IMG/VR virus record: IMGVR_UViG_3300000292_000161
Direction: 5' to 3' (one strand)
DNA length: 17,698 bases
Source of the DNA: a virus
Lineage: Duplodnaviria > Heunggongvirae > Uroviricota > Caudoviricetes
In this document: positions 1-17,698 of the stretch, one piece after another
How positions within the stretch are numbered: position 1 is the first letter of the stretch
Layout of the letters: each line of letters starts with the position of its first letter
Notes under the pieces: model-generated
What the model was told of the DNA's origin: nothing
The model's database searches: none
What the model saw: only the letters and a program-made list of their open reading frames with translations
Translations under genes and position numbers: made by a program

Positions 1-321
1 ATGTTCAGGCTTGTTGTCCTGCGCGCGCGTATTGCTCGTGAAATTGCTGTAACCAATAGTGATGTCCGAAAAAACCTCCGTTCTCACATGAAACAGCCAT
101 GTGCAACTGGTAACTGAATAGACTGGTAGACCGTTCGTTCAGTAAATACCTGATATTTTCGCCAACGAGAAATTGCGTTGGCTGGCAGAGTGCAAATTTG
201 CACGATGACCTAACCCATTGATTTTTTCGAAAACCTACAATGCAGGAAGCCGGATAACACCATTTTTATAGCTCCGATCCCTTCAAAGTGAGGGGGAATT
301 TGCCAAAACAGAGAGAGAGCA

Positions 322-609
322 TTACTGTCTCTGGCAATCTTTATCGCGATAACGCCTGAAGTACCCTCTCGCTTCCTCATCCATACCAAGAGCCGAATGA
401 GTCCGCTTAACTGCCTGTCTTAAATCTCCGAATCTGTCTGTAGTTGCTGGTGGGCGTGCCGCCTTACGGATACATTCAGAGCGTCTGTTTGCTGCATGTT
501 CACGTTCTTTATCGCCATCTGCCAGCATCATGACTTCTGCCCATCGTGCGGCAGCTCTCCGGTATAGCCCTTTTGACTCCAGCTCTTCAGCTTTCCTGTC
601 CCTTATCAT
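322..609 (-). CDS. small basic regulatory protein, tentatively PerC-family-like transcriptional activator
   Basis: 95-aa ORF with ATG at 609 preceded by GAGAGG about 6 nt upstream. N-terminal AEELESKGLYRRAAARW resembles my recollection of PerC-type activators; family assignment is unverified. Confidence 0.5.
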   Translation of the reverse strand: MIRDRKAEELESKGLYRRAAARWAEVMMLADGDKEREHAANRRSECIRKAARPPATTDRFGDLRQAVKRTHSALGMDEEARGYFRRYRDKDCQRQ

Positions 610-645
610 TTCTGCCTCTCAGATTATATAGATAAGCAAAAAGGT

Positions 646-766
646 GTTGGTTCAGTTGGTTCAGTTGGTTTAATTTGTAAAGATCGTTGTTTTTATTGTG
701 TTTTTTCTGAAATGTTGAACCAACATCAACTCATTTTGAACCAACACAGCCCAGCTCTGAACCAAC
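646..766. repeat. iteron array: three tandem direct GTTGGTTCA copies followed by three inverted TGAACCAAC copies at 21-bp phasing
   Basis: Read directly: GTTGGTTCA at 646-654 and 655-663, GTTGGTTTA at 664-672; TGAACCAAC at 716-724, 737-745, 758-766. Lies in the divergent region between the 322..609 and 869..1312 genes. Confidence 0.8.
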
Positions 767-818
767 AACACAGCGATAGCTTTGTGATTGGTCCGTTATT
801 TTCTGGCTGATATTTGAG

Positions 819-851
819 CGTATAACAGTGTTATACAGTGGTATACTGTAT
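819..851. promoter_or_regulatory. operator-like imperfect repeats and palindrome just upstream of the RHH-like gene
   Basis: TATAACAGTG / TTATACAGTG / GTATACTGTAT; ATACAGT-GGTAT-ACTGTAT inverted repeat at 833-851, about 18 nt before the ATG at 869. Confidence 0.35.
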
Positions 852-868
852 GGATATTACTCACTGAT

Positions 869-1312
869 ATGGTCTTTGCAATGAGCAAATCTAATCTGAT
901 CGCGTTCCGCATCCCATCTGAATTGCAGGATGAGTTTAATCGGTCTGTTCTCGCTTCTGGAGGGGATAAAACCTCCTGGCTTGTTGATGCGATTCGCATG
1001 AAGCTGGGACAGCCGGAAAAGTCTATTGATTCACGAATGCTTGGGCTGGTGGAGCGCATGGAAAAAGCCGCTGCGTCGCTTATTGCCGGAAAGCCGAACA
1101 TCCCACCAAAGCCATATAACGAAACGGCAGTTATAAAGATCATTGCCGATACCATCCAACAGGGATTTGATAATGGGCGTGTGATAGCGGAACGGCTCAA
1201 TGAAGCAGGCTATCAAACAAAAGCTGGTAAAGCATGGGATAAAGACATTTACAGCGCGTGGAAGCGTCAGGGAAGCAATGCTGAAAAGTTATCAGTGGCT
1301 CTAAGAATGTAG
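869..1312 (+). CDS. putative ribbon-helix-helix (Arc/CopG-like) DNA-binding protein with C-terminal extension
   Basis: 147-aa ORF; alternative ATG at 881 (MSKSNL). N-terminus NLIAFRIPSELQDEF...SWLVDAIRMKLG fits a beta-strand/helix/helix RHH pattern. No clear SD for either start. Confidence 0.55.
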   Translation: MVFAMSKSNLIAFRIPSELQDEFNRSVLASGGDKTSWLVDAIRMKLGQPEKSIDSRMLGLVERMEKAAASLIAGKPNIPPKPYNETAVIKIIADTIQQGFDNGRVIAERLNEAGYQTKAGKAWDKDIYSAWKRQGSNAEKLSVALRM

Positions 1313-1328
1313 CCCTATATTTTGATTT

Positions 1329-1706
1329 TTAGACGTGCTCGGAGAACAGGTAGCGTGCCATCACTAAAACAATGCCAAAGACTTCAGCGAGGGTTCCCCC
1401 CATAAATAGGTTTATAACGAAATCACTAAAATGGAGCAGTTTTGCTCCAATAAGGACAAAAATCCCATTCATAACTAATAGCTGGCCTATCAGAATGCCG
1501 ATAAACCACCGAGCAAACATTTTTTTCAGTTTTGTGTCTGTTTTTAAATCTTTTGTTTTTGCACGCTGATGGGCTTTGGCTGGATCCTTATCATTTAGAT
1601 GTGTGAGGGTTTTTGCTGATGGAGATGAGCCAGAGGCTGGTTCACCTCTGGCTTGTCTTGCCGCTTGCTTTAGTTTTTCAGATATAGCGTAAGATCTAGA
1701 CGTCAT
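1329..1706 (-). CDS. small membrane protein (polar/basic N-terminus, two C-terminal TM helices)
   Basis: 125-aa ORF; ATG at 1706 lies 3 nt after the TGA of the upstream ImmA-like gene (coupled). Hydrophobic segments FIGILIGQLLVMNGIFVLIGA and GGTLAEVFGIVLVMARYLF. Confidence 0.6.
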   Translation of the reverse strand: MTSRSYAISEKLKQAARQARGEPASGSSPSAKTLTHLNDKDPAKAHQRAKTKDLKTDTKLKKMFARWFIGILIGQLLVMNGIFVLIGAKLLHFSDFVINLFMGGTLAEVFGIVLVMARYLFSEHV

Positions 1707-1709
1707 TAC

Positions 1710-2198
1710 TCATCGAAGCCCTAAATTCTTTAGGCGATAACGTATAGCATCATCGGATACACCAAAATAGGAAGCCATCATTACTGGTGCATATCCTGCA
1801 TTGTTGAGGCGTCGAACCTCTTTTTCTGGCATGAGAAGACATGCTGCAAAGTTATTGGCGAATATTTCTTCGCTGTCTACACCTTGGCTTGCCAGTTTTC
1901 CGCGGTAATCAACAAACTCATATTCAAGTGGCTGACCGTTCTCAGTTCGTTTGACGTAATGCCCTAACTCATGCGCACACGTAAATCGTTTGCGCACGTT
2001 ACTATCATTACGATTGAGTATGATTACTGGATCTTGTTCTGGCTCTTTCAGCAATGCGCCTGAAACATCATCATCAAGCGTGGTTTCAACAACATCCAAC
2101 CCTAACTCATTGGCAATCCATACTGGATCAACCGGGAATTTCCTATCGCCCCAGATATCTTTCAAGAGGGCATGTGCAGATGTATTCGACATGTTCAC
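1710..2198 (-). CDS. ImmA/IrrE-family (DUF955, COG2856) zinc metallopeptidase
   Basis: 162-aa ORF with HEXXH (FTCAHELGHYV) followed by the family-typical ANNFAACLLMP. Strong SD AAAGGAGGTGAAC immediately before the ATG at 2198. Confidence 0.85.
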   Translation of the reverse strand: MNMSNTSAHALLKDIWGDRKFPVDPVWIANELGLDVVETTLDDDVSGALLKEPEQDPVIILNRNDSNVRKRFTCAHELGHYVKRTENGQPLEYEFVDYRGKLASQGVDSEEIFANNFAACLLMPEKEVRRLNNAGYAPVMMASYFGVSDDAIRYRLKNLGLR

Positions 2199-2886
2199 CT
2201 CCTTTGATTATGGTTAAATAGTCGAAATTTTCACCACTTCCCTTGTGGATATATTTACATATAAAAGGTAACTAGTCACTAACCAACACAAATCTTTTTG
2301 AAGACAGATGGGGGGTGTTGAACGGTTTTTAAATGATTTCTTTGATTTTTAACAGCAATAAGGAGCATTTTTAATGAAATTAGACGTTGATAATAACTTT
2401 TTGAGCAATCTTTACATATCATGGTAGCCTTCTATGCTGTTTTTCCAACTAAAAGATTGGCACATTTATCCGCTGGTAGTGGCGTTTTTTCGCCGCCAGC
2501 GCCTCTCTGGTTCCATTCCTTACATCTGTTCAAATTCAGCAACCCTTGCCGCGATCTTGCCGTTATCGAGAAGCTCTTTCGCTTTTCGGTTAATACTATC
2601 GGTCTTCATATTGCCAGCAGCATACGCCATCCGATAATTTCGATGCTACGCGCGCGTACTTGTCGCAAAATATCAGGCAAAGGCCAGATTCAGAAAGTCG
2701 TGATAACCACCAGCACAACATGAGAGGTCATGTAACGCGATTTATCACACCAGATACATGTGATTGGTGTACCCGCATAAAACATCGTCATAGCGCGTCC
2801 TGTGCGCATATACGCCGATAATCAACACATCACCACCACTCTGTCTCGTGTAGAGAACAGTTTCATGGTATCCCCCGCCATCGTGT

Positions 2887-2949
2887 GCGTACTGGTCGGA
2901 CGTGGTTGCAAAATTTTTGCAACTGATACCCCTCGCGCGCGTACTGGTC
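2887..2949. repeat. two direct GCGTACTGGTC 11-mers flanking a perfect 19-bp palindrome
   Basis: 11-mers at 2887-2897 and 2939-2949; palindrome GTTGCAAAA-T-TTTTGCAAC at 2905-2923. Related (CG)4-containing copies at 2647-2664 and 3013-3027. Confidence 0.6.
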
Positions 2950-3142
2950 ACGAAATTGGTGTTTTGCTGTGGCAGTGATATCAGAAAAATCTTCCTGTTT
3001 CACATAAAGCGGATATGCGCGTACTGTAACGGCCCCATCAACGGGGAGCGGATTTGAAATCCCGACCCAAGCTATGTACCAAATGCCATGTCTTGGATAT
3101 ATGATGATTGCCATTCTAAACAAAGCTAAAGGGAGGGTTGGT

Positions 3143-3499
3143 GTGAGGGGGCAGGCAGTTATAATTATTTTGTTGGGTTTAATTGTCGCAAAGTTATACC
3201 CGACTTTATCGATGGTGTTTTTTGCCATTATTGGCGCAGCCATCTTTACTTATATCATTAAACATACCGCCTTGTGGTTCTATAAAATTGATATAGTTCA
3301 GAAGTTTGTACGTCCTGTGTCGATGTTATTACTAGCATTAATACCAATTGGTGTTGCTTATGTAATTGATGTTTTTTACCCTTCGGACACTGAAAGGTGG
3401 TTGATAGTTTTGTATTGTTATATTGGTGTAGCTCTCTTTTGTGGATTTCATTGGTGTTTCGAAAAGATCAATGACTCTATTTCAAAGAATAAAGATTGA
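3143..3499 (+). CDS. small integral membrane protein (3-4 predicted TM helices), AT-rich
   Basis: ORF is open from 3074; most plausible start is GTG at 3143 with SD GGGAGGG at 3131-3137 (ATG alternatives at 3074/3101/3104). Highly hydrophobic; convergent with the 705-aa gene. Confidence 0.6.
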   Translation: MRGQAVIIILLGLIVAKLYPTLSMVFFAIIGAAIFTYIIKHTALWFYKIDIVQKFVRPVSMLLLALIPIGVAYVIDVFYPSDTERWLIVLYCYIGVALFCGFHWCFEKINDSISKNKD

Positions 3500-3513
3500 G
3501 GCCATCCGTGGCC
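3500..3513. terminator. short GC hairpin between convergent stop codons
   Basis: GGCCA-TCCG-TGGCC lies between the stop at 3497-3499 (+) and the stop at 3519-3521 (-). Stem is only 5 bp with no clear U-tract, so weak. Confidence 0.3.
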
Positions 3514-3518
3514 ATTCA

Positions 3519-5636
3519 CTAGTCATTATCTGGATCATTAGATAGCCAAGTAATGATGCCCAGTCTGGCGATGGTCCGTTTTTCCTGTTCAGGAAGAGAG
3601 TTAAAAAAACTCTTCCATTGAGGGGAGCGCCTGATACGTGAATCAACAATGTGCCCAGGCGCTTTTCCGTGTAGATTTTTTACTGCGCTCTGGAAGGCTG
3701 GCGAGGCAATTAATTTATCCGCAGCATCAGCCGCCCCTGCTCCACCAGCTAATCGAGCTTTACTCGCCAATCTTGCTCCAATATCAGCCCCAGCAATGGC
3801 TCCAAGCGATCCAAAATGAGCGCCTACCATCGTGCCTATTTTTTGAATGTGTTTTGCTGCTAGTTCGTATGGAGCTGTTACCCGATTAAATCTGTTTACA
3901 AACTCATTCAGCTTACCAGTAGATATTTCATGCGCTTTAGCATTTTTTATTGCTCTGGCAACTTTGTATACATCATATAGTCCGCTCATTGTTTCTTTTG
4001 GCAAATGTTCAGCCAAAGTCTTTAGCTGTCCACTGTGTTGCAAGTTTTGCCACCAATCTGCAAAGCCAGATGGATTAAAGTCGGCCCCACGCTTCCCAGA
4101 GGAAAGCATATCTCTTAATGCTGTTCCTACTAGCTCCCTTCGCAATGTTCTTGATGGAGTATTTTGCATAATCTCACGAAACCCTCTCGCATCACCTTTT
4201 GCCATAGATTGAAGAGAATTCGTTACTTTATACGCTATATCCCCATTAAGTGTTTTCCCGCGAAGATTTACCATTTGCCTTTCTAAGTTTTTTCTCATAG
4301 CTACAAGGCGTTGTGCGACTTCGAAATCTCGCAAGTATCCAGTATTGGATAAGACAGATTTTTGGTCTTCAGCTAAAGCTCCATATAGTCTTGATAGCGC
4401 TTCTTTATCAGCATCTTTGTATGGCCCCTGCTTTTTATTTAGGGCATCACCAACTAAACGCCTTTGCCTGTTTAAATTTGCATACGTTAGGATGCTATCT
4501 GGGCCGGGGTTTATTGCTGTAAAAACTCGCTTTTCTATTGGGTCAAGATTATCCCACCCTCCTAAATCATCAGCGATTTTTTCCAGCATAGTGCTTGTGT
4601 TATTTGCTTCGACTTTTGTTCTTGGTGATAGAGCGGAATCAACACGTTTATATAACTGATCACTACGGTTTTTTAGTGCTTCCATTCTACTATTTATCTG
4701 ATAAATATATTTTTCGCTCATAGCTAACGCATCTGGCGCACCAGCAACATCATCGATTATCTTGTCAGCACTAGAGGCTAATTCGCTTATTGCTTTATCT
4801 TCTTGAGCTTTTAACGCTGATCCTGTCCGTGACTTTAGGGCTTGCTCTACAGCTTGGTATTGCTCATTTCCTGATAAATGAGAAGGAAGAACTGAATCAA
4901 CATGAAGCCTATTTGCAGCCTCAACAATTTCTTTCTGAGGTTTTAGATCTAGCCCTTCAAGCGAAGAGGCAAGATTTGGGTTGCCTTGTGCAGATAACTT
5001 ACGAATTTTCTCTTCGGCAGGAGTAATCCCCTCAATATCTGGAATCGAAGAAACATTCTTCTTGGTTAATTTCCCAGCTATTTTATTAATTGCAGGGCCA
5101 GCAAGTTCGGCTACAGGGCCAGCCACAGCGCCAATAGCAGCGCCGGAAGCAACATCGCTATTTGTTCCATTGGCTACAATAGCCCCTTCTCCAGCACCAA
5201 GCCCTACGGCGGCAGCCAGTCTTGCCGCCCCTTTGGGAACCTGAGAAATAATCCCACCACCACTAACAAATGGCGCTGCTTGTCCAACGAACTCACCAAC
5301 ATCTTGTGCGGTTGATGGTTTTGCCGCTAACTTCTGCTGTAGAGACTGAATTGCGGCTTGCTCTTCTGGTGTCATATCCTGAAACAGGCCAACACCTTTA
5401 CCAACATCCATCAATCCACTGAGAACGCCATACATAAAACGGTCGAAACCGTTAGCATTATTAACAACATTTTCCTGTCTGGAATTTTCCTCTGGTGAAA
5501 CCAAAGGTGATTGCTGCTGTTCTGGTTGGGCATCAAGCACAAAACCATCAGGAAGCTGTGAACTATCAGGAAACTGTGAGTTATCAGGTTGTTCATCGAG
5601 CACAAAACCTTCCGGTAAGATTACATTTGCTGCCAT
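3519..5636 (-). CDS. hypothetical 705-aa protein, repeat-rich N-terminus, Gly/Ala-rich low-complexity tracts, C-terminal glycine-zipper-like segment
   Basis: ATG at 5636 with AGGAA 7 nt upstream; overlaps the upstream gene by 16 nt. N-terminal repeats LPEGFVLDEQP / LPDGFVLDAQP; C-terminal GAHFGSLGAIAGADIGARLA; no Walker or nuclease motifs seen. Confidence 0.8.
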   Translation of the reverse strand: MAANVILPEGFVLDEQPDNSQFPDSSQLPDGFVLDAQPEQQQSPLVSPEENSRQENVVNNANGFDRFMYGVLSGLMDVGKGVGLFQDMTPEEQAAIQSLQQKLAAKPSTAQDVGEFVGQAAPFVSGGGIISQVPKGAARLAAAVGLGAGEGAIVANGTNSDVASGAAIGAVAGPVAELAGPAINKIAGKLTKKNVSSIPDIEGITPAEEKIRKLSAQGNPNLASSLEGLDLKPQKEIVEAANRLHVDSVLPSHLSGNEQYQAVEQALKSRTGSALKAQEDKAISELASSADKIIDDVAGAPDALAMSEKYIYQINSRMEALKNRSDQLYKRVDSALSPRTKVEANNTSTMLEKIADDLGGWDNLDPIEKRVFTAINPGPDSILTYANLNRQRRLVGDALNKKQGPYKDADKEALSRLYGALAEDQKSVLSNTGYLRDFEVAQRLVAMRKNLERQMVNLRGKTLNGDIAYKVTNSLQSMAKGDARGFREIMQNTPSRTLRRELVGTALRDMLSSGKRGADFNPSGFADWWQNLQHSGQLKTLAEHLPKETMSGLYDVYKVARAIKNAKAHEISTGKLNEFVNRFNRVTAPYELAAKHIQKIGTMVGAHFGSLGAIAGADIGARLASKARLAGGAGAADAADKLIASPAFQSAVKNLHGKAPGHIVDSRIRRSPQWKSFFNSLPEQEKRTIARLGIITWLSNDPDND

Positions 5637-6964
5637 TTTCCGTTCCTGTAAATGATTTTCTGACCAGTTTTAGGGTTGGTTGCCGTTGCGCCTTCTGATA
5701 TTCCTCCGGTTGCCGCTTTTGCCTGTCCAGTGCCAGCCTGTGATGTAGGCTGCCCGGAAACATCGTCAAATAGCTTCGCTTTCCTTCTTTCAAGGCTTTT
5801 TCTTAGCCCCTGAGGAATAGTTTCTCCATATGTATCGAGATACTCGTCAACCTGCTGGTTAAACTGCTGCCCCATAGCATTGGCGTTGATTTTTGCGGCG
5901 TTAACAATGTTATCCTTTGCCTCCTGCGACAGGCCGTTTCCAGCATTAAGCTGGTCTATGTATCCTTTGATTTGTCCCCATATGCCATCAGACCGCATTA
6001 CCTGAACCTGTTCGCCTTCACGAACGACTGACTGCGGGTCAAGAGATTTCATGTAGTTGAAGATAATCCCAAGTTGGGCAGCGCCAGTATTTACCTTGCT
6101 AAGGGCTTGCAGAGAGTTTGCCGCCGCTCTGACAGAGTTATAATTTTTGCCAAAATTGGTAATGTCAGAATTTAATCCCTTAATTAAGTCTGCTGACGGC
6201 TTACCTTTTTGCCCCAGCTCCATTAGCTTCAATCCCATCTCATCTGAGTGAATTTGTGCTCGCTGAGCCCTGTCTAGTTGAGCGTTCTGGATATTTGCCC
6301 ATCCTCTCGCGTTCTCCATGTCAGCCTGACGCATACTTTCATCCAGTCGCCCTTGCTCAAGTCGACGACCTTCCATTTGATCTTTGATATCGAAATACTT
6401 CTCATGACCGAGAGAAAACAGCGCCAGATTACCTGCGAAATGCTGGAAGCCCTGCGGGTCATTAACCTGCATTTCAGCAATAGTTTCTGGAGGGATACCT
6501 AAACGACGCATCTCCTGCTCATTATCCATCATGAACCTGCCAAATGCGCCCTGACCAAGCGATGAGGCTACCTGTGCTTTGAGCGCCAGATTGCCATAAT
6601 CATCCCTTTGAGCATCATCGACATAACTCATCCCTTTACGGACTTCCTCAAACTCTTCTGGGAATGCTGTAATAAGATTACGCATCTGCTCCCTGTCACC
6701 GGACGCATAAGCATCTGCATAACCTTTCTGGAATGCCGCTTTACGTTCCTGCTGTTGCTGCTGCTTATAAATGTCAGCAACTCCAGCCAGACCACGAAGA
6801 CCTGTCAGAGCAACGTTATTTGCACCTGAGCGAGCCAGTTCATTGTTTTCGCGGATCAGACCAAGCGTTGCGTTAATGTCGCTTGCCTTTGGCGCATTCT
6901 CATTTTGCGCACCGATGCCAGCCAGAAAACCACCAGAATTAATACCCTGTTGCCACGTAGCCAT
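5621..6964 (-). CDS. hypothetical 447-451-aa Gln-rich, probably coiled-coil protein
   Basis: ATG at 6964, 4 nt after the TAA of the 57-aa gene (in-frame GTG at 6976 is the alternative start). Contains poly-Q KQQQQQERK and many Q/E/R heptad-like stretches; no catalytic motif recognised. Confidence 0.8.
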   Translation of the reverse strand: MATWQQGINSGGFLAGIGAQNENAPKASDINATLGLIRENNELARSGANNVALTGLRGLAGVADIYKQQQQQERKAAFQKGYADAYASGDREQMRNLITAFPEEFEEVRKGMSYVDDAQRDDYGNLALKAQVASSLGQGAFGRFMMDNEQEMRRLGIPPETIAEMQVNDPQGFQHFAGNLALFSLGHEKYFDIKDQMEGRRLEQGRLDESMRQADMENARGWANIQNAQLDRAQRAQIHSDEMGLKLMELGQKGKPSADLIKGLNSDITNFGKNYNSVRAAANSLQALSKVNTGAAQLGIIFNYMKSLDPQSVVREGEQVQVMRSDGIWGQIKGYIDQLNAGNGLSQEAKDNIVNAAKINANAMGQQFNQQVDEYLDTYGETIPQGLRKSLERRKAKLFDDVSGQPTSQAGTGQAKAATGGISEGATATNPKTGQKIIYRNGKWQQM

Positions 6965-6968
6965 AAAT

Positions 6969-7142
6969 TTACCCACGTCCAGTTAAAGTGTAAGCCAGCG
7001 CCTTATCCATTAATCCCCGAGCAATTTCGTGGATCGTTGGCGCAACTCCTACCTCTGATTTTTTACGCTGCTCCTCCTGAATTTTCTTTATCGCTTCCAT
7101 TTGCTTCTCACTTATCAATACTGGCTTTACTGAAATAGCCAT
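6969..7142 (-). CDS. 57-aa putative DNA-binding regulator (possibly ribbon-helix-helix), first gene of the cargo operon
   Basis: The 100-aa ORF trimmed to the ATG at 7142, preceded by AAGGGGGG. Sequence MAISVKPVLISEKQMEAIKKIQEE..TIHEIARGLMDKAL; function inferred from size and position only. Confidence 0.5.
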   Translation of the reverse strand: MAISVKPVLISEKQMEAIKKIQEEQRKKSEVGVAPTIHEIARGLMDKALAYTLTGRG

Positions 7143-7236
7143 AACGCCCCCCTTAGAACTGTATAAAACAACAGTCATTATAGTTTCATAAAACGCAACA
7201 TTCATCATTGTGATTGCAAAATATGAAACAAATAGC
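7143..7236 (-). promoter_or_regulatory. candidate promoter of the 57/451/705 operon
   Basis: Perfect -10 TATAAT on the minus strand (plus-strand ATTATA at 7177-7182), about 35 nt upstream of the ATG at 7142. The -35 is poor; sits just downstream of an intrinsic terminator. Confidence 0.35.
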
Positions 7237-7271
7237 ACAAAAAAATGCCACCGTTCAGTAGCTGGTGGCAT
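7237..7271 (-). terminator. rho-independent terminator for leftward transcription
   Basis: Minus-strand RNA would form AUGCCACC-(11-nt loop)-GGUGGCAU followed by a U7 tract (plus-strand A7 at 7238-7244). Confidence 0.6.
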
Positions 7272-7636
7272 CGTTCTGTATGTCAGGTTTTGACAGTTTT
7301 TTTATGGACTCTAAAAACTATATTTATGGAGTCGCATTACTCTTCACGGCAGGCGCTTTCCAGTTCTGCCCTTGCTTCTGGCTCCATTGGTAATTTGATT
7401 CGCGATCAGCTATGCGGATGGTTTGCTGAACAGGCATAACAACATCTCAGAGGCTATTTTTTGAACTACGAAAATTTCGTAGTGCTCACCTTCAAAAACG
7501 TCACGCCCTTGTACACTGGATTTTACAAAAGTCTCGTAAAACTCTTTGCTGTTCTGGGCTATGTGCCAAACCGCAGCGAATACCTCCGTCTGCCAGATGA
7601 GCAAAACATACCTTATAAAGAAAATCGCTGTTTTTG

Positions 7637-7740
7637 CTGTACCACCTGTACCACCATGTCACAAACCCTTGTGTGGCGCGGCCTGCAGGTGGTACAGGTG
7701 GGTAAAAATGACCTCTCCCCACCTGTACAGACCTGTACCA
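7637..7740. repeat. iteron cluster 2 (GGTGGTACAGGT family, both orientations), crr-like
   Basis: CTGTACCACCTGTACCACC at 7637-7655, GGTGGTACAGGTGGGT at 7688-7703, CACCTGTACAGACCTGTACCA at 7719-7740. Confidence 0.75.
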
Positions 7741-7745
7741 TTTAT

Positions 7746-8483
7746 TTAATTTTTACCCATAGCAGCACATAATCCCTTTTTTGAAATATTGAAAAATGCG
7801 TTCATTCTTCCCGCTGGCTTAACCTTGTAGCCGCTTGCCACCATCGCCGCAATAAATGCTCCGTTGGGGATATAGTGCGGGTGATCACTGTGCTGGTGGT
7901 TTATCTGGTTATATCGCTCCACTTCATGCTTCAACGTGTCAGATGTGGGGTTATCCTGCGGGAAGCTCTCAATCTGGGCATTACTCATCCCGTTGTCTCT
8001 GATCCATCTCAGGCAGCTTTTCGCCGATACGATAAATGACGGGTTATCAAGCGGGTTTTCCCAGTCCGCATTCCGGTTGTGGAGCGCCAGTCCGTCAAGG
8101 TTAAATTGTGGGTATTCAGCGGTAATTACTGTCACTGCGTGGCGGATTTCAGTCTCGTCACAACATGGCTCATCTCCCACACCAGCAGGGTAATAATCTG
8201 AACCACCGGGACTGATACAGCGTTTACCACTGAAAGGCCATTGCTTCGCCATTTCGGGTGTTGAGTGATTACCGTCGCTCCGTTCGCGCTGTGCCTCTGT
8301 CCACTGGCTGGCATATTCAGTAAATGAAACTCTTTGCCCCTGGCGCATCCAGTGCGCAATCATAATTAAAGTGCGTTCCAGACTTTGGATGTCGCCAGCA
8401 TTCCCGCACTGTGTAGCGAAACTTTTTAATTCTTCGCGCTCCGTTCTGGTCATTCCCTGCAGTATGCAATAGTTATTGTTCAT
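7746..8483 (-). CDS. hypothetical 245-aa protein
   Basis: ATG at 8483 with SD AGAGAGGT; overlaps the 3-prime end of the upstream 76-aa gene by 11 nt. No motif recognised. Confidence 0.75.
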   Translation of the reverse strand: MNNNYCILQGMTRTEREELKSFATQCGNAGDIQSLERTLIMIAHWMRQGQRVSFTEYASQWTEAQRERSDGNHSTPEMAKQWPFSGKRCISPGGSDYYPAGVGDEPCCDETEIRHAVTVITAEYPQFNLDGLALHNRNADWENPLDNPSFIVSAKSCLRWIRDNGMSNAQIESFPQDNPTSDTLKHEVERYNQINHQHSDHPHYIPNGAFIAAMVASGYKVKPAGRMNAFFNISKKGLCAAMGKN

Positions 8484-8703
8484 GTTTTACCTCTCTGATT
8501 TCTGCTGCCATATCTGTTGGCTCTATACAGCCGTCCCGACTTGCCACGCAGGGAATAATGATTTCAACGGTATCGCCGTCAATACACATTTCAACATTCG
8601 CCCATGCCGCAATGGGTAGCCAGTCTGAACGCCCCTCAAACCGTAGCTGCCAGCCAGAGGAAGAAGCTAACTGGCGCACTTTGTAAAATGGTGTGCTCAT
8701 CAT
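8473..8703 (-). CDS. hypothetical 76-aa protein
   Basis: ATG at 8703 (or 8700) with SD GAGAGGG about 8 nt upstream. Confidence 0.6.
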   Translation of the reverse strand: MMSTPFYKVRQLASSSGWQLRFEGRSDWLPIAAWANVEMCIDGDTVEIIIPCVASRDGCIEPTDMAAEIREVKHEQ

Positions 8704-8747
8704 TGGTTGTTCCCTCTCAGCCAGCCAGAAGAAATGCGTTTGTTAAT

Positions 8748-8850
8748 GGTATAGGTGGTACAGGTCTGGTATAGGTAAGATATTGACCTGTACCACTATA
8801 ACGCATTGTTTTTAATGCTGAATTAGCAAAGTGGTATAGGTGGTACAGGT
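8748..8850. repeat. iteron cluster 1, candidate replication origin immediately 3-prime of the primase gene
   Basis: Perfect 18-mer GGTATAGGTGGTACAGGT at 8748-8765 and 8833-8850, partial copy at 8768-8776, inverted copy ACCTGTACCACTATA at 8786-8800. Confidence 0.75.
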
Positions 8851-8879
8851 AAAAACGATCTTCTTGTAAAAAGACTATA

Positions 8880-11307
8880 TTAAAAAACATCATAACCCCC
8901 CATACCGATCAGACGGGCAAACGCAGCCTGTAGAACTCCGACCTCTGGTAGTTCGTAGAACACGCCATTCCCTCGGTCTGGTCTTCCATGCTTCACCAGC
9001 CCCATTTGTGCAAGTGATTTACCCAGTAGTGATCTGGCAGCTGGTTCTTTAAGCTTTTCCCCACGCTCAAGCGACCACGCTACAAACCGACTAACCATAT
9101 CCTTTGCAAACAAACGGACTTCGCCATTAAACGGAGGTTCATTGATTAGCTCGCCATAAAGAAACAATTCAACGCCAGACAGCCCCAGCAAGATTTCTTC
9201 ACGTAAGGCATCGGTCTGTGGCGCTCGTTGAGGGTCAAAACCTGAGAGATCCACCCCTTTAAGATGCCAAAGCAACTTTGCGGCACCGCCATCATTAAGC
9301 CAACTGTACAGCCGATCAAAATACTCCCGGCTCTGTGCTTTTTCAGGAGATGGCTCAAGCACGAGATAGCGGCGCTCTCTTATCCCTGCCTGTAATACCT
9401 GTGTGCTGTTACTGGCAAATATCAACCGGGCAAAATTCGGCATTGGTTCAGCATCAATTCCCTTGCGCTCAAGGTTAAACGTCGGTTCGCTAATAATCGC
9501 TTTAAGTCTGTCAGCTTCAGACGGCTTGTGGATCGTCACTTCGTCAGCAAATACCAGTAGCTTGTTAGCAAGTATTGAATTGAAGCGCCCTGAAATATGT
9601 CCCGCCCCGTTAATGTGGGCGGCGTACTGCCCCAGTATTTGCAGCAGCGGTTTAACCGTTGTGCCTTTCCCTGTGCCCGGGACAGATTTCATCACGATTG
9701 CCACGGACGGTTTTTCATCAGGCTTTTGGATAATGTGCGCCATCCACTGGATAAGATATTGGTATGCCTCTTCATTACCGGCACAGACAACCTGCAACAG
9801 GTGATTAAGGTATACCGTGCAATCTCCTTCAATTGGTTCCAGTGCCAGCCCCTCATACAGATTAAAAACATCGTCAGGGCATTTGTCTGGTACTGGATAA
9901 AATCCTACGCCTCCTGGCTTGTAGTTCTTCCCACTCCATGACAGCCACGCCGATCCCGCCAGCTTTCTGGCGACTCTCGGTTTATGATGAAAATAATGCT
10001 GAAATTGTGATAAATCCTCGAAAACGTGCGATACACCGCCGGTTTGAGAAGGCTTTAGCGACACCACCTTGTGTTTCCCGCCGATGGTGACATGCGTAAA
10101 CGTCCGGTTGATTTCTTCGAGGACAGCAATTTCATCATCGCTTAACACCTCGCCAGAACTGATCTCATTCAGCGCCCCGACTGACTGTTTGTGATTTTTC
10201 ACCTGCGCCCCTTTCCCCCGTGGCTGGTACATCGAATCTTTAAATGCTGCTGTGGCTGCCGCCAGCCCGTGTTGTTGGTGATAGTCGTTCCAGTCGGCTT
10301 TATAGTCAGTCGGTGGCAGAGACACCCAGCCAGCTACGGAAATAGCGGCCCTCTCTGCGGCATCTTTCCCCGTGTTGATCCCTCCACTTTCGGAGTTTCC
10401 TTGCTGGTGATCGTTATCTGCGGCAATGATGATTTGTGCCTGTGGATATGTTCTGCGCATGACTTCCGCTACTGGCAACAGGTTGCCAGCGTCGATTGCT
10501 GCCACTGTCATTGCGTCAGGGCGAATTAAATGGCACGACAGGGCGGTAGCCACCCCCTCAGCAATTATGNNNNNNNNNNNNNNNNNNNNNNNNNNNNNNN
10601 NNNNNNNNNNNNNNNNNNNNNNNNNNNNNNNNNNNNNNNNNNNNNNNNNNNNNNNNNNNNNNCTGTGCGTTTATGGCGTGATATGCCCCTCGCTTTGCTG
10701 AACCTGTCAGGAGTCTTTTTTCACCATGTGAGGTAATAGTCTGTGCTGCTGTAACTGCGCCGGATTTATCCACCAGCGCCAGCAACAGAGATCCATCGGG
10801 CAACACAGGGAATGTAAAATCACCTACCCCTTTCGCAACCAGATAATCAGATTTGCCGTTTACAGCCTTTCTGCGCATGTCATCAAACTGACGGGAAAAC
10901 GTATCCCGTCTTTGTTGTTCGTCCTTCTCTGCCCTTTTCAGGCGCTCCTGTTCGCGTCGCTGGCGCTCGGTTTCCAGTTGTTCCCGTTTCTGGCTGGTGG
11001 CTTCTGGTGTTTCCGTTGTCCGGTAATCAATACCCAGAACATCAGCGGCAAGCAGCGCCGCCTCTGTTGTGTCGCAGTTATTTACGCGTTTAATTAAATC
11101 CAGCCCATCACCAGCGCCGCACTGATTACAGATGAAGCTACCGCGCCCGTTGTCATCGAACCGGAATCGGTCTTTGCCCCCACATGCAGGGCAGGGAGCA
11201 TGACGGCGCGGAGAGTCAGGGACATTTATGTTCAGGCAGCCCAGCACATGAGGCCAGTTGTTTTCAGACGCACTGATAACCTGACGGATAAGATCAATGT
11301 TTCGCAT
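8880..11307 (-). CDS. P4-type DNA primase/helicase (Zn-ribbon + TOPRIM + D5-like P-loop NTPase), interrupted by an assembly gap
   Basis: N-terminal piece (10558..11307) has CPACGG...CNQCG zinc ribbon; C-terminal piece (8880..10553) has IIIAADND (TOPRIM-like) and P-loop VPGTGKGTT. ATG at 11307 with SD ACGGGGG. Frame across the gap is uninformative. Confidence 0.85.
10570..10662. other. assembly gap (93 N) inside the primase gene
   Basis: Run of n characters read directly from the sequence. Confidence 0.99.
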
Positions 11308-11319
11308 TCTGGCCCCCGT

Positions 11320-11922
11320 TTAGTGCGTCACTGGTGCTTCTGGGATGCCGTTTTCGTTTAGTTCGGCAATAAAGCTGTTGTGAAGATCGGCAAGCACTTC
11401 TCGCCCAAACGAAGTGAGTGTTCCCTGTTCGACATCGAACATGTTGCTGTAAAAAATGATGGCATTCTTTGTTCCGACATCAACACCATATTTCTCGATC
11501 ATTGCGCCCTCAATGTTGTTTGCCATAGCGAGGCGCTCTGCTACTGGATACAGCGGCATGGCGACGATGCCATTGGAATAAACAGAAACCACGGAATGAT
11601 TGCCACTGTCATCAATAATGCTGACGGTGCCGTTTTCCTTTCTCATTTCATTGATTAATGCTGTTGCTATCAGCCAGCGCCACATAATCACGTGATGCTG
11701 TGATGTGTAATCGAAATATCCCTGGTTGCCGCCACTGGCAATAGCGAGATGTATAAACATGCCTTCATCTGGTTTATCGTCATAATCCCCGGCATCCAGA
11801 CGATTTACGGCATCAATATATGAGACGGTCTCAACGCGTTCTGTCATGCCATTGTTGCTGCGGTGCATGATGTTTACGCCGTCAGGCGTTGCTTCTGCAT
11901 GGAAGGTTAAGAAATTATTCAT
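11320..11922 (-). CDS. hypothetical 200-aa protein
   Basis: 235-aa ORF trimmed to the ATG at 11922 (MNNFLTF), with SD GGCGAGG and an ATGAATAA stop/start overlap with the upstream 73-aa gene; 12 nt upstream of the primase start. Confidence 0.7.
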   Translation of the reverse strand: MNNFLTFHAEATPDGVNIMHRSNNGMTERVETVSYIDAVNRLDAGDYDDKPDEGMFIHLAIASGGNQGYFDYTSQHHVIMWRWLIATALINEMRKENGTVSIIDDSGNHSVVSVYSNGIVAMPLYPVAERLAMANNIEGAMIEKYGVDVGTKNAIIFYSNMFDVEQGTLTSFGREVLADLHNSFIAELNENGIPEAPVTH

Positions 11923-12136
11923 GTTTCGCCTCGCCTGAATGATTCTGTAACTCATATTTGCCCAACAATTCGTCCGCTTCCTGAATAGCTTCTGGTACGC
12001 CATTGAGCAGTGACATAACCGCGCCAATCATTAACTTGTCTCTGTTGCTTGGGCTGGCCCCTTCAAGCCAGAACCCTAAAACAGTCTGAACCTGTTCGAT
12101 GCGACATTGCGCTTCAATGAGCTGGATGTTGGTCAT
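11915..12136 (-). CDS. hypothetical 73-aa protein
   Basis: ATG at 12136 with SD GGAGAG 8 nt upstream; ATGA overlap with the preceding gene. Confidence 0.6.
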   Translation of the reverse strand: MTNIQLIEAQCRIEQVQTVLGFWLEGASPSNRDKLMIGAVMSLLNGVPEAIQEADELLGKYELQNHSGEAKHE

Positions 12137-12396
12137 TTCGCACTCTCCACATCGATTAAACTGATATCTATCAGGGAGGTAACTTTTTGTAGCCAGCTAT
12201 TGATTACTGTCGCCTGTTCCCCTCCCACCGATGGAAGAATCTCATTCATCACATGAACCAGACCTGTGCGCGCTCTGGTAAGCCGTTCAGTCGTGCGATC
12301 TGCAAGAGTGAATGTGTCTGGATATGGCTCTTCACGGCTCAGCAATGATTCAATTTCCAGCTCACACGGATGACGATAAATTAAGTTGATATTCAT
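12133..12396 (-). CDS. hypothetical 87-aa protein
   Basis: ATG at 12396 with SD GGGGGTGA; ATGA overlap with the preceding gene. Confidence 0.6.
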   Translation of the reverse strand: MNINLIYRHPCELEIESLLSREEPYPDTFTLADRTTERLTRARTGLVHVMNEILPSVGGEQATVINSWLQKVTSLIDISLIDVESAK

Positions 12397-12587
12397 TTTT
12401 CACCCCCAAGAATTACCAGCTCTGCACGGGCATCGTTAACCAAAGATGAGCACGCTTTAATCGCATCCACGACATCAGTAGCGTCCATTTCTTCAGCCGA
12501 AAGACTGACAGCAACCAGGACAGCCGCTGCTTGCTCGATTAATTGAAGTGCGGACGTAAGGCGAGGGGTATTAATTGAGTTATTCAT
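12393..12587 (-). CDS. hypothetical 64-aa protein
   Basis: ATG at 12587 with SD ACGGGGG; overlaps the end of the preceding gene. Confidence 0.6.
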   Translation of the reverse strand: MNNSINTPRLTSALQLIEQAAAVLVAVSLSAEEMDATDVVDAIKACSSLVNDARAELVILGGEK

Positions 12588-12798
12588 TGGTTGCCCCCGT
12601 TTTTACTGGCATTTCGCCACCTTCCAGCAGGAAATGAACGTCACGAACGGCGAGATCCAATATCGCGAGTAACGCCTTCAGTCTTTCGTCTCGTGAGGGA
12701 GAGTTGCTCACCAGAATGTCGTTAATCACTTCTGTCAGTGTGATGATCTGGCTTGTGCGTTCGAGGGGATCCATATGCACATCGTAGTTTTTAATCAT
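12580..12798 (-). CDS. hypothetical 72-aa protein
   Basis: ATG at 12798 with SD GGAGGTG 5 nt upstream; this is the 3-prime part of the 355-aa open frame. Confidence 0.5.
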   Translation of the reverse strand: MIKNYDVHMDPLERTSQIITLTEVINDILVSNSPSRDERLKALLAILDLAVRDVHFLLEGGEMPVKTGATNE

Positions 12799-12985
12799 GT
12801 GCCACCTCCATGCGGATACGACCAGCAAAAAAGCAGATGTGATCGCGCACCAGAGAACGGCGAGCATCGCGTTCAGACTCGGCAGCAATATGATGAATTT
12901 TGGCGGTAATTGTCGGGCAATCGCGGCGAACTGCGGCGATAATCCAGATAAATTGCGTTTTTTGGGTAGGGGTAGTAGCCAGCAT
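12791..12985 (-). CDS. hypothetical 64-aa protein
   Basis: ATG at 12985 with strong SD AAGGAGG 7 nt upstream and good enterobacterial third-position codon usage; different frame from the 355-aa ORF it lies inside. Confidence 0.6.
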   Translation of the reverse strand: MLATTPTQKTQFIWIIAAVRRDCPTITAKIHHIAAESERDARRSLVRDHICFFAGRIRMEVAHD

Positions 12986-13647
12986 GTGGCAGCCTCCTTC
13001 AGATAGCAGGTTACGCTACCACCGGAAACGCCAATTTCGCTGGTGGTAGCCCAGACAGGGTTGGCGTAACCGGCTCTGAAGGATACCGGCGCTTCCGAAG
13101 AAGCCCCCGCCTGAGCCACCATTGATTGACAAAGGCGCTGGATTATACACCAACGCCCAAAAAATGGGTGAGTCAGACCTACGACATAAAAAAAGACGCT
13201 CGGCGCGTCATATGTCGCCTTCAGAATTTTCAGGACGCCAATCCCGGCACCCGTTTTATGAGGTGCCTTATAACCATAAACCGTGTTGCCGCATAACGGC
13301 AAGCTCTTTTTTATGGACTCCGAAAACTCACTATTGGAAGAACCAGAAGCACAGTACATCGCGCTCATTTCGTTAACGTCACGCGCGTGGACGAAGGTTT
13401 TTGTGGAGTCACTACACGAGCAGAGAAAGCCATCTACGACCAGAAATTCTCTGGCATAGCCGCTGACCTTCTCAACGCTAACACCATCGACCGTAATTTC
13501 TGACATAGTTAAGGCATCCGCTCCTACCACCAGCAAATGATAAACTTTGCTTGTATCTGCTGTATTAATGTCTGACTTTGCTGTCATATTGCTGGATTTT
13601 GGCGACATACCAGCCAGTGAAAATGTCTTCTTCTGGACGGGTATCAT
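12986..13647 (-). CDS. hypothetical protein, start well supported, 3-prime end undetermined
   Basis: ATG at 13647 with SD GGAGGT and ATGA overlap with the upstream gene. Coding-like to about 13010, but the frame has no stop until 12580, so a frameshift or sequence error is possible. Confidence 0.4.
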
Positions 13648-13823
13648 TGGTTAACCTCCGCGAACTCCTTCATGAAACGCGCCAGCGGTTGTACGCATGG
13701 CGATTGATACCCGTCGCGATAAAACGTCACTCGGTTGTGAGACACGCTTTCGACAGTAACGAGTGCTCCGTGGGCATCTTTGTAGCGTTTTTGTGGTTGT
13801 GGTATTCCTGTTGGCTTAGACAT
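13644..13823 (-). CDS. hypothetical 59-aa protein
   Basis: The 88-aa ORF begins with TTG; more likely start is the internal ATG (MSKPTGIPQ) with GGAGG 6 nt upstream, overlapping the stop of the antirepressor-like gene. Confidence 0.5.
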   Translation of the reverse strand: MSKPTGIPQPQKRYKDAHGALVTVESVSHNRVTFYRDGYQSPCVQPLARFMKEFAEVNQ

Positions 13824-14649
13824 TGAGCGCCTCCAGACGCTTGGCGAGCCAGCGTTGCGACAGGTGGGTGAGTTCTCCTTTGCGCTGCTCATATTCCATG
13901 CCCATATCAATTAACGTGATATTGGTGCTTTCGAGATATGAGAGGTGCTCAAGCTGTTCTGCGTTCATATGGTCGCGAGGTTCGCCAGAATAGCCATTTA
14001 TCCGCGCCCACTGCTTAGCAGTTAGCCCACCAAGAACGATACGAGAAATCATATTGCTCTCGTTTGTGTAGTGGTGTTGCTGCGTCGTTTTCCCCTGCTC
14101 GGCACGGGCCATGTTCAGCGCATCGCACATTGGCTTAAAGTTGTTTGCGGCACTGATACGGGCTTTTAGCTGGCGACGATAGCGGGCGGCGATTTCAGGC
14201 ACGGTACGCTGTAATTCTTCCTCGCACTGGATGAAATAACGACGGATAGCGCGACCCTGATCATTGCGTTCGATCATTGCCAGTTCTTTCGCCATTCCGA
14301 CACTTAACAGATAGTCTTTGCCGGGTCTGCCAGAGTGCTTAATCTTGCTGTAAGCCGCGCCATTCGGGCTTTTCCCCAAATTTGGGGAAATTGTTTTATG
14401 GACTGAGTAATCGTGCCCAATGGTGAAGTCATATTCAGAGATGCGATCAGTGATCCATGTAGAGAAGTCTTTTCCCACGCCCAACGCTTTGTGTAACGCT
14501 TTTGCGCTAACAATATTGGTTTCACGCCCACCTATATGACCAGAAATAACCGGGACAATTGCGGCAAATTCATTACCGTTAATTGTGCCCAGAGAGGCGT
14601 TCAGATGAGGGGCGGCCTCAGAAATTAATCTGCTTTTTTCGATGTTCAT
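13816..14649 (-). CDS. phage antirepressor-like protein (Ant/KilA-type DNA-binding domain), tentative
   Basis: 277-aa ORF, ATG at 14649 with SD GGAGA. N-terminal region IVSAKALHKALGVGKDFSTWITDRI resembles antirepressor/Bro-type domains; assignment is by pattern only. Confidence 0.7.
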   Translation of the reverse strand: MNIEKSRLISEAAPHLNASLGTINGNEFAAIVPVISGHIGGRETNIVSAKALHKALGVGKDFSTWITDRISEYDFTIGHDYSVHKTISPNLGKSPNGAAYSKIKHSGRPGKDYLLSVGMAKELAMIERNDQGRAIRRYFIQCEEELQRTVPEIAARYRRQLKARISAANNFKPMCDALNMARAEQGKTTQQHHYTNESNMISRIVLGGLTAKQWARINGYSGEPRDHMNAEQLEHLSYLESTNITLIDMGMEYEQRKGELTHLSQRWLAKRLEALNV

Positions 14650-14661
14650 TTTTAGTCTCCG

Positions 14662-15093
14662 TTAGGCGGCGTTAAACGCGTCCGGGTAGAGTTTCAGAAT
14701 GTCGGCAATTTCCTGCTGAGAAAGTCCGTTGTGATCATTTATGTTCGCAAGATGGTTAACATGAGTGATCACTTTCAGAACATCACCACGGCAGGAGAAA
14801 CGGTAGCGAAGGTGTGTTCCGATACCATCAGGATTCTTTTCGTCGATACGCTCCAGAGTGATTCCAAGCTGGCGTTCTAACTCTGTTGCATAGTTACGAC
14901 CAGAAGACAGACGGCAGTAGCGAAGAATGTCATTTTCTGTCCATCCCTCTATACCAGTACGCAGCATATAGACTCGGGCACGATGCTTTTTCGGTGTGCG
15001 CTTTGGTGCTTGAAGGGATTTTGTAAGGGGCGTAATATCAGATACGCGAATATCTGAATTAGCCGCCTGTAATGGGCGGTTTTTCTTTTCCAT
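14662..15093 (-). CDS. hypothetical 143-aa protein, possible winged-helix regulator
   Basis: ATG at 15093 overlaps the alpA stop by 1 nt (TGATG). No motif confidently recognised. Confidence 0.7.
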   Translation of the reverse strand: MEKKNRPLQAANSDIRVSDITPLTKSLQAPKRTPKKHRARVYMLRTGIEGWTENDILRYCRLSSGRNYATELERQLGITLERIDEKNPDGIGTHLRYRFSCRGDVLKVITHVNHLANINDHNGLSQQEIADILKLYPDAFNAA

Positions 15094-15311
15094 CAGGCCA
15101 CCTTCCCGCGGCGTTCTGCCAGCCAGTTATTAATTTCCACCGCATCAAACGCAGTCACGTTATCTGTTAGCTTCACTGGGCGTGGAAGAGTGCCATTTTT
15201 AACCCATCTATCAATAGTAGGCAGTGAAACACCTAGCAATTCCGGCATGCGAAAGCGACGGATGTATCCAGTTGTTGGGATAGCTGATGATGCTGGCTTG
15301 TGTGCTGTCAT
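15093..15311 (-). CDS. alpA: AlpA-family transcriptional regulator/excisionase
   Basis: 72-aa protein whose RMPELLGVSLPTIDRWVKNGTLPRPVKL matches the AlpA/Vis HTH pattern; first gene after a 470-bp AT-rich regulatory region. Confidence 0.85.
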   Translation of the reverse strand: MTAHKPASSAIPTTGYIRRFRMPELLGVSLPTIDRWVKNGTLPRPVKLTDNVTAFDAVEINNWLAERRGKVA

Positions 15312-15376
15312 ATCTCTAGTAACCTCTCTGATAGCTCATGAAGTTACTTAAAGTTTAGTGGTTGCCCATACAGTAT

Positions 15377-15462
15377 TTCTATTAAGACTAGAATCTATTG
15401 AAAGAAATTATAAATCTATTGAAAAAATACCGATCCACTGAAAGATTGCAAATACAGGTGGG
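15377..15462. promoter_or_regulatory. phased repeat array in the alpA-operon control region
   Basis: ATCTATTGAAA at 15393 and 15414 (21-bp spacing), related TTCTATTAAG at 15377-15386 and CACTGAAAG near 15436; TACAGGTGGG (iteron-core-like) at 15453-15462. Confidence 0.4.
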
Positions 15463-15782
15463 ATAATTATTTTCTTTATTTTCAATTAGTTACCAGTTTA
15501 AAAAATCATTGTTTTATCAAAGAGTTATATCTTTCATCGTCATTCATCATGTTTTTACATTTCTTTTTATCTTTTATTATTCAATTGGTTGAGTCGGTTT
15601 ATAATGGCTCATGATGGCTTAAAATGGCTAATGATAGCTGGCGTATCTTTTAGAGATGGGGTGATTACAGATGAACTAAGCCGAACAGATATAGCAATGG
15701 CTAGGCATAGAATTATCTATGCTGGTGGAGATGGGTAAACAGGTAATGCCCCGCCATTGCTTTGGAGGGGCGTGAAAAGTGA

Positions 15783-16433
15783 TTAGTCGAGATCGTGGAC
15801 AGCTAATAAAGCCCGTGAGATTTTTTCTAGGAATGTGGCTTTTGCTATTCCTTTATGGGATATCCCTTCATCCTTGATTAAGGTTTCTATGTCACGGTAT
15901 ATAGCTGTGCGATTAGGTTTCCCATTTTGGATGTAGGAAGATGAGCCTGATTTTTTTATCAGCAGATGTACTATCAACCCCATCATTTTCATTGTCCCGT
16001 TTTCCTCATCCTGCTTTCTATGCTGCCCACGTCCGCTGCGGTTGGTTTCTTTGATGTAGTTTACTAACTGGAGTCCTCCAAGGTTTCGGGCTTTTTCTTC
16101 CCAGCCCTTGGTGCCACGCAAATCATCAATCGCTTCTGATATTTTCTGAACAATTATTTCTGGTGTATTTGTGTCAATAAATGGGTAAGAAGCTAAGAAA
16201 ATATCAAGGGCATGGCAAGGCTCGTCTTTACTAGTTTTTTCACCTCTGTACACCTTGATAGCTCTGGCAAGATGAGTTCTGACAAAATCGACATATTCGA
16301 AATTTTCCTCAGGCACATCGCTAATGCGCATAGATGGGTTTAGGCCAGCCAAGGCCACAGCCATTTCATGAGGGGTAATCGATACAGATGAACAAAGCCG
16401 TTCGATTGGCGATTTTCTCAAGATGTTGTTCAC
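15783..16433 (-). CDS. hypothetical 216-aa protein, AT-rich cargo gene coupled to the integrase
   Basis: ATG at 16433 is adjacent to the integrase stop (16430-16432). Visibly lower GC than the integrase; no motif recognised. Confidence 0.75.
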   Translation of the reverse strand: MNNILRKSPIERLCSSVSITPHEMAVALAGLNPSMRISDVPEENFEYVDFVRTHLARAIKVYRGEKTSKDEPCHALDIFLASYPFIDTNTPEIIVQKISEAIDDLRGTKGWEEKARNLGGLQLVNYIKETNRSGRGQHRKQDEENGTMKMMGLIVHLLIKKSGSSSYIQNGKPNRTAIYRDIETLIKDEGISHKGIAKATFLEKISRALLAVHDLD

Positions 16434-17698
16434 ATTTGCCTCCGGGCTTTATCGAATGGCGTTACGTTGTAGTCTTTCCCGCTTTCCAGTGCCACCAGCA
16501 GATCAGCCCACTGTGCCAGCGCAGCTTTACGCTCATCAAAATACTGATGGCGGTTATAAATCCCCTCCACACCCTTAATGCGATGATTGAGGCATCGTTC
16601 CGCTACGACAGGATCAACACCCAATGCTGCTAAATGAGTACGTGCGGTACGCCGGAAGTCGTGAATCGTGAAATTAGGCACATCCGGCATTTCGGCGCGA
16701 ACCTTAGCCAGTGCTACGGGTAAAGTGCTTTCCTGAATATGTGGGATCATTCTGTTTTGCATCTTCCTGGCTGGAAGCACCCATGCGCTATTACATGAAA
16801 AGGTGTGTAGCTCTCTCAACCATTCAACGGCTGGGGAAGGTAGAGGTATATCAATAGGGTCTCCGTTTTTGCTGCGTTCTTCCGGCAAATGCCATACCGC
16901 ACCATCTAAATCAAACTCTTCCCATCGTGCGGCGCATAACTCCATCTTACGAACGCATAGTGCCAGCAATAGCTTAAATGTCAGTTCGTTCTGGCGGCTG
17001 AATCCTTTTGCGGTGCGCATAGCCTCGAATAGCCTGATAAGCTCATCGCGAGTTAGCCAACGGTCGCGGGAAACCTCTTTACCACCAGCATCAGATACTT
17101 CAAACGCTGAACAAGGGTTTATCTCCAGAGCGTGGCGTTTTATCCCATAGTCAAAGATACGGCGTGCCCAGCGTAATACATCTGTTGCTATCGTTGGTGC
17201 TCCTCGGTCAACGATACCTTTCAACATGTCGTCAATGTGGCGTGGCTTAACGTCCTCTACCTTCATATGCCCAATGCAGGGGTTAATATCCTTATCAATT
17301 CTCCGGCGAAGGATATCGGGATGTTTCCATCTCGGAAGTATCTGGCGCTCGAAGTATTCGGAGGCCAGATCTGAAACACGCATGGCGTTTTTCTCAGCCT
17401 CCATTTTTGCCAGTGCTTCAGCTTTTCGTTCCTGTTTCTCTGCTGCTACGTCATAGCCAAGAGCAACTCTGGCTGACAGCTCTTTTGCTGTTTCTCTGGC
17501 TTTTGATAGTGACAGTTCGGAGTAAGAGCCTATAACCATAGCCCGCTGCTTTCCTGCGAGCTTATAGCGGAATCGCCAGAACGGGACTGTGTAGTTTTTG
17601 GGGTAGCAAATATAAAGGCCGTTGCCGTCTGCCTTGCCATCAAATCTGTCTCCCGCCTTTATCCATGCGCGGATCTGCATATCTGTGAGTTTTGGCAT
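16430..17698 (-). CDS. int: P4-family tyrosine integrase (site-specific recombinase)
   Basis: 422 aa, ATG at the window edge (17698). N-terminal arm-binding pattern (GKADGNGLYICYP...FRYKLAGKQRAMVIGSY) and C-terminal catalytic motifs (IHDFRRTARTHL, GIYNRHQY). Confidence 0.95.
   Translation of the reverse strand: MPKLTDMQIRAWIKAGDRFDGKADGNGLYICYPKNYTVPFWRFRYKLAGKQRAMVIGSYSELSLSKARETAKELSARVALGYDVAAEKQERKAEALAKMEAEKNAMRVSDLASEYFERQILPRWKHPDILRRRIDKDINPCIGHMKVEDVKPRHIDDMLKGIVDRGAPTIATDVLRWARRIFDYGIKRHALEINPCSAFEVSDAGGKEVSRDRWLTRDELIRLFEAMRTAKGFSRQNELTFKLLLALCVRKMELCAARWEEFDLDGAVWHLPEERSKNGDPIDIPLPSPAVEWLRELHTFSCNSAWVLPARKMQNRMIPHIQESTLPVALAKVRAEMPDVPNFTIHDFRRTARTHLAALGVDPVVAERCLNHRIKGVEGIYNRHQYFDERKAALAQWADLLVALESGKDYNVTPFDKARRQM

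Follow-up and report, generated by a model that had tools for sequence, protein, structure and literature searches.

The array of short repeats beside perC in the stretch of DNA analysed here (17,698 nucleotides, hereafter the window) is quite probably a PICI origin-type unit for a DUF927-type Pri-Rep that was orphaned by a swap of the Rep/origin cassette, as judged from the comparison of related loci and from analogy with known origins. With an integrase, an AlpA-like HTH regulator and a Pri-Rep lying between dinD and yicC, the window represents a phage satellite island of the PICI type, situated at the E. coli yicC-dinD site; these three components, perC and the integration site are features that it shares with PICIs. 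Both yicC-dinD, as an attachment site, and perC, as an accessory gene of E. coli PICIs, are listed in PMC6092414. The attachment core listed for yicC-dinD PICIs, GAGCAGATTCAA, is absent from the window at up to one mismatch; in island L001 a one-mismatch copy is found just past the integrase end of the island, inside the adjoining yicC. Megablast of positions 1-3000 against phage records gave no match, and the whole window matches phage records only within the ejection-protein genes. A pac or cos site was also considered for the array, with nothing in its favour, and integrase arm-type sites were rejected because the distance from the array to the island end is 0.6-2.7 kb and the genes in this interval vary.

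Structure and conservation of the repeat unit

perC and a gene for an RHH-like protein are divergently oriented, and the array is located in the 271 bp that separate them. The features of this part of the window are as follows.

322-609, minus strand: perC (Pfam PerC, E = 2.6e-33)
621-643, no strand assigned: conserved box TATA(G/T)ATAAGCAAAAAGG, at the outer end of the unit, next to the tandem iterons
646-672, minus strand: three tandem iterons of 9 bp with a period of 9 bp (TGAACCAAC on the minus strand)
673-715, no strand assigned: A+T-rich spacer of 43 bp, 76.7% A+T versus 53.6% in the whole window
716-724, 737-745 and 758-766, plus strand: phased iterons TGAACCAAC, exactly 21 bp from start to start
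818-846, plus strand: promoter of the RHH-like gene, with the direct repeat GTATAAC-n4-GTTATAC and the extended -10 TGGTATACT
881-1312, plus strand: RHH-like gene, 143 aa, with a conserved ATG at 881 and an identical RefSeq start
2281-2290, plus strand: solitary AACCAACACA, judged a chance partial match outside the system

Direct reading of the tandem set gives two perfect copies of GTTGGTTCA, the reverse complement of TGAACCAAC, at 646-654 and 655-663, and a degenerate third copy at 664-672, which reads GTTGGTTTA with one mismatch (TAAACCAAC on the minus strand). The iterons at 716, 737 and 758 are phased by two helical turns and separated by unconserved DNA, and the A+T-rich spacer, which carries the conserved motifs ATTTGTAAAGA and TTGTTTT, is a candidate DNA-unwinding element. 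The repeat cluster is real and not a product of chance; the window contains 12 matches to TGAACCAAC at one mismatch or fewer, compared with 4.08 expected, and none of 200 shuffles reached 12. The six clustered copies and the 21-bp spacing of the preliminary description are confirmed, with the third tandem copy being degenerate. On the other hand, the feature extends over ~621-767, not over 646-2290, as the seventh copy that had been placed in the promoter of the ImmA operon, as an element shared by two promoters, does not hold up. The letters at 2281-2290 read ctAACCAACACA, stand alone, and lack the T and the G found before the core in 218 and 220, respectively, of the 226 iterons at 30 loci. 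By chance, 0.68 matches of 10 letters to an iteron with its flank are expected per window (probability of at least one, 0.40), and AACCAAC, the core, is present at three places other than the array, against an expectation of ~2 for the window as a whole. The copy at 2281, on which the link to a second promoter rests, fits chance, and its membership in the array is not confirmed.

In related genomes, where a motif search had been suggested, the TGAACCAAC layout recurs and is conserved across 9 genera. In the 9-genus alignment 41 of the 54 iteron columns are invariant versus 2 of the 24 columns of the inter-iteron spacers, a contrast that is partly due to ascertainment, as several loci were retrieved through an 18-mer formed by two tandem iterons; the apparent conservation of the iterons is inflated because many of the loci outside E. 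coli were retrieved with this iteron-derived 18-mer. The A+T-rich spacer has 18 of its 43 columns invariant across the 9 genera, and the same motifs are present in the Rep-proximal unit of E. coli 042. The spacing of 21+21 bp is preserved in E. coli 042 despite diverged spacers, and is also found in Salmonella, Cedecea, Rosenbergiella, Pantoea and Erwinia. The number of tandem copies varies among E. coli islands, being three in most, two in L131 and four in L132. The retention of the iterons and their spacing, while the DNA between the iterons diverges, suggests selection on the iterons. Many of the matches of the 18-mer to genome contigs outside the Enterobacterales are simple tandem runs of a 9-mer, and these were discounted as chance.

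Covariation of iteron family and Rep allele

The intergenic region has its weakest relatives by BLAST directly 3' of DUF927 Rep genes (L005 and L006); two A+T-rich stretches are surrounded there by 10-12 copies of the same 9-mer. A scan for the breadth of this association, in which each species was represented by one genome, found the array directly after DUF927 Rep genes in Erwinia, Rahnella, Pectobacterium, Citrobacter, Pantoea, Leclercia, Apirhabdus, Rosenbergiella, Serratia and Cedecea. Furthermore, TGAACCAAC follows rep in all eight DUF927 islands that were not ascertained through their proximal iterons (L127, L128, L132, L134 and L144-L147), and is near rep in none of the four DUF5906 islands, i.e. 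the window, L129, L131 and L133 (Fisher exact P ~0.002, hand-calculated, for loci that are not phylogenetically independent). EcCICFT073 represents a third Rep allele, with the iterons CTGTCTACC/GGTAGAYA. The Rep of L006 is without the shared primase N-terminus and retains TGAACCAAC, and the DUF5906 Rep shares its N-terminus with the DUF927 Rep and has different iterons; because of these pairings, iteron specificity appears to track the helicase/C-terminal part of the protein.

DUF927 islands carry two inverted units, unit A directly after the rep stop codon and unit B distal to or adjoining it. E. coli 042, Salmonella and Serratia agree in the relative orientation of the two inverted copies, Cedecea likewise has one unit near rep and one distal to it, and in every case the spaced ends of the two units face each other. 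The separation of A and B is 7.4 kb in E. coli 042, 6.6 kb in Salmonella and 2.1 or 9 kb in Serratia; over all elements it runs from adjacency in some, through the ~2-9 kb measured, up to ~14 kb inferred between blocks. The window array is unit B. The box at 621-643 is kept in unit B of 9 genera and is found in Salmonella too, without any leftward gene after it, and we therefore assign it to the unit rather than specifically to the perC promoter. A TATAAT is present at 623-628 on the perC strand, 17 bp from the first tandem iteron.

The island's own replication module is located elsewhere in the window.

8880-11231, minus strand: Pri-Rep (zinc ribbon, Toprim and DUF5906 helicase domains)
8748-8850: GGTAYAGGT iterons at 8748+, 8757+, 8768+, 8786-, 8833+ and 8842+
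7644-7739: second GGTAYAGGT cluster, at 7644-, 7691+, 7721- and 7731-, ~1 kb from the first

The Pri-Rep gene is broken in the window by a masked N run (10570-10662). Residues 1-343 of its product are 73% identical to a DUF927-type Rep, and the remainder is unrelated. The iterons at 8748-8850 flank an A+T-rich stretch ~30 bp past the rep stop codon, and this cluster is the likely cognate origin unit of the DUF5906 Rep; the same GGTAYAGGT arrangement follows rep in all four DUF5906 islands and is absent from the DUF927 islands. GGTAYAGGT has no similarity to TGAACCAAC, and the window contains two clusters of the former and a single cluster of the latter, the array itself being at the island's far end, ~8.1 kb away from the stop codon of rep (8880). 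Because the Rep C-terminus (DUF5906) and the iterons differ, the TGAACCAAC unit is mismatched to the island's Rep. According to a mosaic map, homology between the window and E. coli 042 stops exactly at the last iteron (767), and the Rep C-terminus and origin cassette are replaced in the window relative to 042. The DUF927 Rep of E. coli 042 has the accession WP_001244106.1, and the DUF5906 Rep WP_001332287.1.

Comparison with known origins and the proposed history of the unit

Origins of Gram-negative PICIs, including that of EcCICFT073, have been described by Fillol-Salom et al. 2018 (PMC6092414), where P4 is also discussed, and the origin function of EcCICFT073, which has a different Rep allele, has been demonstrated experimentally, with a temperature-sensitive plasmid (pKO3-blue). 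Relative to the PICI origin as defined in PMC6092414, the window array has the layout of iterons, A+T-rich spacer and inverted iterons, but it is not immediately 3' of pri-rep (~8.1 kb off) and its iterons are not cognate to its own Rep; that position is held by unit A, both in the 8 DUF927 islands ascertained independently and in the loci that were retrieved by pattern. The published iteron sequences are shown in Figure 2a of PMC6092414 and are absent from its supplement. PICI and SaPI origins, like the window unit, consist of two sets of short iterons flanking an A+T-rich stretch, and the likeness to PICI origins includes the location of the unit immediately 3' of pri-rep in cognate islands and the change of iteron family with the Rep allele. 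Cognate DUF927 islands differ from PICI/SaPI origins in having two inverted units, between which kilobases of cargo may intervene. SaPI replication origins are reportedly the subject of work by Ubeda et al. Literature searches for the iteron strings returned unrelated papers only, and in the papers searched on PICIs with DUF927 or with iterons neither a split nor a second origin was described.

The alpha primase-helicase of phage P4 binds ori and crr, two clusters several kb apart, of which the distal one acts from afar whichever way it is oriented; the P4 type I iteron is TGTTCACC. The likeness to P4 consists in a primase-helicase initiator and two clusters of one iteron several kb apart, a two-site pattern formed by the TGAACCAAC clusters in the DUF927 islands of E. 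coli 042, Salmonella, Serratia and Cedecea. However, there is no sequence relationship, some relatives have adjacent units, and the window keeps only the distal TGAACCAAC cluster. As the array resembles the origins of EcCICFT073, SaPIs and P4, an origin function is attributed to it by analogy. In PLE satellites, the DNA-binding part of the initiator and its cognate origin are swapped as one cassette, giving a shared backbone with differing specificity. The window resembles them in such a cassette swap within a satellite, but differs in the initiator family and in that its swap would have left a second origin unit of the old specificity elsewhere in the element. Two papers on Vibrio PLE satellites (PMC8263062, PMC7145576) describe exchange of the RepA/ori module.

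On the analogy of SaPI/PICI and P4 origins, a DUF927 Rep would bind the iterons on both sides of the unit and open the A+T-rich spacer between them. The cassette from 7552 to ~10210 would have replaced unit A and the DUF927 C-terminus, bringing in a new Rep C-terminus together with two GGTAYAGGT clusters and leaving unit B behind. With unit B left by such a swap, the array would most likely be a non-cognate orphan half-origin, which the DUF5906 Rep of the island should not fire. The orphan unit may be a relic that is carried along with the perC cargo end, or it may remain usable in trans by the DUF927 Rep of another satellite. The array is carried by 563 E. coli genomes, and strains with a window-type island include PA45B and SF-166. 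The DUF5906 Rep is found in ~130 E. coli genomes, and the non-cognate unit is largely intact in most of the islands sampled: six of six iterons are perfect in L133, the window has five and a degenerate one, L131 has five, and L129 has lost four of six. A degenerate copy also occurs in the DUF927 island L128. The comparison of iteron integrity between Rep alleles involves four versus four closely related islands, which gives it no power to detect relaxed selection; the sample being too small and too recent for this, function may have been retained in the DUF5906 islands. A more far-reaching proposal is that the two-unit origin of DUF927 PICIs brackets a cargo hot spot, occupied in one element or another by genes for P22-like ejection proteins, toxins, ImmA, Abi and the RHH-like protein, with the cargo thus lying within the origin, and that the leftover unit B is active in trans after the swap, which we regard as rather doubtful. 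If so, a co-resident DUF927 satellite would replicate the island, or the island would titrate or handcuff that satellite, with cross-replication or incompatibility between the satellites as the outcome.

Neighbouring genes and competing readings

The preliminary description had attributed the array to regulation, with an RHH-like or PerC-like product coordinating both transcription units, or else to a plasmid-like origin or partition site. The RHH-like gene corresponds to its 147-aa ORF, and the conservation of ATGAGCAAATC across genera supports the start at 881; the 143-aa product has the accession WP_024186145.1. The protein has 371 homologues in the Enterobacterales; no Pfam match was found, PDB sequence and profile searches were empty, and a search against PHROGs gave one weak match, of unknown function. 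An AF2 model from a 25-sequence alignment (pLDDT 72) predicts an N-terminal beta-alpha-alpha region; it has no significant PDB fold match, and its local matches to P22 Arc and RHH antitoxins are weak (E > 1). A single-sequence model of the 147-aa ORF reached a pLDDT of only 40. With respect to Arc/Mnt of P22 immI, the N-terminus of the 143-aa protein thus appears weakly Arc-like in the model, at a fold match of E > 1. The gene also resembles the P22 system in having short repeats over its own promoter (818-846), which make that repeat, and not the TGAACCAAC array, the candidate operator. This repeat takes the form GTATAAC/GTTATAC in E. coli, Salmonella, Klebsiella and Serratia, and TGTCTTAC-n2-TGTCTTAC followed by TGnTAAAAT in Pantoea, Erwinia, Rosenbergiella and Cedecea. 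It stays with the gene, being present without the iteron array in L141 and L147, whereas the array is not tied to the gene; we consider it a candidate auto-operator of the RHH-like gene, separate from the iterons, to which the protein would bind.

RHH proteins commonly bind short repeats, and the array is located in the divergent region between perC and the RHH-like gene, with unit B 70-190 bp upstream of RHH-like homologues in at least 8 genera, an adjacency that could reflect a functional link. An operator of the 143-aa protein and/or PerC, serving perC, the RHH-like gene and, through the copy at 2281, the ImmA operon, is nevertheless very improbable. Identical iterons follow DUF927 rep genes that have neither of the two regulators in their vicinity. 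In E. coli 042 and M10 unit B is present while the RHH-like gene is not, and every Rep-proximal copy likewise lacks this gene beside it; the RHH-like gene keeps its promoter without an adjacent array in Klebsiella L141 (none within 20 kb), in Erwinia amylovora L147 (none adjacent) and in L139, where the array is 1 kb away with another gene between, and a separate, clade-specific direct repeat overlaps its extended -10. As for perC, it adjoins unit A and not unit B in Salmonella, and tblastn for perC beside the array was negative in most of the non-E. coli loci screened; the copy at 2281 fits chance. In view of this independent occurrence of array and genes, the coordination of two units by one of these proteins is not supported. 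A partition centromere of the plasmid type, comparable to parC repeats bound by the RHH protein ParR, is scarcely credible, although two phased repeat sets beside an RHH-like gene superficially resemble R1 parC/ParR (PMC2241845). The repeats follow the Rep allele and not the RHH-like gene, and PICIs have neither a plasmid state nor segregation genes (PMC6092414). No ParA-, ParM- or ParB-type gene is present in the RefSeq annotation of an identical island, which leaves the partition site unsupported, and Pfam and PHROG scans of 17 ORFs revealed no ParA/ParM-type ATPase. The plasmid-like origin, on the other hand, comes close to the evidence, the array having the sequence and layout of an iteron unit of a PICI origin.

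It could also be argued that the array still acts in cis, either as a second origin or as an enhancer of the crr type, on which the DUF5906 Rep or a host factor would act, or as a Rep-responsive element of the perC/RHH promoters. The largely intact unit in most sampled DUF5906 islands, the conserved flanking box and A+T-rich motifs, and the nearness of the first tandem iteron to the perC-strand TATAAT are consistent with such a role. We consider it improbable, as GGTAYAGGT is unlike TGAACCAAC and the DUF5906 islands have two clusters of their own iterons with no TGAACCAAC near rep, as L129 keeps perC and the RHH-like gene after its loss of iterons, and as a consensus scan of 610-868 found no sigma-70 promoter.

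If the array is indeed an orphan half-origin, the repeats would be a record of satellite replicon evolution and not a new regulatory circuit, in which the specificity domain of Rep and the origin travel together as a cassette and a non-cognate origin unit persists beside perC in ~130 sequenced E. coli genomes. One PICI lineage would then have an origin made up of two inverted units between which cargo gathers, including the virulence-linked perC and defence-like genes. For annotation, it would follow that phased repeats in a divergent promoter region need not be an operator for the small regulators encoded beside them. Satellites that reside together may engage in cross-talk, for which the island would offer a testable case, and the iteron family, set against the Rep allele, would provide a simple sequence marker for the typing of PICI replicons.

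Iteron array and its distribution

The window is a 17.5-kb integrative island in the dinD-yicC interval of E. coli, and its positions 200-2500 show 100% identity to NZ_CP147608.1 and many further clinical isolates. The island encodes a tyrosine integrase, a small HTH protein, an AntA/B-type protein, an Ash-family protein, a primase-helicase (Pri-Rep, or Rep) of zinc-ribbon-Toprim-DUF5906 architecture, P22-like ejection proteins, an ImmA peptidase and PerC. Such elements have been described as Gram-negative phage-inducible chromosomal islands (PICIs) by Fillol-Salom et al. 2018 (PMC6092414), who place yicC-dinD among the PICI attachment sites and perC among the PICI accessory genes, and who demonstrated origin function in EcCICFT073; PICI origins, Rep alleles and perC carriage are known already. 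The ejection-protein homologues of this PICI-type satellite, at 3519-6976, comprise an Inj_translocase/gp20-like and a gp16-like protein (705 aa). The Pri-Rep gene contains 93 masked N (10570-10662), which shift its apparent reading frame in the window; the identical RefSeq island L001 has the gene intact, at 783 aa.

Direct reading of 601-900, together with repeat tools, resolved the array between perC and the RHH-like gene as follows.

Components of the array
646-654 and 655-663: GTTGGTTCA, two copies
664-672: GTTGGTTTA, one mismatch to GTTGGTTCA, in tandem with the preceding two copies at a 9-bp period
starts at 716, 737 and 758: TGAACCAAC, the reverse complement of GTTGGTTCA, start-to-start exactly 21 bp
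43-bp stretch separating the two sets: A+T 76.7%, against 53.6% window-wide

The cluster of three tandem and three inverted, 21-bp-phased copies reported in the preliminary description is thus confirmed. Allowing up to one mismatch, the window has 12 occurrences of the motif where 4.08 are expected, and 12 was reached in 0 of 200 shuffles. The true extent of the feature is ~621-767, and not 646-2290. The claimed seventh copy in the ImmA-operon promoter (2281-2290) is treated as a chance match, as it reads ctAACCAACACA, is solitary and is without the T and G found ahead of the core in 218/226 and 220/226 iterons, respectively, from 30 enterobacterial loci; 10-mer matches to any iteron plus flank are expected 0.68 times per window (P of at least one = 0.40).

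A sensitive BLAST search with 610-868 against 5,426 complete E. coli genomes returned 975 places in 563 genomes, many matches ending exactly where the array ends (query position 137 or 158). On one side of the array E. coli 042 and M10 have perC, and on the other a gene different from the RHH-like one; in 042 the iterons are intact and keep their 21-bp phasing, with divergent sequence separating the spaced copies. In the weakest matches, L005 and L006, the homologous stretch immediately follows the stop codon of a DUF927-type primase-helicase gene; these are PICI-like and capsid-forming PICI-like satellites, in which the same 9-mer occurs 10-12 times, surrounding two A+T-rich stretches. When one genome of each species was searched for exact matches to two iterons in tandem, there were many chance matches outside Enterobacterales and two recurring contexts within them. 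In one, the array lies immediately 3' of a DUF927 rep (Erwinia, Rahnella, Pectobacterium, Citrobacter, Pantoea, and likewise Leclercia, Apirhabdus, Rosenbergiella, Serratia and Cedecea); in the other, a unit built of three tandem and three spaced iterons, with an A+T-rich spacer between the two sets, lies upstream of homologues of the RHH-like gene.

Two-unit organisation

The island of E. coli 042, which occupies the same chromosomal site as that of the window and encodes a DUF927 Rep, carries two iteron units.

Unit A of the 042 island, 3' of rep
13910-13936: tandem iterons
A+T-rich spacer
13980, 13991 and 14012: spaced iterons

Unit B is inverted, lies 7.4 kb from unit A and adjoins perC, the spaced ends of the two units facing each other. 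The same topology is found in Salmonella (units 6.6 kb apart) and in Serratia fonticola, where the separation is 2.1 kb without the ejection module and 9 kb with a P22 gp7/gp20/gp16-like module; Cedecea has one Rep-proximal and one distal unit, and in L005, L006, Citrobacter, Erwinia amylovora and others the units are adjacent, forming one composite origin after rep. Iteron spacing in the minimal units sampled is 11+21 in unit A and 21+21 in unit B. Judged by its layout, spacing, flanking box and orientation, the array of the window is a unit B.

Several further loci are of note. The S. fonticola module (L145 13010-18015) consists of DUF2824, gp7, gp20 and gp16, and the same island end exists with or without it inserted between the two units. 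A 23-nt direct repeat, CGCGCGCGTAYTKGTCRCGAAAT, occurs on the + strand of the window at 22-44, 2649-2671 and 2934-2956, where shuffles give an expectation of zero; its first two copies flank the block of cargo that comprises perC, the array, the RHH-like gene and ImmA, and similar copies lie in S. fonticola (L144-L146, ~9790-9900) between unit B and the RHH-gene promoter. These repeats may be cargo-exchange or regulatory sites. In Pantoea coffeiphila (L046 4429-6391) unit B and the RHH-like gene are tandemly duplicated with a 1251-bp period. The DUF927 satellite of E. coli ABWA45 (L005 19700-29400) sits among prophage late (head and tail) genes, similar to the helper-embedded PICIs of PMC10111431. 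In Pelosinus propionicus (Negativicutes; L019 960-2568), nine exact copies of TGAACCAAC surround highly A+T-rich DNA downstream of a DUF927-like protein that shares only ~25% identity with the E. coli Rep; this suggests deep conservation, or transfer, of iteron specificity beyond Enterobacterales. A MAG labelled Bacillota (L015 3380-3520) contains a unit B that is near-identical to enterobacterial unit B and shares its TCTTTACAAATT motif; this is probably a misbinned enterobacterial contig.

Rep allele and iteron family

For eight DUF927 islands the ascertainment did not depend on the proximal iterons: three, in E. coli, were found via unit B and the remainder (Salmonella, three Serratia, Erwinia) via the RHH-like protein. 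TGAACCAAC lies 3' of rep in 8/8 of them, whereas in the DUF5906 islands (window, L129, L131 and L133) GGTAYAGGT is found there in 4/4 and TGAACCAAC in 0/4 (hand-calculated Fisher P ~0.002 for 8/8 vs 0/4, with independence overstated since the islands are related). EcCICFT073, with a third Rep allele and an experimentally shown origin, has CTGTCTACC/GGTAGAYA iterons. The iteron family directly 3' of rep therefore varies with the Rep allele. As the DUF5906 and DUF927 Reps have the primase N-terminus in common (73% identity over residues 1-343), and the L006 Rep is without it yet retains TGAACCAAC, iteron specificity tracks the helicase/C-terminal part.

Mapped by BLAST onto the 042 island, the window is homologous over 22-767, up to the last iteron, then over 6994-7551, and once more from 10210 onwards. 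Where 042 has its unit A and the DUF927 C-terminus, the window has instead, at 7552-10210, its Rep C-terminus together with two ORFs and two GGTAYAGGT clusters; unit B escaped this replacement.

GGTAYAGGT clusters of the window
8748-8850: cluster 1, ~30 bp 3' of the DUF5906 rep stop codon
7644-7739: cluster 2, ~1 kb beyond cluster 1, two small ORFs lying between

This two-cluster arrangement is present in 4/4 DUF5906 islands and absent from DUF927 islands, and is probably the real origin of the island. Of the complete E. coli genomes, 374 have the DUF927 C-terminus and 130 the DUF5906 one; genomes with a window-type island have one array-like place each in the 610-868 search, which speaks against their carrying a cognate origin at another place.

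With the identity, layout, position, covariation and mosaic structure of the array established, a mechanism can be proposed by analogy with SaPI/PICI origins and P4 ori/crr, in which the DUF927 Rep would bind TGAACCAAC on both sides and then melt the A+T-rich spacer. The window's own DUF5906 Rep presumably does not use the TGAACCAAC unit, and this orphan unit may be a relic or may keep a role. In a small, recent sample, unit B of the DUF5906 islands (n=4) is intact in one, has one copy lost or degraded in two and has lost 4/6 in one; of the DUF927 islands, one carries a degraded copy and another has gained one. The tandem iteron number of unit B is 2, 3 or 4 among E. coli islands (L131 11537-11554; L132 11537-11572), and in L129 (12975-13035) a deletion leaves the second spaced iteron directly abutting the perC leader. 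In the papers searched on PICI origins and iterons, Fig. 2a of PMC6092414 excepted, we found no description of a two-unit inverted origin of the DUF927 lineage, of cargo inserted between origin units, or of a non-cognate unit persisting after a swap of the Rep and origin cassette.

Neighbouring small regulators

The array had been proposed as a shared operator for the RHH-like protein or PerC. The gene perC lies beside unit B in E. coli and downstream of unit A in Salmonella, and tblastn did not find it beside the array in most non-E. coli loci screened. The RHH-like gene has its own conserved element directly upstream, a direct repeat plus an extended -10 element: TGTCTTAC-n2-TGTCTTAC followed by TGnTAAAAT in one clade, and GTATAAC/GTTATAC followed by TGGTATACT in that of the window (818-846). 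This element is kept with the gene when the array is 1 kb off (Klebsiella L139), and also where no array lies within 20 kb (L141) or adjacent (Erwinia amylovora L147). The operator reading is thus not supported, since across the sequences compared it is the DUF927 Rep, and neither small protein, that goes with the array.

The RHH-like family counts at least 371 proteins, in Enterobacterales. An AF2 model (25 homologues, pLDDT 72) has an N-terminal beta-alpha-alpha and a confidently folded C-terminal domain; its fold matches included none that was significant, P22 Arc and RHH antitoxins matching weakly and locally in the N-terminal region. The ORF, previously given as 147 aa, most likely starts at the ATG at 881 (143 aa), as ATGAGCAAATC (869-881) is conserved across genera and the RefSeq start is identical.

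Follow-up and report, generated by a model that had tools for sequence, protein, structure and literature searches.

A repressor-less ImmA/IrrE-type peptidase and its membrane-protein partner on an E. coli island: a probable RosmerTA-type module of the Kita subtype

What does an ImmA/IrrE-type peptidase do where no repressor gene stands beside it? The question is raised by two minus-strand genes in the window analysed here, a stretch of 17,698 nucleotides (IMG/VR record IMGVR_UViG_3300000292_000161): one encodes such a peptidase (1710..2192) and the next a protein of 125 aa (1329..1706). The original prediction, made from the letters of the DNA, offered two answers, namely a protease-gated membrane effector of the toxin or abortive infection type and a rewired induction switch. 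The evidence set out below favours the first in a modified form, in which the membrane protein would be the effector and the peptidase its restraint.

Apart from a masked run of Ns, the window is identical to a stretch of the E. coli GN06489 chromosome and to that of many other extra-intestinal isolates. It derives from an ~18 kb island inserted between dinD and yicC in E. coli, whose genes encode a tyrosine integrase, an AlpA-like HTH protein, an AntA/B antirepressor, an Ash-family protein, a P4-type primase-helicase (Zn-ribbon, Toprim and DUF5906), P22-type ejection proteins (an Inj_translocase and a gp16-like protein) and a PerC regulator. The apparent split of the primase gene in the window is an artefact of the N-run. 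Because the ~18 kb contain no capsid or tail genes, the island has the appearance of a phage satellite or mosaic remnant. Within it, our two genes and their upstream region are the sole content of a cargo segment (1292..2555) that is replaced by other genes in sister E. coli elements; homology to three of these elements ends at 1279 or 1291 on the left and restarts at 2556, 2579 or 2640 on the right. Some 545 complete E. coli genomes share the island flanks, but only 69 (out of 5426 complete genomes) carry the cassette, in every case intact and with at least 99.4% identity. In strain 07_3986 the slot holds, in the same orientation, a gene for an Abi family protein (PADLOC AbiD, E = 6e-58), and in other E. 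coli strains it is filled by a 73-aa ORF or a small HTH gene. The cassette is, in short, exchangeable accessory cargo of a phage-satellite-like island.

The peptidase gene, a candidate rmrA-like antitoxin gene, was listed as an ORF at 1710..2198 (minus strand), while RefSeq begins it at the ATG at 2192 to give 160 aa. The latter is most likely the true start; a Shine-Dalgarno sequence (AGGAGG; 2198..2203, minus strand) stands 6 nt upstream, and AGGAGG or GGAGG is kept at the same place in the copies from Pectobacterium, Serratia, Salmonella and a viral contig (L032). The product is a single-domain ImmA/IrrE (M78) zinc peptidase with neither an HTH nor a GAF domain, matching Pfam Peptidase_M78 (PF06114) with 71 bits (cut-off, 22) and E = 9.6e-20. 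It contains the motif HELGH (residues 74–78) and a second motif, E109-x2-AN-x-FA-x2-LLMP; H74, E75, H78 and E109 are the predicted zinc-binding and catalytic residues, and in an alignment with CapP, E109 falls on the zinc ligand Glu129. The AlphaFold2 model (pLDDT 86.6) has CapP (7t5t) and IrrE (IrrE/PprI; 3dte) as its top PDB matches and spans 160 of the 278 residues of 7t5t, comprising the peptidase and linker part and no GAF domain. Profile searches agree with this partial coverage. In PADLOC, capP scored best (4.9e-25) over profile positions 5–150 of 242 only, while thirteen RmrA models also matched (E from 9e-14 to 2e-4), here restricted to the peptidase part at positions ~165–292 of ~380. 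As well, the NCBIfam model for the spr1629-family antitoxin matched at 2.8e-9. All 120 of the listed homologues are 96–200 aa long with PF06114 as their sole domain.

The 125-aa protein, product of the putative rmrT-like toxin gene, has the features of an inner-membrane protein in hydropathy, charge, AlphaFold2 model and family alignments alike. Its two hydrophobic segments (~66–88 and ~96–118) and its first 62 residues, with 15 K+R against 6 D+E, bear out the basic N-terminus and the two TM helices originally proposed. AlphaFold2 models a helical hairpin (57–124) preceded by a low-confidence tail (1–56). Judging from the charge distribution, both ends would be cytoplasmic, so that the tail would lie within reach of a cytoplasmic peptidase. 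An exhaustive profile search of a 1.8-billion-protein library returned 1488 family representatives at E <= 1e-3, so that at 50% clustering the family numbers ~1,500 representatives in public data. Across the family, an L-K-[KR] just before TM1 is near-invariant, forming in the proteobacterial branch part of a juxtamembrane motif D..D[RT].LK[KR]..YA (D..DT.LKK..A in our protein), and polar residues are conserved within the hairpin (Q75, N80, T105 and E108), whereas the tail varies widely in length and sequence. Known families were of no help: no PADLOC-DB 2.0 family matched the protein at E <= 1, nor did the toxin profile find a match in a PDB sequence search, nor a direct tblastn of the toxin among GenBank phages.

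That the two genes belong together is evident from their junction and their distribution. The stop codon of the peptidase and the start codon of the membrane protein are separated by 3 nt (1707..1709, minus strand; TGA-GTA-ATG), in keeping with the coupling noted originally and consistent with translational coupling, and in 41 homologous pairs this spacing ranges from -4 to +15 nt. Using the membrane-protein profile, we collected 30 loci from contigs representing one genome per species and 14 full-length loci from viral contigs. At all 44, a peptidase homologue (39–67% identity) is encoded directly upstream of the membrane protein on the same strand. The 30 genomic loci span Gamma- and Betaproteobacteria, Nitrospirota, Desulfobacterota, Bacteroidota and a Bacillota MAG, and three more distant peptidase homologues on high-GC contigs are again followed by membrane genes of the same family, divergent or decayed. 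The flanks of the pair are a mixture of thiamine genes (thiD/E), ppiD, phoA, gltX, rpoD, a Mu portal gene, IS elements and integrases; no third conserved gene recurs beside it, and in many genomes it stands between housekeeping genes.

The missing XRE repressor, a central point of the original prediction, can now be placed in this wider context. The cargo segment contains no HTH gene, and a search there of the 360 nt upstream for a hidden XRE partner found only an unconserved 47-aa ORF. The Pectobacterium, Serratia and Salmonella copies have small ORFs next to them that share no similarity with one another and include no XRE partner, and among the 84 ORFs flanking the pair at 24 non-redundant loci (from the 30 genomic loci) no HTH family recurs. 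The absence of an XRE gene is a property of the family and not an anomaly of this locus, because homologous loci carry the pair on its own with no recurring HTH gene. The gene pair is a conserved stand-alone unit, not a rewired ImmA/ImmR switch.

Classically, ImmA and IrrE peptidases cleave a repressor, and in the switch reading the peptidase would cleave a repressor of the island, RHH-like or of AlpA type, and so control excision or replication, with the membrane protein serving as a sensor or anchor. A possible RHH gene (869/881..1312; 143/147 aa) does run convergent with the cassette, both here and in a related Serratia island where it also borders the cassette, and a lone iteron-like word lies near the promoter. 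The RHH assignment itself is among the weaker points of the original prediction: a sequence pattern and a weak PHROG match (E = 3.4e-4) point to it, whereas PDB, Pfam and NCBIfam gave no match. As a partner or substrate of the peptidase, however, the gene was rejected: it is island backbone bordering the slot, 92–96% identical in sister elements with AbiD or other cargo (diverging only from its final residues onward), and 43 of the 44 other cassette loci lack it. Given also that neither an HTH nor an RHH partner recurs, that the cassette is found outside mobile elements among housekeeping genes, and that AbiD takes its place in sister elements, we regard an induction switch as very improbable.

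The iteron-like word deserves a separate comment. As the original prediction stated, a AACCAACACA word is present at 2281..2290 (plus strand) and matches 739–748 exactly; it lacks the first G of the core TGAACCAAC, whose five exact copies all fall within 646–766. There, one orientation is represented by two or three copies at intervals of 9 bp and the opposite one by three at intervals of 21 bp, and sister elements keep both the motif and this layout. A scan for the core with one mismatch allowed found four matches where 1.2 would be expected; four were also reached in 5 of 200 shuffles. The word at 2281–2290 is part of the exchangeable segment, and the Pectobacterium and Salmonella copies of the cassette do not keep the motif upstream. 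The significance of the word is doubtful, and neither the proposed regulatory link nor a role as an operator found support; it could be a chance occurrence or a relic of an earlier neighbourhood. The iterons proper stand directly after the primase gene in related islands, with ten copies there in Pectobacterium and one of two clusters there in Serratia. By analogy, this position suggests that they are replication-origin repeats of the island, and it too speaks against an induction switch. The P4 ori/crr offers an analogue for repeats of this kind.

The feature that is conserved upstream of the cassette is a promoter-like one. The element TAGTGACTAGTTACCTTTTATATGTAAATAT (2251..2281, minus strand), which the lone word adjoins, is the sole stretch upstream of the Shine-Dalgarno sequence common to the Pectobacterium and Serratia copies (TAGTGAC...TGTAAAGAT / TGCAAAGAT), and from this shared stretch we infer a candidate promoter of the form TAGTGAC-N-TGTAAAnAT. 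A promoter consensus scan upstream of the peptidase gene yielded no better candidate, Rfam found no match on the upstream non-coding stretch, and no operon autoregulator is recognisable.

To what known system, if any, does the pair belong? In a tblastn of the peptidase against GenBank phages, one E. coli phage ranked first and was followed by a group of Gordonia phages, Kita among them. The match to Kita gp32 covers 99% of the query at 43% identity (E = 1e-29). In Kita, gene 32 (metallo-protease, 178 aa) is followed, with a 4-nt overlap and in the same order as in E. coli, by gene 33 (119 aa), whose product has two C-terminal hydrophobic segments. The membrane-family HMM matched gp33 with 24.0 bits over 81 residues, while the best of 5000 segment-preserving shuffles reached 11.3 bits; the match is therefore no effect of composition. 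Other comparisons concur, with hhalign of the family against gp33 giving E = 3.9e-5, an HMM of 150 representatives scoring gp33 at 37.4 bits, and phmmer of gp33 against the individual members giving a best E = 4.6e-10 among the 150 sequences. The link to Kita surfaced through the peptidase and was then confirmed for the toxin by profiles.

The Kita proteins have been studied as a RosmerTA pair, gp32 (YP_009301393) being RmrA(D25) and gp33 (YP_009301394) being RmrT(D5) (Ernits et al., 2023 supplement, PMC10440598). RmrT(D5) stops growth immediately and leaves the membrane depolarised and permeabilised, RmrA(D25) neutralises it only in part, and the pair protects E. coli from the BASEL phages Bas54 and Bas59; no confident model of the Kita RmrA/RmrT complex was obtained (Ernits et al., 2023, PMC10440598). 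An N-terminal XRE HTH is described as ‘often’ present in RmrA, not as universal (PMC10440598). Because both its peptidase and its membrane protein are homologous to Kita gp32 and gp33, the cassette is probably a RosmerTA module of toxin–antitoxin type, complete in itself, belonging to the HTH-less ‘Kita’ subtype (RmrA-D25/RmrT-D5) and carried as exchangeable island cargo. Like the Kita pair, it consists of a short M78 peptidase lacking an HTH and, directly after it, a small protein whose C-terminal part forms a two-helix membrane hairpin; gene order, tight coupling and location on mobile elements are also shared. In contrast, the toxins resemble each other only distantly (~25% identity, at profile level), gp33 shows no obvious trace of the proteobacterial juxtamembrane motif D..D[RT].LK[KR]..YA, the hosts belong to different phyla, and the RmrT models of PADLOC fail to recognise the E. 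coli toxin. Toxicity, neutralisation and defence would thus be carried over to the E. coli copy from an actinobacteriophage homologue at 43% (peptidase) and ~25% (toxin) identity.

Canonical RosmerTA (Millman et al., 2022; S. pneumoniae spr1629/1630; the E. coli E101 module) is likewise a two-gene, mobile, defence-associated module that combines a COG2856/M78 antitoxin with a variable toxin of unknown fold. However, canonical RmrA is ~360–400 aa long, with an N-terminal XRE HTH and a C-terminal extension, as opposed to 160 aa here; in canonical modules it is often the toxin gene that leads, and the toxins are unrelated, whereas in the E. coli cassette the peptidase leads. The ImmA/ImmR, IrrE/DdrO and CapP/CapH switches have the peptidase fold and catalytic motif in common with our protein, but the cassette lacks an XRE substrate gene, a GAF domain and a regulated operon downstream, and the conserved partner of its peptidase is a membrane protein. 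Nor does it match CapH/CapP in particular, where CapP has three domains (peptidase, HTH-like linker and GAF), CapH is the partner and a defence operon the neighbour; no CapH or CBASS genes lie near the cassette. Unlike an ImmA/ImmR switch, it occupies accessory slots or sites among housekeeping genes and not a lysogeny or excision control region. PanT-D11/PanA offers a parallel of another kind: its toxin is also small, with a disordered N-terminal region and TM helices, and the PanA antitoxin contacts the region of PanT-D11 just before the TM segment. The antitoxin folds are nonetheless unrelated (Panacea as opposed to M78 peptidase) and there is no sequence relationship. No description of an ‘ImmA plus small membrane protein’ pair was found in Vassallo 2022, Rousset 2022, Lau 2022 or the modularity-network papers. 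The cassette is a hitherto unannotated E. coli copy of a known RosmerTA module.

The places in which the pair is found point the same way. On viral contig L032, the cassette sits between a P2 gpA-type replication gene and the portal gene gpQ, an interval known as a defence hotspot of P2 (Rousset et al., 2022, PMC9122126). At this same gpA–gpQ place, the ‘P2’ record OU784750 encodes a short, more distantly related ImmA and, after it, an unrelated protein with two TM helices, an arrangement that looks like the partner swapping typical of antitoxins of this class. The Salmonella copy lies in a prophage moron region adjoining lom and hok, and the Pectobacterium and Serratia copies are on primase-bearing islands. 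The best supported reading of the cassette is that the membrane protein is the effector and the peptidase its restraint, together forming a toxin–antitoxin or abortive infection module; we see it as a defence-type module because of the homology to Kita, the slot that it shares with AbiD and the gpA–gpQ hotspot. To this extent the toxin-like, abortive infection effector of the original prediction is borne out, with the homology to Kita and the defence-type slots in its favour, while gating in the sense of activation finds no support, the Kita toxin being toxic alone and partly neutralised by its peptidase.

A defence role may not be needed to explain such a pair. It could serve purely for addiction, guarding the island or prophage against loss: its architecture is that of a typical TA module, it is carried on integrative elements and is intact in 69 of 69 carrier genomes, and many TA systems have no defence phenotype. 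Yet where the pair stands between housekeeping genes there is no element to stabilise, the slot shared with AbiD and the gpA–gpQ location are those of defence genes, and the Kita homologue protects against Bas54 and Bas59, so addiction alone strikes us as an improbable account of the pair.

How might the effector–restraint module work? The 125-aa protein would insert into the inner membrane so that its two ends face the cytoplasm and, when free, would oligomerise via its polar-studded TM hairpin so that the membrane is depolarised or permeabilised. The cytoplasmic M78 peptidase, translated just before the toxin from the same mRNA, would keep it harmless by a putative direct interaction, most likely by cleaving or binding the toxin's disordered, basic cytoplasmic tail. 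The presumed triggers, infection by a phage or loss of the element, would upset this balance, and the freed toxin would stop the cell and abort the infection. Rare metagenomic variants all damage the TM domain of the toxin and spare the peptidase, and comprise a 12-residue deletion in TM1, two frameshifts and an in-frame peptidase–toxin fusion. These variants are consistent with a costly effector, although some could be assembly errors. The natural in-frame fusion (P0025) is a deletion product and is uninformative on the complex.

The order of events could also be reversed, with the membrane protein made as an inactive pro-form and a phage cue (e.g. ssDNA, as for CapP, IrrE and ImmA) switching on the peptidase, which would cut the tail and free a pore. 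CapP and IrrE, the nearest structural and profile relatives of our peptidase, are signal-activated proteases; the catalytic site is conserved; and the near-invariant L-K-[KR] before TM1 resembles the F|R site of CapP. The IrrE cleavage site is reportedly L|R, likewise comparable to L-K-[KR]. Against such activation, the Kita toxin is toxic alone and at once and its peptidase lowers toxicity, a tightly coupled pair led by the peptidase gene follows the order usual for an antitoxin and its toxin, our protein lacks the GAF domain with which CapP and IrrE are believed to sense their ligand, and the wide variation of the tail in length and sequence would be unusual for an autoinhibitory pro-domain. 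A protease-activated pore accordingly appears unlikely, and it is the toxicity of the tested Kita toxin on its own that disfavours activation.

If the peptidase restrains the toxin, does it do so by cutting it? The motif HExxH and E..AN.FA..LLMP are kept in 43 of the 44 peptidase homologues, and because HExxH is near-universal, the peptidase is predicted to be an active enzyme whose catalysis matters. It is conceivable, though we hold it only tentatively, that the peptidase cuts the toxin tail at the near-invariant L-K-[K/R] by TM1 and that proteolysis of the toxin is the switch between a safe and a suicidal state; more speculatively, an L|K cut there, predicted at L60|K61, would resemble the F|R cut site of CapP. 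The one exception among the homologues (L025) has RELGR in place of HELGH, with both zinc histidines gone, next to an intact toxin gene, which argues against neutralisation by proteolysis alone or else marks a decaying copy. In such a pair binding may suffice for neutralisation.

These findings bear on the annotation of such loci as well as on the biology of the peptidase family. Two genes that RefSeq labels ‘ImmA/IrrE family metallo-endopeptidase’ and ‘hypothetical protein’ gain a name and a testable function. Since the PADLOC 2.0 models miss the toxin, the Kita-type subtype of RosmerTA is probably under-counted by defence finders. The slot itself holds variable cargo throughout this family of islands with PerC, P22 ejection proteins and a P4-type primase, and could be mined for further defence genes. 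Finally, a copy native to E. coli makes it easy to test how a repressor-less M78 peptidase neutralises a membrane toxin. If cleavage of the toxin tail proved true, this would be the first non-repressor substrate of the ImmA/IrrE family, and the first TA pair with a protease dedicated to a membrane toxin as its antitoxin.

The RosmerTA-like cassette of the window, consisting of an M78 peptidase gene (1710-2192, minus strand) and a gene for a 125-aa membrane-toxin-like protein (1329-1706, minus strand), lies in a variable cargo slot (approximately 1292-2555), as delimited by comparison with three sister E. coli elements (L050, L051 and L052). The slot is bounded by a ribbon-helix-helix (RHH)-like gene on one side and a conserved non-coding stretch on the other, and these flanks were found in ~545 complete E. 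coli genomes. Its content varies: 69 genomes carry the RosmerTA-like cassette, strain 07_3986 carries AbiD, and in other strains the slot is occupied by an ORF of 73 aa or by a small HTH gene. The non-coding border (2556-3073, ~520 bp) is 95–99% conserved across the ~545 E. coli genomes and bears no annotated feature; searches of this stretch against Rfam gave no match, and nothing meaningful was matched among phage sequences. The opposite border, a backbone gene encoding a 143-aa protein (881-1312, plus strand), has an N-terminal sequence pattern, IAFRIPSELQDEFNRSV...WLVDAIRMKL, that is typical of RHH domains, while comparison of the protein with family collections and the PDB returned no significant match. 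A homologue of this protein also adjoins the cassette in Serratia.

Both cassette genes are intact in all 69 complete genomes that carry them. Four natural variants from metagenome and Logan assemblies (P0006, P0016, P0025 and P0038), 90–99% identical to the window's genes, all have a damaged transmembrane (TM) domain in the putative toxin. The lesions are one 12-residue deletion within TM1 and two frameshifts ahead of TM1, and in one variant an in-frame deletion joins peptidase residues 1-138 to the putative toxin from I69. The most divergent peptidase/toxin pair occurs on a Methylococcaceae MAG contig (L025, 3618-4477), where the peptidase has RELGR in place of HELGH and EDAFIY in place of EEIFAN; to judge from its sequence this enzyme is likely catalytically dead, and the putative toxin gene beside it appears intact. 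A HigB/HigA-like pair lies immediately upstream on the same contig. In the P2 gpA-proximal hotspot of 'Peduovirus P2' (OU784750, 3498-4674), the gene after a more distant short ImmA (36% identity) encodes an unrelated protein of 159 aa with two TM segments. Here the partner toxin appears to have been swapped.

Outside the slot, a cluster of TGAACCAAC(A) repeats occupies positions 644-769 in both orientations, with two or three copies at 9-bp spacing in one orientation and three copies at 21-bp spacing in the other. The cluster is kept in the three sister E. coli elements as well as in the related islands of Pectobacterium and Serratia (L057, 6844-7095; L059, 2543-2663 and 9206-9330), and in the islands of both genera the primase gene is followed directly by such clusters. 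From this comparative analysis, the cluster is probably the replication origin of the island family. The primase-helicase gene itself (8880..11231 in RefSeq) is interrupted in the window by a run of 93 N (10570-10662) that stands in for 17 nt of real sequence; a two-ORF primase-helicase was rejected, the apparent split being a masking artefact of this run.

On the minus strand, matches to C4 antisense RNA (13039-13126, 79.9 bits) and the Hfq-binding sRNA IsrK (13189-13266, 67.8 bits), both exceeding the Rfam gathering score, lie within or adjoining an Ash-family ORF, with an AntA/B antirepressor gene upstream of them. This is a predicted immI-like antisense control region, which we liken to the antisense control of P1/P7.

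The island has no capsid or tail genes. It does carry genes for P22 gp16-like and gp20-like ejection proteins (3519-6976, minus strand), adjoined by a gene for a 141-aa multi-pass membrane protein (3074-3499, plus strand) with weak matches to the Bax1-I and CBO0543 families, in a position that we take to be reminiscent of P22 sieA. The island is a mosaic, combining a P4-type primase with P22 ejection proteins and PerC.

Follow-up and report, generated by a model that had tools for sequence, protein, structure and literature searches.

The window, the whole 17,698-nt stretch of DNA analyzed in the present study, is an E. coli island with int, AlpA, AntA, and primase genes, and dinD and yicC lie on either side of it. 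The Pfam matches in the window were int, Phage_AlpA, AntA, and the Zn-ribbon, Toprim, and DUF5906 domains of the primase. The island is approximately 18–20 kb in size and is devoid of capsid, tail, and lysis genes, which are the features of a PICI-type element. Its backbone is homologous to that of EcCIMP1, and the comparison of backbones showed 93% nucleotide identity to L002 at positions 6994–7545 and 96% at positions 2556–3068. The window is an E. coli phage satellite (PICI) of the published EcCIMP1 family. This agrees with the context of an integrase/AlpA/primase satellite, not a phage, suggested in an earlier note on this DNA that was made from the sequence alone.

A three-gene operon on the minus strand and a membrane-protein gene on the plus strand are located inside this island, with the primase on one side and PerC on the other (Table 1). 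The ORFs of all four genes were confirmed. The sizes of the three operon proteins are likely 57, 447, and 705 aa. The earlier note listed 100 and 451 aa for the first two. Its coordinates and gene coupling are real; however, the 100-aa ORF (6969–7271) overlaps the terminator/promoter region and the real gene encodes 57 aa, and the ATG at 6964 is the most likely start of the second protein. The TAA stop codon of the small gene and this ATG are 4 nt apart, as claimed. The genes for the 447- and 705-aa proteins overlap by 16 nt at 5621–5636, also as claimed, and an identical overlap is present in the Kapi1 homologues.

Table 1. Features of the operon and its surroundings (positions in the window).
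Feature	Position	Strand	Basis or remark
Conserved 0.6-kb segment in which no gene was called, together with the convergent gene's leader	2458..3147		Left boundary of the swapped cassette
Predicted 4-helix inner-membrane protein, sieA slot	3143..3499	+	Helix prediction; relatives convergent to gene 16
Short hairpin GGCCA-TCCG-TGGCC	3500..3513		Between two convergent stop codons; read from sequence
Homologue of gp16-type DNA transfer (ejection) proteins, 705 aa, Kapi1/L011 subtype	3519..5636	-	phrog_6704, phrog_770
Homologue of P22 gp20-type ejection proteins, 447 aa	5621..6964	-	Pfam PF16928, phrog_917
Conserved 57-aa backbone gene	6969..7142	-	Heads the cargo slot; possible ribbon-helix-helix-like regulator
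-10 hexamer TATAAT	7177..7182	-	Read from sequence
Terminator-like hairpin GCCACC...GGTGGC and T-run	7237..7262	-	Upstream of the module; terminator scan, inverted repeat I2

The 447-aa protein matched Pfam PF16928 (Inj_translocase) at residues 16–223 with an E-value of 2.5e-73 and a score of 246.8 bits (the curated cut-off is 29.7 bits), and it matched phrog_917 at 4e-132. It shared 75% identity over its full length with Kapi1_057 (gp20). Identity to P22 gp20 was 54% over residues 1–212, and the first 27 residues of the P22 protein are identical to those of the window protein. Based on these similarities, we are confident that the 447-aa protein is a homologue of the P22-type ejection protein gp20.

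The 705-aa protein matched phrog_6704 (7e-175) and, over residues 113–654, phrog_770 (9e-51). Since P22 gp16 itself matched phrog_770 at 2e-266, phrog_770 is the family of P22 gp16. The protein showed 61% identity to gp16 of phage contig L011 and 41% identity over its full length to Kapi1_058, the protein in the gene 16 position. Its gene directly follows and overlaps gene 20, in the same order as Kapi1_057 and Kapi1_058. P22 gp16 had no direct BLAST match to the window protein, which belongs to the Kapi1/L011 subtype. In Pfam searches at E ≤0.1, against a set that may not contain PF26808 (Phage_P22_gp16), the 705-aa protein had no match, and L011 gp16 likewise has no Pfam match on record. The family membership, identities, and gene order lead us to assign it with confidence as a P22-type gp16 homologue. 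Neither gp20 nor gp16 had a relative in the PDB sequence set. Both genes are under purifying selection, with dN/dS ratios of 0.04 for gp20 (against strain PK5) and 0.26 for gp16.

The unusual compositions described in the earlier note were reproduced. Glutamine accounts for 9.8% of the 447-aa protein, which has a QQQQQ run, and the 705-aa protein contains 21% alanine plus glycine and a duplicated N-terminal LP(E/D)GFVLD.QP motif. The suggestion that these compositions recall phage pilot or ejection proteins proved correct, as indicated by the Pfam and phrog homologies to gp20 and gp16. The proposal of an undescribed system did not hold, as both proteins showed confident homology to virion proteins. 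Judging from this homology, the operon is borrowed phage DNA-delivery machinery, not a new system.

The 57-aa gene has a GGGGGG Shine-Dalgarno sequence and agrees with RefSeq WP_001018522.1. Its product is 87% identical to a 53-aa protein of EcCIMP1 and belongs to a family found across Enterobacterales; the gene was present in 501 of the 5426 complete E. coli genomes (9%). The protein had no Pfam match. Its AlphaFold model (pLDDT 74) consists of an extended segment followed by two helices, and the sole PDB match in a fold search with this model was the ParD RHH domain at an E-value of 8.9. Kinship with Arc and Mnt was also considered, and hhalign profile comparisons with both returned nothing. 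The 57-aa protein, a small regulator according to the earlier note, may be a ribbon-helix-helix-like regulator.

The intrinsic terminator and the -10 hexamer described in the earlier note both exist as sequence elements. However, the number of terminator-like sites in the region (6) was not above the shuffle expectation (5.2), and TATAAT has no acceptable -35 hexamer and was not called by the promoter scan. The terminator scan placed the hairpin stem at 7262–7247 with the T-run after it, and this match taken alone is weak evidence for a terminator. The position of the hairpin is kept together with the small gene in approximately 500 E. coli genomes. The inverted repeat GTTTCATA/TATGAAAC at 7183–7190 and 7222–7229 (repeat I10) flanks TATAAT. 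The 470 bp upstream of the module were also inspected for a late promoter of the helper, a qut signal, or a pac signal; this region bore no obvious resemblance to the P22 P-late region, and blastn against phages returned only trivial matches of 40–110 nt. The terminator scan made no call at the short hairpin between the convergent stop codons.

The reading frame of the membrane protein is open from 3074 or 3104, and its start codon is probably the GTG at 3143, giving a protein of 118 aa. In accordance with the earlier description, 3–4 hydrophobic helices were predicted, and 19 nt separate the end of this convergent gene from the stop codon of the gene for the 705-aa protein. In P22, the superinfection exclusion gene sieA lies between gene 16 and gene 9; it is convergent to gene 16 and is located 22 nt beyond it. 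In three P22-like phage contigs (L011, L034, and L035), relatives of the window membrane protein are encoded at the sieA position in convergent orientation to gene 16, and in the sister island L028 this slot is filled by a true SieA homologue (E 5e-6, RYPGEA motif). The window protein, which is multi-pass and convergent to gene 16, corresponds to SieA in position. Because of this sieA-slot position, it is plausibly a functional partner.

Homology between the membrane protein and SieA was not found by BLAST, and the FxRYPxEAxxFNK motif is absent. A tblastn search of 50,697 phage records revealed no link to SieA. When 1.84 billion proteins were searched with a profile, 17 cluster representatives were retrieved, indicating a tiny and rare family, and no SieA-like protein was obtained. 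A fold search showed no SieA likeness, with a model that was too poor (pLDDT 57) for the result to be meaningful. Contig L005, a candidate phage with the TM130 gene, has an island-type flank and is possibly an assembly chimera; it was not relied on.

Comparisons among islands defined the boundaries of a swapped cassette. On the left, the segment that includes the leader of the convergent gene showed 90–98% nucleotide identity among islands with differing cassettes (L026, L027, L028, L006, and EcCIMP1); searches for a hidden gene or RNA in its 0.6 kb gave no Rfam or Pfam match. On the right, nucleotide identity was 97–98% across the small gene and the part of gp20 that encodes its first ~200 aa among islands that otherwise differ in their cassettes. 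The break is located within gp20 at window position 6366, and the N-terminal ~200 aa of gp20 are conserved with the C-terminal half exchanged as a cassette. Between islands with near-identical flanks, the gp20 C-halves, the gp16 genes, and the convergent genes are unrelated. Window positions 5116–6382 showed 89% nucleotide identity to Kapi1. The full cassette was found in 86 of the 5426 complete E. coli genomes, and it is conserved as a unit.

The slot after the small gene contained virion DNA-delivery genes in 11 of the 12 architectures sampled. Serratia islands have the small gene, gp20, gp16, and the convergent membrane gene in the same architecture as the window, and in other genera the slot is filled by tape-measure proteins or other podophage internal virion proteins. 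Across six genera, at least four unrelated types of DNA-delivery protein were found, always directly after the small gene. In strains 30COLEC and P21_SE1, the slot is occupied by an unrelated 223-aa protein. The view that this is the usual accessory or defence slot was not upheld; in this island family, recognizable defence cargo (Abi, RnlAB, and a capP-like M78 peptidase) lies further left, past the conserved 0.6-kb segment, and PADLOC-DB models matched zero families among the four proteins.

We propose, with somewhat better than even confidence, that the region is a virion-protein cargo slot of an EcCIMP1-like satellite, in which a cassette captured from P22-like (Lederbergvirus) phages supplies DNA-entry proteins and an entry-exclusion gene. 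When a P22-like helper is lytic, the satellite would express gp20 and gp16. These proteins would be loaded into helper procapsids, beside or in place of the helper copies, and gp14 and gp7 would be supplied by the helper. In the next infection, the satellite gp20 and gp16 would form the periplasmic and inner-membrane conduit for DNA. We infer that the satellite would thereby set how its own particles get past gatekeepers such as SieA in recipient lysogens, because the mutations with which P22 overcomes SieA have been mapped in gp16 and gp20, in the C-terminal region of each (Leavitt et al. 2024, PMC10883804). The membrane protein, made from the integrated island, may act in a SieA-like manner and block the DNA entry of P22-like phages.

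Searches of the window by tblastn with gp14, gp7, and sieA gave no match, and an island without gp14 and gp7 would be dependent on compatibility with the helper copies. The ejection proteins of P22 enter procapsids before DNA packaging; therefore, the satellite could not obviously reserve its ejection proteins for its own particles. P22 itself is excluded by its own SieA, and thus gene 16 and sieA may be linked without forming a cognate resistant pair. The incomplete promoter, the broken gp16 gene in some islands, and the unrelated 223-aa cargo weigh against our explanation, as does a membrane protein without sequence or fold similarity to SieA.

A broader reading of the same data is possible, and we hold it only tentatively. 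A widespread Enterobacterales satellite lineage may have a dedicated late-gene slot, marked by a conserved 53–61-aa protein, for delivery proteins matched to the helper, be they P22-type ejection proteins, podophage internal virion proteins of other kinds, or tape-measure proteins, and its chimeric virions would have DNA entry set by the satellite. In the P22-type form, the exchanged unit of gp20 C-half, gp16, and sieA-slot gene would then be an entry/exclusion cassette traded between satellites and helpers, and the 118-aa protein a fourth, unrelated SieA-like class.

Other explanations need to be weighed. The gp20 and gp16 copies may defend the island-bearing cell, with no packaging needed for transfer, by poisoning or acting as decoys for an incoming P22-like ejectosome or by spoiling helper virions, together with the membrane protein. 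Superinfection immunity to Kapi1 is increased by EcCIMP1, in which PADLOC and DefenseFinder identified no known system (PMC11773190), the module has a promoter-like element of its own behind the terminator, and satellite interference with helper assembly is common, as exemplified by Tai and Rta. However, we regard this explanation as unlikely. Gp20 and gp16 do not have signal peptides, yet assembly of the incoming conduit proceeds from the periplasm. Moreover, the N-terminal ~200 aa of gp20 are near-identical to the phage versions, and whole cassettes reach up to 89% nucleotide identity to a functional phage, which is expected for working virion parts and not for decoys. Furthermore, helper titres were not reduced in the EcCIMP1 study (PMC11773190).

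The ejection genes may also be passive baggage, gained by recombination with P22-like prophages via shared sequence and kept without a role in the satellite. The mosaic structure with phage-identical stretches is consistent with this, as are the pseudogenized gp16 copies in some islands (frameshifted in L027 and interrupted by IS1203 in L032) and the one cargo of the slot that is not a delivery protein. The window genes are nevertheless intact, translationally coupled, and under purifying selection. The repeated filling of the slot with at least four unrelated types of delivery protein in six genera, always after the small gene, and the presence of this gene in 9% of complete E. coli genomes also argue against baggage, which we consider improbable.

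A decayed P22-like prophage remnant that lies beside the island, outside the mobile element, is very unlikely. The genes are of phage origin, and the EcCIMP1 region itself was initially labelled an incomplete prophage (PMC11773190). However, the genes are within the island, between the primase and PerC, with the island between dinD and yicC; the sequenced excision product of EcCIMP1 contains homologous genes; and, besides the gp20 and gp16 homologues, the window has no other P22 late genes, with tblastn for gp14, gp7, and sieA giving no match. The bacteriocin-like alternative in the earlier note, a membrane-active toxin pair with a membrane immunity protein, was prompted by the Gly/Ala-rich, membrane-active-looking 705-aa protein and the adjacent membrane protein, and is hardly credible, as ejection-protein homology accounts for the composition and export, lysis, and receptor-binding parts as well as PADLOC and NCBIfam matches are lacking.

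Interference by satellites with capsid size and packaging is established, and tail cores were added as a further target in 2026 for Vibrio. Should coliform satellites also encode ejection proteins of their own, as our cargo-slot proposal holds, DNA entry would be a further point of satellite control. The module would then be a specific candidate for the source of the superinfection immunity of EcCIMP1, which has lacked an explanation, SieA-type exclusion and its evasion would become testable via natural allele cassettes, and the small membrane proteins would add a family to the DNA-entry blockers known so far.

Among the closest known systems is EcCIMP1, the PICI of E. coli MP1, for which Kapi1 is the helper and transduction by Kapi1 was demonstrated (PMC11773190). 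It excises as a 19,963-bp unit that includes its own ejection-protein genes, as mapped by sequencing of the excision product; Pick et al. (2025) gave them the label 'DNA transfer' and proposed that they function in packaging (PMC11773190). AlpA, AntA, Ash, the primase, and PerC are common to EcCIMP1 and the window island, and in both the same small gene heads a P22-type ejection-protein module. However, the EcCIMP1 module has four genes (14, 7, 20, and one for a 906-aa gp16 that includes a lytic transglycosylase domain) and a lipoprotein after them, its gp20 shares only 25% identity with that of the window, and EcCIMP1 is integrated at tRNA-Thr, in contrast to the site between dinD and yicC. 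The ejection genes of P22 and Kapi1 are encoded by the phages, whereas the window copies are encoded by a satellite without the partner genes 14 and 7. P22 SieA (types A–C; PMC10883804) is, similar to the window protein, a small multi-pass inner-membrane protein convergent to gene 16 at a distance of ~20 nt; the window protein has no sequence similarity to it and forms a separate family with putative exclusion activity.

The Vibrio PLE satellites have a tape-measure protein, a chaperone, and a baseplate hub of their own, and Rta is encoded by PLE11 (Nature 2026, PMC12987554). Their helper is a myovirus, the proteins concerned are tail proteins and not capsid-internal ejection proteins, and there is no homology to the window; incorporation was demonstrated experimentally for PLE and is proposed for the window proteins. 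By building chimeric tails with their own tape-measure protein, PLE escape their own defence protein Rta, which targets the tape-measure protein (PMC12987554). The likeness to the arrangement proposed here is that a satellite version replaces a core DNA-delivery part of the helper and is linked to an anti-phage protein directed against the same part.

The two large proteins of the module are members of known ejection-protein families. The 447-aa protein matched Pfam Inj_translocase ('DNA/protein translocase of phage P22 injectosome'; 2.5e-73) and phrog_917 (4e-132). Identity to gp20 of Kapi1, a P22-like phage, was 75% across the entire protein, and that to P22 gp20 was 54% (residues 1-212). 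The 705-aa protein was covered end to end by its phrog_6704 match (7e-175) and also matched phrog_770 ('DNA transfer protein'; 9e-51; the match of P22 gp16 itself to phrog_770 was 2e-266). It shared 61% identity with the gp16 of L011, a P22-like phage contig, and 41%, over the full length, with Kapi1_058, which holds the gene-16 position in Kapi1 and overlaps Kapi1 gene 20 by 16 nt, as in the window. Since neither direct BLAST nor a profile of its subtype reached P22 gp16, we regard the 705-aa protein as a divergent subtype of a mosaic family. No relatives of either protein were found in the PDB sequence set. The earlier note had proposed an undescribed system; this was not borne out because the ejection-protein families are known and the satellite family of the element has been published.

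The coordinates of the module and its surroundings are summarized in the table. The three minus-strand ORFs, the convergent ORF, the overlap between the two large genes, and the Gln-rich and Gly/Ala-rich compositions described previously were all present. The first two ORFs were shortened by reading the sequence and comparing it with E. coli SF-166, where an identical copy is annotated in RefSeq, and the refined gp20-type start preserves the proposed TAA-4nt-ATG coupling. The claimed terminator and TATAAT were also present as sequences. However, the promoter scan did not call a complete promoter at the TATAAT, and terminator-like sites across the region were no commoner than in shuffled sequence. 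Two copies of TTTATGGA(C/G)TC, 22 nt apart, lie just upstream of the hairpin on the minus strand. The 470-bp non-coding stretch between a 245-aa gene and the module holds at least 6 copies of CTGTACCAC/GGTACAGGT-type repeats in both orientations, with 14-nt perfect inverted arms. This cluster is a candidate island replication origin or regulator binding array.

Features of the module and the surrounding island (window positions)
Feature	Position	Strand	Basis or remark
Small gene, ORF, 100 aa	6969-7271	-	ORF call
Small gene, refined, 57 aa	7142-6969	-	sequence read and RefSeq annotation (SF-166); GGGGGG ribosome-binding site in front
451-aa ORF (gp20-type)	5621-6976	-	ORF call
gp20-type gene, refined, 447 aa	ATG at 6964	-	4 nt past the small-gene TAA
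Overlap of gp20-type and gp16-type genes, 16 nt	5621-5636	-	
gp16-type ORF, 705 aa	3519-5636	-	ORF call
Convergent membrane ORF, 141 aa	3074-3499	+	ORF call
Most likely membrane-protein start, GTG	3143	+	
Terminator-like hairpin and T-run	7262-7237	-	called by scan
TATAAT	7182-7177	-	sequence read
Two TTTATGGA(C/G)TC copies	7301-7333		
Repeat cluster	7637-7740		both orientations
Inverted arms	7642-7655, 7688-7701		
Segment without annotated gene	2458-3147		
M78 peptidase cluster	869-2198		
PerC-family regulator	322-609	-	Pfam 2.6e-33
C4 antisense RNA	13039-13126	-	Rfam, 79.9 bits, above gathering score
isrK	13189-13266	-	Rfam, 67.8 bits, above gathering score
Masked bases (N)	~10553-10650		split the primase gene
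Primase ORFs	8880-10553, 10558-11307		

The window is an island of approximately 17.7 kb located between dinD and yicC of E. coli. Besides the module, it encodes a tyrosine integrase, AlpA-family regulator, AntA antirepressor, and Zn-ribbon/Toprim/DUF5906 primase, together with an 'Ash' region, the M78 peptidase cluster, and PerC. The split primase corresponds to a single 783-aa DUF5906 protein in SF-166. The C4 and isrK matches both fall within a 355-aa ORF annotated 'ash family protein', which is probably over-called; the matches suggest a P1/P4-style antisense-RNA immunity region. The M78 (ImmA/IrrE) peptidase matched the PADLOC capP model (4.9e-25); after it come a 125-aa protein whose C-terminal part has two hydrophobic helices and a divergent 147-aa protein. 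Sister islands carry Abi or RnlAB at the equivalent position, and this site is probably the real defence hotspot of the island. The PerC-like protein of EcCIMP1, a PICI of E. coli MP1, reportedly represses LEE expression in Citrobacter rodentium.

The island has the same architecture as EcCIMP1, which excises only in the presence of Kapi1, is transduced by it, and increases the immunity of Kapi1 lysogens to superinfection; no known defence system was detected (Pick et al., PMC11773190). In EcCIMP1, a 53-aa protein 87% identical to the 57-aa protein of the window precedes homologues of all four P22 internal proteins: those of genes 14 (DUF2824), 7, and 20, and a gp16 of 906 aa that includes a lytic transglycosylase domain. 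In contrast, the window has only the gene 20 and 16 types, with no trace of genes 14 and 7. The authors labelled these EcCIMP1 genes 'DNA transfer' and suggested a packaging role (PMC11773190). Directly after gp16, EcCIMP1 encodes a 232-aa lipoprotein (14632-15330 of its own sequence; lipobox LLAGC), an envelope protein in the post-gene-16 slot. Its only Pfam hint was a non-significant one to TraT (E 0.09), and it is a candidate source of the superinfection immunity.

The module has exchanged parts as a unit. Two other islands (L026 and L027) were 97-98% identical to the window at the nucleotide level from upstream of the small gene down to 6366, within gp20 (its first ~200 aa), and identity resumed at ~3146-3205, running leftwards through the 0.6-kb segment without a called gene. 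What lies between these breakpoints (the gp20 C-terminal half, gp16, and the body of the convergent gene) was unrelated or distantly related. Window 5116-6382 was 89% identical to Kapi1, and 3677-5482 was 66% identical to L011. Therefore, judging from these alignments, the swapped unit is the gp20 C-half, gp16, and the sieA-slot gene. Across EcCIMP1 and islands that differ in their cassettes, the 0.6-kb segment was 90-98% identical. Its final ~90 nt constitute a leader common to different convergent genes (membrane and periplasmic), and it matched nothing in Rfam or Pfam. Possible identities are a promoter/leader used in common, a pseudogene, or a cis site, for example, pac. A JGI metagenome contig (L005) joins P22-like coat-to-gene-16 genes to an island-type flank and AlpA gene, and its gp16 and membrane genes were 99.7 and 100% identical, respectively, to those of the island L006. 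This contig is either a very recent phage-island exchange or an assembly chimera. The small gene was carried by 501 of 5426 complete E. coli genomes. In roughly half of these carriers it leads straight into gp20 (the two-gene class), and the remainder were mostly of the four-gene class; the exact cassette of the window was found in 86 genomes.

The convergent gene encodes a protein with four predicted helices. Its start is most likely the GTG because a GGGAGGG ribosome-binding site precedes that codon, relatives begin at the equivalent residue, and strain PK5 has a 2-nt deletion just upstream. BLAST found no similarity to P22 SieA, tblastn against phage genomes found no relative, and only 17 small relatives emerged when 1.84 billion proteins were searched with a profile. 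None of the four module proteins matched a PADLOC model; the sole NCBIfam match among them was of this protein, below the cut-off (23.4 bits vs 35). Its structure model (pLDDT 57) was too weak for an informative fold search. SieA genes are defined by their location between genes 16 and 9 (PMC10883804), and P22 sieA is convergent to gene 16, 22 nt past the gene end. Three P22-like phage contigs have relatives of the membrane protein convergent to gp16-type genes, adjoining Arc/Mnt-like genes and an antirepressor (L011), tailspike and integrase (L034), or Arc and pRha (L035). The sister island of E. coli 2014C-3057 (L028) has a genuine 204-aa SieA homologue in this slot (29% identity to P22 SieA, E 5e-6, RYPGEA motif). 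Elsewhere the slot is taken by other envelope proteins: the EcCIMP1 lipoprotein, a 91-aa single-pass protein (Serratia), and proteins with signal peptides (Kapi1). Based on this slot occupancy in P22, phage contigs, and sister islands, we read the membrane protein as an analogue of SieA in position and topology, not a member of its family.

The small-protein family is spread across Enterobacterales. It is followed in Serratia by gp20 and an SLT-domain gp16, with a convergent membrane gene; in Leclercia adecarboxylata and an Escherichia species by the four-gene P22 set; and in Leclercia sp. EMC7 and E. coli LR-33 by internal virion proteins of a different podophage type (phrog_418, 1044, 3003, and 684). 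Tape-measure proteins occupy the position in Erwinia persicina (1049 aa), Klebsiella quasipneumoniae (671 aa with an SLT domain, then a Dit-like protein), and Serratia silvae (an N-terminal fragment), and Raoultella has a 605-aa protein with tape-measure and transglycosylase similarity. The sole exception found was a 223-aa protein with no phage-family match in E. coli 30COLEC and P21_SE1. Thus, envelope-crossing, DNA-delivering virion proteins were the cargo in 11 of the 12 architectures sampled (these hosts plus the window, L026, and L028 in E. coli).

Our favoured interpretation is that the satellite provides DNA-entry proteins of its own. We propose that gp20 and gp16 would be expressed during lytic growth of a P22-like helper, be built into the helper procapsids by co-assembly, and, in the next cell, form a conduit through the periplasm and inner membrane. 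The satellite would thereby set sensitivity to entry gatekeepers such as SieA, and the integrated island would express the membrane protein, excluding P22-like phages. P22 ejection proteins enter procapsids ahead of DNA, so it is not obvious how satellite particles could be loaded selectively.

A less likely alternative is a cell-internal decoy defence, and passive recombination baggage is another. In a comparison with the 98%-identical PK5 copy, gp20 had 24.5 synonymous and 3.5 non-synonymous differences (dN/dS 0.04) and gp16 had 8 and 7 (dN/dS 0.26), and gp16 is frameshifted or IS-disrupted in some islands. A prophage remnant is improbable; no capsid, tail, or lysis genes were found in the island, and the EcCIMP1 ejection-protein genes lie inside the 19,963-bp unit, the excision junction of which was sequenced (PMC11773190). 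The earlier note had guessed at ejection proteins or at a bacteriocin with an immunity protein; the latter is a further, improbable rival, and the family matches of both large proteins are to the former.

The nearest experimental precedent for a satellite supplying its own DNA-entry proteins is that of Vibrio PLE satellites, whose genomes supply a tape-measure protein, a chaperone, and a baseplate hub of their own and which make chimeric tails, through which PLE11 escapes its own TMP-targeting defence protein Rta (PMC12987554). Chimeric tails are described there, whereas the role of the ejection proteins in the present island is proposed. Such genes are stated to be unreported in other satellites (PMC12987554; 2025 preprint PMC12822802), and predicted tmp genes in some cf-PICIs were noted in the former, a Nature paper. 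The ejection-protein families and the satellite family (EcCIMP1) are already known. Relative to the literature searched, the recognition of ejection proteins as a cassette traded together with the sieA slot is new, and so are the two-gene variant, which has a new family of membrane protein, and the pattern of DNA-delivery cargo in the small-gene slot across genera.

Follow-up and report, generated by a model that had tools for sequence, protein, structure and literature searches.

The 17,698-nucleotide stretch of viral DNA analysed here (IMG/VR record IMGVR_UViG_3300000292_000161; hereafter the window) most probably represents, over its whole length, nearly all of a ~17.9-kb EcCIMP1-type phage-inducible chromosomal island (PICI) of E. 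coli, located at the 3' end of yicC. We give this reading a probability of about 0.8, a figure that refers jointly to the identity of the island and to the life cycle proposed below, taken as the best explanation as a whole. EcCIMP1-like islands are a recently described family of phage parasites riding on P22-like phages, and for EcCIMP1 itself, a PICI, both induction and transduction by the P22-like phage Kapi1 were shown in 2025 (PMC11773190). The initial annotation, which named a reduced island with a differing mobilisation strategy as one of two alternatives, came close to this Kapi1-transduced family, but missed the ejection-protein module and the P22-like helper.

Extent and chromosomal site of the island

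Comparison with the K-12 yicC-dinD junction delimited an inserted block at approximately 11867-29808 of locus L001, of which the window covers 12001-29622. The element does not start at 7237, as first annotated, but reaches the left window end and continues for ~134 bp; on the right, ~186 bp of the island lie outside the window (comparison with K-12 and other genomes). In E. coli genomes 100% identical to the window the island is located between dinD and yicC, ~380 and ~190 bp from the window ends (yicC starts 189 bp past the right end). These two genes bound the island and no further island gene is found there, which excludes the earlier suggestion of a packaging module beyond the window. The expected flanking tRNA is absent, the insertion site being the 3' end of yicC. 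Of the 5426 complete E. coli genomes, 60 contain a match over 80% or more of the window.

Genome comparisons revealed no perfect att duplication, the junctions sharing at most a short imperfect match, nor did they turn up a simple empty attB with the TGTACAC repeat in any genome, so that recent mobility is not demonstrated. At megablast sensitivity the window matches one place only in at least some host genomes, e.g., SF-166; thus, no closely related helper prophage is resident there. The phage DNA matches to the window were solely to P22-like phages.

Regulatory and replication genes shared with EcCIMP1

Nine consecutive regulatory and replication genes and the primase N-terminus show 83-100% amino acid identity to EcCIMP1 in the same order. 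The right part of the window comprises:

16430-17698, minus strand: P4/CP4-57-type tyrosine integrase, 422 aa, adjoining yicC (Arm-DNA-bind_3 8.9e-20, Phage_int_M 7e-17, Phage_integrase 6.7e-17; phrog_1 1.8e-63)
15783-16433, minus strand: 216-aa protein with no function assigned, between int and alpA (phrog_30524 3e-34)
15312-15782: AT-rich intergenic region 5' of alpA, presumed helper-responsive promoter (GC ~0.40 against ~0.48 in the flanks)
15093-15311, minus strand: AlpA-family regulator (PF05930 6.1e-06, HTH_17 3e-05)
14662-15093, minus strand: 143-aa family-core protein with no function assigned (99% aa identity to EcCIMP1; also in Salmonella, Citrobacter and Enterobacter relatives)
13816-14649, minus strand: AntA-type antirepressor (PF08346 2.1e-21; phrog_5817 4.3e-38; 96% aa identity to EcCIMP1)
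13644-13823, minus strand: DUF4222 protein (PF13973 1.1e-24; 95% aa identity to EcCIMP1)
13189-13266, minus strand: isrK-like RNA (Rfam RF01394; 67.8 bits, gathering score 50)
13039-13126, minus strand: C4-type antisense RNA of the P1 c4/P4 CI class (Rfam RF01695 over its full length 1-87; 79.9 bits, gathering score 45)
12791-12985, minus strand: Icd-like ORF (NCBIfam NF033153 1e-19)
11915-12587, minus strand: three small family-core ORFs of 64, 87 and 73 aa (97-100% aa identity to EcCIMP1)
11320-11922, minus strand: 200-aa phrog_1515 protein (3.4e-46)

Pfam places the tyrosine integrase and AlpA exactly where the initial annotation had them. The AlpA allele differs from alpA of EcCIMP1, the sole tblastn match in the EcCIMP1 locus being alpA_1 with 34% identity, and in relatives the gap between int and alpA is occupied by a gene other than that of the 216-aa protein. 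The presumption of a helper-responsive promoter follows EcCIMP1, where Kapi1 turns on the promoter region of alpA (-449 to +50; PMC11773190).

The isrK-like RNA is overlapped by a weak match to RF03163, the C4 a1/b1 target family (19.1 bits, below the Rfam threshold). The duplex between the C4 loop and CTGAAGGAGG...ATG (13013-12974) is among the best predicted in the window, and the ribosome-binding site of the Icd-like ORF is predicted to pair with this loop. The Icd-like ORF is nested in an annotated 355-aa 'ash' ORF (12580-13647; Phage_ASH 6e-34). No informative profile match was obtained for the three small ORFs. The 200-aa phrog_1515 protein was used as the island-family marker; its 484 homologues, in Escherichia, Salmonella, Klebsiella, Enterobacter, Citrobacter and Kluyvera, are located in syntenic islands.

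The replication region follows:

8880-11307, minus strand: primase-helicase (Pfam Zn_Ribbon_Prim 8.8e-16, Toprim_3 1e-13, DUF5906 9.9e-20)
7635-7742 and 8754-8850: two iteron clusters, putative replication origin (GGTGGTACAGGT matches and the direct and inverted repeats D11, I2, I12, I13)
8473-8703 and 7746-8483: ORFs of 76 and 245 aa flanked by the iteron clusters
7247-7262, minus strand: hairpin resembling an intrinsic terminator, just upstream of the ejection-gene module (consensus scan)

In the window the primase gene is broken by 93 N (10570-10662), which replace 17 nt of strain SF-166; in RefSeq genomes with 100% identity to the window, SF-166 among them, it is a single 783-aa CDS. The first 214 aa of the primase match EcCIMP1 at 100% identity, whereas the C-terminal helicase part belongs to another type. 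With at most 2 mismatches, GGTGGTACAGGT occurs 10 times against 0.77 expected, and none of 200 shuffles reached 10; both the primase and the iterons of the initial annotation are real. The clusters are located downstream of the primase gene, not within it, and by P4 and PICI precedent they would constitute the replication origin. The stretch 6994-7545, in which the terminator-like hairpin lies, has 93% nucleotide identity to EcCIMP1.

The ejection-protein module

A lack of virion-related genes was not confirmed: two of them, missed by the initial annotation, lie directly to the left of 7237, behind a small ORF:

6969-7142, minus strand: 57-aa protein preceding the ejection genes (92% aa identity to EcCIMP1; the E. 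coli relatives examined all have it in this position)
5621-6964, minus strand: P22 gp20-type ejection protein, 447 aa, intact (PF16928 2.5e-73; phrog_917 4.2e-132)
3519-5636, minus strand: P22 gp16-type ejection protein, 705 aa, intact (phrog_6704 7.4e-175; phrog_770 'DNA transfer protein' 9e-51)

Both ejection ORFs are intact and of phage length. The gp20-like protein is a mosaic with 75% identity to gp20 of Kapi1: residues 1-68 and 195-447 are nearly identical (dN/dS 0.08-0.09 in the conserved segments), whereas residues 69-194 are unrelated. By tblastn the gp16-like protein is 40-63% identical to the proteins in the gene 16 position of Sf101, APC_JM3.2, E212 and Kapi1; against Kapi1 it has 41% identity overall, with residues 1-180 nearly identical (dN/dS 0.20 in the N-terminal part) and the remainder far more divergent. 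The nearly identical segments suggest compatibility with a Kapi1-type helper. The 57-aa protein, modelled by AlphaFold as two helices (pLDDT 77.6), gave no Foldseek hit and no profile match; its sequence pattern would permit the guess of a ribbon-helix-helix regulator.

In all seven annotated E. coli family members examined, the ejection genes follow the primase behind the same small ORF, with differing alleles and at two attachment sites (tRNA-Thr, yicC); the small ORF and gp20 are likewise matched in locus L004 of Escherichia sp. EcCIMP1 carries ejection genes in the same slot. Judged from the sequence, these ejection genes are part of the element and functional. The module is missing from the Klebsiella, Enterobacter and Citrobacter relatives and is, since it is not universal in the wider family, cargo rather than core. 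Salmonella relatives carry a full-length tape measure protein in place of the ejection proteins, which suggests a recurring "DNA-conduit protein" cargo.

Ejection proteins make up the channel that lets DNA into the next cell. In P22, gp7, gp20 and gp16 serve DNA delivery, not packaging, as mutant virions form but fail to deliver DNA; P22 virions accept heterologous ejection-protein sets, and mutations that escape SieA are located in gp16 and gp20 (PMC10883804). For the island, their candidate roles are to deliver DNA or escape superinfection exclusion, to interfere with phage assembly, or to act in packaging.

Proposed life cycle

Searches of ~25 ORFs against Pfam, PHROGs, NCBIfam and PADLOC gave no match to sid, psu, delta, capsid, portal, TerL, intact TerS, Rpp, Ppi or Cpm, and the initial claim that canonical capsid-hijacking and packaging genes are lacking held up in these scans, the check on which it could have fallen. 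The P4-like core proposed there stands for integrase, AlpA and primase, to which the C4/CI-type RNA can be added; the likeness fails for sid, psu and delta, and the helper type is, judged from sequence similarity, a P22-like podovirus, not a P2-like phage. The EcCIMP1 family likewise has no capsid-morphogenesis and terminase genes, yet it is mobilised by Kapi1; EcCIMP1 circularises solely in the presence of Kapi1 and requires int and alpA (PMC11773190).

We propose that the P4-family integrase, whose gene and insertion boundaries were determined, holds the island in the chromosome. The parts of a switch block are present (AlpA, AntA antirepressor, isrK-like and C4-type antisense RNAs, Icd-like ORF), and by analogy with EcCIMP1 a lytic P22-like helper would turn on alpA, which would be needed for excision. 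The island would then be replicated by its own primase-helicase from the iteron clusters just 3' of the primase gene. Because there is no capsid-size, terminase or redirection gene, the headful terminase of the helper would package concatemers into normal-sized, unmodified helper capsids, with ~2.2-2.3 island copies per head. Finally, the gp20- and gp16-type proteins of the island may be made while a Kapi1-type helper supplies gp7 and gp14 and assembles the particle; they would enter the particles, form a DNA conduit across periplasm and inner membrane in the next cell and possibly evade SieA-type exclusion in helper lysogens. This last step, taken as a whole, is tentative, and we put it at somewhat below even odds. 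Transduction of EcCIMP1 by Kapi1 is very inefficient (PMC11773190) and its own gp20 and gp16 are merely 24-26% identical to those of Kapi1, so that the benefit of helper matching is unproven.

Alternative explanations

Two features to the left of the gp16-like gene bear on the alternatives:

3104-3499, plus strand: 131-aa multi-pass membrane protein, opposite in orientation and directly after the gp16-like gene (hydrophobic segments)
2520-3068, minus strand: unannotated conserved block with a TerS N-terminal relic (2536-2637) and two ~29-nt repeat copies (2649-2677, 2934-2962)

The ejection proteins, together with the Salmonella tape measure, might be defence cargo that protects the host population and does not serve transfer, either as near-copies of structural proteins that, built into the particles of the helper or of P22-like invaders, leave the progeny non-infectious, or through superinfection exclusion with the neighbouring envelope protein. 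PICIs are known to keep defence cargo in a hotspot 3' of pri, including immune systems that block virion (tail) assembly (He et al., 2024; PMC11364771), and Kapi1 lysogens gain superinfection immunity with EcCIMP1 (PMC11773190). The module is, moreover, variable across genera, variable membrane or lipoprotein-like genes lie directly 3' of the gp16 homologue, and Abi-family genes are found nearby in relatives. However, EcCIMP1 does not lower Kapi1 titres after induction (PMC11773190), PADLOC matched none of the ejection proteins and their neighbours except an ImmA/CapP-like peptidase, and the genes are full-length and under purifying selection as in functional structural genes, not truncated decoys. 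We regard defence cargo as unlikely. The idea tentatively put forward by Pick et al. for EcCIMP1_017 to _019, that the ejection homologues and neighbouring ORFs send satellite DNA into helper capsids as a packaging module, agrees with the slot 3' of the primase, where classical Gram-negative PICIs keep packaging genes (PMC11773190); in view of the delivery function of the P22 proteins, and since profile searches found no terminase-like or DNA-binding domain in the ejection proteins, it has little probability.

The window might also be a composite, in which a cryptic P4-like integrative island adjoins a decayed P22-like prophage remnant and the ejection genes are non-mobile, non-functional leftovers. 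Such a composite would account for typical P22-like late genes, the decayed terS fragment nearby and the failure to find a perfect att duplication. It is nevertheless very improbable: primase, small ORF, ejection genes, conserved block and perC recur together with different ejection alleles at both tRNA-Thr and yicC, the sequencing-confirmed 19,963-bp excised circle of EcCIMP1 includes the ejection genes (PMC11773190), none of the other P22-like genes (coat, portal, tailspike, terminase, lysis) occurs here, and the ORFs are intact with dN/dS of 0.08-0.20. A reading as a P4-like satellite of P2-type myoviruses, stripped of sid, psu and delta, would fit the P4-family integrase, AlpA, the alpha-like primase-helicase with iterons, the C4/CI-type RNA and the 'Ash' region. 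Yet no ORF matched sid, psu, delta or epsilon in Pfam or PHROGs, the sole virion genes are podovirus ejection proteins, the sole phage DNA similarity is to P22-like phages, and the closest characterised element, EcCIMP1, is mobilised by a podovirus, which makes this reading extremely improbable.

Membrane protein, terS relic and accessory genes

The 131-aa membrane protein has weak Bax1-I and CBO0543 matches and no tblastn match in phages. Its position is analogous to that of sieA, but it has no SieA motif; an exclusion function might be considered by this analogy. In relatives this position is taken by a related membrane protein, by a protein that is possibly secreted or by one whose N-terminus is of the lipoprotein type.

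The conserved block has 96% nucleotide identity to EcCIMP1, and its blastn matches were solely to small-terminase genes (ES18, CobraSix, Bordetella phages, cyanophages; E 9e-12 to 4e-3). The relic peptide, joined by hand across a frameshift, scored 0.042 with Terminase_2 and 0.009 with phrog_51. The relic is frameshifted in EcCIMP1 and missing from locus L006, whereas both retain the repeats. The remaining features of the left end are:

22-50, plus strand: third copy of the repeat CGCGCGCGTAYTNGTCRYGAAAT, near the island left end (repeat family D1)
322-609, minus strand: PerC-family regulator (phrog_994 4.1e-37; RefSeq name PerC; 54% aa identity to the EcCIMP1 PerC-like protein)
881-1312, plus strand: 143-aa conserved island protein with no function assigned (RefSeq CDS)
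1329-2192, minus strand: variable accessory pair of an ImmA/IrrE (CapP-like) metallopeptidase and a 125-aa protein whose C-terminal part has transmembrane segments (Peptidase_M78 9.6e-20; PADLOC capP 4.9e-25; phrog_5346 1e-22)

EcCIMP1 and L006 have a CGCGCGCGTAYTNGTCRYGAAAT copy at the equivalent position, and the triplicated repeat beside the decayed terS fragment is a candidate packaging signal. L006, whose island is otherwise near-identical (98.5% across the regulatory module), does not have the accessory pair. In L013, a relative from Salmonella, a protein judged by eye to be a close homologue of the 881-1312 protein is encoded on the distal side of the tape measure gene. The PerC-like protein of EcCIMP1 silenced LEE1 expression in Citrobacter rodentium (PMC11773190).

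Location and extent of the island

Many E. coli isolates, almost all from humans, carry a chromosomal segment that is 100% identical to the window, and 60 of the 5426 complete E. coli genomes searched contain a match over at least 80% of its length. In the isolate SF-166 this segment sits between dinD and yicC, two genes that are adjacent in K-12. Alignment of both junctions with K-12 delimits an inserted block of approximately 17.9 kb (about 11867-29808 of L001, the dinD-yicC locus of SF-166), in which the window corresponds to positions 12001-29622. The island is attached at yicC and not at a tRNA gene. It does not start at 7237, where the initial annotation had set its left boundary, since it continues leftwards through a hairpin and the ejection genes to a PerC regulator. 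The same annotation had explained the missing packaging genes either by a module outside the window or by a reduced island with a different way of mobilisation. Since the dinD-yicC locus of the identical genome holds no additional island genes beyond the window ends, and no tRNA target is present in the window, the former explanation is excluded; the initial reading is supported in part, through the latter, in the form of the EcCIMP1 family treated below, and the observation itself is likewise confirmed in part.

Imperfect direct repeats ATTATGTACACCnnTATGTACACG are located just outside the window near both island ends (L001 11913-11936 and 29680-29703), 87 bp to the left and 58 bp to the right of it, and extra TGTACA copies adjoin the integrase gene. 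A synthetic "empty site" containing ATTATGTACACCnnTATGTACACG gave no match in any of the 5426 E. coli genomes, and in K-12-type, island-free genomes dinD is joined directly to yicC without ATTATGTACACCnnTATGTACACG. Since no unoccupied site contains the repeat, we regard the ATTATGTACACCnnTATGTACACG copies as more likely arm sites of the integrase than the crossover core. The terminator-like hairpin downstream of yicC is supplied by the island itself.

Gene content

Nearly all credible genes of the window lie on the minus strand.

Features of the window, read from the right end to the left
16430-17698, minus strand: tyrosine integrase with P4/CP4-57-type arm-binding domain (profile search)
next after the integrase: 216-aa protein without assigned function
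15093-15311, minus strand: AlpA (profile search)
next after AlpA: 143-aa protein without assigned function
next after the 143-aa protein: AntA antirepressor, then DUF4222 protein
12580-13647: annotated 355-aa "Ash" ORF, then three small ORFs
between the three small ORFs and the primase-helicase: 200-aa phrog_1515 protein
8880-11307, minus strand: primase-helicase with Zn ribbon, Toprim and DUF5906 (profile search)
7247-7262: terminator-like hairpin
6969-7142: 57-aa ORF
5621-6964: gp20-type ejection protein (PF16928 2.5e-73; phrog_917 4.2e-132)
3519-5636: gp16-type ejection protein (phrog_6704 7.4e-175; phrog_770 "DNA transfer protein" 9e-51)
3104-3499, plus strand (opposite to its neighbours): 131-aa membrane protein
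2520-3068: conserved block, unannotated in RefSeq
1329-2192: ImmA/IrrE (CapP-like) peptidase and small transmembrane protein
881-1312: 143-aa ORF in the left part of the island
far left end of the island: PerC-family regulator

The integrase, AlpA, primase and iterons named in the initial annotation are all real, as judged by profile searches and by the iteron motif GGTGGTACAGGT, which occurs in 10 copies versus 0.77 expected in the window. These copies fall into two clusters (7635-7742 and 8754-8850) that follow shortly after the primase gene. The primase appears as two ORFs in different frames because a run of 93 N at 10570-10662 alters the length of the gene; the otherwise identical SF-166 has 17 nt (ATGCTGTGAGGTCGTTT) at this place and encodes the primase as a single 783-aa CDS. 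The space between the two inverted iteron clusters is taken up by ORFs of 76 and 245 aa (7746-8703), which show no homology to any profile and were found only in islands with a DUF5906-type primase, namely the window and L006, a near-identical E. coli island. The predicted model of the 57-aa protein consists of two helices, and a Foldseek search with it returned no match.

The region 1329-2192 is a variable accessory or defence spot. The best PADLOC match of its ImmA/IrrE metallopeptidase is CapP (4.9e-25), and the 125-aa partner carries C-terminal transmembrane helices. L006 is without this pair although it is otherwise near-identical, and holds other genes there, with a Doc-type toxin farther out.

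Kinship with EcCIMP1

We consider it probable (about 80%) that the element belongs to the published EcCIMP1 family, that is, PICIs exploiting P22-like phages without capsid remodelling. EcCIMP1 is a 19,963-bp island of E. coli MP1 (Pick, Stadel & Raivio, ISME J 2025, PMC11773190). It circularises only in the presence of the P22-like phage Kapi1, requires integrase and alpA for this, and is transduced by Kapi1 at low frequency; no capsid-morphogenesis or terminase gene was found in it, and it carries "DNA transfer" genes downstream of the primase (PMC11773190). Helper-dependent excision and transduction were demonstrated for EcCIMP1 itself (PMC11773190), the window island being known from its sequence.

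The assignment rests on synteny and high identity in the regulatory and replication block. Gene order is identical from alpA through the primase, and nucleotide identity reaches 94% over 11322-15103, 98.9% at the 5' end of the primase gene, 93% over 6994-7545 and 96% over 2556-3068. Nine genes are 83-100% identical at the amino acid level (the 143-aa protein, AntA, DUF4222, Ash, the three small ORFs, phrog_1515 and the primase N-terminus). Both islands further have a small ORF and then P22-type ejection genes after the primase (3519-6964 in the window), a conserved non-coding block with a triplicated repeat, and a PerC-like gene at the far end. The regulatory block is common, at least 80% of it being held by 481 of the 5426 complete E. 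coli genomes.

Outside this block the two elements differ considerably. The integrase is only 28% identical to that of EcCIMP1, and the window island is attached at the 3' end of yicC, whereas EcCIMP1 uses tRNA-Thr. The alpA allele is different and a second, alpA_1/xis-like gene is missing from the window. The C-terminal half of the primase is of the DUF5906 type instead of the DUF927 type, and the 76- and 245-aa ORFs between the iteron clusters are extra. Unlike EcCIMP1, the window has an ejection cassette of gp20 and gp16 only, without gp14 and gp7; gp20 is 25% identical between the islands and gp16 gives no detectable match. The yicC attachment site and the module combinations of the window island are new for the EcCIMP1 family.

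Ejection genes and the putative helper

The ejection genes occupy one and the same slot in all seven annotated E. coli members examined (the window, EcCIMP1, L006 and the further relatives L007, L008, L021 and L022), which are integrated at yicC or tRNA-Thr. Each module begins with the same 53/57-aa ORF, followed either by gp20 and gp16 only or by DUF2824/gp14, gp7, gp20 and gp16, with alleles varying between members; the small ORF and gp20 are also matched in L004, an unannotated Escherichia sp. locus. This recurrence, together with the sequenced EcCIMP1 circle that includes ejection genes, speaks against the island lying next to a prophage remnant by accident. No coat, portal, scaffold, terminase, tailspike, lysis or lambdoid regulatory genes of a P22-like prophage were found flanking the ejection genes; the P22-like genes in the window are the gp20 and gp16 homologues only, and the flanking genes are all of the satellite family.

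Phage DNA resembling the window came from P22-like phages only, with Kapi1 as the best match; the similarity to the late promoter/terminator region of Kapi1 was discarded, as it consists of short chance-level matches only. The gp16-type protein is 40-63% identical to the gene-16-position proteins of P22-like phages. Compared with Kapi1, the window gp20 is 75% identical, residues 1-68 and 195-447 being nearly identical and 69-194 unrelated, whereas in the window gp16 near-identity is confined to residues 1-180, the rest being much more diverged (41% identity overall). The dN/dS values of the conserved segments against Kapi1 (0.08-0.09 for gp20 and 0.20 for gp16) indicate that the ejection genes have been kept functional; the window and L006 are too similar to each other for an informative dN/dS. 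In EcCIMP1, whose proven helper is Kapi1, the set is full but differs from that of the helper, being 83% (gp14), 57% (gp7), 26% (gp20) and 24% (gp16) identical to the Kapi1 proteins, so that gp20 and gp16 of the window are much closer to those of Kapi1 than the EcCIMP1 proteins are. The near-identity of these segments suggests compatibility with a Kapi1-type helper, which would provide gp7 and gp14 and build the particle.

Heterologous ejection-protein sets, taken whole, work in P22 virions (Leavitt et al., mBio 2024, PMC10883804), and genes 16 and 20 rank among the most variable virion genes (PMC10883804). Mutations allowing escape from SieA, an inner-membrane exclusion protein, are located in the C-terminal parts of gp16 and gp20, not in gp7 (PMC10883804). 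The window island encodes homologues of exactly these two proteins; in contrast to P22, they lie in a satellite without other virion genes.

In the window, the gp16 homologue is followed by a gene for a small membrane protein, at the place that sieA takes after gene 16 in P22-like prophages. We rejected the product of this gene (3104-3499) as a SieA homologue, because it gave no phage tblastn match and has no FxRYPxEAxxFNK motif; its position alone is analogous. A different small envelope protein is encoded directly after the gp16 homologue in each of the islands compared (the window, EcCIMP1, L007 and L008): related multi-pass membrane proteins in the window (3104-3499, plus strand) and L008 (3199-3597), a possibly secreted protein in L007 (5013-5453), and a 232-aa protein with a lipoprotein-like N-terminus (LLAGC) in EcCIMP1 (4632-5330 of its locus, L005). 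By analogy, an envelope protein in this sieA-like position might account for the superinfection immunity that EcCIMP1 is reported to confer.

Packaging and the terS relic

No profile match in the window points to a packaging or capsid-redirection module of a known type (TerS, Rpp, Ppi, CpmAB). The initial statement that no sid/psu/delta-like or packaging genes are seen was borne out by profile searches as regards intact genes, the sole packaging-gene trace being a decayed TerS N-terminal fragment in the conserved unannotated block. DNA at 2536-2637 matches the 5' ends of small-terminase genes of ES18, CobraSix, Bordetella phages and cyanophages (E 9e-12 to 4e-3). The relic peptide, joined by eye across a frameshift, is 39% identical to the ES18 TerS N-terminus and gives weak profile matches (Terminase_2 0.042, phrog_51 0.009). 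The terS relic is decaying, as EcCIMP1 has it with a frameshift and L006 lacks it.

A repeat of approximately 29 nt, CGCGCGCGTAYTNGTCRYGAAAT, is conserved in the window, EcCIMP1 and L006. It is present in three direct copies, two within 2520-3068 and one at 22-50 near the perC end, and codes for the TerS helix F-x-D/E-K/Q-Y-A-R. All three elements keep the repeats even where the reading frame is broken; in one EcCIMP1 copy, read by eye, a stop codon breaks the motif frame. One copy shares a 14-nt exact match with terS of Kapi1 (about 18 nt with the repeat consensus), and the phage collection searched with all three copies gave no DNA match. These matches do not establish mimicry of a pac site, as the Kapi1 stretch encodes the conserved TerS helix and the similarity is explained by common descent from a terS gene. 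With its TerS-helix coding and no phage match, CGCGCGCGTAYTNGTCRYGAAAT is treated as a candidate packaging signal only. The helper genome measures 39.4 kb and the island 17.9 kb; headful packaging of concatemers would place about 2.2-2.3 island copies in a normal capsid.

The C4/Icd regulatory locus

The P1 phage is known for its c4-icd-ant immunity design, and P4 for its CI RNA. Judged by its sequence, the locus at 12580-13647 looks like an RNA immunity cassette of the P1 immI or P4 CI type. A full-length C4-type antisense RNA (13039-13126; Rfam 79.9 bits, gathering score 45) and an isrK-like RNA (13189-13266; 67.8 bits, gathering score 50) both lie within the "Ash" ORF, and an Icd-like ORF (12791-12985; NF033153, 1e-19) is nested in it in another frame. 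The duplex of the Icd-like ribosome-binding site with the C4 loop is among the best predicted in the window. A search for an additional C4 target upstream of the ejection genes gave no convincing duplex, the notable one being that at the icd-like ribosome-binding site. As in immI of P1/P7, the C4 RNA, an Icd-like ORF with a complementary ribosome-binding site and an antirepressor are in the same operon; the antirepressor is downstream of C4 in P1/P7, whereas AntA is upstream of it in the window, and the annotation of the window locus shows a single 355-aa "ash family protein" ORF. This ORF may partly be an annotation artefact. In relatives, RefSeq gives a partial "ash" pseudogene and Icd, with one fragment named "DNA-packaging protein". 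The EcCIMP1 paper makes no mention of a C4-icd design (PMC11773190).

Relation to other satellite classes

The classical PICIs of Gram-negative bacteria reportedly redirect cos-type lambdoid helpers via Rpp or capsid-morphogenesis genes. The window differs from EcCICFT073 and EcCIEDL933, two such elements, in having no detectable gene of either kind and in its inferred helper, a headful-packaging podovirus. It shares with them the int - alpA - pri/rep backbone (PMC11773190, PMC11364771), a size of 10-20 kb and the lack of lysis genes; in both, accessory genes are found at either end and after pri. The general features of a Gram-negative PICI are present, namely int, alpA and pri/rep with an adjacent putative origin in about 17.9 kb, and no window ORF has a profile match to a coat, portal, tail or lysis gene. 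A capsid-forming PICI (cf-PICI) would bring its own capsid, portal, head-tail connector and terminase genes, none of which was found in the window. With satellite phage P4 the element has in common the integrase family, the AlpA-type regulator, the alpha-type primase-helicase with a putative iteron origin and the C4/CI-class antisense RNA; however, no window ORF has a Pfam or PHROGs match to sid, psu or delta, nothing in the window matches P2-type helpers, and the virion-related genes are podovirus ejection proteins. Membership in the EcCIMP1 family is the preferred reading. Under the de Sousa scoring, EcCIMP1 would fall into the "Type C" PICIs, which cannot be called with confidence (quoted in PMC11773190). 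Satellite classifiers for which a packaging or capsid module is a requirement class such elements as uncertain "Type C" PICIs (PMC11773190). If they were recognised as satellites that P22-like phages mobilise without capsid remodelling, a gap in satellite catalogues would be closed.

The wider family and its cargo

The family backbone (int - AlpA - AntA/Bro - C4/Ash - phrog_1515 - primase - PerC) is widespread in Enterobacteriaceae. Homologues of the phrog_1515 protein, approximately 60% identical, occur in Klebsiella, Enterobacter, Citrobacter, Kluyvera and Salmonella in syntenic islands that often also adjoin yicC; a contig scan with this protein alone returned one locus, a single-protein query reaching only close relatives. 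The Klebsiella, Enterobacter and Citrobacter islands appear smaller, with SSB, usually PerC, and small ORFs after the primase. No virion genes follow the primase in these islands, which implies that the ejection module is cargo and not core.

The Salmonella islands encode a full-length tail tape measure protein of 1001 aa (phrog_1538 1.5e-164; phrog_1107 2.5e-153), 44-60% identical to siphovirus counterparts, which takes the place of the podovirus ejection proteins. Its gene was located at L013:15952-18957 (Salmonella enterica GCA_020739125.1) and also in L014 and L015, in syntenic position at yicC. It lies inside the island, because a close homologue of the window ORF 881-1312 is distal to it. 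ORFs of 56 and 106 aa precede the tape measure gene and might encode tail assembly chaperones.

Both siphovirus tape measure proteins and podovirus ejection proteins are expelled from the virion and help DNA across the envelope. Two cargoes of one functional class in one satellite family, podovirus gp20/gp16 with or without gp14/gp7 in E. coli and a siphovirus tape measure protein in Salmonella, suggest that the islands customise DNA entry. It is conceivable, though we hold it rather doubtful, that conduit-protein cargo was gained more than once and matches the helper morphotype, the satellites customising DNA entry and not capsid size or packaging specificity. A serious alternative is that the ejection and tape measure homologues act as interference cargo, since PICIs have a documented hotspot downstream of pri for defence genes that prevent the assembly of virions (He et al. 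2024, PMC11364771). No paper describing conduit-protein cargo in such satellites was found in the literature searched. If satellite particles do use the island-encoded ejection or tape measure proteins, this would constitute a new satellite-helper interaction, at DNA entry and not at assembly or packaging. Customised entry, if true, could allow satellite particles to inject cells guarded by the helper's own SieA-type exclusion or to reach other hosts, and would provide a direct tie to the SieA exclusion mechanism, itself only partly understood.

The 143-aa ORF carries the RefSeq name "PM1773 family protein" in some relatives. An 87-aa family-core ORF is named "nicotinic acetylcholine receptor subunit beta" in some genomes (L021 11812-12075), a name that is clearly spurious and is spreading through annotation.

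Follow-up and report, generated by a model that had tools for sequence, protein, structure and literature searches.

A 22-mer shared by a P4-related E. coli satellite and the terS genes of P22-like phages: a putative packaging site

Two near-identical copies of a 22-mer are carried by an 18-kb island integrated in E. coli with dinD on one side and yicC on the other. The 22-mer most likely represents the DNA sequence that the small terminase (TerS) recognises in P22-like phages with a CUS-3-type DNA-binding domain, and the island probably carries it so that such phages package island DNA. The reading that the copies are TerS recognition (pac) sites, by which the satellite would hijack headful packaging, is given a probability of about 0.6 on the sequence comparisons set out below.

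The island and its repeats

The window, that is the whole 17,698-nt stretch of DNA analysed, is a P4-related, phage-dependent satellite with immunity and replication modules resembling those of satellite phage P4; its genes include an integrase, an AlpA-like regulator, an alpha-like primase, iterons and CI/seqA-type immunity. Searches of the island by annotation, Pfam and PHROG gave no match to a terminase or capsid gene, and its backbone lacks the sid, delta, psu and cos of P4. Two P22-type ejection-protein genes lie on the minus strand at 3519-6964 (gp20-like, 5621-6964; gp16-like, 3519-5636) and share about 90% DNA identity with those of phage Kapi1, the TerS of which is Sf6-type, while the gp20-like gene is 86% identical to its CUS-3 counterpart over 280 nt. 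These genes form an independent tie between the island and P22-like virions. The copies of the 22-mer and their neighbours are as follows.

7239-7271, minus strand: intrinsic terminator, ATGCCACC...GGTGGCAT followed by T7, at the end of the replication operon
7298-7319, minus (gene) strand: 22-mer copy 1 (site 1), AGTTTTTAGAGTCCATAAAAAA, reading TTTTTTATGGACTCTAAAAACT on the plus strand; non-coding
7323-7333, minus strand: half-copy GACTCCATAAA, 22 nt upstream of copy 1
13307-13328, minus (gene) strand: 22-mer copy 2 (site 2), reading TTTTTTATGGACTCCGAAAACT on the plus strand
13306-13330, minus strand: 25-nt stretch containing copy 2, TGAGTTTTCGGAGTCCATAAAAAAG, identical to CUS-3 terS
13400-13410, minus strand: half-copy GACTCCACAAA, 90 nt upstream of copy 2
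14371-14390: perfect 20-bp palindrome TTTCCCCAAATTTGGGGAAA, adjoining the partial copy
14391-14405, minus strand: partial copy CAGTCCATAAAACAA (TTGTTTTATGGACT on the plus strand at 14391-14404), within antA/antB, in another reading frame

The original prediction of a repeat at two distant sites was right to within about one base, the copies being identical at 20 of 22 positions on the same strand. The degenerate 22-mer pattern matches the window twice (0.01 expected), 40 dinucleotide-preserving shuffles yielded no direct pair at 20/22 (best 18-19), and the window has just one other pair as good as sites 1 and 2, the iterons at 8744/8829. The contexts assigned to the two sites also hold, site 1 being intergenic, 26 nt upstream (on the minus strand) of the intrinsic terminator and with in-frame stop codons directly upstream of the copy, and site 2 lying inside an ORF annotated 'ash family protein' (12580-13647, minus strand). 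The single orientation on the leftward transcript is likewise borne out for every copy. A third, partial copy had been placed beside the palindrome; it is indeed there, but its 11-14 nt go beyond chance only nominally and the antA/antB relatives compared are all 97-99% identical.

The original prediction did not include the two half-copies. The half-copy at 7323-7333 is probably not essential because it varies in close relatives (GACACC or GACATC in L194-L202), while that at 13400-13410 keeps the same offset in all window-type satellites. A post-hoc pattern that includes the half-copies, GASTCCAYAAA, has four exact matches in the window, all on the minus strand.

Silent-site constraint in terS genes

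Site 2 matches codons 47-55 (of 146) of the terS gene of the P22-like phage CUS-3 at 25 of 25 nt (pairwise E 8e-6), with no homology flanking the match on either side. These codons lie in the N-terminal helix-turn-helix region, the part of the gene that encodes the DNA-binding domain. The full 22-mer is found once in the CUS-3 genome (40,207 bp), which also holds one 11-nt core match elsewhere on the other strand. No paper containing the 22-mer sequence was found in the literature.

Constraint on this segment was measured in 17 non-redundant terS homologues collected in an unbiased manner via peptide patterns, which span several bacterial phyla and 42-100% amino acid identity. Silent positions at the 22-mer codons are nearly fixed (TTT 15/16, GAG 13/14, TCC 13/13, ATA 10/10, AAA 16/17), whereas elsewhere in terS the commonest codon is typically used by 0.3-0.7 of the sequences. 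Other Ser columns show four to five different codons and other Ile columns have ATA in only 2/11, 2/13 and 6/16, such that the 22-mer codons are the sole run of several adjacent codons so invariant within terS. This constraint reaches phages of Bacteroidota and other phyla. The 22-mer codons in terS are under nucleotide-level selection beyond the requirements of the protein. Conservation at synonymous positions had been put forward as a check on the repeat, and the outcome was strongly positive, but in phage terS genes and not in island genes. A positive control with P22-type terS was of partial value, as the genes sampled hardly diverge across their whole 3′ half: third-position information reached 2.0 at E90, V95, T97 and R98, inside or adjoining the known pac (codons 90-97), compared with 0.1-0.8 for most of the 20 upstream codons.

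The Sf6 pac reportedly lies within the DNA encoding the TerS DNA-binding domain. In P22, pac is an asymmetric stretch of 22 bp within gene 3, the terS gene (PMC9611059; PMC8022706); TerS-pac binding is weak in vitro (PMC9611059). The 22-mer resembles these sites in being a short asymmetric sequence of about 22 bp, single-copy in the phage, inside the terS of a P22-like headful phage. It is likewise in the N-terminal (helix-turn-helix) third, the part that CUS-3 does not share with Sf6-type TerS. It differs from them in sequence, in the family of TerS DNA-binding domain (CUS-3 type) and in occurring also outside phages, in satellites, and its putative pac role is read from silent-site constraint and distribution alone.

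Distribution among satellites and a second motif

The immunity locus beside site 2 comprises the following features.

12580-13647, minus strand: 355-codon ORF annotated 'ash family protein', spanning the RNA genes, with a nested 72-codon ORF (12580-12798) at its end
13039-13126, minus strand: C4 / P4-CI-type antisense RNA (Rfam RF01695, 79.9 bits)
13189-13279, minus strand: isrK / c4-a1b1 element, the P4 seqA analogue, with its own terminator (Rfam RF01394, 67.8 bits at 13189-13266)
13297-13302 and 13273-13278, minus strand: inferred isrK promoter, -35 TTGCCG and -10 TATGGT

The 355-codon ORF is read here as P4 Eta-like, and its Pfam Phage_ASH match (residues 124-232) overlaps the isrK and C4 RNA genes. 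Both immunity RNAs are encoded just downstream of site 2, with the A-run of copy 2 ending 4 nt upstream of the isrK promoter -35.

At least 120 viral contigs contain the 22-mer motif, which outside terS genes occurs in satellites of this P4-related family. Among 66 satellite loci collected without reference to the motif, in which the -35 and -10 of the isrK promoter are conserved and the spacer is variable, 36 have the 22-mer upstream of this promoter though their flanks are mutually unalignable, and in satellites with flanks diverged to this extent it is constant except for a free NNN codon. Related satellites carry it in non-homologous and non-coding contexts. In loci anchored on a neighbouring 57-aa gene it is held at the site-1 position beside different terminators, the copy 1 motif being kept with different flanks and terminators in L198, L203 and L205 and decayed in L204 and L206. 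About half of the related satellites have other sequence in place of the 22-mer, with no counterpart in any terS gene, so the 22-mer is not required for the satellite family as a whole. Prophages with such a terS gene were co-resident in 17 of 60 island carriers against about 11-12% of all genomes, a mild enrichment in a comparison that common descent confounds. The immediate contact of the 22-mer with the isrK promoter -35 in E. coli-type satellites leaves room for a role in transcription, whether in addition to packaging or in place of it.

The segment of Sf6/Kapi1 terS homologous to the 22-mer segment is matched by a second motif, TTTNNNGANNAGTACGCG, of which the Kapi1 genome has a single copy and that of CUS-3 none. 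The window holds two strict copies and one loose copy.

24-43, minus strand: TTTCACGAGCAATACGCGCG, equal to the consensus TTT NNN GAN CAA TAC GCG CGC GCG of 78 metagenomic Sf6-type terS genes
2651-2670, minus strand: TTTTGCGACAAGTACGCGCG, with 14 consecutive nt (GCGACAAGTACGCG) common to Kapi1/Sf6 terS
2936-2955, minus strand: TTTCGTGACCAGTACGCGCG

Twenty of the 66 satellite loci carry the Sf6-type motif, all 31 copies being on the gene strand (0.006 expected by chance). Its copies upstream of isrK are not in the reading frame that terS uses, and the resemblance is therefore not one of protein homology. Silent-site conservation is raised at the motif codons in 78 diverse Sf6-type terS genes (TAC 0.92, TTT 0.85, GCG 0.80) in comparison with most other Ala columns (0.30-0.50, with one reaching 0.54).

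The packaging proposal and its alternatives

From the distribution and constraint described above we infer a P22-like helper and the binding, cleavage and packaging that it would bring about. During growth of such a helper its TerS would bind the excised, replicating island at the copies of the 22-mer or of the Sf6-type motif, the large terminase (TerL) would cut near the bound sites, and island concatemers would be packaged by headful into helper capsids; the island sites could also titrate TerS and thereby hamper the helper's own packaging. At the level of sequence the island carries a putative helper packaging motif in two CUS-3-type and three Sf6-type copies. Protein binding had been the fallback of the original prediction, and it agrees with the best explanation reached here, that of putative TerS recognition sites.

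Satellites that pirate the packaging signals of a helper have precedents, in that P4 carries the P2 cos site and E. coli PICIs carry cos sites. Packaging-signal piracy is also reported for the Vibrio PLE and the ICP1 pac site (bioRxiv 10.1101/2024.04.22.590561). Like these elements the island is integrative, apparently helper-dependent and terminase-less with what looks, by sequence, like a helper packaging site. Unlike them its presumed helper is a P22-like headful podovirus, its P4-related backbone is without sid, delta, psu and cos, and it brings together the motifs of two TerS families in several copies, one cluster of which is directly upstream of the immunity promoter.

A broader generalisation can be offered as speculation and is, on balance, unlikely: TerS-recognition motifs, derived from the stretches that encode the DNA-binding domain in two or more TerS families (CUS-3 type and Sf6 type), may form small arrays in P4-related enterobacterial satellites, just upstream of the isrK/seqA promoter in a translated Eta-like leader, where binding of helper TerS would both start headful packaging and signal helper late expression to the immunity switch. 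If this were true, TerS in these families would bind the very DNA from which the stretch immediately following its helix-turn-helix is translated, a self-referential arrangement that would hold the protein and its site constant from one bacterial phylum to the next, and pac sites would be predictable from silent-site conservation alone.

It is unlikely that the motif is instead an operator, an activator site or an UP element, serving a satellite or host DNA-binding protein that governs the isrK promoter as well as the site-1 operon boundary. The occurrence of the motif in terS would then reflect a satellite protein that targets the helper terminase gene (interference) or coincidence. This reading draws on the position of the A-run, at -38 to -45 in 36 E. 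coli-type satellites with conserved -35 and -10 and a varying spacer, on the fit of AAAAAAGAG to the proximal UP-element consensus, which is reportedly AAAAAARNR, and on the alternative sequences found at the same position in other satellites, which look like an exchange of specificity. Against it, there is a terminator but no convincing promoter downstream of site 1, the motif in the distant AT-rich satellite L027 is about 150 nt from the promoter, and the Sf6-type motif behaves alike. The silent-site constraint in terS also extends to phages of Bacteroidota and those other phyla, in which we know of no satellites of this kind.

Recombination offers a further account, in which the copies are scars of exchange with a helper terS, or homology patches promoting such exchange, and no protein recognises them specifically in the island. 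An exact identity of 25 nt comes close to the shortest stretch on which homologous recombination can act, the island holds other phage-derived DNA (the gp20-like gene for example), and in L198 a homology breakpoint falls right at the motif. Scars would decay, however, and the motif is unchanged outside the NNN codon despite unalignable flanks; furthermore, homology never passes the constrained core, and the two terS families have each given no more than the constrained segment, in a single orientation throughout. This account is very unlikely.

Highly improbable too is a translational signal, for which the dnaX-type -1 slippery heptamer A_AAA_AAG within ATA AAA AAG was considered. Both terS and the Eta-like ORF have the heptamer in frame, and weak hairpins lie 3′ of the copies in the window, but these hairpins are not kept among satellites, the -1 frame stops at variable, non-conserved places in terS homologues, some of which break the heptamer (AAA AGA, AAA ACA) yet keep GAGTCCATA, and constraint falls also on TTT and GAG TCC AT, unneeded for slippage. 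Site 1, moreover, is outside any ORF. The features of a dnaX-type frameshift site are thus incomplete here, the heptamer being present with no conserved -1 product or stimulatory structure.

We give almost no credence to the suggestion that the copies are RNA-level targets, analogous to P4 seqA/seqC, which pair with a small immunity RNA to cause premature termination. The analogy with P4 fits the locus, site 2 being immediately followed by a P4/P1-type immunity module and every copy lying in sense orientation on the leftward transcript, but it does not fit the 22-mer. The island resembles the P4 CI RNA with seqA/seqC, and the P1/P7 c4 with a1b1/a2b2, in having an isrK/seqA-like RNA, a C4/CI RNA and complementary a/b boxes, isrK being a structural homologue of P4 seqA RNA (PMC4825925), and the P4 cI region aligns to window positions 12964-13220. 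The 22-mer itself is not complementary to the RNA and is not among its targets: C4 loops do not pair with it, the computed duplexes of the three sites with C4 or isrK RNA are energetically no more favourable than shuffled controls, and the proposed search for a complementary sequence found no antisense copy on the other strand of the window. The isrK / c4-a1b1 models begin at 13279 and phage homologies to the immunity module begin at isrK, while site 2 ends at 13307 and site 1 is 6 kb off; the 22-mer is absent from those homologies, from phages with the same module and from P4, and silent-site conservation in the terS of unrelated phages would be left unexplained. The C4 loops are complementary rather to UUGGCGU and CUGAAGG(A) within the isrK element, and the same loop targets recur a little downstream of C4, where they cover the site at which ribosomes would bind to translate a 64-aa ORF.

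The 22-mer and small-terminase genes

Two 22-mers of the window are identical at 20/22 positions, bearing out the repeat described in the original prediction; none of 40 dinucleotide-preserving shuffles of the window held a direct repeat at 20/22, and the degenerate 22-mer pattern matched the window twice against 0.01 matches expected. The third, partial copy and the palindrome reported beside it are both present, and the claim of a common orientation holds, with every copy on one strand.

Copies of the 22-mer and adjoining elements in the window
7298-7319 (+ strand coordinates), first copy (site 1)
7323-7333, half-copy GACTCCATAAA
13307-13328 (+ strand coordinates), second copy (site 2), with GAGTCCAT and an A-run
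13400-13410, half-copy GACTCCACAAA
14371-14390, perfect palindrome by the partial copy
14391-14404, partial copy

Site 1 lies outside any ORF, with in-frame TAA and TAG stops directly upstream, and its region gave no match as a query against the phage collection. Scanned for the exact pattern, viral contigs gave at least 120 loci with the 22-mer, and in at least 84 of those listed it lies in a small-terminase gene (terS), where it encodes (E/K)F-x-ESIKK. The E. coli representative of these genes is that of the P22-like phage CUS-3, in whose genome the full motif occurs once, window 13306-13330 being identical to CUS-3 terS at 25/25 positions with homology absent on both sides. A terS of this CUS-3 type is found in 586 complete E. 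coli genomes (~11%), annotated only as 'hypothetical protein'.

Homologues of this terS were gathered via degenerate peptide patterns that left codons 49-53 uncovered, and the removal of near-duplicates gave 17 loci of 42-100% amino-acid identity from Enterobacterales, Pseudomonas, Parabacteroides and metagenome-assembled genomes of several phyla.

Codons at the motif residues of the terS homologues
F49, TTT in 15/16
E51, GAG in 13/14
S52, TCC in 13/13
I53, ATA in 10/10
K54, AAA in 16/17

Conserved residues outside the motif use several codons each, the commonest typically making up 0.3-0.7 of sequences; other Ser columns hold 4-5 kinds of codon, and ATA accounts for just 2/11, 2/13 and 6/16 at other Ile columns. 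Between F and E lies a codon that is free to vary in amino acid and DNA, as it also does between satellite copies. Conservation at synonymous positions, named at the outset as a check, is strong in the terS homologues (TCC, 13/13; ATA, 10/10). This silent-site invariance indicates selection on the nucleotide sequence itself, travelling with the TerS family across phyla, for which a site recognised by the TerS protein would be the simplest explanation. The protein-binding site that had been offered as an alternative to an RNA-level role is supported in the specific form of a TerS recognition site.

The pac site of phage Sf6, at which TerS starts headful packaging, is reported to lie within the DNA encoding the TerS DNA-binding domain. 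The known pac of P22 is a 22-bp site inside terS (PMC9611059; PMC8022706). As a positive control the P22 pac gave only a local rise of third-position conservation, in a sample too little diverged. CUS-3 TerS shares its C-terminal end (~20 residues) with Sf6-type TerS and has a different N-terminal domain, which fits exchange of the DNA-binding domain with its site. The start of the phage N7 record was considered as a hint to a packaging end and set aside, as the record opens 18 nt into terS with an uninformative accompanying note. A literature search for the 22-mer sequence itself gave irrelevant matches only, and no description of the recognition site of CUS-3-type TerS was found in the literature searched. 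The 22-mer copies are putative TerS recognition (pac) sites, with a probability of roughly 0.6, and if so the motif provides a testable candidate pac site for the widespread CUS-3-type TerS family.

The 22-mer and a second motif in related satellites

A set of 66 related satellite loci was gathered by the promoter of isrK (the P4 seqA-like RNA) and its hairpin, with the motif not required, and 36/66 carry the 22-mer upstream of the -10 element, at a distance of 42 nt. The upstream flanks of these 36 loci fall into several mutually unalignable classes, and the promoter itself has a conserved -35 (CTTG...) and -10 (TATGGT) with a variable spacer. An exact copy of the motif lies ~150 nt from the isrK-like promoter of a distant AT-rich satellite. 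The remaining 30/66 loci have other sequence at that position and the core motif nowhere in the stretch examined; that half of the satellite family is without the motif is a weakness of reading it as a pac site. At the equivalent of window 13307-13330, the 22-mer is replaced by AAATTGCCGCACCGTGACAAAAAGGGCTTG, a sequence met only in satellites, in about a third of the related satellites (type 2, L125-L171), and by CTCTGCA(C)AAAA... in P4 and the 'type 4' satellites; the segment behaves like an exchangeable cassette. The 22-mer is absent from P4 and from SfV, P1-like phages and D6, all three of the latter with the isrK/C4 module. The suggestion that each satellite type mimics a different terS was unsupported, the type 2 AAATTGCCGCACCGTGACAAAAAGGG and its peptide-level back-translation being found only in satellites.

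Among loci anchored on the 57-aa gene, the site-1 copy is kept beside differing terminators and flanks in L198, L203 and L205, and has decayed in L204 and L206, whose isrK-site copy is perfect. A hairpin precedes all three window copies on the + strand, and it was considered whether hairpin, T-run and ATGGACT together form a + strand terminator or a structural unit under conservation; this was rejected as the hairpin region varies among other satellites, where it is the variable promoter spacer. As the motif adjoins a promoter, a regulatory role, instead of or besides that of pac, is possible.

A second motif, resembling the homologous segment of Sf6-type terS as in phage Kapi1 (GAT TTT CGC GAC AAG TAC GCG), is repeated in the window.

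Copies of the Sf6-type motif (repeat family D1)
24-43, - strand
2651-2670, - strand
2936-2955, - strand

Kapi1 has a single match to the pattern TTTNNNGANNAGTACGCG, in terS, and CUS-3 has none. It is present in 20/66 satellite loci, where chance would give 0.006 copies; 31/31 copies are on the gene strand, and 27/31 lie upstream of the isrK promoter at no more than 300 nt. In 78 diverse metagenomic Sf6-type terS genes, collected with peptide patterns of which one covers the motif residues, at the amino-acid level only, the commonest codons have shares of 0.85 (TTT), 0.76 (CAA), 0.92 (TAC) and 0.80 (GCG), with third-position information of 1.31, 0.75, 1.60 and 0.83, respectively, against a gene mean of 0.32. 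The consensus of the 78 genes, TTT NNN GAN CAA TAC GCG CGC GCG, is exactly the window copy at 22-43. With the 22-mer and the Sf6-type motif together, the island most likely carries recognition (pac) sites for the TerS proteins of two families found in P22-like phages.

Two of the Sf6-type copies fall in a 900-nt stretch (2200-3100) without an annotated gene; a terS-like peptide fragment at ~2530-2640 was dropped as it was without Pfam support. A related box, GGTTTTTTCGGACATCAC / GATTTTTCTGATATCAC, precedes the copies at 24-43 and 2936-2955 and occurs also in other satellites.

Immunity RNAs and the 'ash family protein' ORF

In P4, immunity depends on the pairing of CI RNA with seqA and seqC (PMC4825925, where isrK is also classed as structurally homologous to P4 seqA RNA), and by analogy the 22-mer had been proposed as an RNA-level target. 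The analogy stands in so far as an immunity module is present at the locus, by Rfam matches and by the alignment of window 12964-13220 with the cI region of P4.

RNA genes within the 'ash' ORF
13039-13126, C4 antisense RNA (Rfam, 79.9 bits)
13189-13266, isrK RNA (Rfam, 67.8 bits)
13227-13279, c4-a1b1 (Rfam, weak match)

The C4 loop UCCUUCAG has two complements: CUGAAGG, within the isrK element, and CUGAAGGA, which covers the Shine-Dalgarno of a 64-codon ORF (12791-12985). The complement of ACGCCAA is UUGGCGU, present in the isrK loop and once more just downstream of C4. The targets are thus the boxes of the isrK/C4 region rather than the 22-mer. At the three sites, duplexes with C4 or isrK RNA had energies within 1 standard deviation of shuffled controls, or weaker, and the search for complementary sequence found the motif core (10-11 nt, 1 mismatch allowed) nowhere on the opposite strand of the window. 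The 22-mer as an RNA target was rejected on the loop complementarity and the duplex energies.

The 355-codon ORF annotated 'ash family protein' (12580-13647, - strand) begins with a Shine-Dalgarno and an ATG, the latter overlapping the stop of the DUF4222 gene. Nearly all of the 66 related, diverged loci keep the frame open across the RNA genes, and at the end of the ORF a 72-codon ORF is nested in frame, resembling the eta/kil arrangement reported for P4. In Pfam, the Phage_ASH match (residues 124-232) falls exactly on the isrK/seqA-like and C4/CI RNA genes, and the annotation is corrected to an ORF that overlaps two RNA genes; the Phage_ASH family may be largely translated RNA genes together with a leader whose translation keeps transcription from terminating. 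In the Eta-like ORF the Sf6-type motif is read in another frame than in terS, so its match there is not protein homology, and homology of this ORF to the TerS DNA-binding domain was rejected with the similarity confined to eight encoded residues.

The island and its presumed helpers

E. coli bloodstream isolates carry, between dinD and yicC, an 18-kb island to which the window is 100% identical. All genes discussed are on the - strand.

Island gene order
Integrase, AlpA-like regulator, AntA/AntB-family protein, DUF4222 protein
355-codon 'ash family protein' ORF, small ORFs, DUF5906 primase
Two iteron-flanked small ORFs, terminator, 57-aa gene
3519-6964, - strand, P22-type ejection-protein genes, gp20-like and gp16-like (PHROG 'DNA transfer protein'), ~90% DNA identity to Kapi1
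Cargo genes, with a PerC-family regulator (322-609) and, along with small unknown ORFs, an ImmA/IrrE metallopeptidase (1710-2192) at the cargo end (window 1-2200)

The primase is 31-40% identical to P4 alpha in related loci. The ejection-protein genes, beside which a gp7-like gene is not present in the island, are an independent link to P22-like virions, and annotation and domain searches found no terminase or capsid gene among the island genes. The identity to terS, the silent-site constraint, the distribution of the motifs and their strand bias are established; going on from these, growth of a P22-like helper would lead to TerS binding at the island copies, followed by cleavage, with island DNA packaged by headful and transferred, and titration of TerS by these sites could add interference with the helper. 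When terS segments were added to the query, 17/60 island carriers gained a second match, against ~11-12% of all genomes, such that co-residence with prophages bearing these terS genes is only mildly enriched in a comparison confounded by shared ancestry.

Helper packaging signals on satellites are already well known from P4/P2 cos, cos-type PICIs and PLE/ICP1. The island differs in its presumed helpers, podoviruses with headful packaging, and in having pac-type motifs from inside terS with two specificities together; its backbone is P4-related and is without sid, delta, psu and cos. As these four are missing from all 66 loci, there is no contrast between 22-mer satellites and others in canonical P4 features. 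The literature search found no paper describing such satellites or containing the 22-mer sequence. If the pac reading is true, a P4-related satellite group may exploit P22-like headful podoviruses via pac copies rather than P2-type cos, and a silent-site-invariant run in terS with copies in satellites would be a simple computational signature by which to locate pac sites and to pair satellites with their helpers.

In the window copy of the primase gene, 93 N at 10570-10662 divide the gene into two ORFs; the complete genome has 17 bases there and a single 783-codon gene. Just downstream of this gene, iteron-like repeat clusters (GGTGGTACAGGT / TGGTATAGGTGGTACAGGT, in both orientations) at 7631-7745 and 8744-8854 flank the ORFs at 7746-8483 and 8473-8703, and their position near the primase is reminiscent of P4 ori and crr. 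A TATAAT and the 57-aa gene are preceded by a near-palindromic box, TTTTGCAATCACAATGATGAATGTTGCGTTTT (7150-7235, - strand). Diverged satellites keep the outline of the box, TTTTGCAA ... ATGA ... TTGCG, and the operon downstream probably has its operator and promoter here. The replication-module segment of the island (7340-8850) is present in about 490/5,426 complete E. coli genomes, and carriers of the island backbone include ETEC H10407, O6:H16 ETEC strains and ExPEC lineages.

What the first reader, a model, noticed from the sequence alone, without database searches (positions are those of the whole stretch)
7637..8850. Two GGTGGTACAGGT iteron clusters bracket the 76-aa and 245-aa genes just downstream of the primase
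Cluster 1 (8748-8850) has two perfect 18-mers plus partial and inverted copies; cluster 2 (7637-7740) has at least five core copies in both orientations. A further core copy, TACAGGTGGG, lies at 15453-15462 in the alpA control region. The layout parallels the ori and crr sites bound by P4 alpha, implying a primase-driven replicon with a possible regulatory link to the alpA promoter.
Basis: partly seen in the sequence, partly recalled or inferred. Interest (0 to 1): 0.45.

Follow-up and report, generated by a model that had tools for sequence, protein, structure and literature searches.

The report
Split replication origin of a phage satellite
The two repeat clusters are almost certainly the binding sites of the island's own primase-helicase, forming the replication origin of an E. 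coli phage-inducible chromosomal island. This is a known kind of origin; the unusual point is that its two mirror-image halves are separated by two small genes.

Summary
The unit is a 9-mer, TGGTAYAGG. All nine exact copies in the 17.7-kb window lie in 7636-7740 and 8747-8849, on either side of the 76-aa and 245-aa genes downstream of a 783-aa primase-helicase.

The window is an integrase/AlpA/primase island at the yicC-dinD site, a published attachment site for Gram-negative phage-inducible chromosomal islands (PICIs).

In relatives from five other genera the same motif keeps the same spacing while the spacers diverge. Islands that share only the primase's N-terminal domain carry different iterons at the same position. 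The motif therefore tracks the helicase/C-terminal half of the primase, which is predicted to end in a winged helix.

Cluster 1 has an AT-rich spacer and the same arrangement of copies as the phage P4 ori (2 + 1 inverted + 3). I read it as the origin proper. Cluster 2 is an inverted partial copy with a GC-rich spacer, probably an auxiliary binding site. In a Yersinia relative the two halves are contiguous, so the origin here is split by inserted genes.

The P4 analogy holds for architecture but not for family membership. The proposed link to the alpA promoter is not supported. Binding and replication are inferred, not shown.

Verdict: a new member of a known kind, of modest interest.

The parts
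8880..11307 (-). Primase-helicase (Pri-Rep) gene. It is 783 aa in identical genomes. The window copy is interrupted by 93 N at 10570-10662.
8747..8850 (.). Cluster 1, the proposed origin proper. Six 9-mers TGGTAYAGG lie at 8747(+), 8756(+), 8767(+), 8787(-), 8832(+) and 8841(+).
   Evidence: Same spacing in Raoultella, Buttiauxella, Pantoea, Xenorhabdus, Salmonella and Yersinia relatives. Same geometry as the P4 ori.
8796..8831 (.). AT-rich 36-nt spacer inside cluster 1 (31% GC against 46% for the window). It is the candidate DNA-unwinding site.
   Evidence: It matches the AT-rich region between iteron sets described for PICI origins (PMC6092414) and the AT-rich spacer of the P4 ori.
8473..8703 (-). 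76-aa gene embedded between the two origin halves. Function unknown.
   Evidence: No Pfam or PHROG hit. Homologues follow cluster 1 in L003, L004, L027, L030, L035 and L039, and only with this Rep/iteron lineage.
7746..8483 (-). 245-aa gene embedded between the two origin halves. It belongs to a family that sits next to the origin in islands with three different Rep types.
7636..7740 (.). Cluster 2, an inverted partial copy of cluster 1. 9-mers lie at 7636(-), 7645(-), 7690(+), 7722(-, degenerate) and 7732(-). Proposed auxiliary Rep-binding site (second origin half, crr-like).
   Evidence: Conserved in L003, L027, L030 and L035 with spacing 43/44/9. It is exchanged together with the primase module, as shown by comparison with L037.
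7654..7689 (.). GC-rich 36-nt spacer inside cluster 2 (64% GC), with CCGCG conserved in the enterobacterial relatives (CCGCGCC in E. coli and Buttiauxella). It is unlike a DNA-unwinding element.
15453..15462 (+). I reject it as an iteron.
   Evidence: It has three mismatches to the 9-mer, and no hit with up to 1 mismatch lies in 15312-15782. There are 13 such 10-mer matches in the window against about 6 expected.

Best explanation
The two clusters are arrays of iterons bound by the winged-helix C-terminal domain of the island's own primase-helicase. Together they form the replication origin of a Gram-negative PICI-type phage satellite integrated at yicC-dinD.

Cluster 1 lies 31 nt after the primase stop. 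It has two tandem copies, a 36-nt AT-rich spacer, one inverted copy and three more copies. I take it to be the origin proper, where Rep oligomerises, melts the AT-rich spacer, loads as an SF3 helicase and primes.

Cluster 2 is the mirror-image second half of an originally compact, roughly 210-bp symmetric origin. In this lineage the 76-aa and 245-aa genes separate the halves by about 1 kb. Cluster 2 most likely acts as an auxiliary Rep-binding site, either enhancing initiation like P4 crr or limiting it by pairing with cluster 1.

Shown here: the repeats, their conservation, their co-variation with the Rep C-terminal half, and the shared geometry with P4 ori. Inferred: binding, melting and the role of cluster 2.
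For: 1. **Enrichment and confinement.**

2. **Position.** Every relative of this primase has its own iterons starting about 20-35 nt after the stop codon: TGAACCAAC, ACGGGTTA, AGACAACA, ATCCCTACCA, CGGTCACA (also L037).

3. **Co-variation with the Rep C-terminal half.**
- Only loci that share that half carry the TGGTAYAGG-type (CTGTACCA) iteron, or one-mismatch variants of it. These are L003, L004, L027, L030 and L035, plus the helicase-only Reps L039 (80% identical) and L040 (55%).
- Loci sharing only residues 1-340 do not carry it.

4. **Phylogenetic footprint.**
- Iteron columns are 77% and 72% identical to E. coli, against 43.5% and 41.5% for other intergenic columns.
- The spacing >>(9)-44-<-21->-11->-9/10-> recurs in five loci from five genera (E. 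coli, Raoultella, Buttiauxella, Pantoea, X. innexi). X. ehlersii keeps only the promoter-distal part of cluster 1.
- In an E. coli variant 97.4% identical, none of the 13 SNPs in the two regions hits a good iteron. One SNP repairs the degenerate copy.

5. **Not tied to the 245-aa gene.** Its homologues sit beside AAAGTGGG-type iterons with AAA_25 Reps, and beside ACCGACAA with a DUF927 primase.

6. **Cluster 2 behaves as a Rep site.**
- In L031 an unrelated iteron (ACCGACAA) again forms two inverted clusters around the 245-aa homologue.
- In X. innexi the two clusters flank only the 73-aa gene.
- In Y. enterocolitica L040 the two inverted halves abut (5687-5896).
- The island variant L037 swaps the primase, both clusters and both genes as one block.

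7. **Known systems.**
- PICI origins lie immediately 3' of pri-rep, as iteron sets flanking an AT-rich region. The EcCICFT073 pri-ori segment replicates a plasmid (PMC6092414).
- yicC-dinD is a listed PICI site. The integrase is 89% identical to that of EcCIRM13514.
- The P4 record annotates ori and crr with the same kind of repeats, and the P4 ori geometry matches cluster 1.

8. **Predicted DNA-binding domain.** Primase residues 650-783 model as a winged helix.
Against: - No experiment here shows binding or replication.
- Cluster 2's main spacer is GC-rich (64%), so it is unlikely to melt. Its role is open.
- Some relatives manage with cluster 1 alone (Salmonella L039; L005-type islands). X. 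ehlersii L030 has lost half of cluster 1 but keeps cluster 2. Neither half is therefore demonstrably essential, and some of these islands may be defective.
- No promoter or terminator was found around the clusters, so transcriptional roles are untested.
Confidence: 0.85

Rival explanations
1. Both clusters are independent, complete origins: an inverted duplication giving two initiation sites that fire in opposite orientations.
For: Cluster 2 reproduces the '>> 44 <' core of cluster 1 in inverted orientation. In L031 the duplicate includes the AT-rich spacer. In Xenorhabdus the cluster 2 spacer is AT-rich, and X. ehlersii keeps cluster 2 while half of cluster 1 is deleted.
Against: In E. coli, Raoultella and Buttiauxella the cluster 2 spacer is GC-rich (64% in the window) with a conserved CCGCG. 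Cluster 2 also has fewer copies. Several relatives have only the cluster 1 half.
Confidence: 0.15
2. The repeats are operators for a transcription factor, for example the 245-aa protein with a possible winged helix, or AlpA. They would control the 76-aa/245-aa genes and would not be Rep sites.
For: The clusters flank these genes. The 245-aa model has weak winged-helix-like matches. Cluster 1 lies just upstream of the 76-aa start codon.
Against: The motif follows the Rep type, not the 245-aa protein. Homologues 54-67% identical sit beside quite different iterons. Islands with no 245-aa or 76-aa gene still have iterons at the same place. No sigma-70-like promoter was found at either cluster.
Confidence: 0.07
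3. The clusters are terminal inverted repeats of a small mobile or invertible cassette carrying the two genes.
For: 24-nt arms, 88% complementary, lie at the outer ends. The content between the clusters differs between lineages: both genes, only the 73-aa gene, only the 245-aa homologue, or nothing.
Against: There is no transposase or invertase between the arms, and the two ORFs have no such domains. Each arm is an internally repeated array with P4-ori-like geometry. Cluster 1 occurs alone in many islands. The orientation of the embedded genes is the same in every locus seen.
Confidence: 0.04

Closest known systems
Replication origin of Gram-negative phage-inducible chromosomal islands (EcCICFT073 and other E. 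coli PICIs; Fillol-Salom et al. 2018, PMC6092414)
   Same: The island type matches: integrase, AlpA, unidirectional genes, PerC at the far end, and the yicC-dinD attachment site used by EcCIRM13514, whose integrase is 89% identical. The origin lies immediately 3' of the pri-rep gene, with iteron sets flanking an AT-rich stretch.
   Different: The Rep here is of the DUF5906 type with its own iteron, TGGTAYAGG. A second, inverted iteron cluster lies about 1 kb further on, beyond two embedded genes. The text and legends I could read describe only sets flanking one AT-rich region. I could not see Fig. 2a, so this island's origin may already be drawn there.
Satellite phage P4 ori and crr, bound by the alpha primase-helicase (NC_001609 annotation; alpha binding known from the P4 literature, my own knowledge)
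   Same: The N-terminal Zn-ribbon/Toprim primase domain is homologous (33% identity over 335 aa). Both proteins hit DUF5906. Both have two separate iteron regions with copies in both orientations. Cluster 1 has the same 2 + 1 inverted + 3 layout and spacing as P4 ori, with an AT-rich spacer. One region lies directly after the primase gene.
   Different: The iteron sequence differs (TGTTCACC in P4). The helicase and C-terminal halves are not detectably homologous, with no D5_N or Pox_D5 hit. P4's crr is two 120-bp direct repeats next to alpha, with ori 4.5 kb away. Here the ori-like cluster is next to the primase and the second cluster is an inverted partial copy 1.1 kb away. No sid/psu/delta genes were found in the ORFs scanned.
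[quoted passage not shown]
   Same: Same placement and the same logic: each Rep variant has its matching iterons.
   Different: Unrelated sequence and host. The SaPI origin is a single compact region with no embedded genes.
Iteron plasmids with a second control array (P1 incC/incA, F incB/incC; my own knowledge)
   Same: Two iteron arrays bracket a gene, and the second array acts on copy number by pairing.
   Different: In those plasmids the bracketed gene is the initiator itself, and the initiator is a RepA-type protein, not a primase-helicase. Nothing here tests pairing.

Membership tests
Gram-negative PICI replication origin | Origin lies immediately 3' of the pri-rep gene | tested here: met
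   The first iteron ends 31 nt after the primase stop. The same placement is seen in all relatives.
Gram-negative PICI replication origin | [quoted passage not shown] | tested here: met
   In cluster 1, two copies and four copies flank a 36-nt spacer of 31% GC.
Gram-negative PICI replication origin | Host island has PICI hallmarks (integrase, alpA, one transcription direction, PICI-specific att site) | tested here: met
   The yicC-dinD site is listed for EcCIRM13514, whose integrase is 89% identical.
Gram-negative PICI replication origin | The pri-rep plus ori segment supports autonomous replication, and the island is phage-inducible | not testable with these tools
   Needs the plasmid-maintenance and induction assays of PMC6092414.
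P4 ori/crr replicon | Alpha-type protein: primase, SF3 helicase and C-terminal winged-helix origin-binding domain | tested here: inconclusive
P4 ori/crr replicon | Type I iteron TGTTCACC | tested here: not met
   The iteron here is TGGTAYAGG.
P4 ori/crr replicon | ori layout: three copies, one inverted copy, an AT-rich spacer, two copies | tested here: met
   Cluster 1 spacing is 9, 11, 20, 45, 9 (+ + + - + +). P4 spacing is 10, 11, 22, 43, 10 (- - - + - -).
P4 ori/crr replicon | A second, distant iteron region required in cis (crr: two 120-bp direct repeats) | tested here: inconclusive
   A second cluster exists (7636-7740), but it is a single inverted partial copy, not two direct repeats. 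The cis requirement cannot be tested.
P4 ori/crr replicon | P4 satellite genes sid, psu, delta | tested here: not met
   No such family was found among 20 ORFs scanned. A few small ORFs were not scanned.
Iteron plasmids with a handcuffing control array (P1, F) | Arrays bracket the initiator gene, and the initiator is RepA-like | tested here: not met
   The arrays bracket the 76-aa and 245-aa genes, and the initiator is a primase-helicase.

The most novel reading that the evidence does not exclude
The origin of this satellite lineage is a mirror-symmetric two-part origin that repeatedly acquires genes between its halves. Examples are the 76-aa and 245-aa genes here, only the 73-aa gene in X. 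innexi, and only the 245-aa homologue in an island with an unrelated iteron. Under this reading the embedded, origin-associated 245-aa protein (a possible winged helix) takes part in or tunes initiation, and Rep bound at the two halves loops the cassette to couple its expression or copy control to replication.
Probability: 0.2. Interest if true: 0.5.

Novelty: new member of a known kind. Interest (0 to 1): 0.3.

Why it matters
It locates the origin and the Rep specificity determinant of a satellite island present in about 130 complete E. coli genomes. That is useful for annotation, for predicting which islands can cross-replicate or compete, and for building satellite-based vectors.

The comparative series shows three states: compact origin, split origin and half origin. 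P4 ori shares cluster 1's geometry. Together these link the PICI and P4 replication modules more closely than their protein sequences suggest.

The series also gives a natural set of variants for asking what a second iteron array does. None of this overturns current understanding.

Tried and rejected
- **alpA-promoter copy.** Rejected.
- **Remote homology of the helicase/C-terminal half to P4 alpha.** BLASTP and hhalign are not significant, and the PDB sequence search hit only the NrS-1 helicase.
- **The 76-aa protein.** No family hit.
- **Promoter/terminator scan of 6900-9000.** Nothing at the clusters.
- **Rfam.** No RNA family in the region.
- **Iteron sequences in the PICI paper.** Not found in the text or supplements; the figure is not held.
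- **Paper search for P4 ori/crr details.** It returned nothing usable, so statements on alpha binding rest on the GenBank annotation and my own knowledge.
- **Cnr-like identity of the 200-aa gene upstream of the primase.** Only sub-threshold DUF5375 hits, and those in its homologues.
- **att core GAGCAGATTCAA.** Only one 1-mismatch copy was found, at the yicC end of L001, so the island ends were not defined.

Full report
**1. What the window is**

The window matches 60 complete E. coli genomes over at least 80% of its length, and the listed best matches are 100% identical. In NZ_CP147608 it lies between dinD and yicC.

Its genes run in one direction on the minus strand:
- integrase, then a 216-aa protein and an AlpA-type HTH protein;
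- AntA/B, DUF4222 and an Ash-family ORF;
- small ORFs and a 200-aa ORF;
- a 783-aa primase-helicase (Zn_Ribbon_Prim, Toprim_3, DUF5906);
- the 76-aa and 245-aa ORFs;
- a 57-aa ORF and two P22-type ejection proteins;
- ImmA/IrrE and PerC.

The window copy of the primase gene carries 93 N at 10570-10662 in place of 17 nt. This is an assembly gap, not biology.

yicC-dinD is listed as the attachment site of the phage-inducible chromosomal island EcCIRM13514 (supplement of PMC6092414). That island's integrase is 89% identical to this one. No sid, psu or delta was found in the ORFs scanned. The island is therefore an E. coli PICI-type satellite, not a P4-type one.

**2. The observation**

The 12-mer and the underlying 9-mer TGGTAYAGG are strongly over-represented: 10 hits against 0.77 expected, and 15 against 4.8, with no shuffle reaching either value. 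All exact copies fall in 7636-7740 and 8747-8849.

On the plus strand, cluster 1 reads + + + - [36-nt spacer] + +. Cluster 2 reads - - [36-nt spacer] + (-) -. Cluster 2 is thus an inverted copy of the core of cluster 1, with outer arms 88% complementary over 24 nt.

The cluster 1 spacer is 31% GC and the cluster 2 spacer is 64% GC, against a window mean of 46%.

**3. Comparative evidence that these are Rep sites**

*Relatives of the primase.* Two loci share its helicase/C-terminal half: Buttiauxella L003 and Pantoea stewartii L004. About twenty share only residues 1-340. Only the first group contains TGGTAYAGG, and there it lies directly downstream of the primase.

The second group has other iterons at exactly the same place: TGAACCAAC, ACGGGTTA, AGACAACA, ATCCCTACCA, CGGTCACA. 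These start about 20-35 nt after the stop, with 9-bp tandem spacing, a gap of about 45-50 nt, and then inverted copies.

*Loci reached through the 245-aa protein and the helicase half.* These added Raoultella L027, Xenorhabdus L030 and L035, Salmonella L039 and Yersinia L040. All carry the CTGTACCA-type motif.

*Conserved spacing.*
- Cluster 1 is >>(9)-44-<-21->-11->-9/10->. It recurs in E. coli, Raoultella, Buttiauxella, Pantoea and X. innexi.
- X. ehlersii keeps only the distal part of cluster 1.
- Cluster 2 is <-43->-44-<<(9).

*Conservation against background.* Iteron columns are 77% and 72% identical to E. coli, against 43.5% and 41.5% for the remaining intergenic columns. In an E. coli variant 97.4% identical, 13 SNPs fall in the two regions. 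None hits a good iteron, and one converts the degenerate copy toward consensus.

*The motif is not tied to the 245-aa protein.* Homologues 54-67% identical to it sit beside AAAGTGGG-like iterons of AAA_25 Reps. A 41% homologue sits beside ACCGACAA iterons of a DUF927 primase.

**4. What the second cluster is**

Four observations indicate that it belongs to the replication module.
- (a) In L031 an unrelated iteron, ACCGACAA, again forms two clusters around the 245-aa homologue. The second is an inverted copy of the first, including its AT-rich spacer.
- (b) In X. innexi the two CTGTACCA clusters flank only the 73-aa gene, and the 245-aa homologue follows cluster 2.
- (c) In Y. enterocolitica L040 the Rep is 55% identical and the island carries capsid genes. 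There the two inverted halves are contiguous at 5687-5896.
- (d) A sister E. coli island, L037, shares the sequence from window 7545 leftwards and the genes upstream of the primase. It has a DUF927 primase with TGAACCAAC iterons and neither embedded gene. The exchanged block therefore runs from the primase C-terminal half through cluster 2.

Many DUF927-type islands also have an extended contiguous array of about 260-300 bp, with tandem triplets at both outer ends.

The simplest reading is a symmetric two-half origin that is split in this lineage by inserted genes.

Some relatives have only the cluster 1 half (Salmonella L039; the L005 type). X. ehlersii has lost part of cluster 1 but keeps cluster 2. 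The second half therefore looks auxiliary, but I cannot tell which islands are functional.

**5. Comparison with P4**

The GenBank record places crr directly after alpha and ori 4.5 kb away, both built from type I repeats in both orientations.

The P4 ori layout is - - - + [AT-rich spacer] - -, with spacings 10, 11, 22, 43, 10. This is the same as cluster 1: + + + - [AT-rich spacer] + +, with spacings 9, 11, 20, 45, 9.

The 'tandem pair, about 44 nt, inverted copy' core also appears in each crr repeat and in cluster 2.

At the protein level only the N-terminal primase domain is demonstrably homologous (33% identity). Both proteins hit DUF5906, but D5_N and Pox_D5 are found only in alpha, and hhalign is not significant.

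So the element works like P4 ori/crr in layout, but it fails the sequence-based membership features.

**6. Mechanism proposed**

AlpA-driven transcription produces the primase-helicase. That AlpA activates these islands comes from PMC6092414. The steps I propose are:
1. The winged-helix domain binds the 9-mers of cluster 1 on one face of the helix. The spacings of 9-11 and 21 nt fit this.
2. The 31%-GC spacer melts.
3. The SF3 helicase loads, and the Toprim domain primes.
4. Cluster 2 binds more Rep. It either assists assembly, like crr, or pairs with cluster 1 to limit firing.

Every step after 'the repeats exist and co-vary with Rep' is inference.

**7. What is not supported**

The 10-mer at 15453-15462 is not an iteron, so there is no evidence for a link to the alpA promoter.

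**8. Verdict**

This is a real, conserved replication origin of a known kind (PICI/P4-type). Cluster 1 fits published descriptions. The split, mirror-image arrangement with embedded genes is a modest variant that I did not find described in the texts available to me. Interest is about 0.3.

Noticed in passing
window 10570-10662: A run of 93 N inside the primase gene replaces 17 nt present in identical genomes. It splits the ORF into 8880-10553 and 10558-11307 in ORF lists. It is an assembly or masking gap, not a frameshift.
   Followed up: yes
window 13039-13126 (-) and 13189-13266 (-): Rfam hits above gathering score to C4 antisense RNA (79.9 bits) and isrK Hfq-binding RNA (67.8 bits). Both lie inside the annotated 355-aa 'ash family' ORF, with an AntA/B antirepressor gene just upstream. 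This looks like a P1/P7-type c4-ant immunity module in a satellite, and the ORF call there may be wrong.
   Followed up: no
window 3519-5636 (-) and 5621-6964 (-): Two P22-type ejection (DNA transfer) proteins: Inj_translocase at E 2.5e-73, and phrog_6704/phrog_770. They are carried by an island in which no capsid, tail or packaging gene was found among the ORFs scanned. They may serve helper exploitation or interference. The same pair occurs in the sister island L037, which has a different primase.
   Followed up: partly
window 7400-7545: A 146-nt unannotated stretch is 93-96% identical in several hundred other E. coli genomes whose islands carry different replication modules (for example L037 4001-4146). 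It marks the left boundary of the exchangeable primase-origin block. Its own function is unknown.
   Followed up: partly
window 11320-11922 (-): The 200-aa gene directly upstream of the primase is homologous to proteins in Raoultella and Xenorhabdus. Those homologues give sub-threshold hits (E about 0.2) to DUF5375, the family of P4 ORF106 (which I recall as Cnr), which occupies the same position in P4. It also shares a C-terminal AP-V-H ending. The gene may be a copy-number regulator, but this is unproven.
   Followed up: partly
window 15600-15639 and 15390-15440: The alpA-upstream region has four tandem 10-bp units ending in ATGGCT/ATAGCT, and two copies of TCTATTGAAA. These are candidate AlpA or integrase arm sites. 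They are unrelated to the iterons.
   Followed up: no
L027-L035 (homologues of window 7746-8483): The 245-aa protein family always sits next to the origin, in islands with three unrelated Rep types (DUF5906 primase, DUF927 primase, AAA_25). It is often followed by an SSB gene and then ProQ and PerC. This suggests a replication-associated role for an uncharacterised family.
   Followed up: partly
L004 4941-6900 (Pantoea stewartii): A decayed copy of the module. The primase lacks its N-terminal 300 residues, cluster 1 and the 76-aa gene are intact, the 245-aa gene is reduced to a few codons, and cluster 2 is absent.
   Followed up: yes
hits (P0030, P0043, P0048, P0083, P0108): Several public records name helicase-only relatives of this Rep 'integrase'. 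These have DUF5906 and no Toprim domain, so the name appears to be a propagated misannotation.
   Followed up: no

Follow-up and report, generated by a model that had tools for sequence, protein, structure and literature searches.

In the 17,698-nucleotide stretch of DNA analyzed here (the window), the interval between an AntA/AntB gene (antA) and a primase gene carries every one of its genes on the minus strand (Table 1). From alpA to the primase, these form a co-directional chain marked by start/stop overlaps of 4 or 8 nt and Shine-Dalgarno (SD) motifs. The overlaps measure 8, 4, 8, 8, 4, 4 and 8 nt, counted from that between the antA stop and the ATG of the DUF4222 gene, which closes the upstream alpA-orf143-antA segment, and a GGAG/GGGGG-type SD lies 6–9 nt 5′ of the ATG at each junction. 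All the small ORFs display GC1>GC2 periodicity and, where divergence allows coding status to be checked by substitutions, these are in excess at the third codon position (first/second/third: 19/15/44 for orf200, 32/20/56 for orf87 against the related locus L007, and 5/8/18 for icd in its own frame). For each protein, the public contigs that carry it number roughly 500 to more than 1000.

The coordinates and junction geometry bear out the chain of small genes with SD motifs and short overlaps described in an earlier, sequence-only reading, and support its view of a translationally coupled early operon of a satellite. Its statement that the ORFs lack recognizable motifs has to be abandoned in light of the DUF4222 (88 bits), Phage_ASH (117 bits) and NCBIfam Icd-like (70 bits) matches and the PHROG matches of the 73- and 200-aa ORFs. 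The size range that it gave, 59–200 aa, holds for the small ORFs but not for one of 355 aa, which overlaps or nests two others; that reading missed this ORF together with the two structured RNAs, the promoter and the terminator inside it.

Table 1. Coordinates of genes, RNA elements and target sites in the interval and at its borders (window positions).
Feature	Position	Strand	Remarks
AntA/AntB gene (antA)	14649..13816	-	upstream border of the interval
59-aa DUF4222 gene	13823..13644	-	Pfam PF13973, 87.7 bits
355-aa "Ash family" ORF	13647..12580	-	Pfam Phage_ASH PF10554, 117.2 bits vs 26
P22-type small-terminase gene 3 fragment, 107 bp	13393..13499	+	85% identity to P22 nt 4-110
PLE-like promoter	13273..13302	-	-35 TTGCCG 13302..13297, 18-nt spacer, -10 TATGGT 13278..13273
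isrK / P4 seqA-like leader RNA	13189..13266	-	Rfam RF01394, 67.8 bits vs gathering score 50
Leader target site a1	13241..13235	-	UUGGCGU, complementary to C4
Leader target site b1	13225..13218	-	UCUGAAGG, complementary to C4
C4 / P4 CI-type antisense RNA	13039..13126	-	Rfam RF01695, 79.9 bits vs gathering score 45
C4 b′ loop	13083..13075	-	UCCUUCAGA
C4 a′ segment	13067..13061	-	ACGCCAA
seqC-like downstream target	12993..13034	-	exact complementarity to C4
Site a2	13034..13028	-	UUGGCGU, within the seqC-like target
Site b2	13003..12995	-	UCUGAAGGA; overlaps icd/kil GGAGG SD at 12997..12993
64-aa Icd-like / P4 Kil-like gene	12985..12791	-	NCBIfam NF033153, 70.3 bits vs cut-off 25
72-aa acidic ORF (orf72)	12798..12580	-	ATG overlaps icd stop by 8 nt
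64-aa acidic ORF (orf64)	12587..12393	-	best match sub-threshold: TY-Chap1, E 0.006
87-aa acidic protein (orf87)	12396..12133	-	predicted helical hairpin
73-aa acidic ORF (orf73)	12136..11915	-	phrog_20558, E 2.9e-9
200-aa gene (orf200)	11922..11320	-	directly 5′ of the primase gene, same place as P4 cnr
Primase gene	11307..8880	-	downstream border of the interval; interrupted by masked N run 10570-10662

Tandem RNA genes and their target sites

About 320 nt in the middle of the interval are occupied by RNA genes with their promoter and terminator. The isrK-type leader and the C4-type RNA lie in tandem upstream of the Icd-like gene, an arrangement also present in P4 itself and in all the related loci that we examined. 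The GCTTGC and TATxGTT blocks of the PLE-like promoter are invariant columns in a six-element alignment that includes the P4 PLE region; because it matches the consensus at only 8 of 12 positions, it was absent from the output of a strict promoter scan. Transcription is predicted to start near 13266, and a terminator scan placed an intrinsic terminator at the end of the leader (stem 13209..13195, then T7). C4 could have a promoter of its own in a TATAAT hexamer (13147..13142) that lies between it and isrK.

The C4 match is full-length (model positions 1–87 of 87), and its three-helix structure is kept among the relatives: 162 of 162 helix cells are paired, with compensatory changes in 12 of the 27 pairs, a result reached by none of 500 shuffles, and the pairing collapses in slid registers. 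C4 positions 45–52 and 60–66 have complements in the leader as well as in a downstream site abutting the GGAGG, and two C4 segments complementary to both flanks were obtained with 0 of 5000 shuffled C4 sequences. Within the seqC-like target, GGUGGUAGC (13023..13015) complements the 3′ arm of the stem that closes C4. The three-way pairings of C4, leader and downstream site covary across six immunity types of differing sequence, namely those of the window, L005, L006, L007, an O157 P4-like element and P4. By its sequence, the core of the region is a phage P4 immunity cassette, a predicted antisense-RNA switch of the P4/P1 type.

The Icd-like protein is 40% identical to the Kil portion at the C-terminus of the 137-aa ORF of P4, and its gene is predicted to be the first translated from promoter-proximal transcripts. 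Members of the Icd/Kil family in P1 and P4 are cell-division inhibitors or killing factors, and this protein, too, is probably a division inhibitor. The host-takeover role envisaged by the sequence-only reading would fit this one gene.

The 355-aa ORF and the predicted switch

The 355-aa ORF starts within an ATGA shared with the DUF4222 stop codon, covers the pac-like fragment (see below), the promoter, isrK, C4, seqC and, in another frame, the entire icd, and ends at the orf72 stop, in frame with orf72. Its Phage_ASH match (residues 124–232, nt 13278..12952) corresponds exactly to the RNA genes, and P4 Eta (197 aa) matches the same Pfam Ash model with 82 bits. Relative to C4, the frame that it uses across isrK and C4 is the only open one of the three, in six of six immunity types. 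The ORF lacks codon periodicity, its GC content is flat over the codon positions, and substitutions in its RNA segment (28/24/28) have no third-position bias. Since it is kept open and yet does not evolve like a protein, we take it, the largest ORF of the chain, to be an Eta-like "translate-through" anti-termination ORF rather than an effector.

The relation of this ORF to icd departs from that in P4. Here, icd uses frame C4+0 and C4+1 is that of the Eta-like ORF, whereas in P4, L007 and L008 both lie in C4+1; a 2-nt difference before the icd ATG puts icd/kil out of the Eta-like frame in this lineage. The in-frame nesting of kil at the Eta 3′ end is not found, the nested in-frame gene being orf72 instead, and therefore the P4 model is not transferable unchanged. 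That a second frame stays open over the about 65 codons of icd could be due to chance, at roughly 4%.

For the quiescent state, we combine the sequence features found in the window with a mechanism drawn from P4, P1 and Gifsy-1. Constitutive transcription from the PLE-like promoter, which lies within the long ORF, would yield a short isrK/seqA-like leader stopped at its own terminator, and read-through transcripts would be processed to a C4/CI RNA of ~88 nt. The b′ and a′ segments of C4 would pair with a1 and b1 of the leader and with a2 and b2 downstream, of which b2 overlaps the icd/kil ribosome-binding site. This pairing would both block icd/kil translation and bring about premature termination or polarity; in consequence, the coupled chain of orf72, orf64, orf87, orf73, the Cnr-like orf200 and the primase would be kept off. 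On induction, transcription from the helper-responsive alpA promoter would come in from upstream, and ribosomes would be passed via overlaps of 1–8 nt from alpA to orf143, antA, DUF4222 and the 355-aa Eta-like ORF. Ribosomes translating across the promoter, leader, C4 and seqC would prevent RNA pairing and termination, so that the downstream chain and primase would be expressed; the openness of the Eta-like ORF alone would matter and its amino-acid sequence would be irrelevant. As with Cnr in P4, orf200 would probably modulate the primase/initiator. At this locus, we infer where the transcripts end and that they are processed by RNase P, terminated by Rho and read through by ribosomes. The sign of the trans-effect of the leader is uncertain here, because the Gifsy-1 isrK RNA activates, and does not repress, translation (PMC4825925). 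With the proposed switch included, the interval likely makes up the early ("left") operon, under immunity control, of a P4-related E. coli satellite of the EcCIMP1 kind.

Relation to known systems

The immI region of P1/P7 (c4, icd, ant) resembles the locus in having an antisense RNA of the same Rfam family, two target sites and a covered icd ribosome-binding site. The c4 RNA there is reportedly processed from a transcript that is itself controlled by c4, and its segments are said to be complementary to upstream and downstream sites, the latter over the icd ribosome-binding site, with icd reportedly coupled in translation to the following gene. The antirepressor gene follows icd in P1/P7 but precedes the switch here, where the genes predicted to be controlled are replication genes and small ORFs.

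Like P4, the locus has isrK(seqA) and C4(CI) RNAs in tandem, and in both elements the target sites occupy the same places and the promoter blocks are invariant. Both also have a long ORF that reads through the RNAs in one common frame and is coupled to the gene before it, a homologous Kil/Icd gene with its SD next to site b2, and the gene order alpA-like, eta/cI, small ORFs, cnr (here a probable distant homologue) and alpha (primase-helicase). It differs from P4 in the extra orf143, antA and DUF4222 genes between alpA and the Eta-like ORF, in the length of that ORF (355 versus 197 aa) and its unrelated N-terminal segment, in the DUF5906 type of its primase, and in having neither epsilon/orf151 homologues nor sid/delta/psu genes; the loop sequences also differ, implying another immunity specificity. 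The P4 eta/kil/CI/seqA mechanism has been described, and the Rfam C4 and isrK models have been used to find CI/seqA relatives in phage-inducible chromosomal islands (PICIs) (PMC10111431).

One such island, EcCIMP1 of E. coli MP1, has the P22-like phage Kapi1 as its mobilising helper (Pick et al., ISME J 2025, PMC11773190). It carries the same chain at 94% nucleotide identity over window positions 11322–15103 (3.8 kb), with the same Ash/Icd arrangement, the pac-like fragment and P22-type ejection genes downstream of the primase, and the EcCIMP1-like PICI order of int, alpA, antirepressor, Ash, primase and P22-type DNA-transfer genes is present in the window. The two elements differ in integration site (tRNA-Thr near proA/yagU for EcCIMP1, next to yicC for the window element), in integrase and alpA, in primase (TOPRIM/DUF927 versus DUF5906) and in immunity loop sequences (L005-type versus window-type), and the window element lacks PerC. 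Kapi1 acts as the helper that induces EcCIMP1, alpA expression goes up on mitomycin C induction of the lysogen, and helper-dependent excision and transfer have been shown for EcCIMP1 only; its description includes neither an RNA switch nor a pac site (PMC11773190).

The isrK-orf45-anrP locus of Gifsy-1 likewise has an isrK-family leader, a leaky terminator, a processed C4-like RNA region and translationally coupled downstream genes; IsrK is a structural homologue of P4 SeqA, and STnc1160 has been likened, as a proposal only, to the P4 CI RNA (PMC4825925). It differs in that no orf45 is present here, that the downstream gene is icd-like here and an antirepressor in Gifsy-1, and that the activating trans-role of IsrK is only putative for the present leader.

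Alternative readings, small ORFs and a P22 gene 3 fragment

Were the 355-aa "Ash family protein" a real regulator of the Bro network, as its PHROG label (transcriptional repressor) suggests, the RNA matches would be secondary. High Pfam and PHROG scores and a frame open in every relative, even where N-terminal segments are non-homologous or 39 nt are deleted in frame, argue for such a protein, but its Pfam domain maps precisely onto isrK plus C4, its substitutions are compensatory for the RNA helices and the three-way target pairing and not synonymous, its codon-position GC is flat, a promoter and a terminator lie inside it, and part of its N-terminal segment is read from a phage gene fragment in antisense. 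The immunity factor of P4 is, moreover, reportedly an RNA, and Eta is said to act through its translation. A published summary likewise gives RNA as the P4 immunity factor and has Eta acting by being translated (PMC10111431). We regard a protein regulator as very unlikely. A Gifsy-1-type mode of action, with the isrK-like RNA as a trans activator or C4 sponge that turns on icd and the chain under stress, is unlikely to a lesser degree and is compatible with, not exclusive of, the Eta-like switch. It draws on the good Rfam isrK match, on a1/b1 of the leader duplicating a2/b2, by which excess leader could titrate C4, and on the activation of orf45-anrP translation by IsrK in Gifsy-1 (PMC4825925); against it, the nearest relatives by sequence and synteny are P4-like satellites, in which seqA takes part in CI-dependent termination (PMC10111431), and no orf45-like short ORF was found after the terminator, only ATG-TCG-TAG.

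The four ORFs that follow icd (orf72, orf64, orf87 and orf73) are all acidic (pI 4.2–4.9). The first, also called independently in public annotations, had no family match in Pfam, NCBIfam, PHROG and PADLOC searches, and the orf73 protein is identical in EcCIMP1 (WP_000181940.1). Of the structure comparisons proposed by the sequence-only reading, AF2 models were made for the 87- and 200-aa proteins: that of orf87 (pLDDT 84; helices 10–19, 31–57 and 59–86) gave no significant Foldseek match, and that of orf200 (pLDDT 92.7) had no fold match in PDB or BFVD. RefSeq mis-names orf87 "nicotinic acetylcholine receptor subunit beta". The family profile of orf200 aligns with the DUF5375 profile at an hhalign probability of 92.1% (E 6e-7; 94 columns, 7–102 of 107) and with the single P4 Cnr sequence at 82%, and the Pfam DUF5375 (PF17345) model does not match orf200 even at E up to 10. 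Judged from this profile-profile match only, orf200 is probably a remote P4 Cnr (DUF5375) homologue, extended at its N-terminus and bearing a beta insertion.

That the chain encodes independent small effectors, acting in helper interference, host takeover or anti-defence and under no particular regulatory architecture, is possible but improbable. The four acidic ORFs are conserved, lack family or fold matches and are located where P4 encodes the helper derepressor epsilon, together with orf151, and thus might have a helper-interaction role; Icd/Kil-type proteins, too, act on the host. Such a string of effectors is at odds with the RNA genes, promoter and terminator in mid-interval, with a largest ORF that is not evolving as a protein, and with the lack of any similarity to P4 epsilon and orf151 in hhalign comparison of the orf87 family profile and BLASTP of all window ORFs. 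A PADLOC search of the chain returned no defence-family match, and the 200-aa gene, probably Cnr-like (hhalign 92%, E 6e-7), goes some way towards the homology to replication accessory proteins that the sequence-only reading had set against its own proposal. Hence, of that proposal, the coupled early-operon genes of a satellite stand and the uniform string of orphan effectors does not.

Within the Eta-like ORF and antisense to the chain lies an unexpected fragment of P22-type gene 3. It is a homologous segment of 107 bp that starts at the first base of the P22 pac site, which lies within gene 3 (annotated at P22 nt 4–25); here the remainder of gene 3 is absent, the segment is antisense within another ORF and the pac is putative. 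The pac-like 22-mer at 13393–13414, GAAGGTTTTTGTGGAGTCACTA, agrees with P22 at 16 of 22 positions and keeps 9 of the 12 positions of the pac core AAGATTTATCTG; it fits the published pseudo-pac pattern at 16 of 17 positions, with about 1.3 such matches per window expected by chance. In a region that is mostly ordinary and of a known satellite kind, a P22 packaging-site mimic is a possible exception. The fragment is absent from L007 and present in EcCIMP1, L005 and L006.

A translationally coupled early operon of an EcCIMP1-like satellite

We found that the interval between the AntA/AntB antirepressor-family gene and the primase gene (11320-13910) is a P4-type, immunity-controlled early operon of a satellite resembling EcCIMP1, the phage-inducible chromosomal island (PICI) of E. 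coli MP1, with a design already known from phages P4 and P1. All relevant genes of the window lie on the minus strand, and neighbors in the chain share either 4 nt (ATGA) or 8 nt (ATGnnTAA), with a Shine-Dalgarno (SD) sequence of the GGAG/GGGGG type ahead of every ATG, as the sequence-only reading had correctly described. That reading also took the ORFs to lack recognizable motifs, which does not hold, as DUF4222, Phage_ASH, Icd-like, phrog_20558 and phrog_1515 are clear family matches; it further missed a 355-aa ORF, which encloses the 72-aa ORF in frame and crosses the 64-aa icd ORF out of frame, and overlooked that coding for protein is not the main role of the central part. Its interpretation of the chain as a string of helper-interference, anti-defense or host-takeover factors survives in part: this is indeed an early satellite operon, but a P4-type RNA switch lies at its center and the 200-aa protein is probably related to Cnr, the P4 copy-number regulator. 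Downstream of the chain, 93 N make the primase gene look like two ORFs, whereas identical genomes encode it as a single 783-aa DUF5906 protein.

Features of the early operon, its RNA switch and the candidate packaging elements (window positions)
Feature	Position	Strand	Remark
Integrase	17698..16430	-	
216-aa ORF	15783-16433	-	phrog_30524, between int and alpA
AlpA-type HTH protein	15311..15093	-	
143-aa ORF (orf143)		-	between alpA and antA
AntA/AntB antirepressor-family protein	14649..13816	-	
59-aa ORF	13823..13644	-	
355-aa ORF (Eta-like)	13647..12580	-	
PLE-like promoter	-35 13302..13297, -10 13278..13273	-	invariant blocks, corresponding to P4 PLE
isrK RNA	13266..13189	-	Rfam 67.8 bits, gathering score 50
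a1 (leader)	13241..13235	-	
b1 (leader)	13225..13218	-	
C4 antisense RNA	13126..13039	-	Rfam 79.9 bits, gathering score 45
b' of C4	13083..13075	-	UCCUUCAGA
a' of C4	13067..13061	-	ACGCCAA
a2 (downstream)	13034..13028	-	
b2 (downstream)	13003..12995	-	
64-aa ORF (icd/kil homologue)	12985..12791	-	
72-aa ORF	12798..12580	-	
64-aa ORF (orf64)	12587..12393	-	
87-aa ORF	12396..12133	-	
73-aa ORF	12136..11915	-	
200-aa ORF	11922..11320	-	
Primase-helicase	11307..8880	-	masked N run inside, 10570-10662
P22 gene 3 (small terminase) fragment	13393-13499	+	107 bp, ~85% identity to P22 nt 4-110
Ejection genes	3519-6976	-	gp20-like 451 aa (Pfam Inj_translocase), gp16-like 705 aa (phrog_770)
Second pac-like site	2993..2977	-	AGGAAGATTTTTCTGATATC; core 11/12 vs. 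P22, intergenic

Many uropathogenic E. coli strains carry chromosomal islands adjoining yicC to which the interval is 100% identical; among 5426 complete E. coli genomes, ~480 (~9%) have related versions of it, and its identity to EcCIMP1 is 94% over 3.8 kb. Experiments with EcCIMP1 demonstrated that it excises and that the P22-like phage Kapi1 transduces it at a very low rate; the conserved core named for it consists of the antirepressor, an "Ash family protein" and the primase, and neither RNAs nor a packaging site are part of its description (PMC11773190). The chain is an early operon of the standard satellite kind, regulated on the well-studied antisense-RNA immunity design of P4/P1, and the main value of our analysis is corrective: in RefSeq and Pfam, the switch goes under the name "Ash family protein" or, in some cases, is called a pseudogene, and both RNAs are unannotated. 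We regard its interest as moderate, resting mainly on immunity variants that covary, on the frame shift between eta and kil, and on a candidate pac mimic.

Outside the chain, two related islands (L006, 7079-7145; L011, 4952-5019) display an Rfam int-alpA RNA (RF02996) in the int-alpA region, where the window has the 216-aa ORF. At the far end of the island (1329-2198, minus strand), a gene for an ImmA/IrrE-type metallopeptidase (162 aa, Peptidase_M78) is accompanied by a 125-aa partner ORF, and the two could constitute a protease/regulator pair or a defense-type module.

An antisense-RNA switch within the "Ash family" frame

Both RNAs recognized by Rfam, isrK and C4, sit within the 355-aa ORF on the gene strand, the isrK match being closed by an intrinsic terminator. 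All relatives examined contain this tandem, as does phage P4, where the isrK position is that of seqA and the C4 position that of CI RNA. IsrK has been called a structural homologue of P4 SeqA, with STnc1160 likened to CI as a proposal (PMC4825925), and the CI and seqA relatives of PICIs are detectable with Rfam C4 and isrK (PMC10111431). Upstream of isrK, GCTTGC and TATxGTT, placed 18 nt apart, are the sole invariant blocks across six elements and make up the PLE-like promoter.

The a' and b' segments of C4 are each exactly complementary to one site in the leader (a1, b1) and one downstream (a2, b2), and b2 overlaps the GGAGG SD of the icd ORF (ATG at 12985); two such double matches were obtained with none of 5000 shuffled C4 sequences. 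Our comparison set comprised six elements with differing loops, namely the window, three related islands (L005, L006 and L007), an O157 P4-like element (L008) and P4 itself (L009). All six share the positions of the C4/leader/downstream pairings, with three-way covariation of the b segments and likewise of the a sites. The C4 helices pair in 162/162 cells and show compensatory changes in 12 of 27 pairs. This covariation across the six elements is, at the level of sequence, the decisive evidence for the RNA switch, which is the immunity design of P4 and also of P1 immI. The differing loop sequences imply that the immunity specificities differ too, and the six covarying loop/target sets offer a ready panel of natural hetero-immune variants.

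Covarying b segments in four of the compared elements
Element	b'	b1	b2
Window	CCUUCAGA	UCUGAAGG	UCUGAAGG
Related island (L005)	CCUUGUAC	GUACGAGG	GUACAAGG
O157 P4-like element	CCAAUAAG	CUUAUUGG	CUUAUUGG
P4	CCUGUGAA	UUCACAGG	UUCACAGG

Two further features lie around C4. The 3' arm of its closing stem (GCUACCACC, 13042-13050, minus strand) is complementary to GGUGGUAGC just downstream (13015-13023, minus strand) and covaries with it in 6/6 immunity types, pointing to an alternative way of pairing before the transcript is processed. A perfect TATAAT (13142-13147, minus strand) is located between the isrK terminator and C4, ~15 nt ahead of the C4 match; as this spacer is deleted in L006, a dedicated C4 promoter, if real, would be dispensable.

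Public labels of the 355-aa ORF vary between 'ash family protein', pseudogene and a fusion named 'Icd-like protein'. Its Pfam Phage_ASH match (residues 124-232, i.e., nt 13278..12952) coincides with the two RNAs, and P4 Eta (197 codons) scores against the same model. The codon-position GC of the ORF is flat (0.43/0.43/0.50 and 0.54/0.54/0.53), whereas in every neighboring gene GC1 is well above GC2. Relative to L005, the substitutions in its RNA segment number 28/24/28 by codon position. In the stretch common to icd and the long ORF, substitutions number 5/8/18 in the icd frame vs. 8/18/5 in the long-ORF frame. One frame relative to C4 is open through isrK and C4 in all six elements, the two remaining frames being closed, and the long-ORF frame is also open through a non-homologous N-terminal segment in L007, past a 38+1-nt deletion in L006, and in EcCIMP1. 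These features indicate that the ORF evolves not as a protein and that selection acts on its openness rather than on its sequence.

In P4, as Forti and colleagues are said to have established in 1999, eta begins ahead of the constitutive promoter and is coupled to translation of the gene before it; translating eta on upstream late-promoter transcripts reportedly blocks immunity-specific termination, and kil is reported to be the in-frame 3' part of eta, translated from the internal promoter. An ORF that is open but not protein-like fits this pattern described for eta. The 64-aa ORF following C4 is, from its NCBIfam match (70 bits) and 40% identity to the P4 Kil region, identifiable as a Kil/Icd homologue (for the P4 eta/kil mechanism, see the summary in PMC10111431). 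The arrangement differs from that of P4 in that two extra nt ahead of the icd ATG (in the window, L005, L006 and EcCIMP1) place icd out of the Eta-like frame, which passes over icd, continues into the 72-aa gene as that gene's own frame and ends with it. The ~65-codon open stretch across icd could be selected or accidental, the likelihood of a fortuitous origin being roughly 4%. The shifted frame provides a natural experiment on whether being translated is all that an Eta-type ORF requires.

From the sequence features, homology and covariation, we infer the dynamics of the switch as follows. In the uninduced state, the internal promoter would yield the leader, and most transcripts would end at the leader terminator; read-through transcripts would be processed into C4/CI RNA, which would pair with a1/b1 and a2/b2 and cover the icd SD, resulting in termination or polarity and keeping the coupled chain, including the Cnr-like gene and the primase, silent. 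The short leader may, on a different account of its function, work in trans as a C4 sponge or as an activator, which is what IsrK of Gifsy-1 does. Returning to the switch acting on its own transcript, alpA of EcCIMP1 is expressed more strongly once the Kapi1 lysogen is induced with mitomycin C, with AlpA likely to be positively autoregulated (PMC11773190). Upon induction, transcripts from upstream would be translated through the overlap-coupled alpA, orf143, antA, DUF4222 and Eta-like ORFs, and the ribosomes crossing the RNA region would stop the pairing, such that the replication operon is expressed.

Proteins encoded downstream of the switch

The family of the 200-aa protein spans ~116 representative clusters, whose named members come from Enterobacteriaceae and are all annotated as hypothetical. 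Its AF2 model, a confident one (pLDDT 92.7), displays two beta-beta-beta/alpha-alpha-alpha units, and a Foldseek search of PDB and BFVD with this model retrieved no relative (best E 0.08, TM < 0.2). Structure prediction with Foldseek, which the sequence-only reading had proposed as a check on the small proteins, thus gave no significant match for either the 200-aa or the 87-aa protein, and a PDB sequence search with the two recovered only noise, a designed protein among it. The profile of the 200-aa family matches the DUF5375 (P4 Cnr) alignment with a probability of 92% (E 6e-7) over nearly all of Cnr, allowing for a 22-residue beta insertion in the 200-aa protein; the Pfam DUF5375 model itself has no match to it. 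Like P4 cnr, the gene is positioned directly upstream of the primase gene. Based on the profile-profile match and this position, the 200-aa protein is probably a Cnr-like replication regulator.

The 72-, 64-, 87- and 73-aa proteins are all acidic (pI 4.2-4.9) and conserved. Among all ORFs searched with Pfam, NCBIfam, PHROGs and PADLOC, those of 72, 64 and 87 aa had no match above threshold, and the TY-Chap1 (E 0.006) and CARF (E 0.005) hits of the 64-aa ORF are sub-threshold noise. PADLOC, along with AF2/Foldseek for the 87-aa protein, gave no defense-system or fold match for the four, the AF2 model of the 87-aa protein being a generic helical hairpin. Comparison of the 87-aa family profile with P4 epsilon and orf151 by hhalign found no similarity, and a BLASTP search of P4 and the related loci with every ORF of the island recovered no homologue of epsilon or orf151. 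By analogy to P4, which has epsilon in the corresponding position downstream of the switch, it is plausible, though conjectural, that the acidic small proteins are helper-directed. PGAP/RefSeq widely names the 87-aa helical protein 'nicotinic acetylcholine receptor subunit beta', an evident propagated mis-annotation.

Pac-like elements and P22-type ejection genes

The P22 gene 3 fragment runs antisense to the chain within the N-terminal part of the Eta-like ORF, and its homology starts at base 1 of the annotated 22-bp P22 pac site (nt 4-25). Its most diverged part is the pac-like 22-mer, which agrees with P22 at 16/22 positions (9/12 in the core). The fragment is present in EcCIMP1, L005 and L006 and absent from L007, where unrelated sequence fills the same slot; this L007 sequence had no blastn match in the phage collection and no family match, and these searches hence do not back its being a piece of another phage's terminase gene. 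The second pac-like site agrees with P22 at 13/14 positions with its flanks (~0.006 expected by chance). It lies in the conserved non-coding stretch that is the usual place of PICI packaging sites, and is identical in EcCIMP1 and the other ejection-gene-bearing islands examined, while being absent from the island of L007 and from Kapi1. A published pseudo-pac pattern proved too degenerate to serve as evidence (~1.3 matches at 16/17 positions expected per window by chance).

All three fragment-bearing islands examined in their late regions have P22-type ejection genes, encoding gp20-like Inj_translocase and gp16-like proteins, as does EcCIMP1, with additional gp14-like and gp7-like genes in the L005 island and EcCIMP1; the ejection genes of the window are 85-89% nucleotide-identical to Kapi1_057/058. 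The island of L007 has none, and among the islands examined both pac-like elements are confined to those with such genes. Tentatively, and with rather less than even confidence, we propose that EcCIMP1-like islands are dedicated satellites of podophages with a P22-type terminase, packaged by mimicry of the pac site through both elements (13393-13499; 2993..2977), whose packaging role is hypothesized from their sequence. The gene 3 fragment could instead be a recombination scar. All 11 exact IMG/VR matches of the island pac variant, sought in a real phage gene 3, were to island relatives, and Kapi1, considered as a carrier of the homologous segment, does not contain it and has a small terminase of the Sf6 type, which lacks homology to the fragment and could thereby explain the very low transduction of EcCIMP1 by Kapi1. 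Pac mimicry, if true, would be the missing packaging determinant of an abundant PICI class without terminase and capsid genes ('type C'), and functional pac-like elements would make the packaging route and helpers of EcCIMP1-type islands directly testable.

A separate stretch of 90 nt (2548-2637, plus strand) is 79% identical to 'terminase small subunit' genes of two Leptolyngbya/Plectonema cyanophages. It lies inside a small plus-strand ORF (2421-2723), which, judged by location, is a possible counterpart of the Xis-like HTH gene alpA_1 of EcCIMP1.
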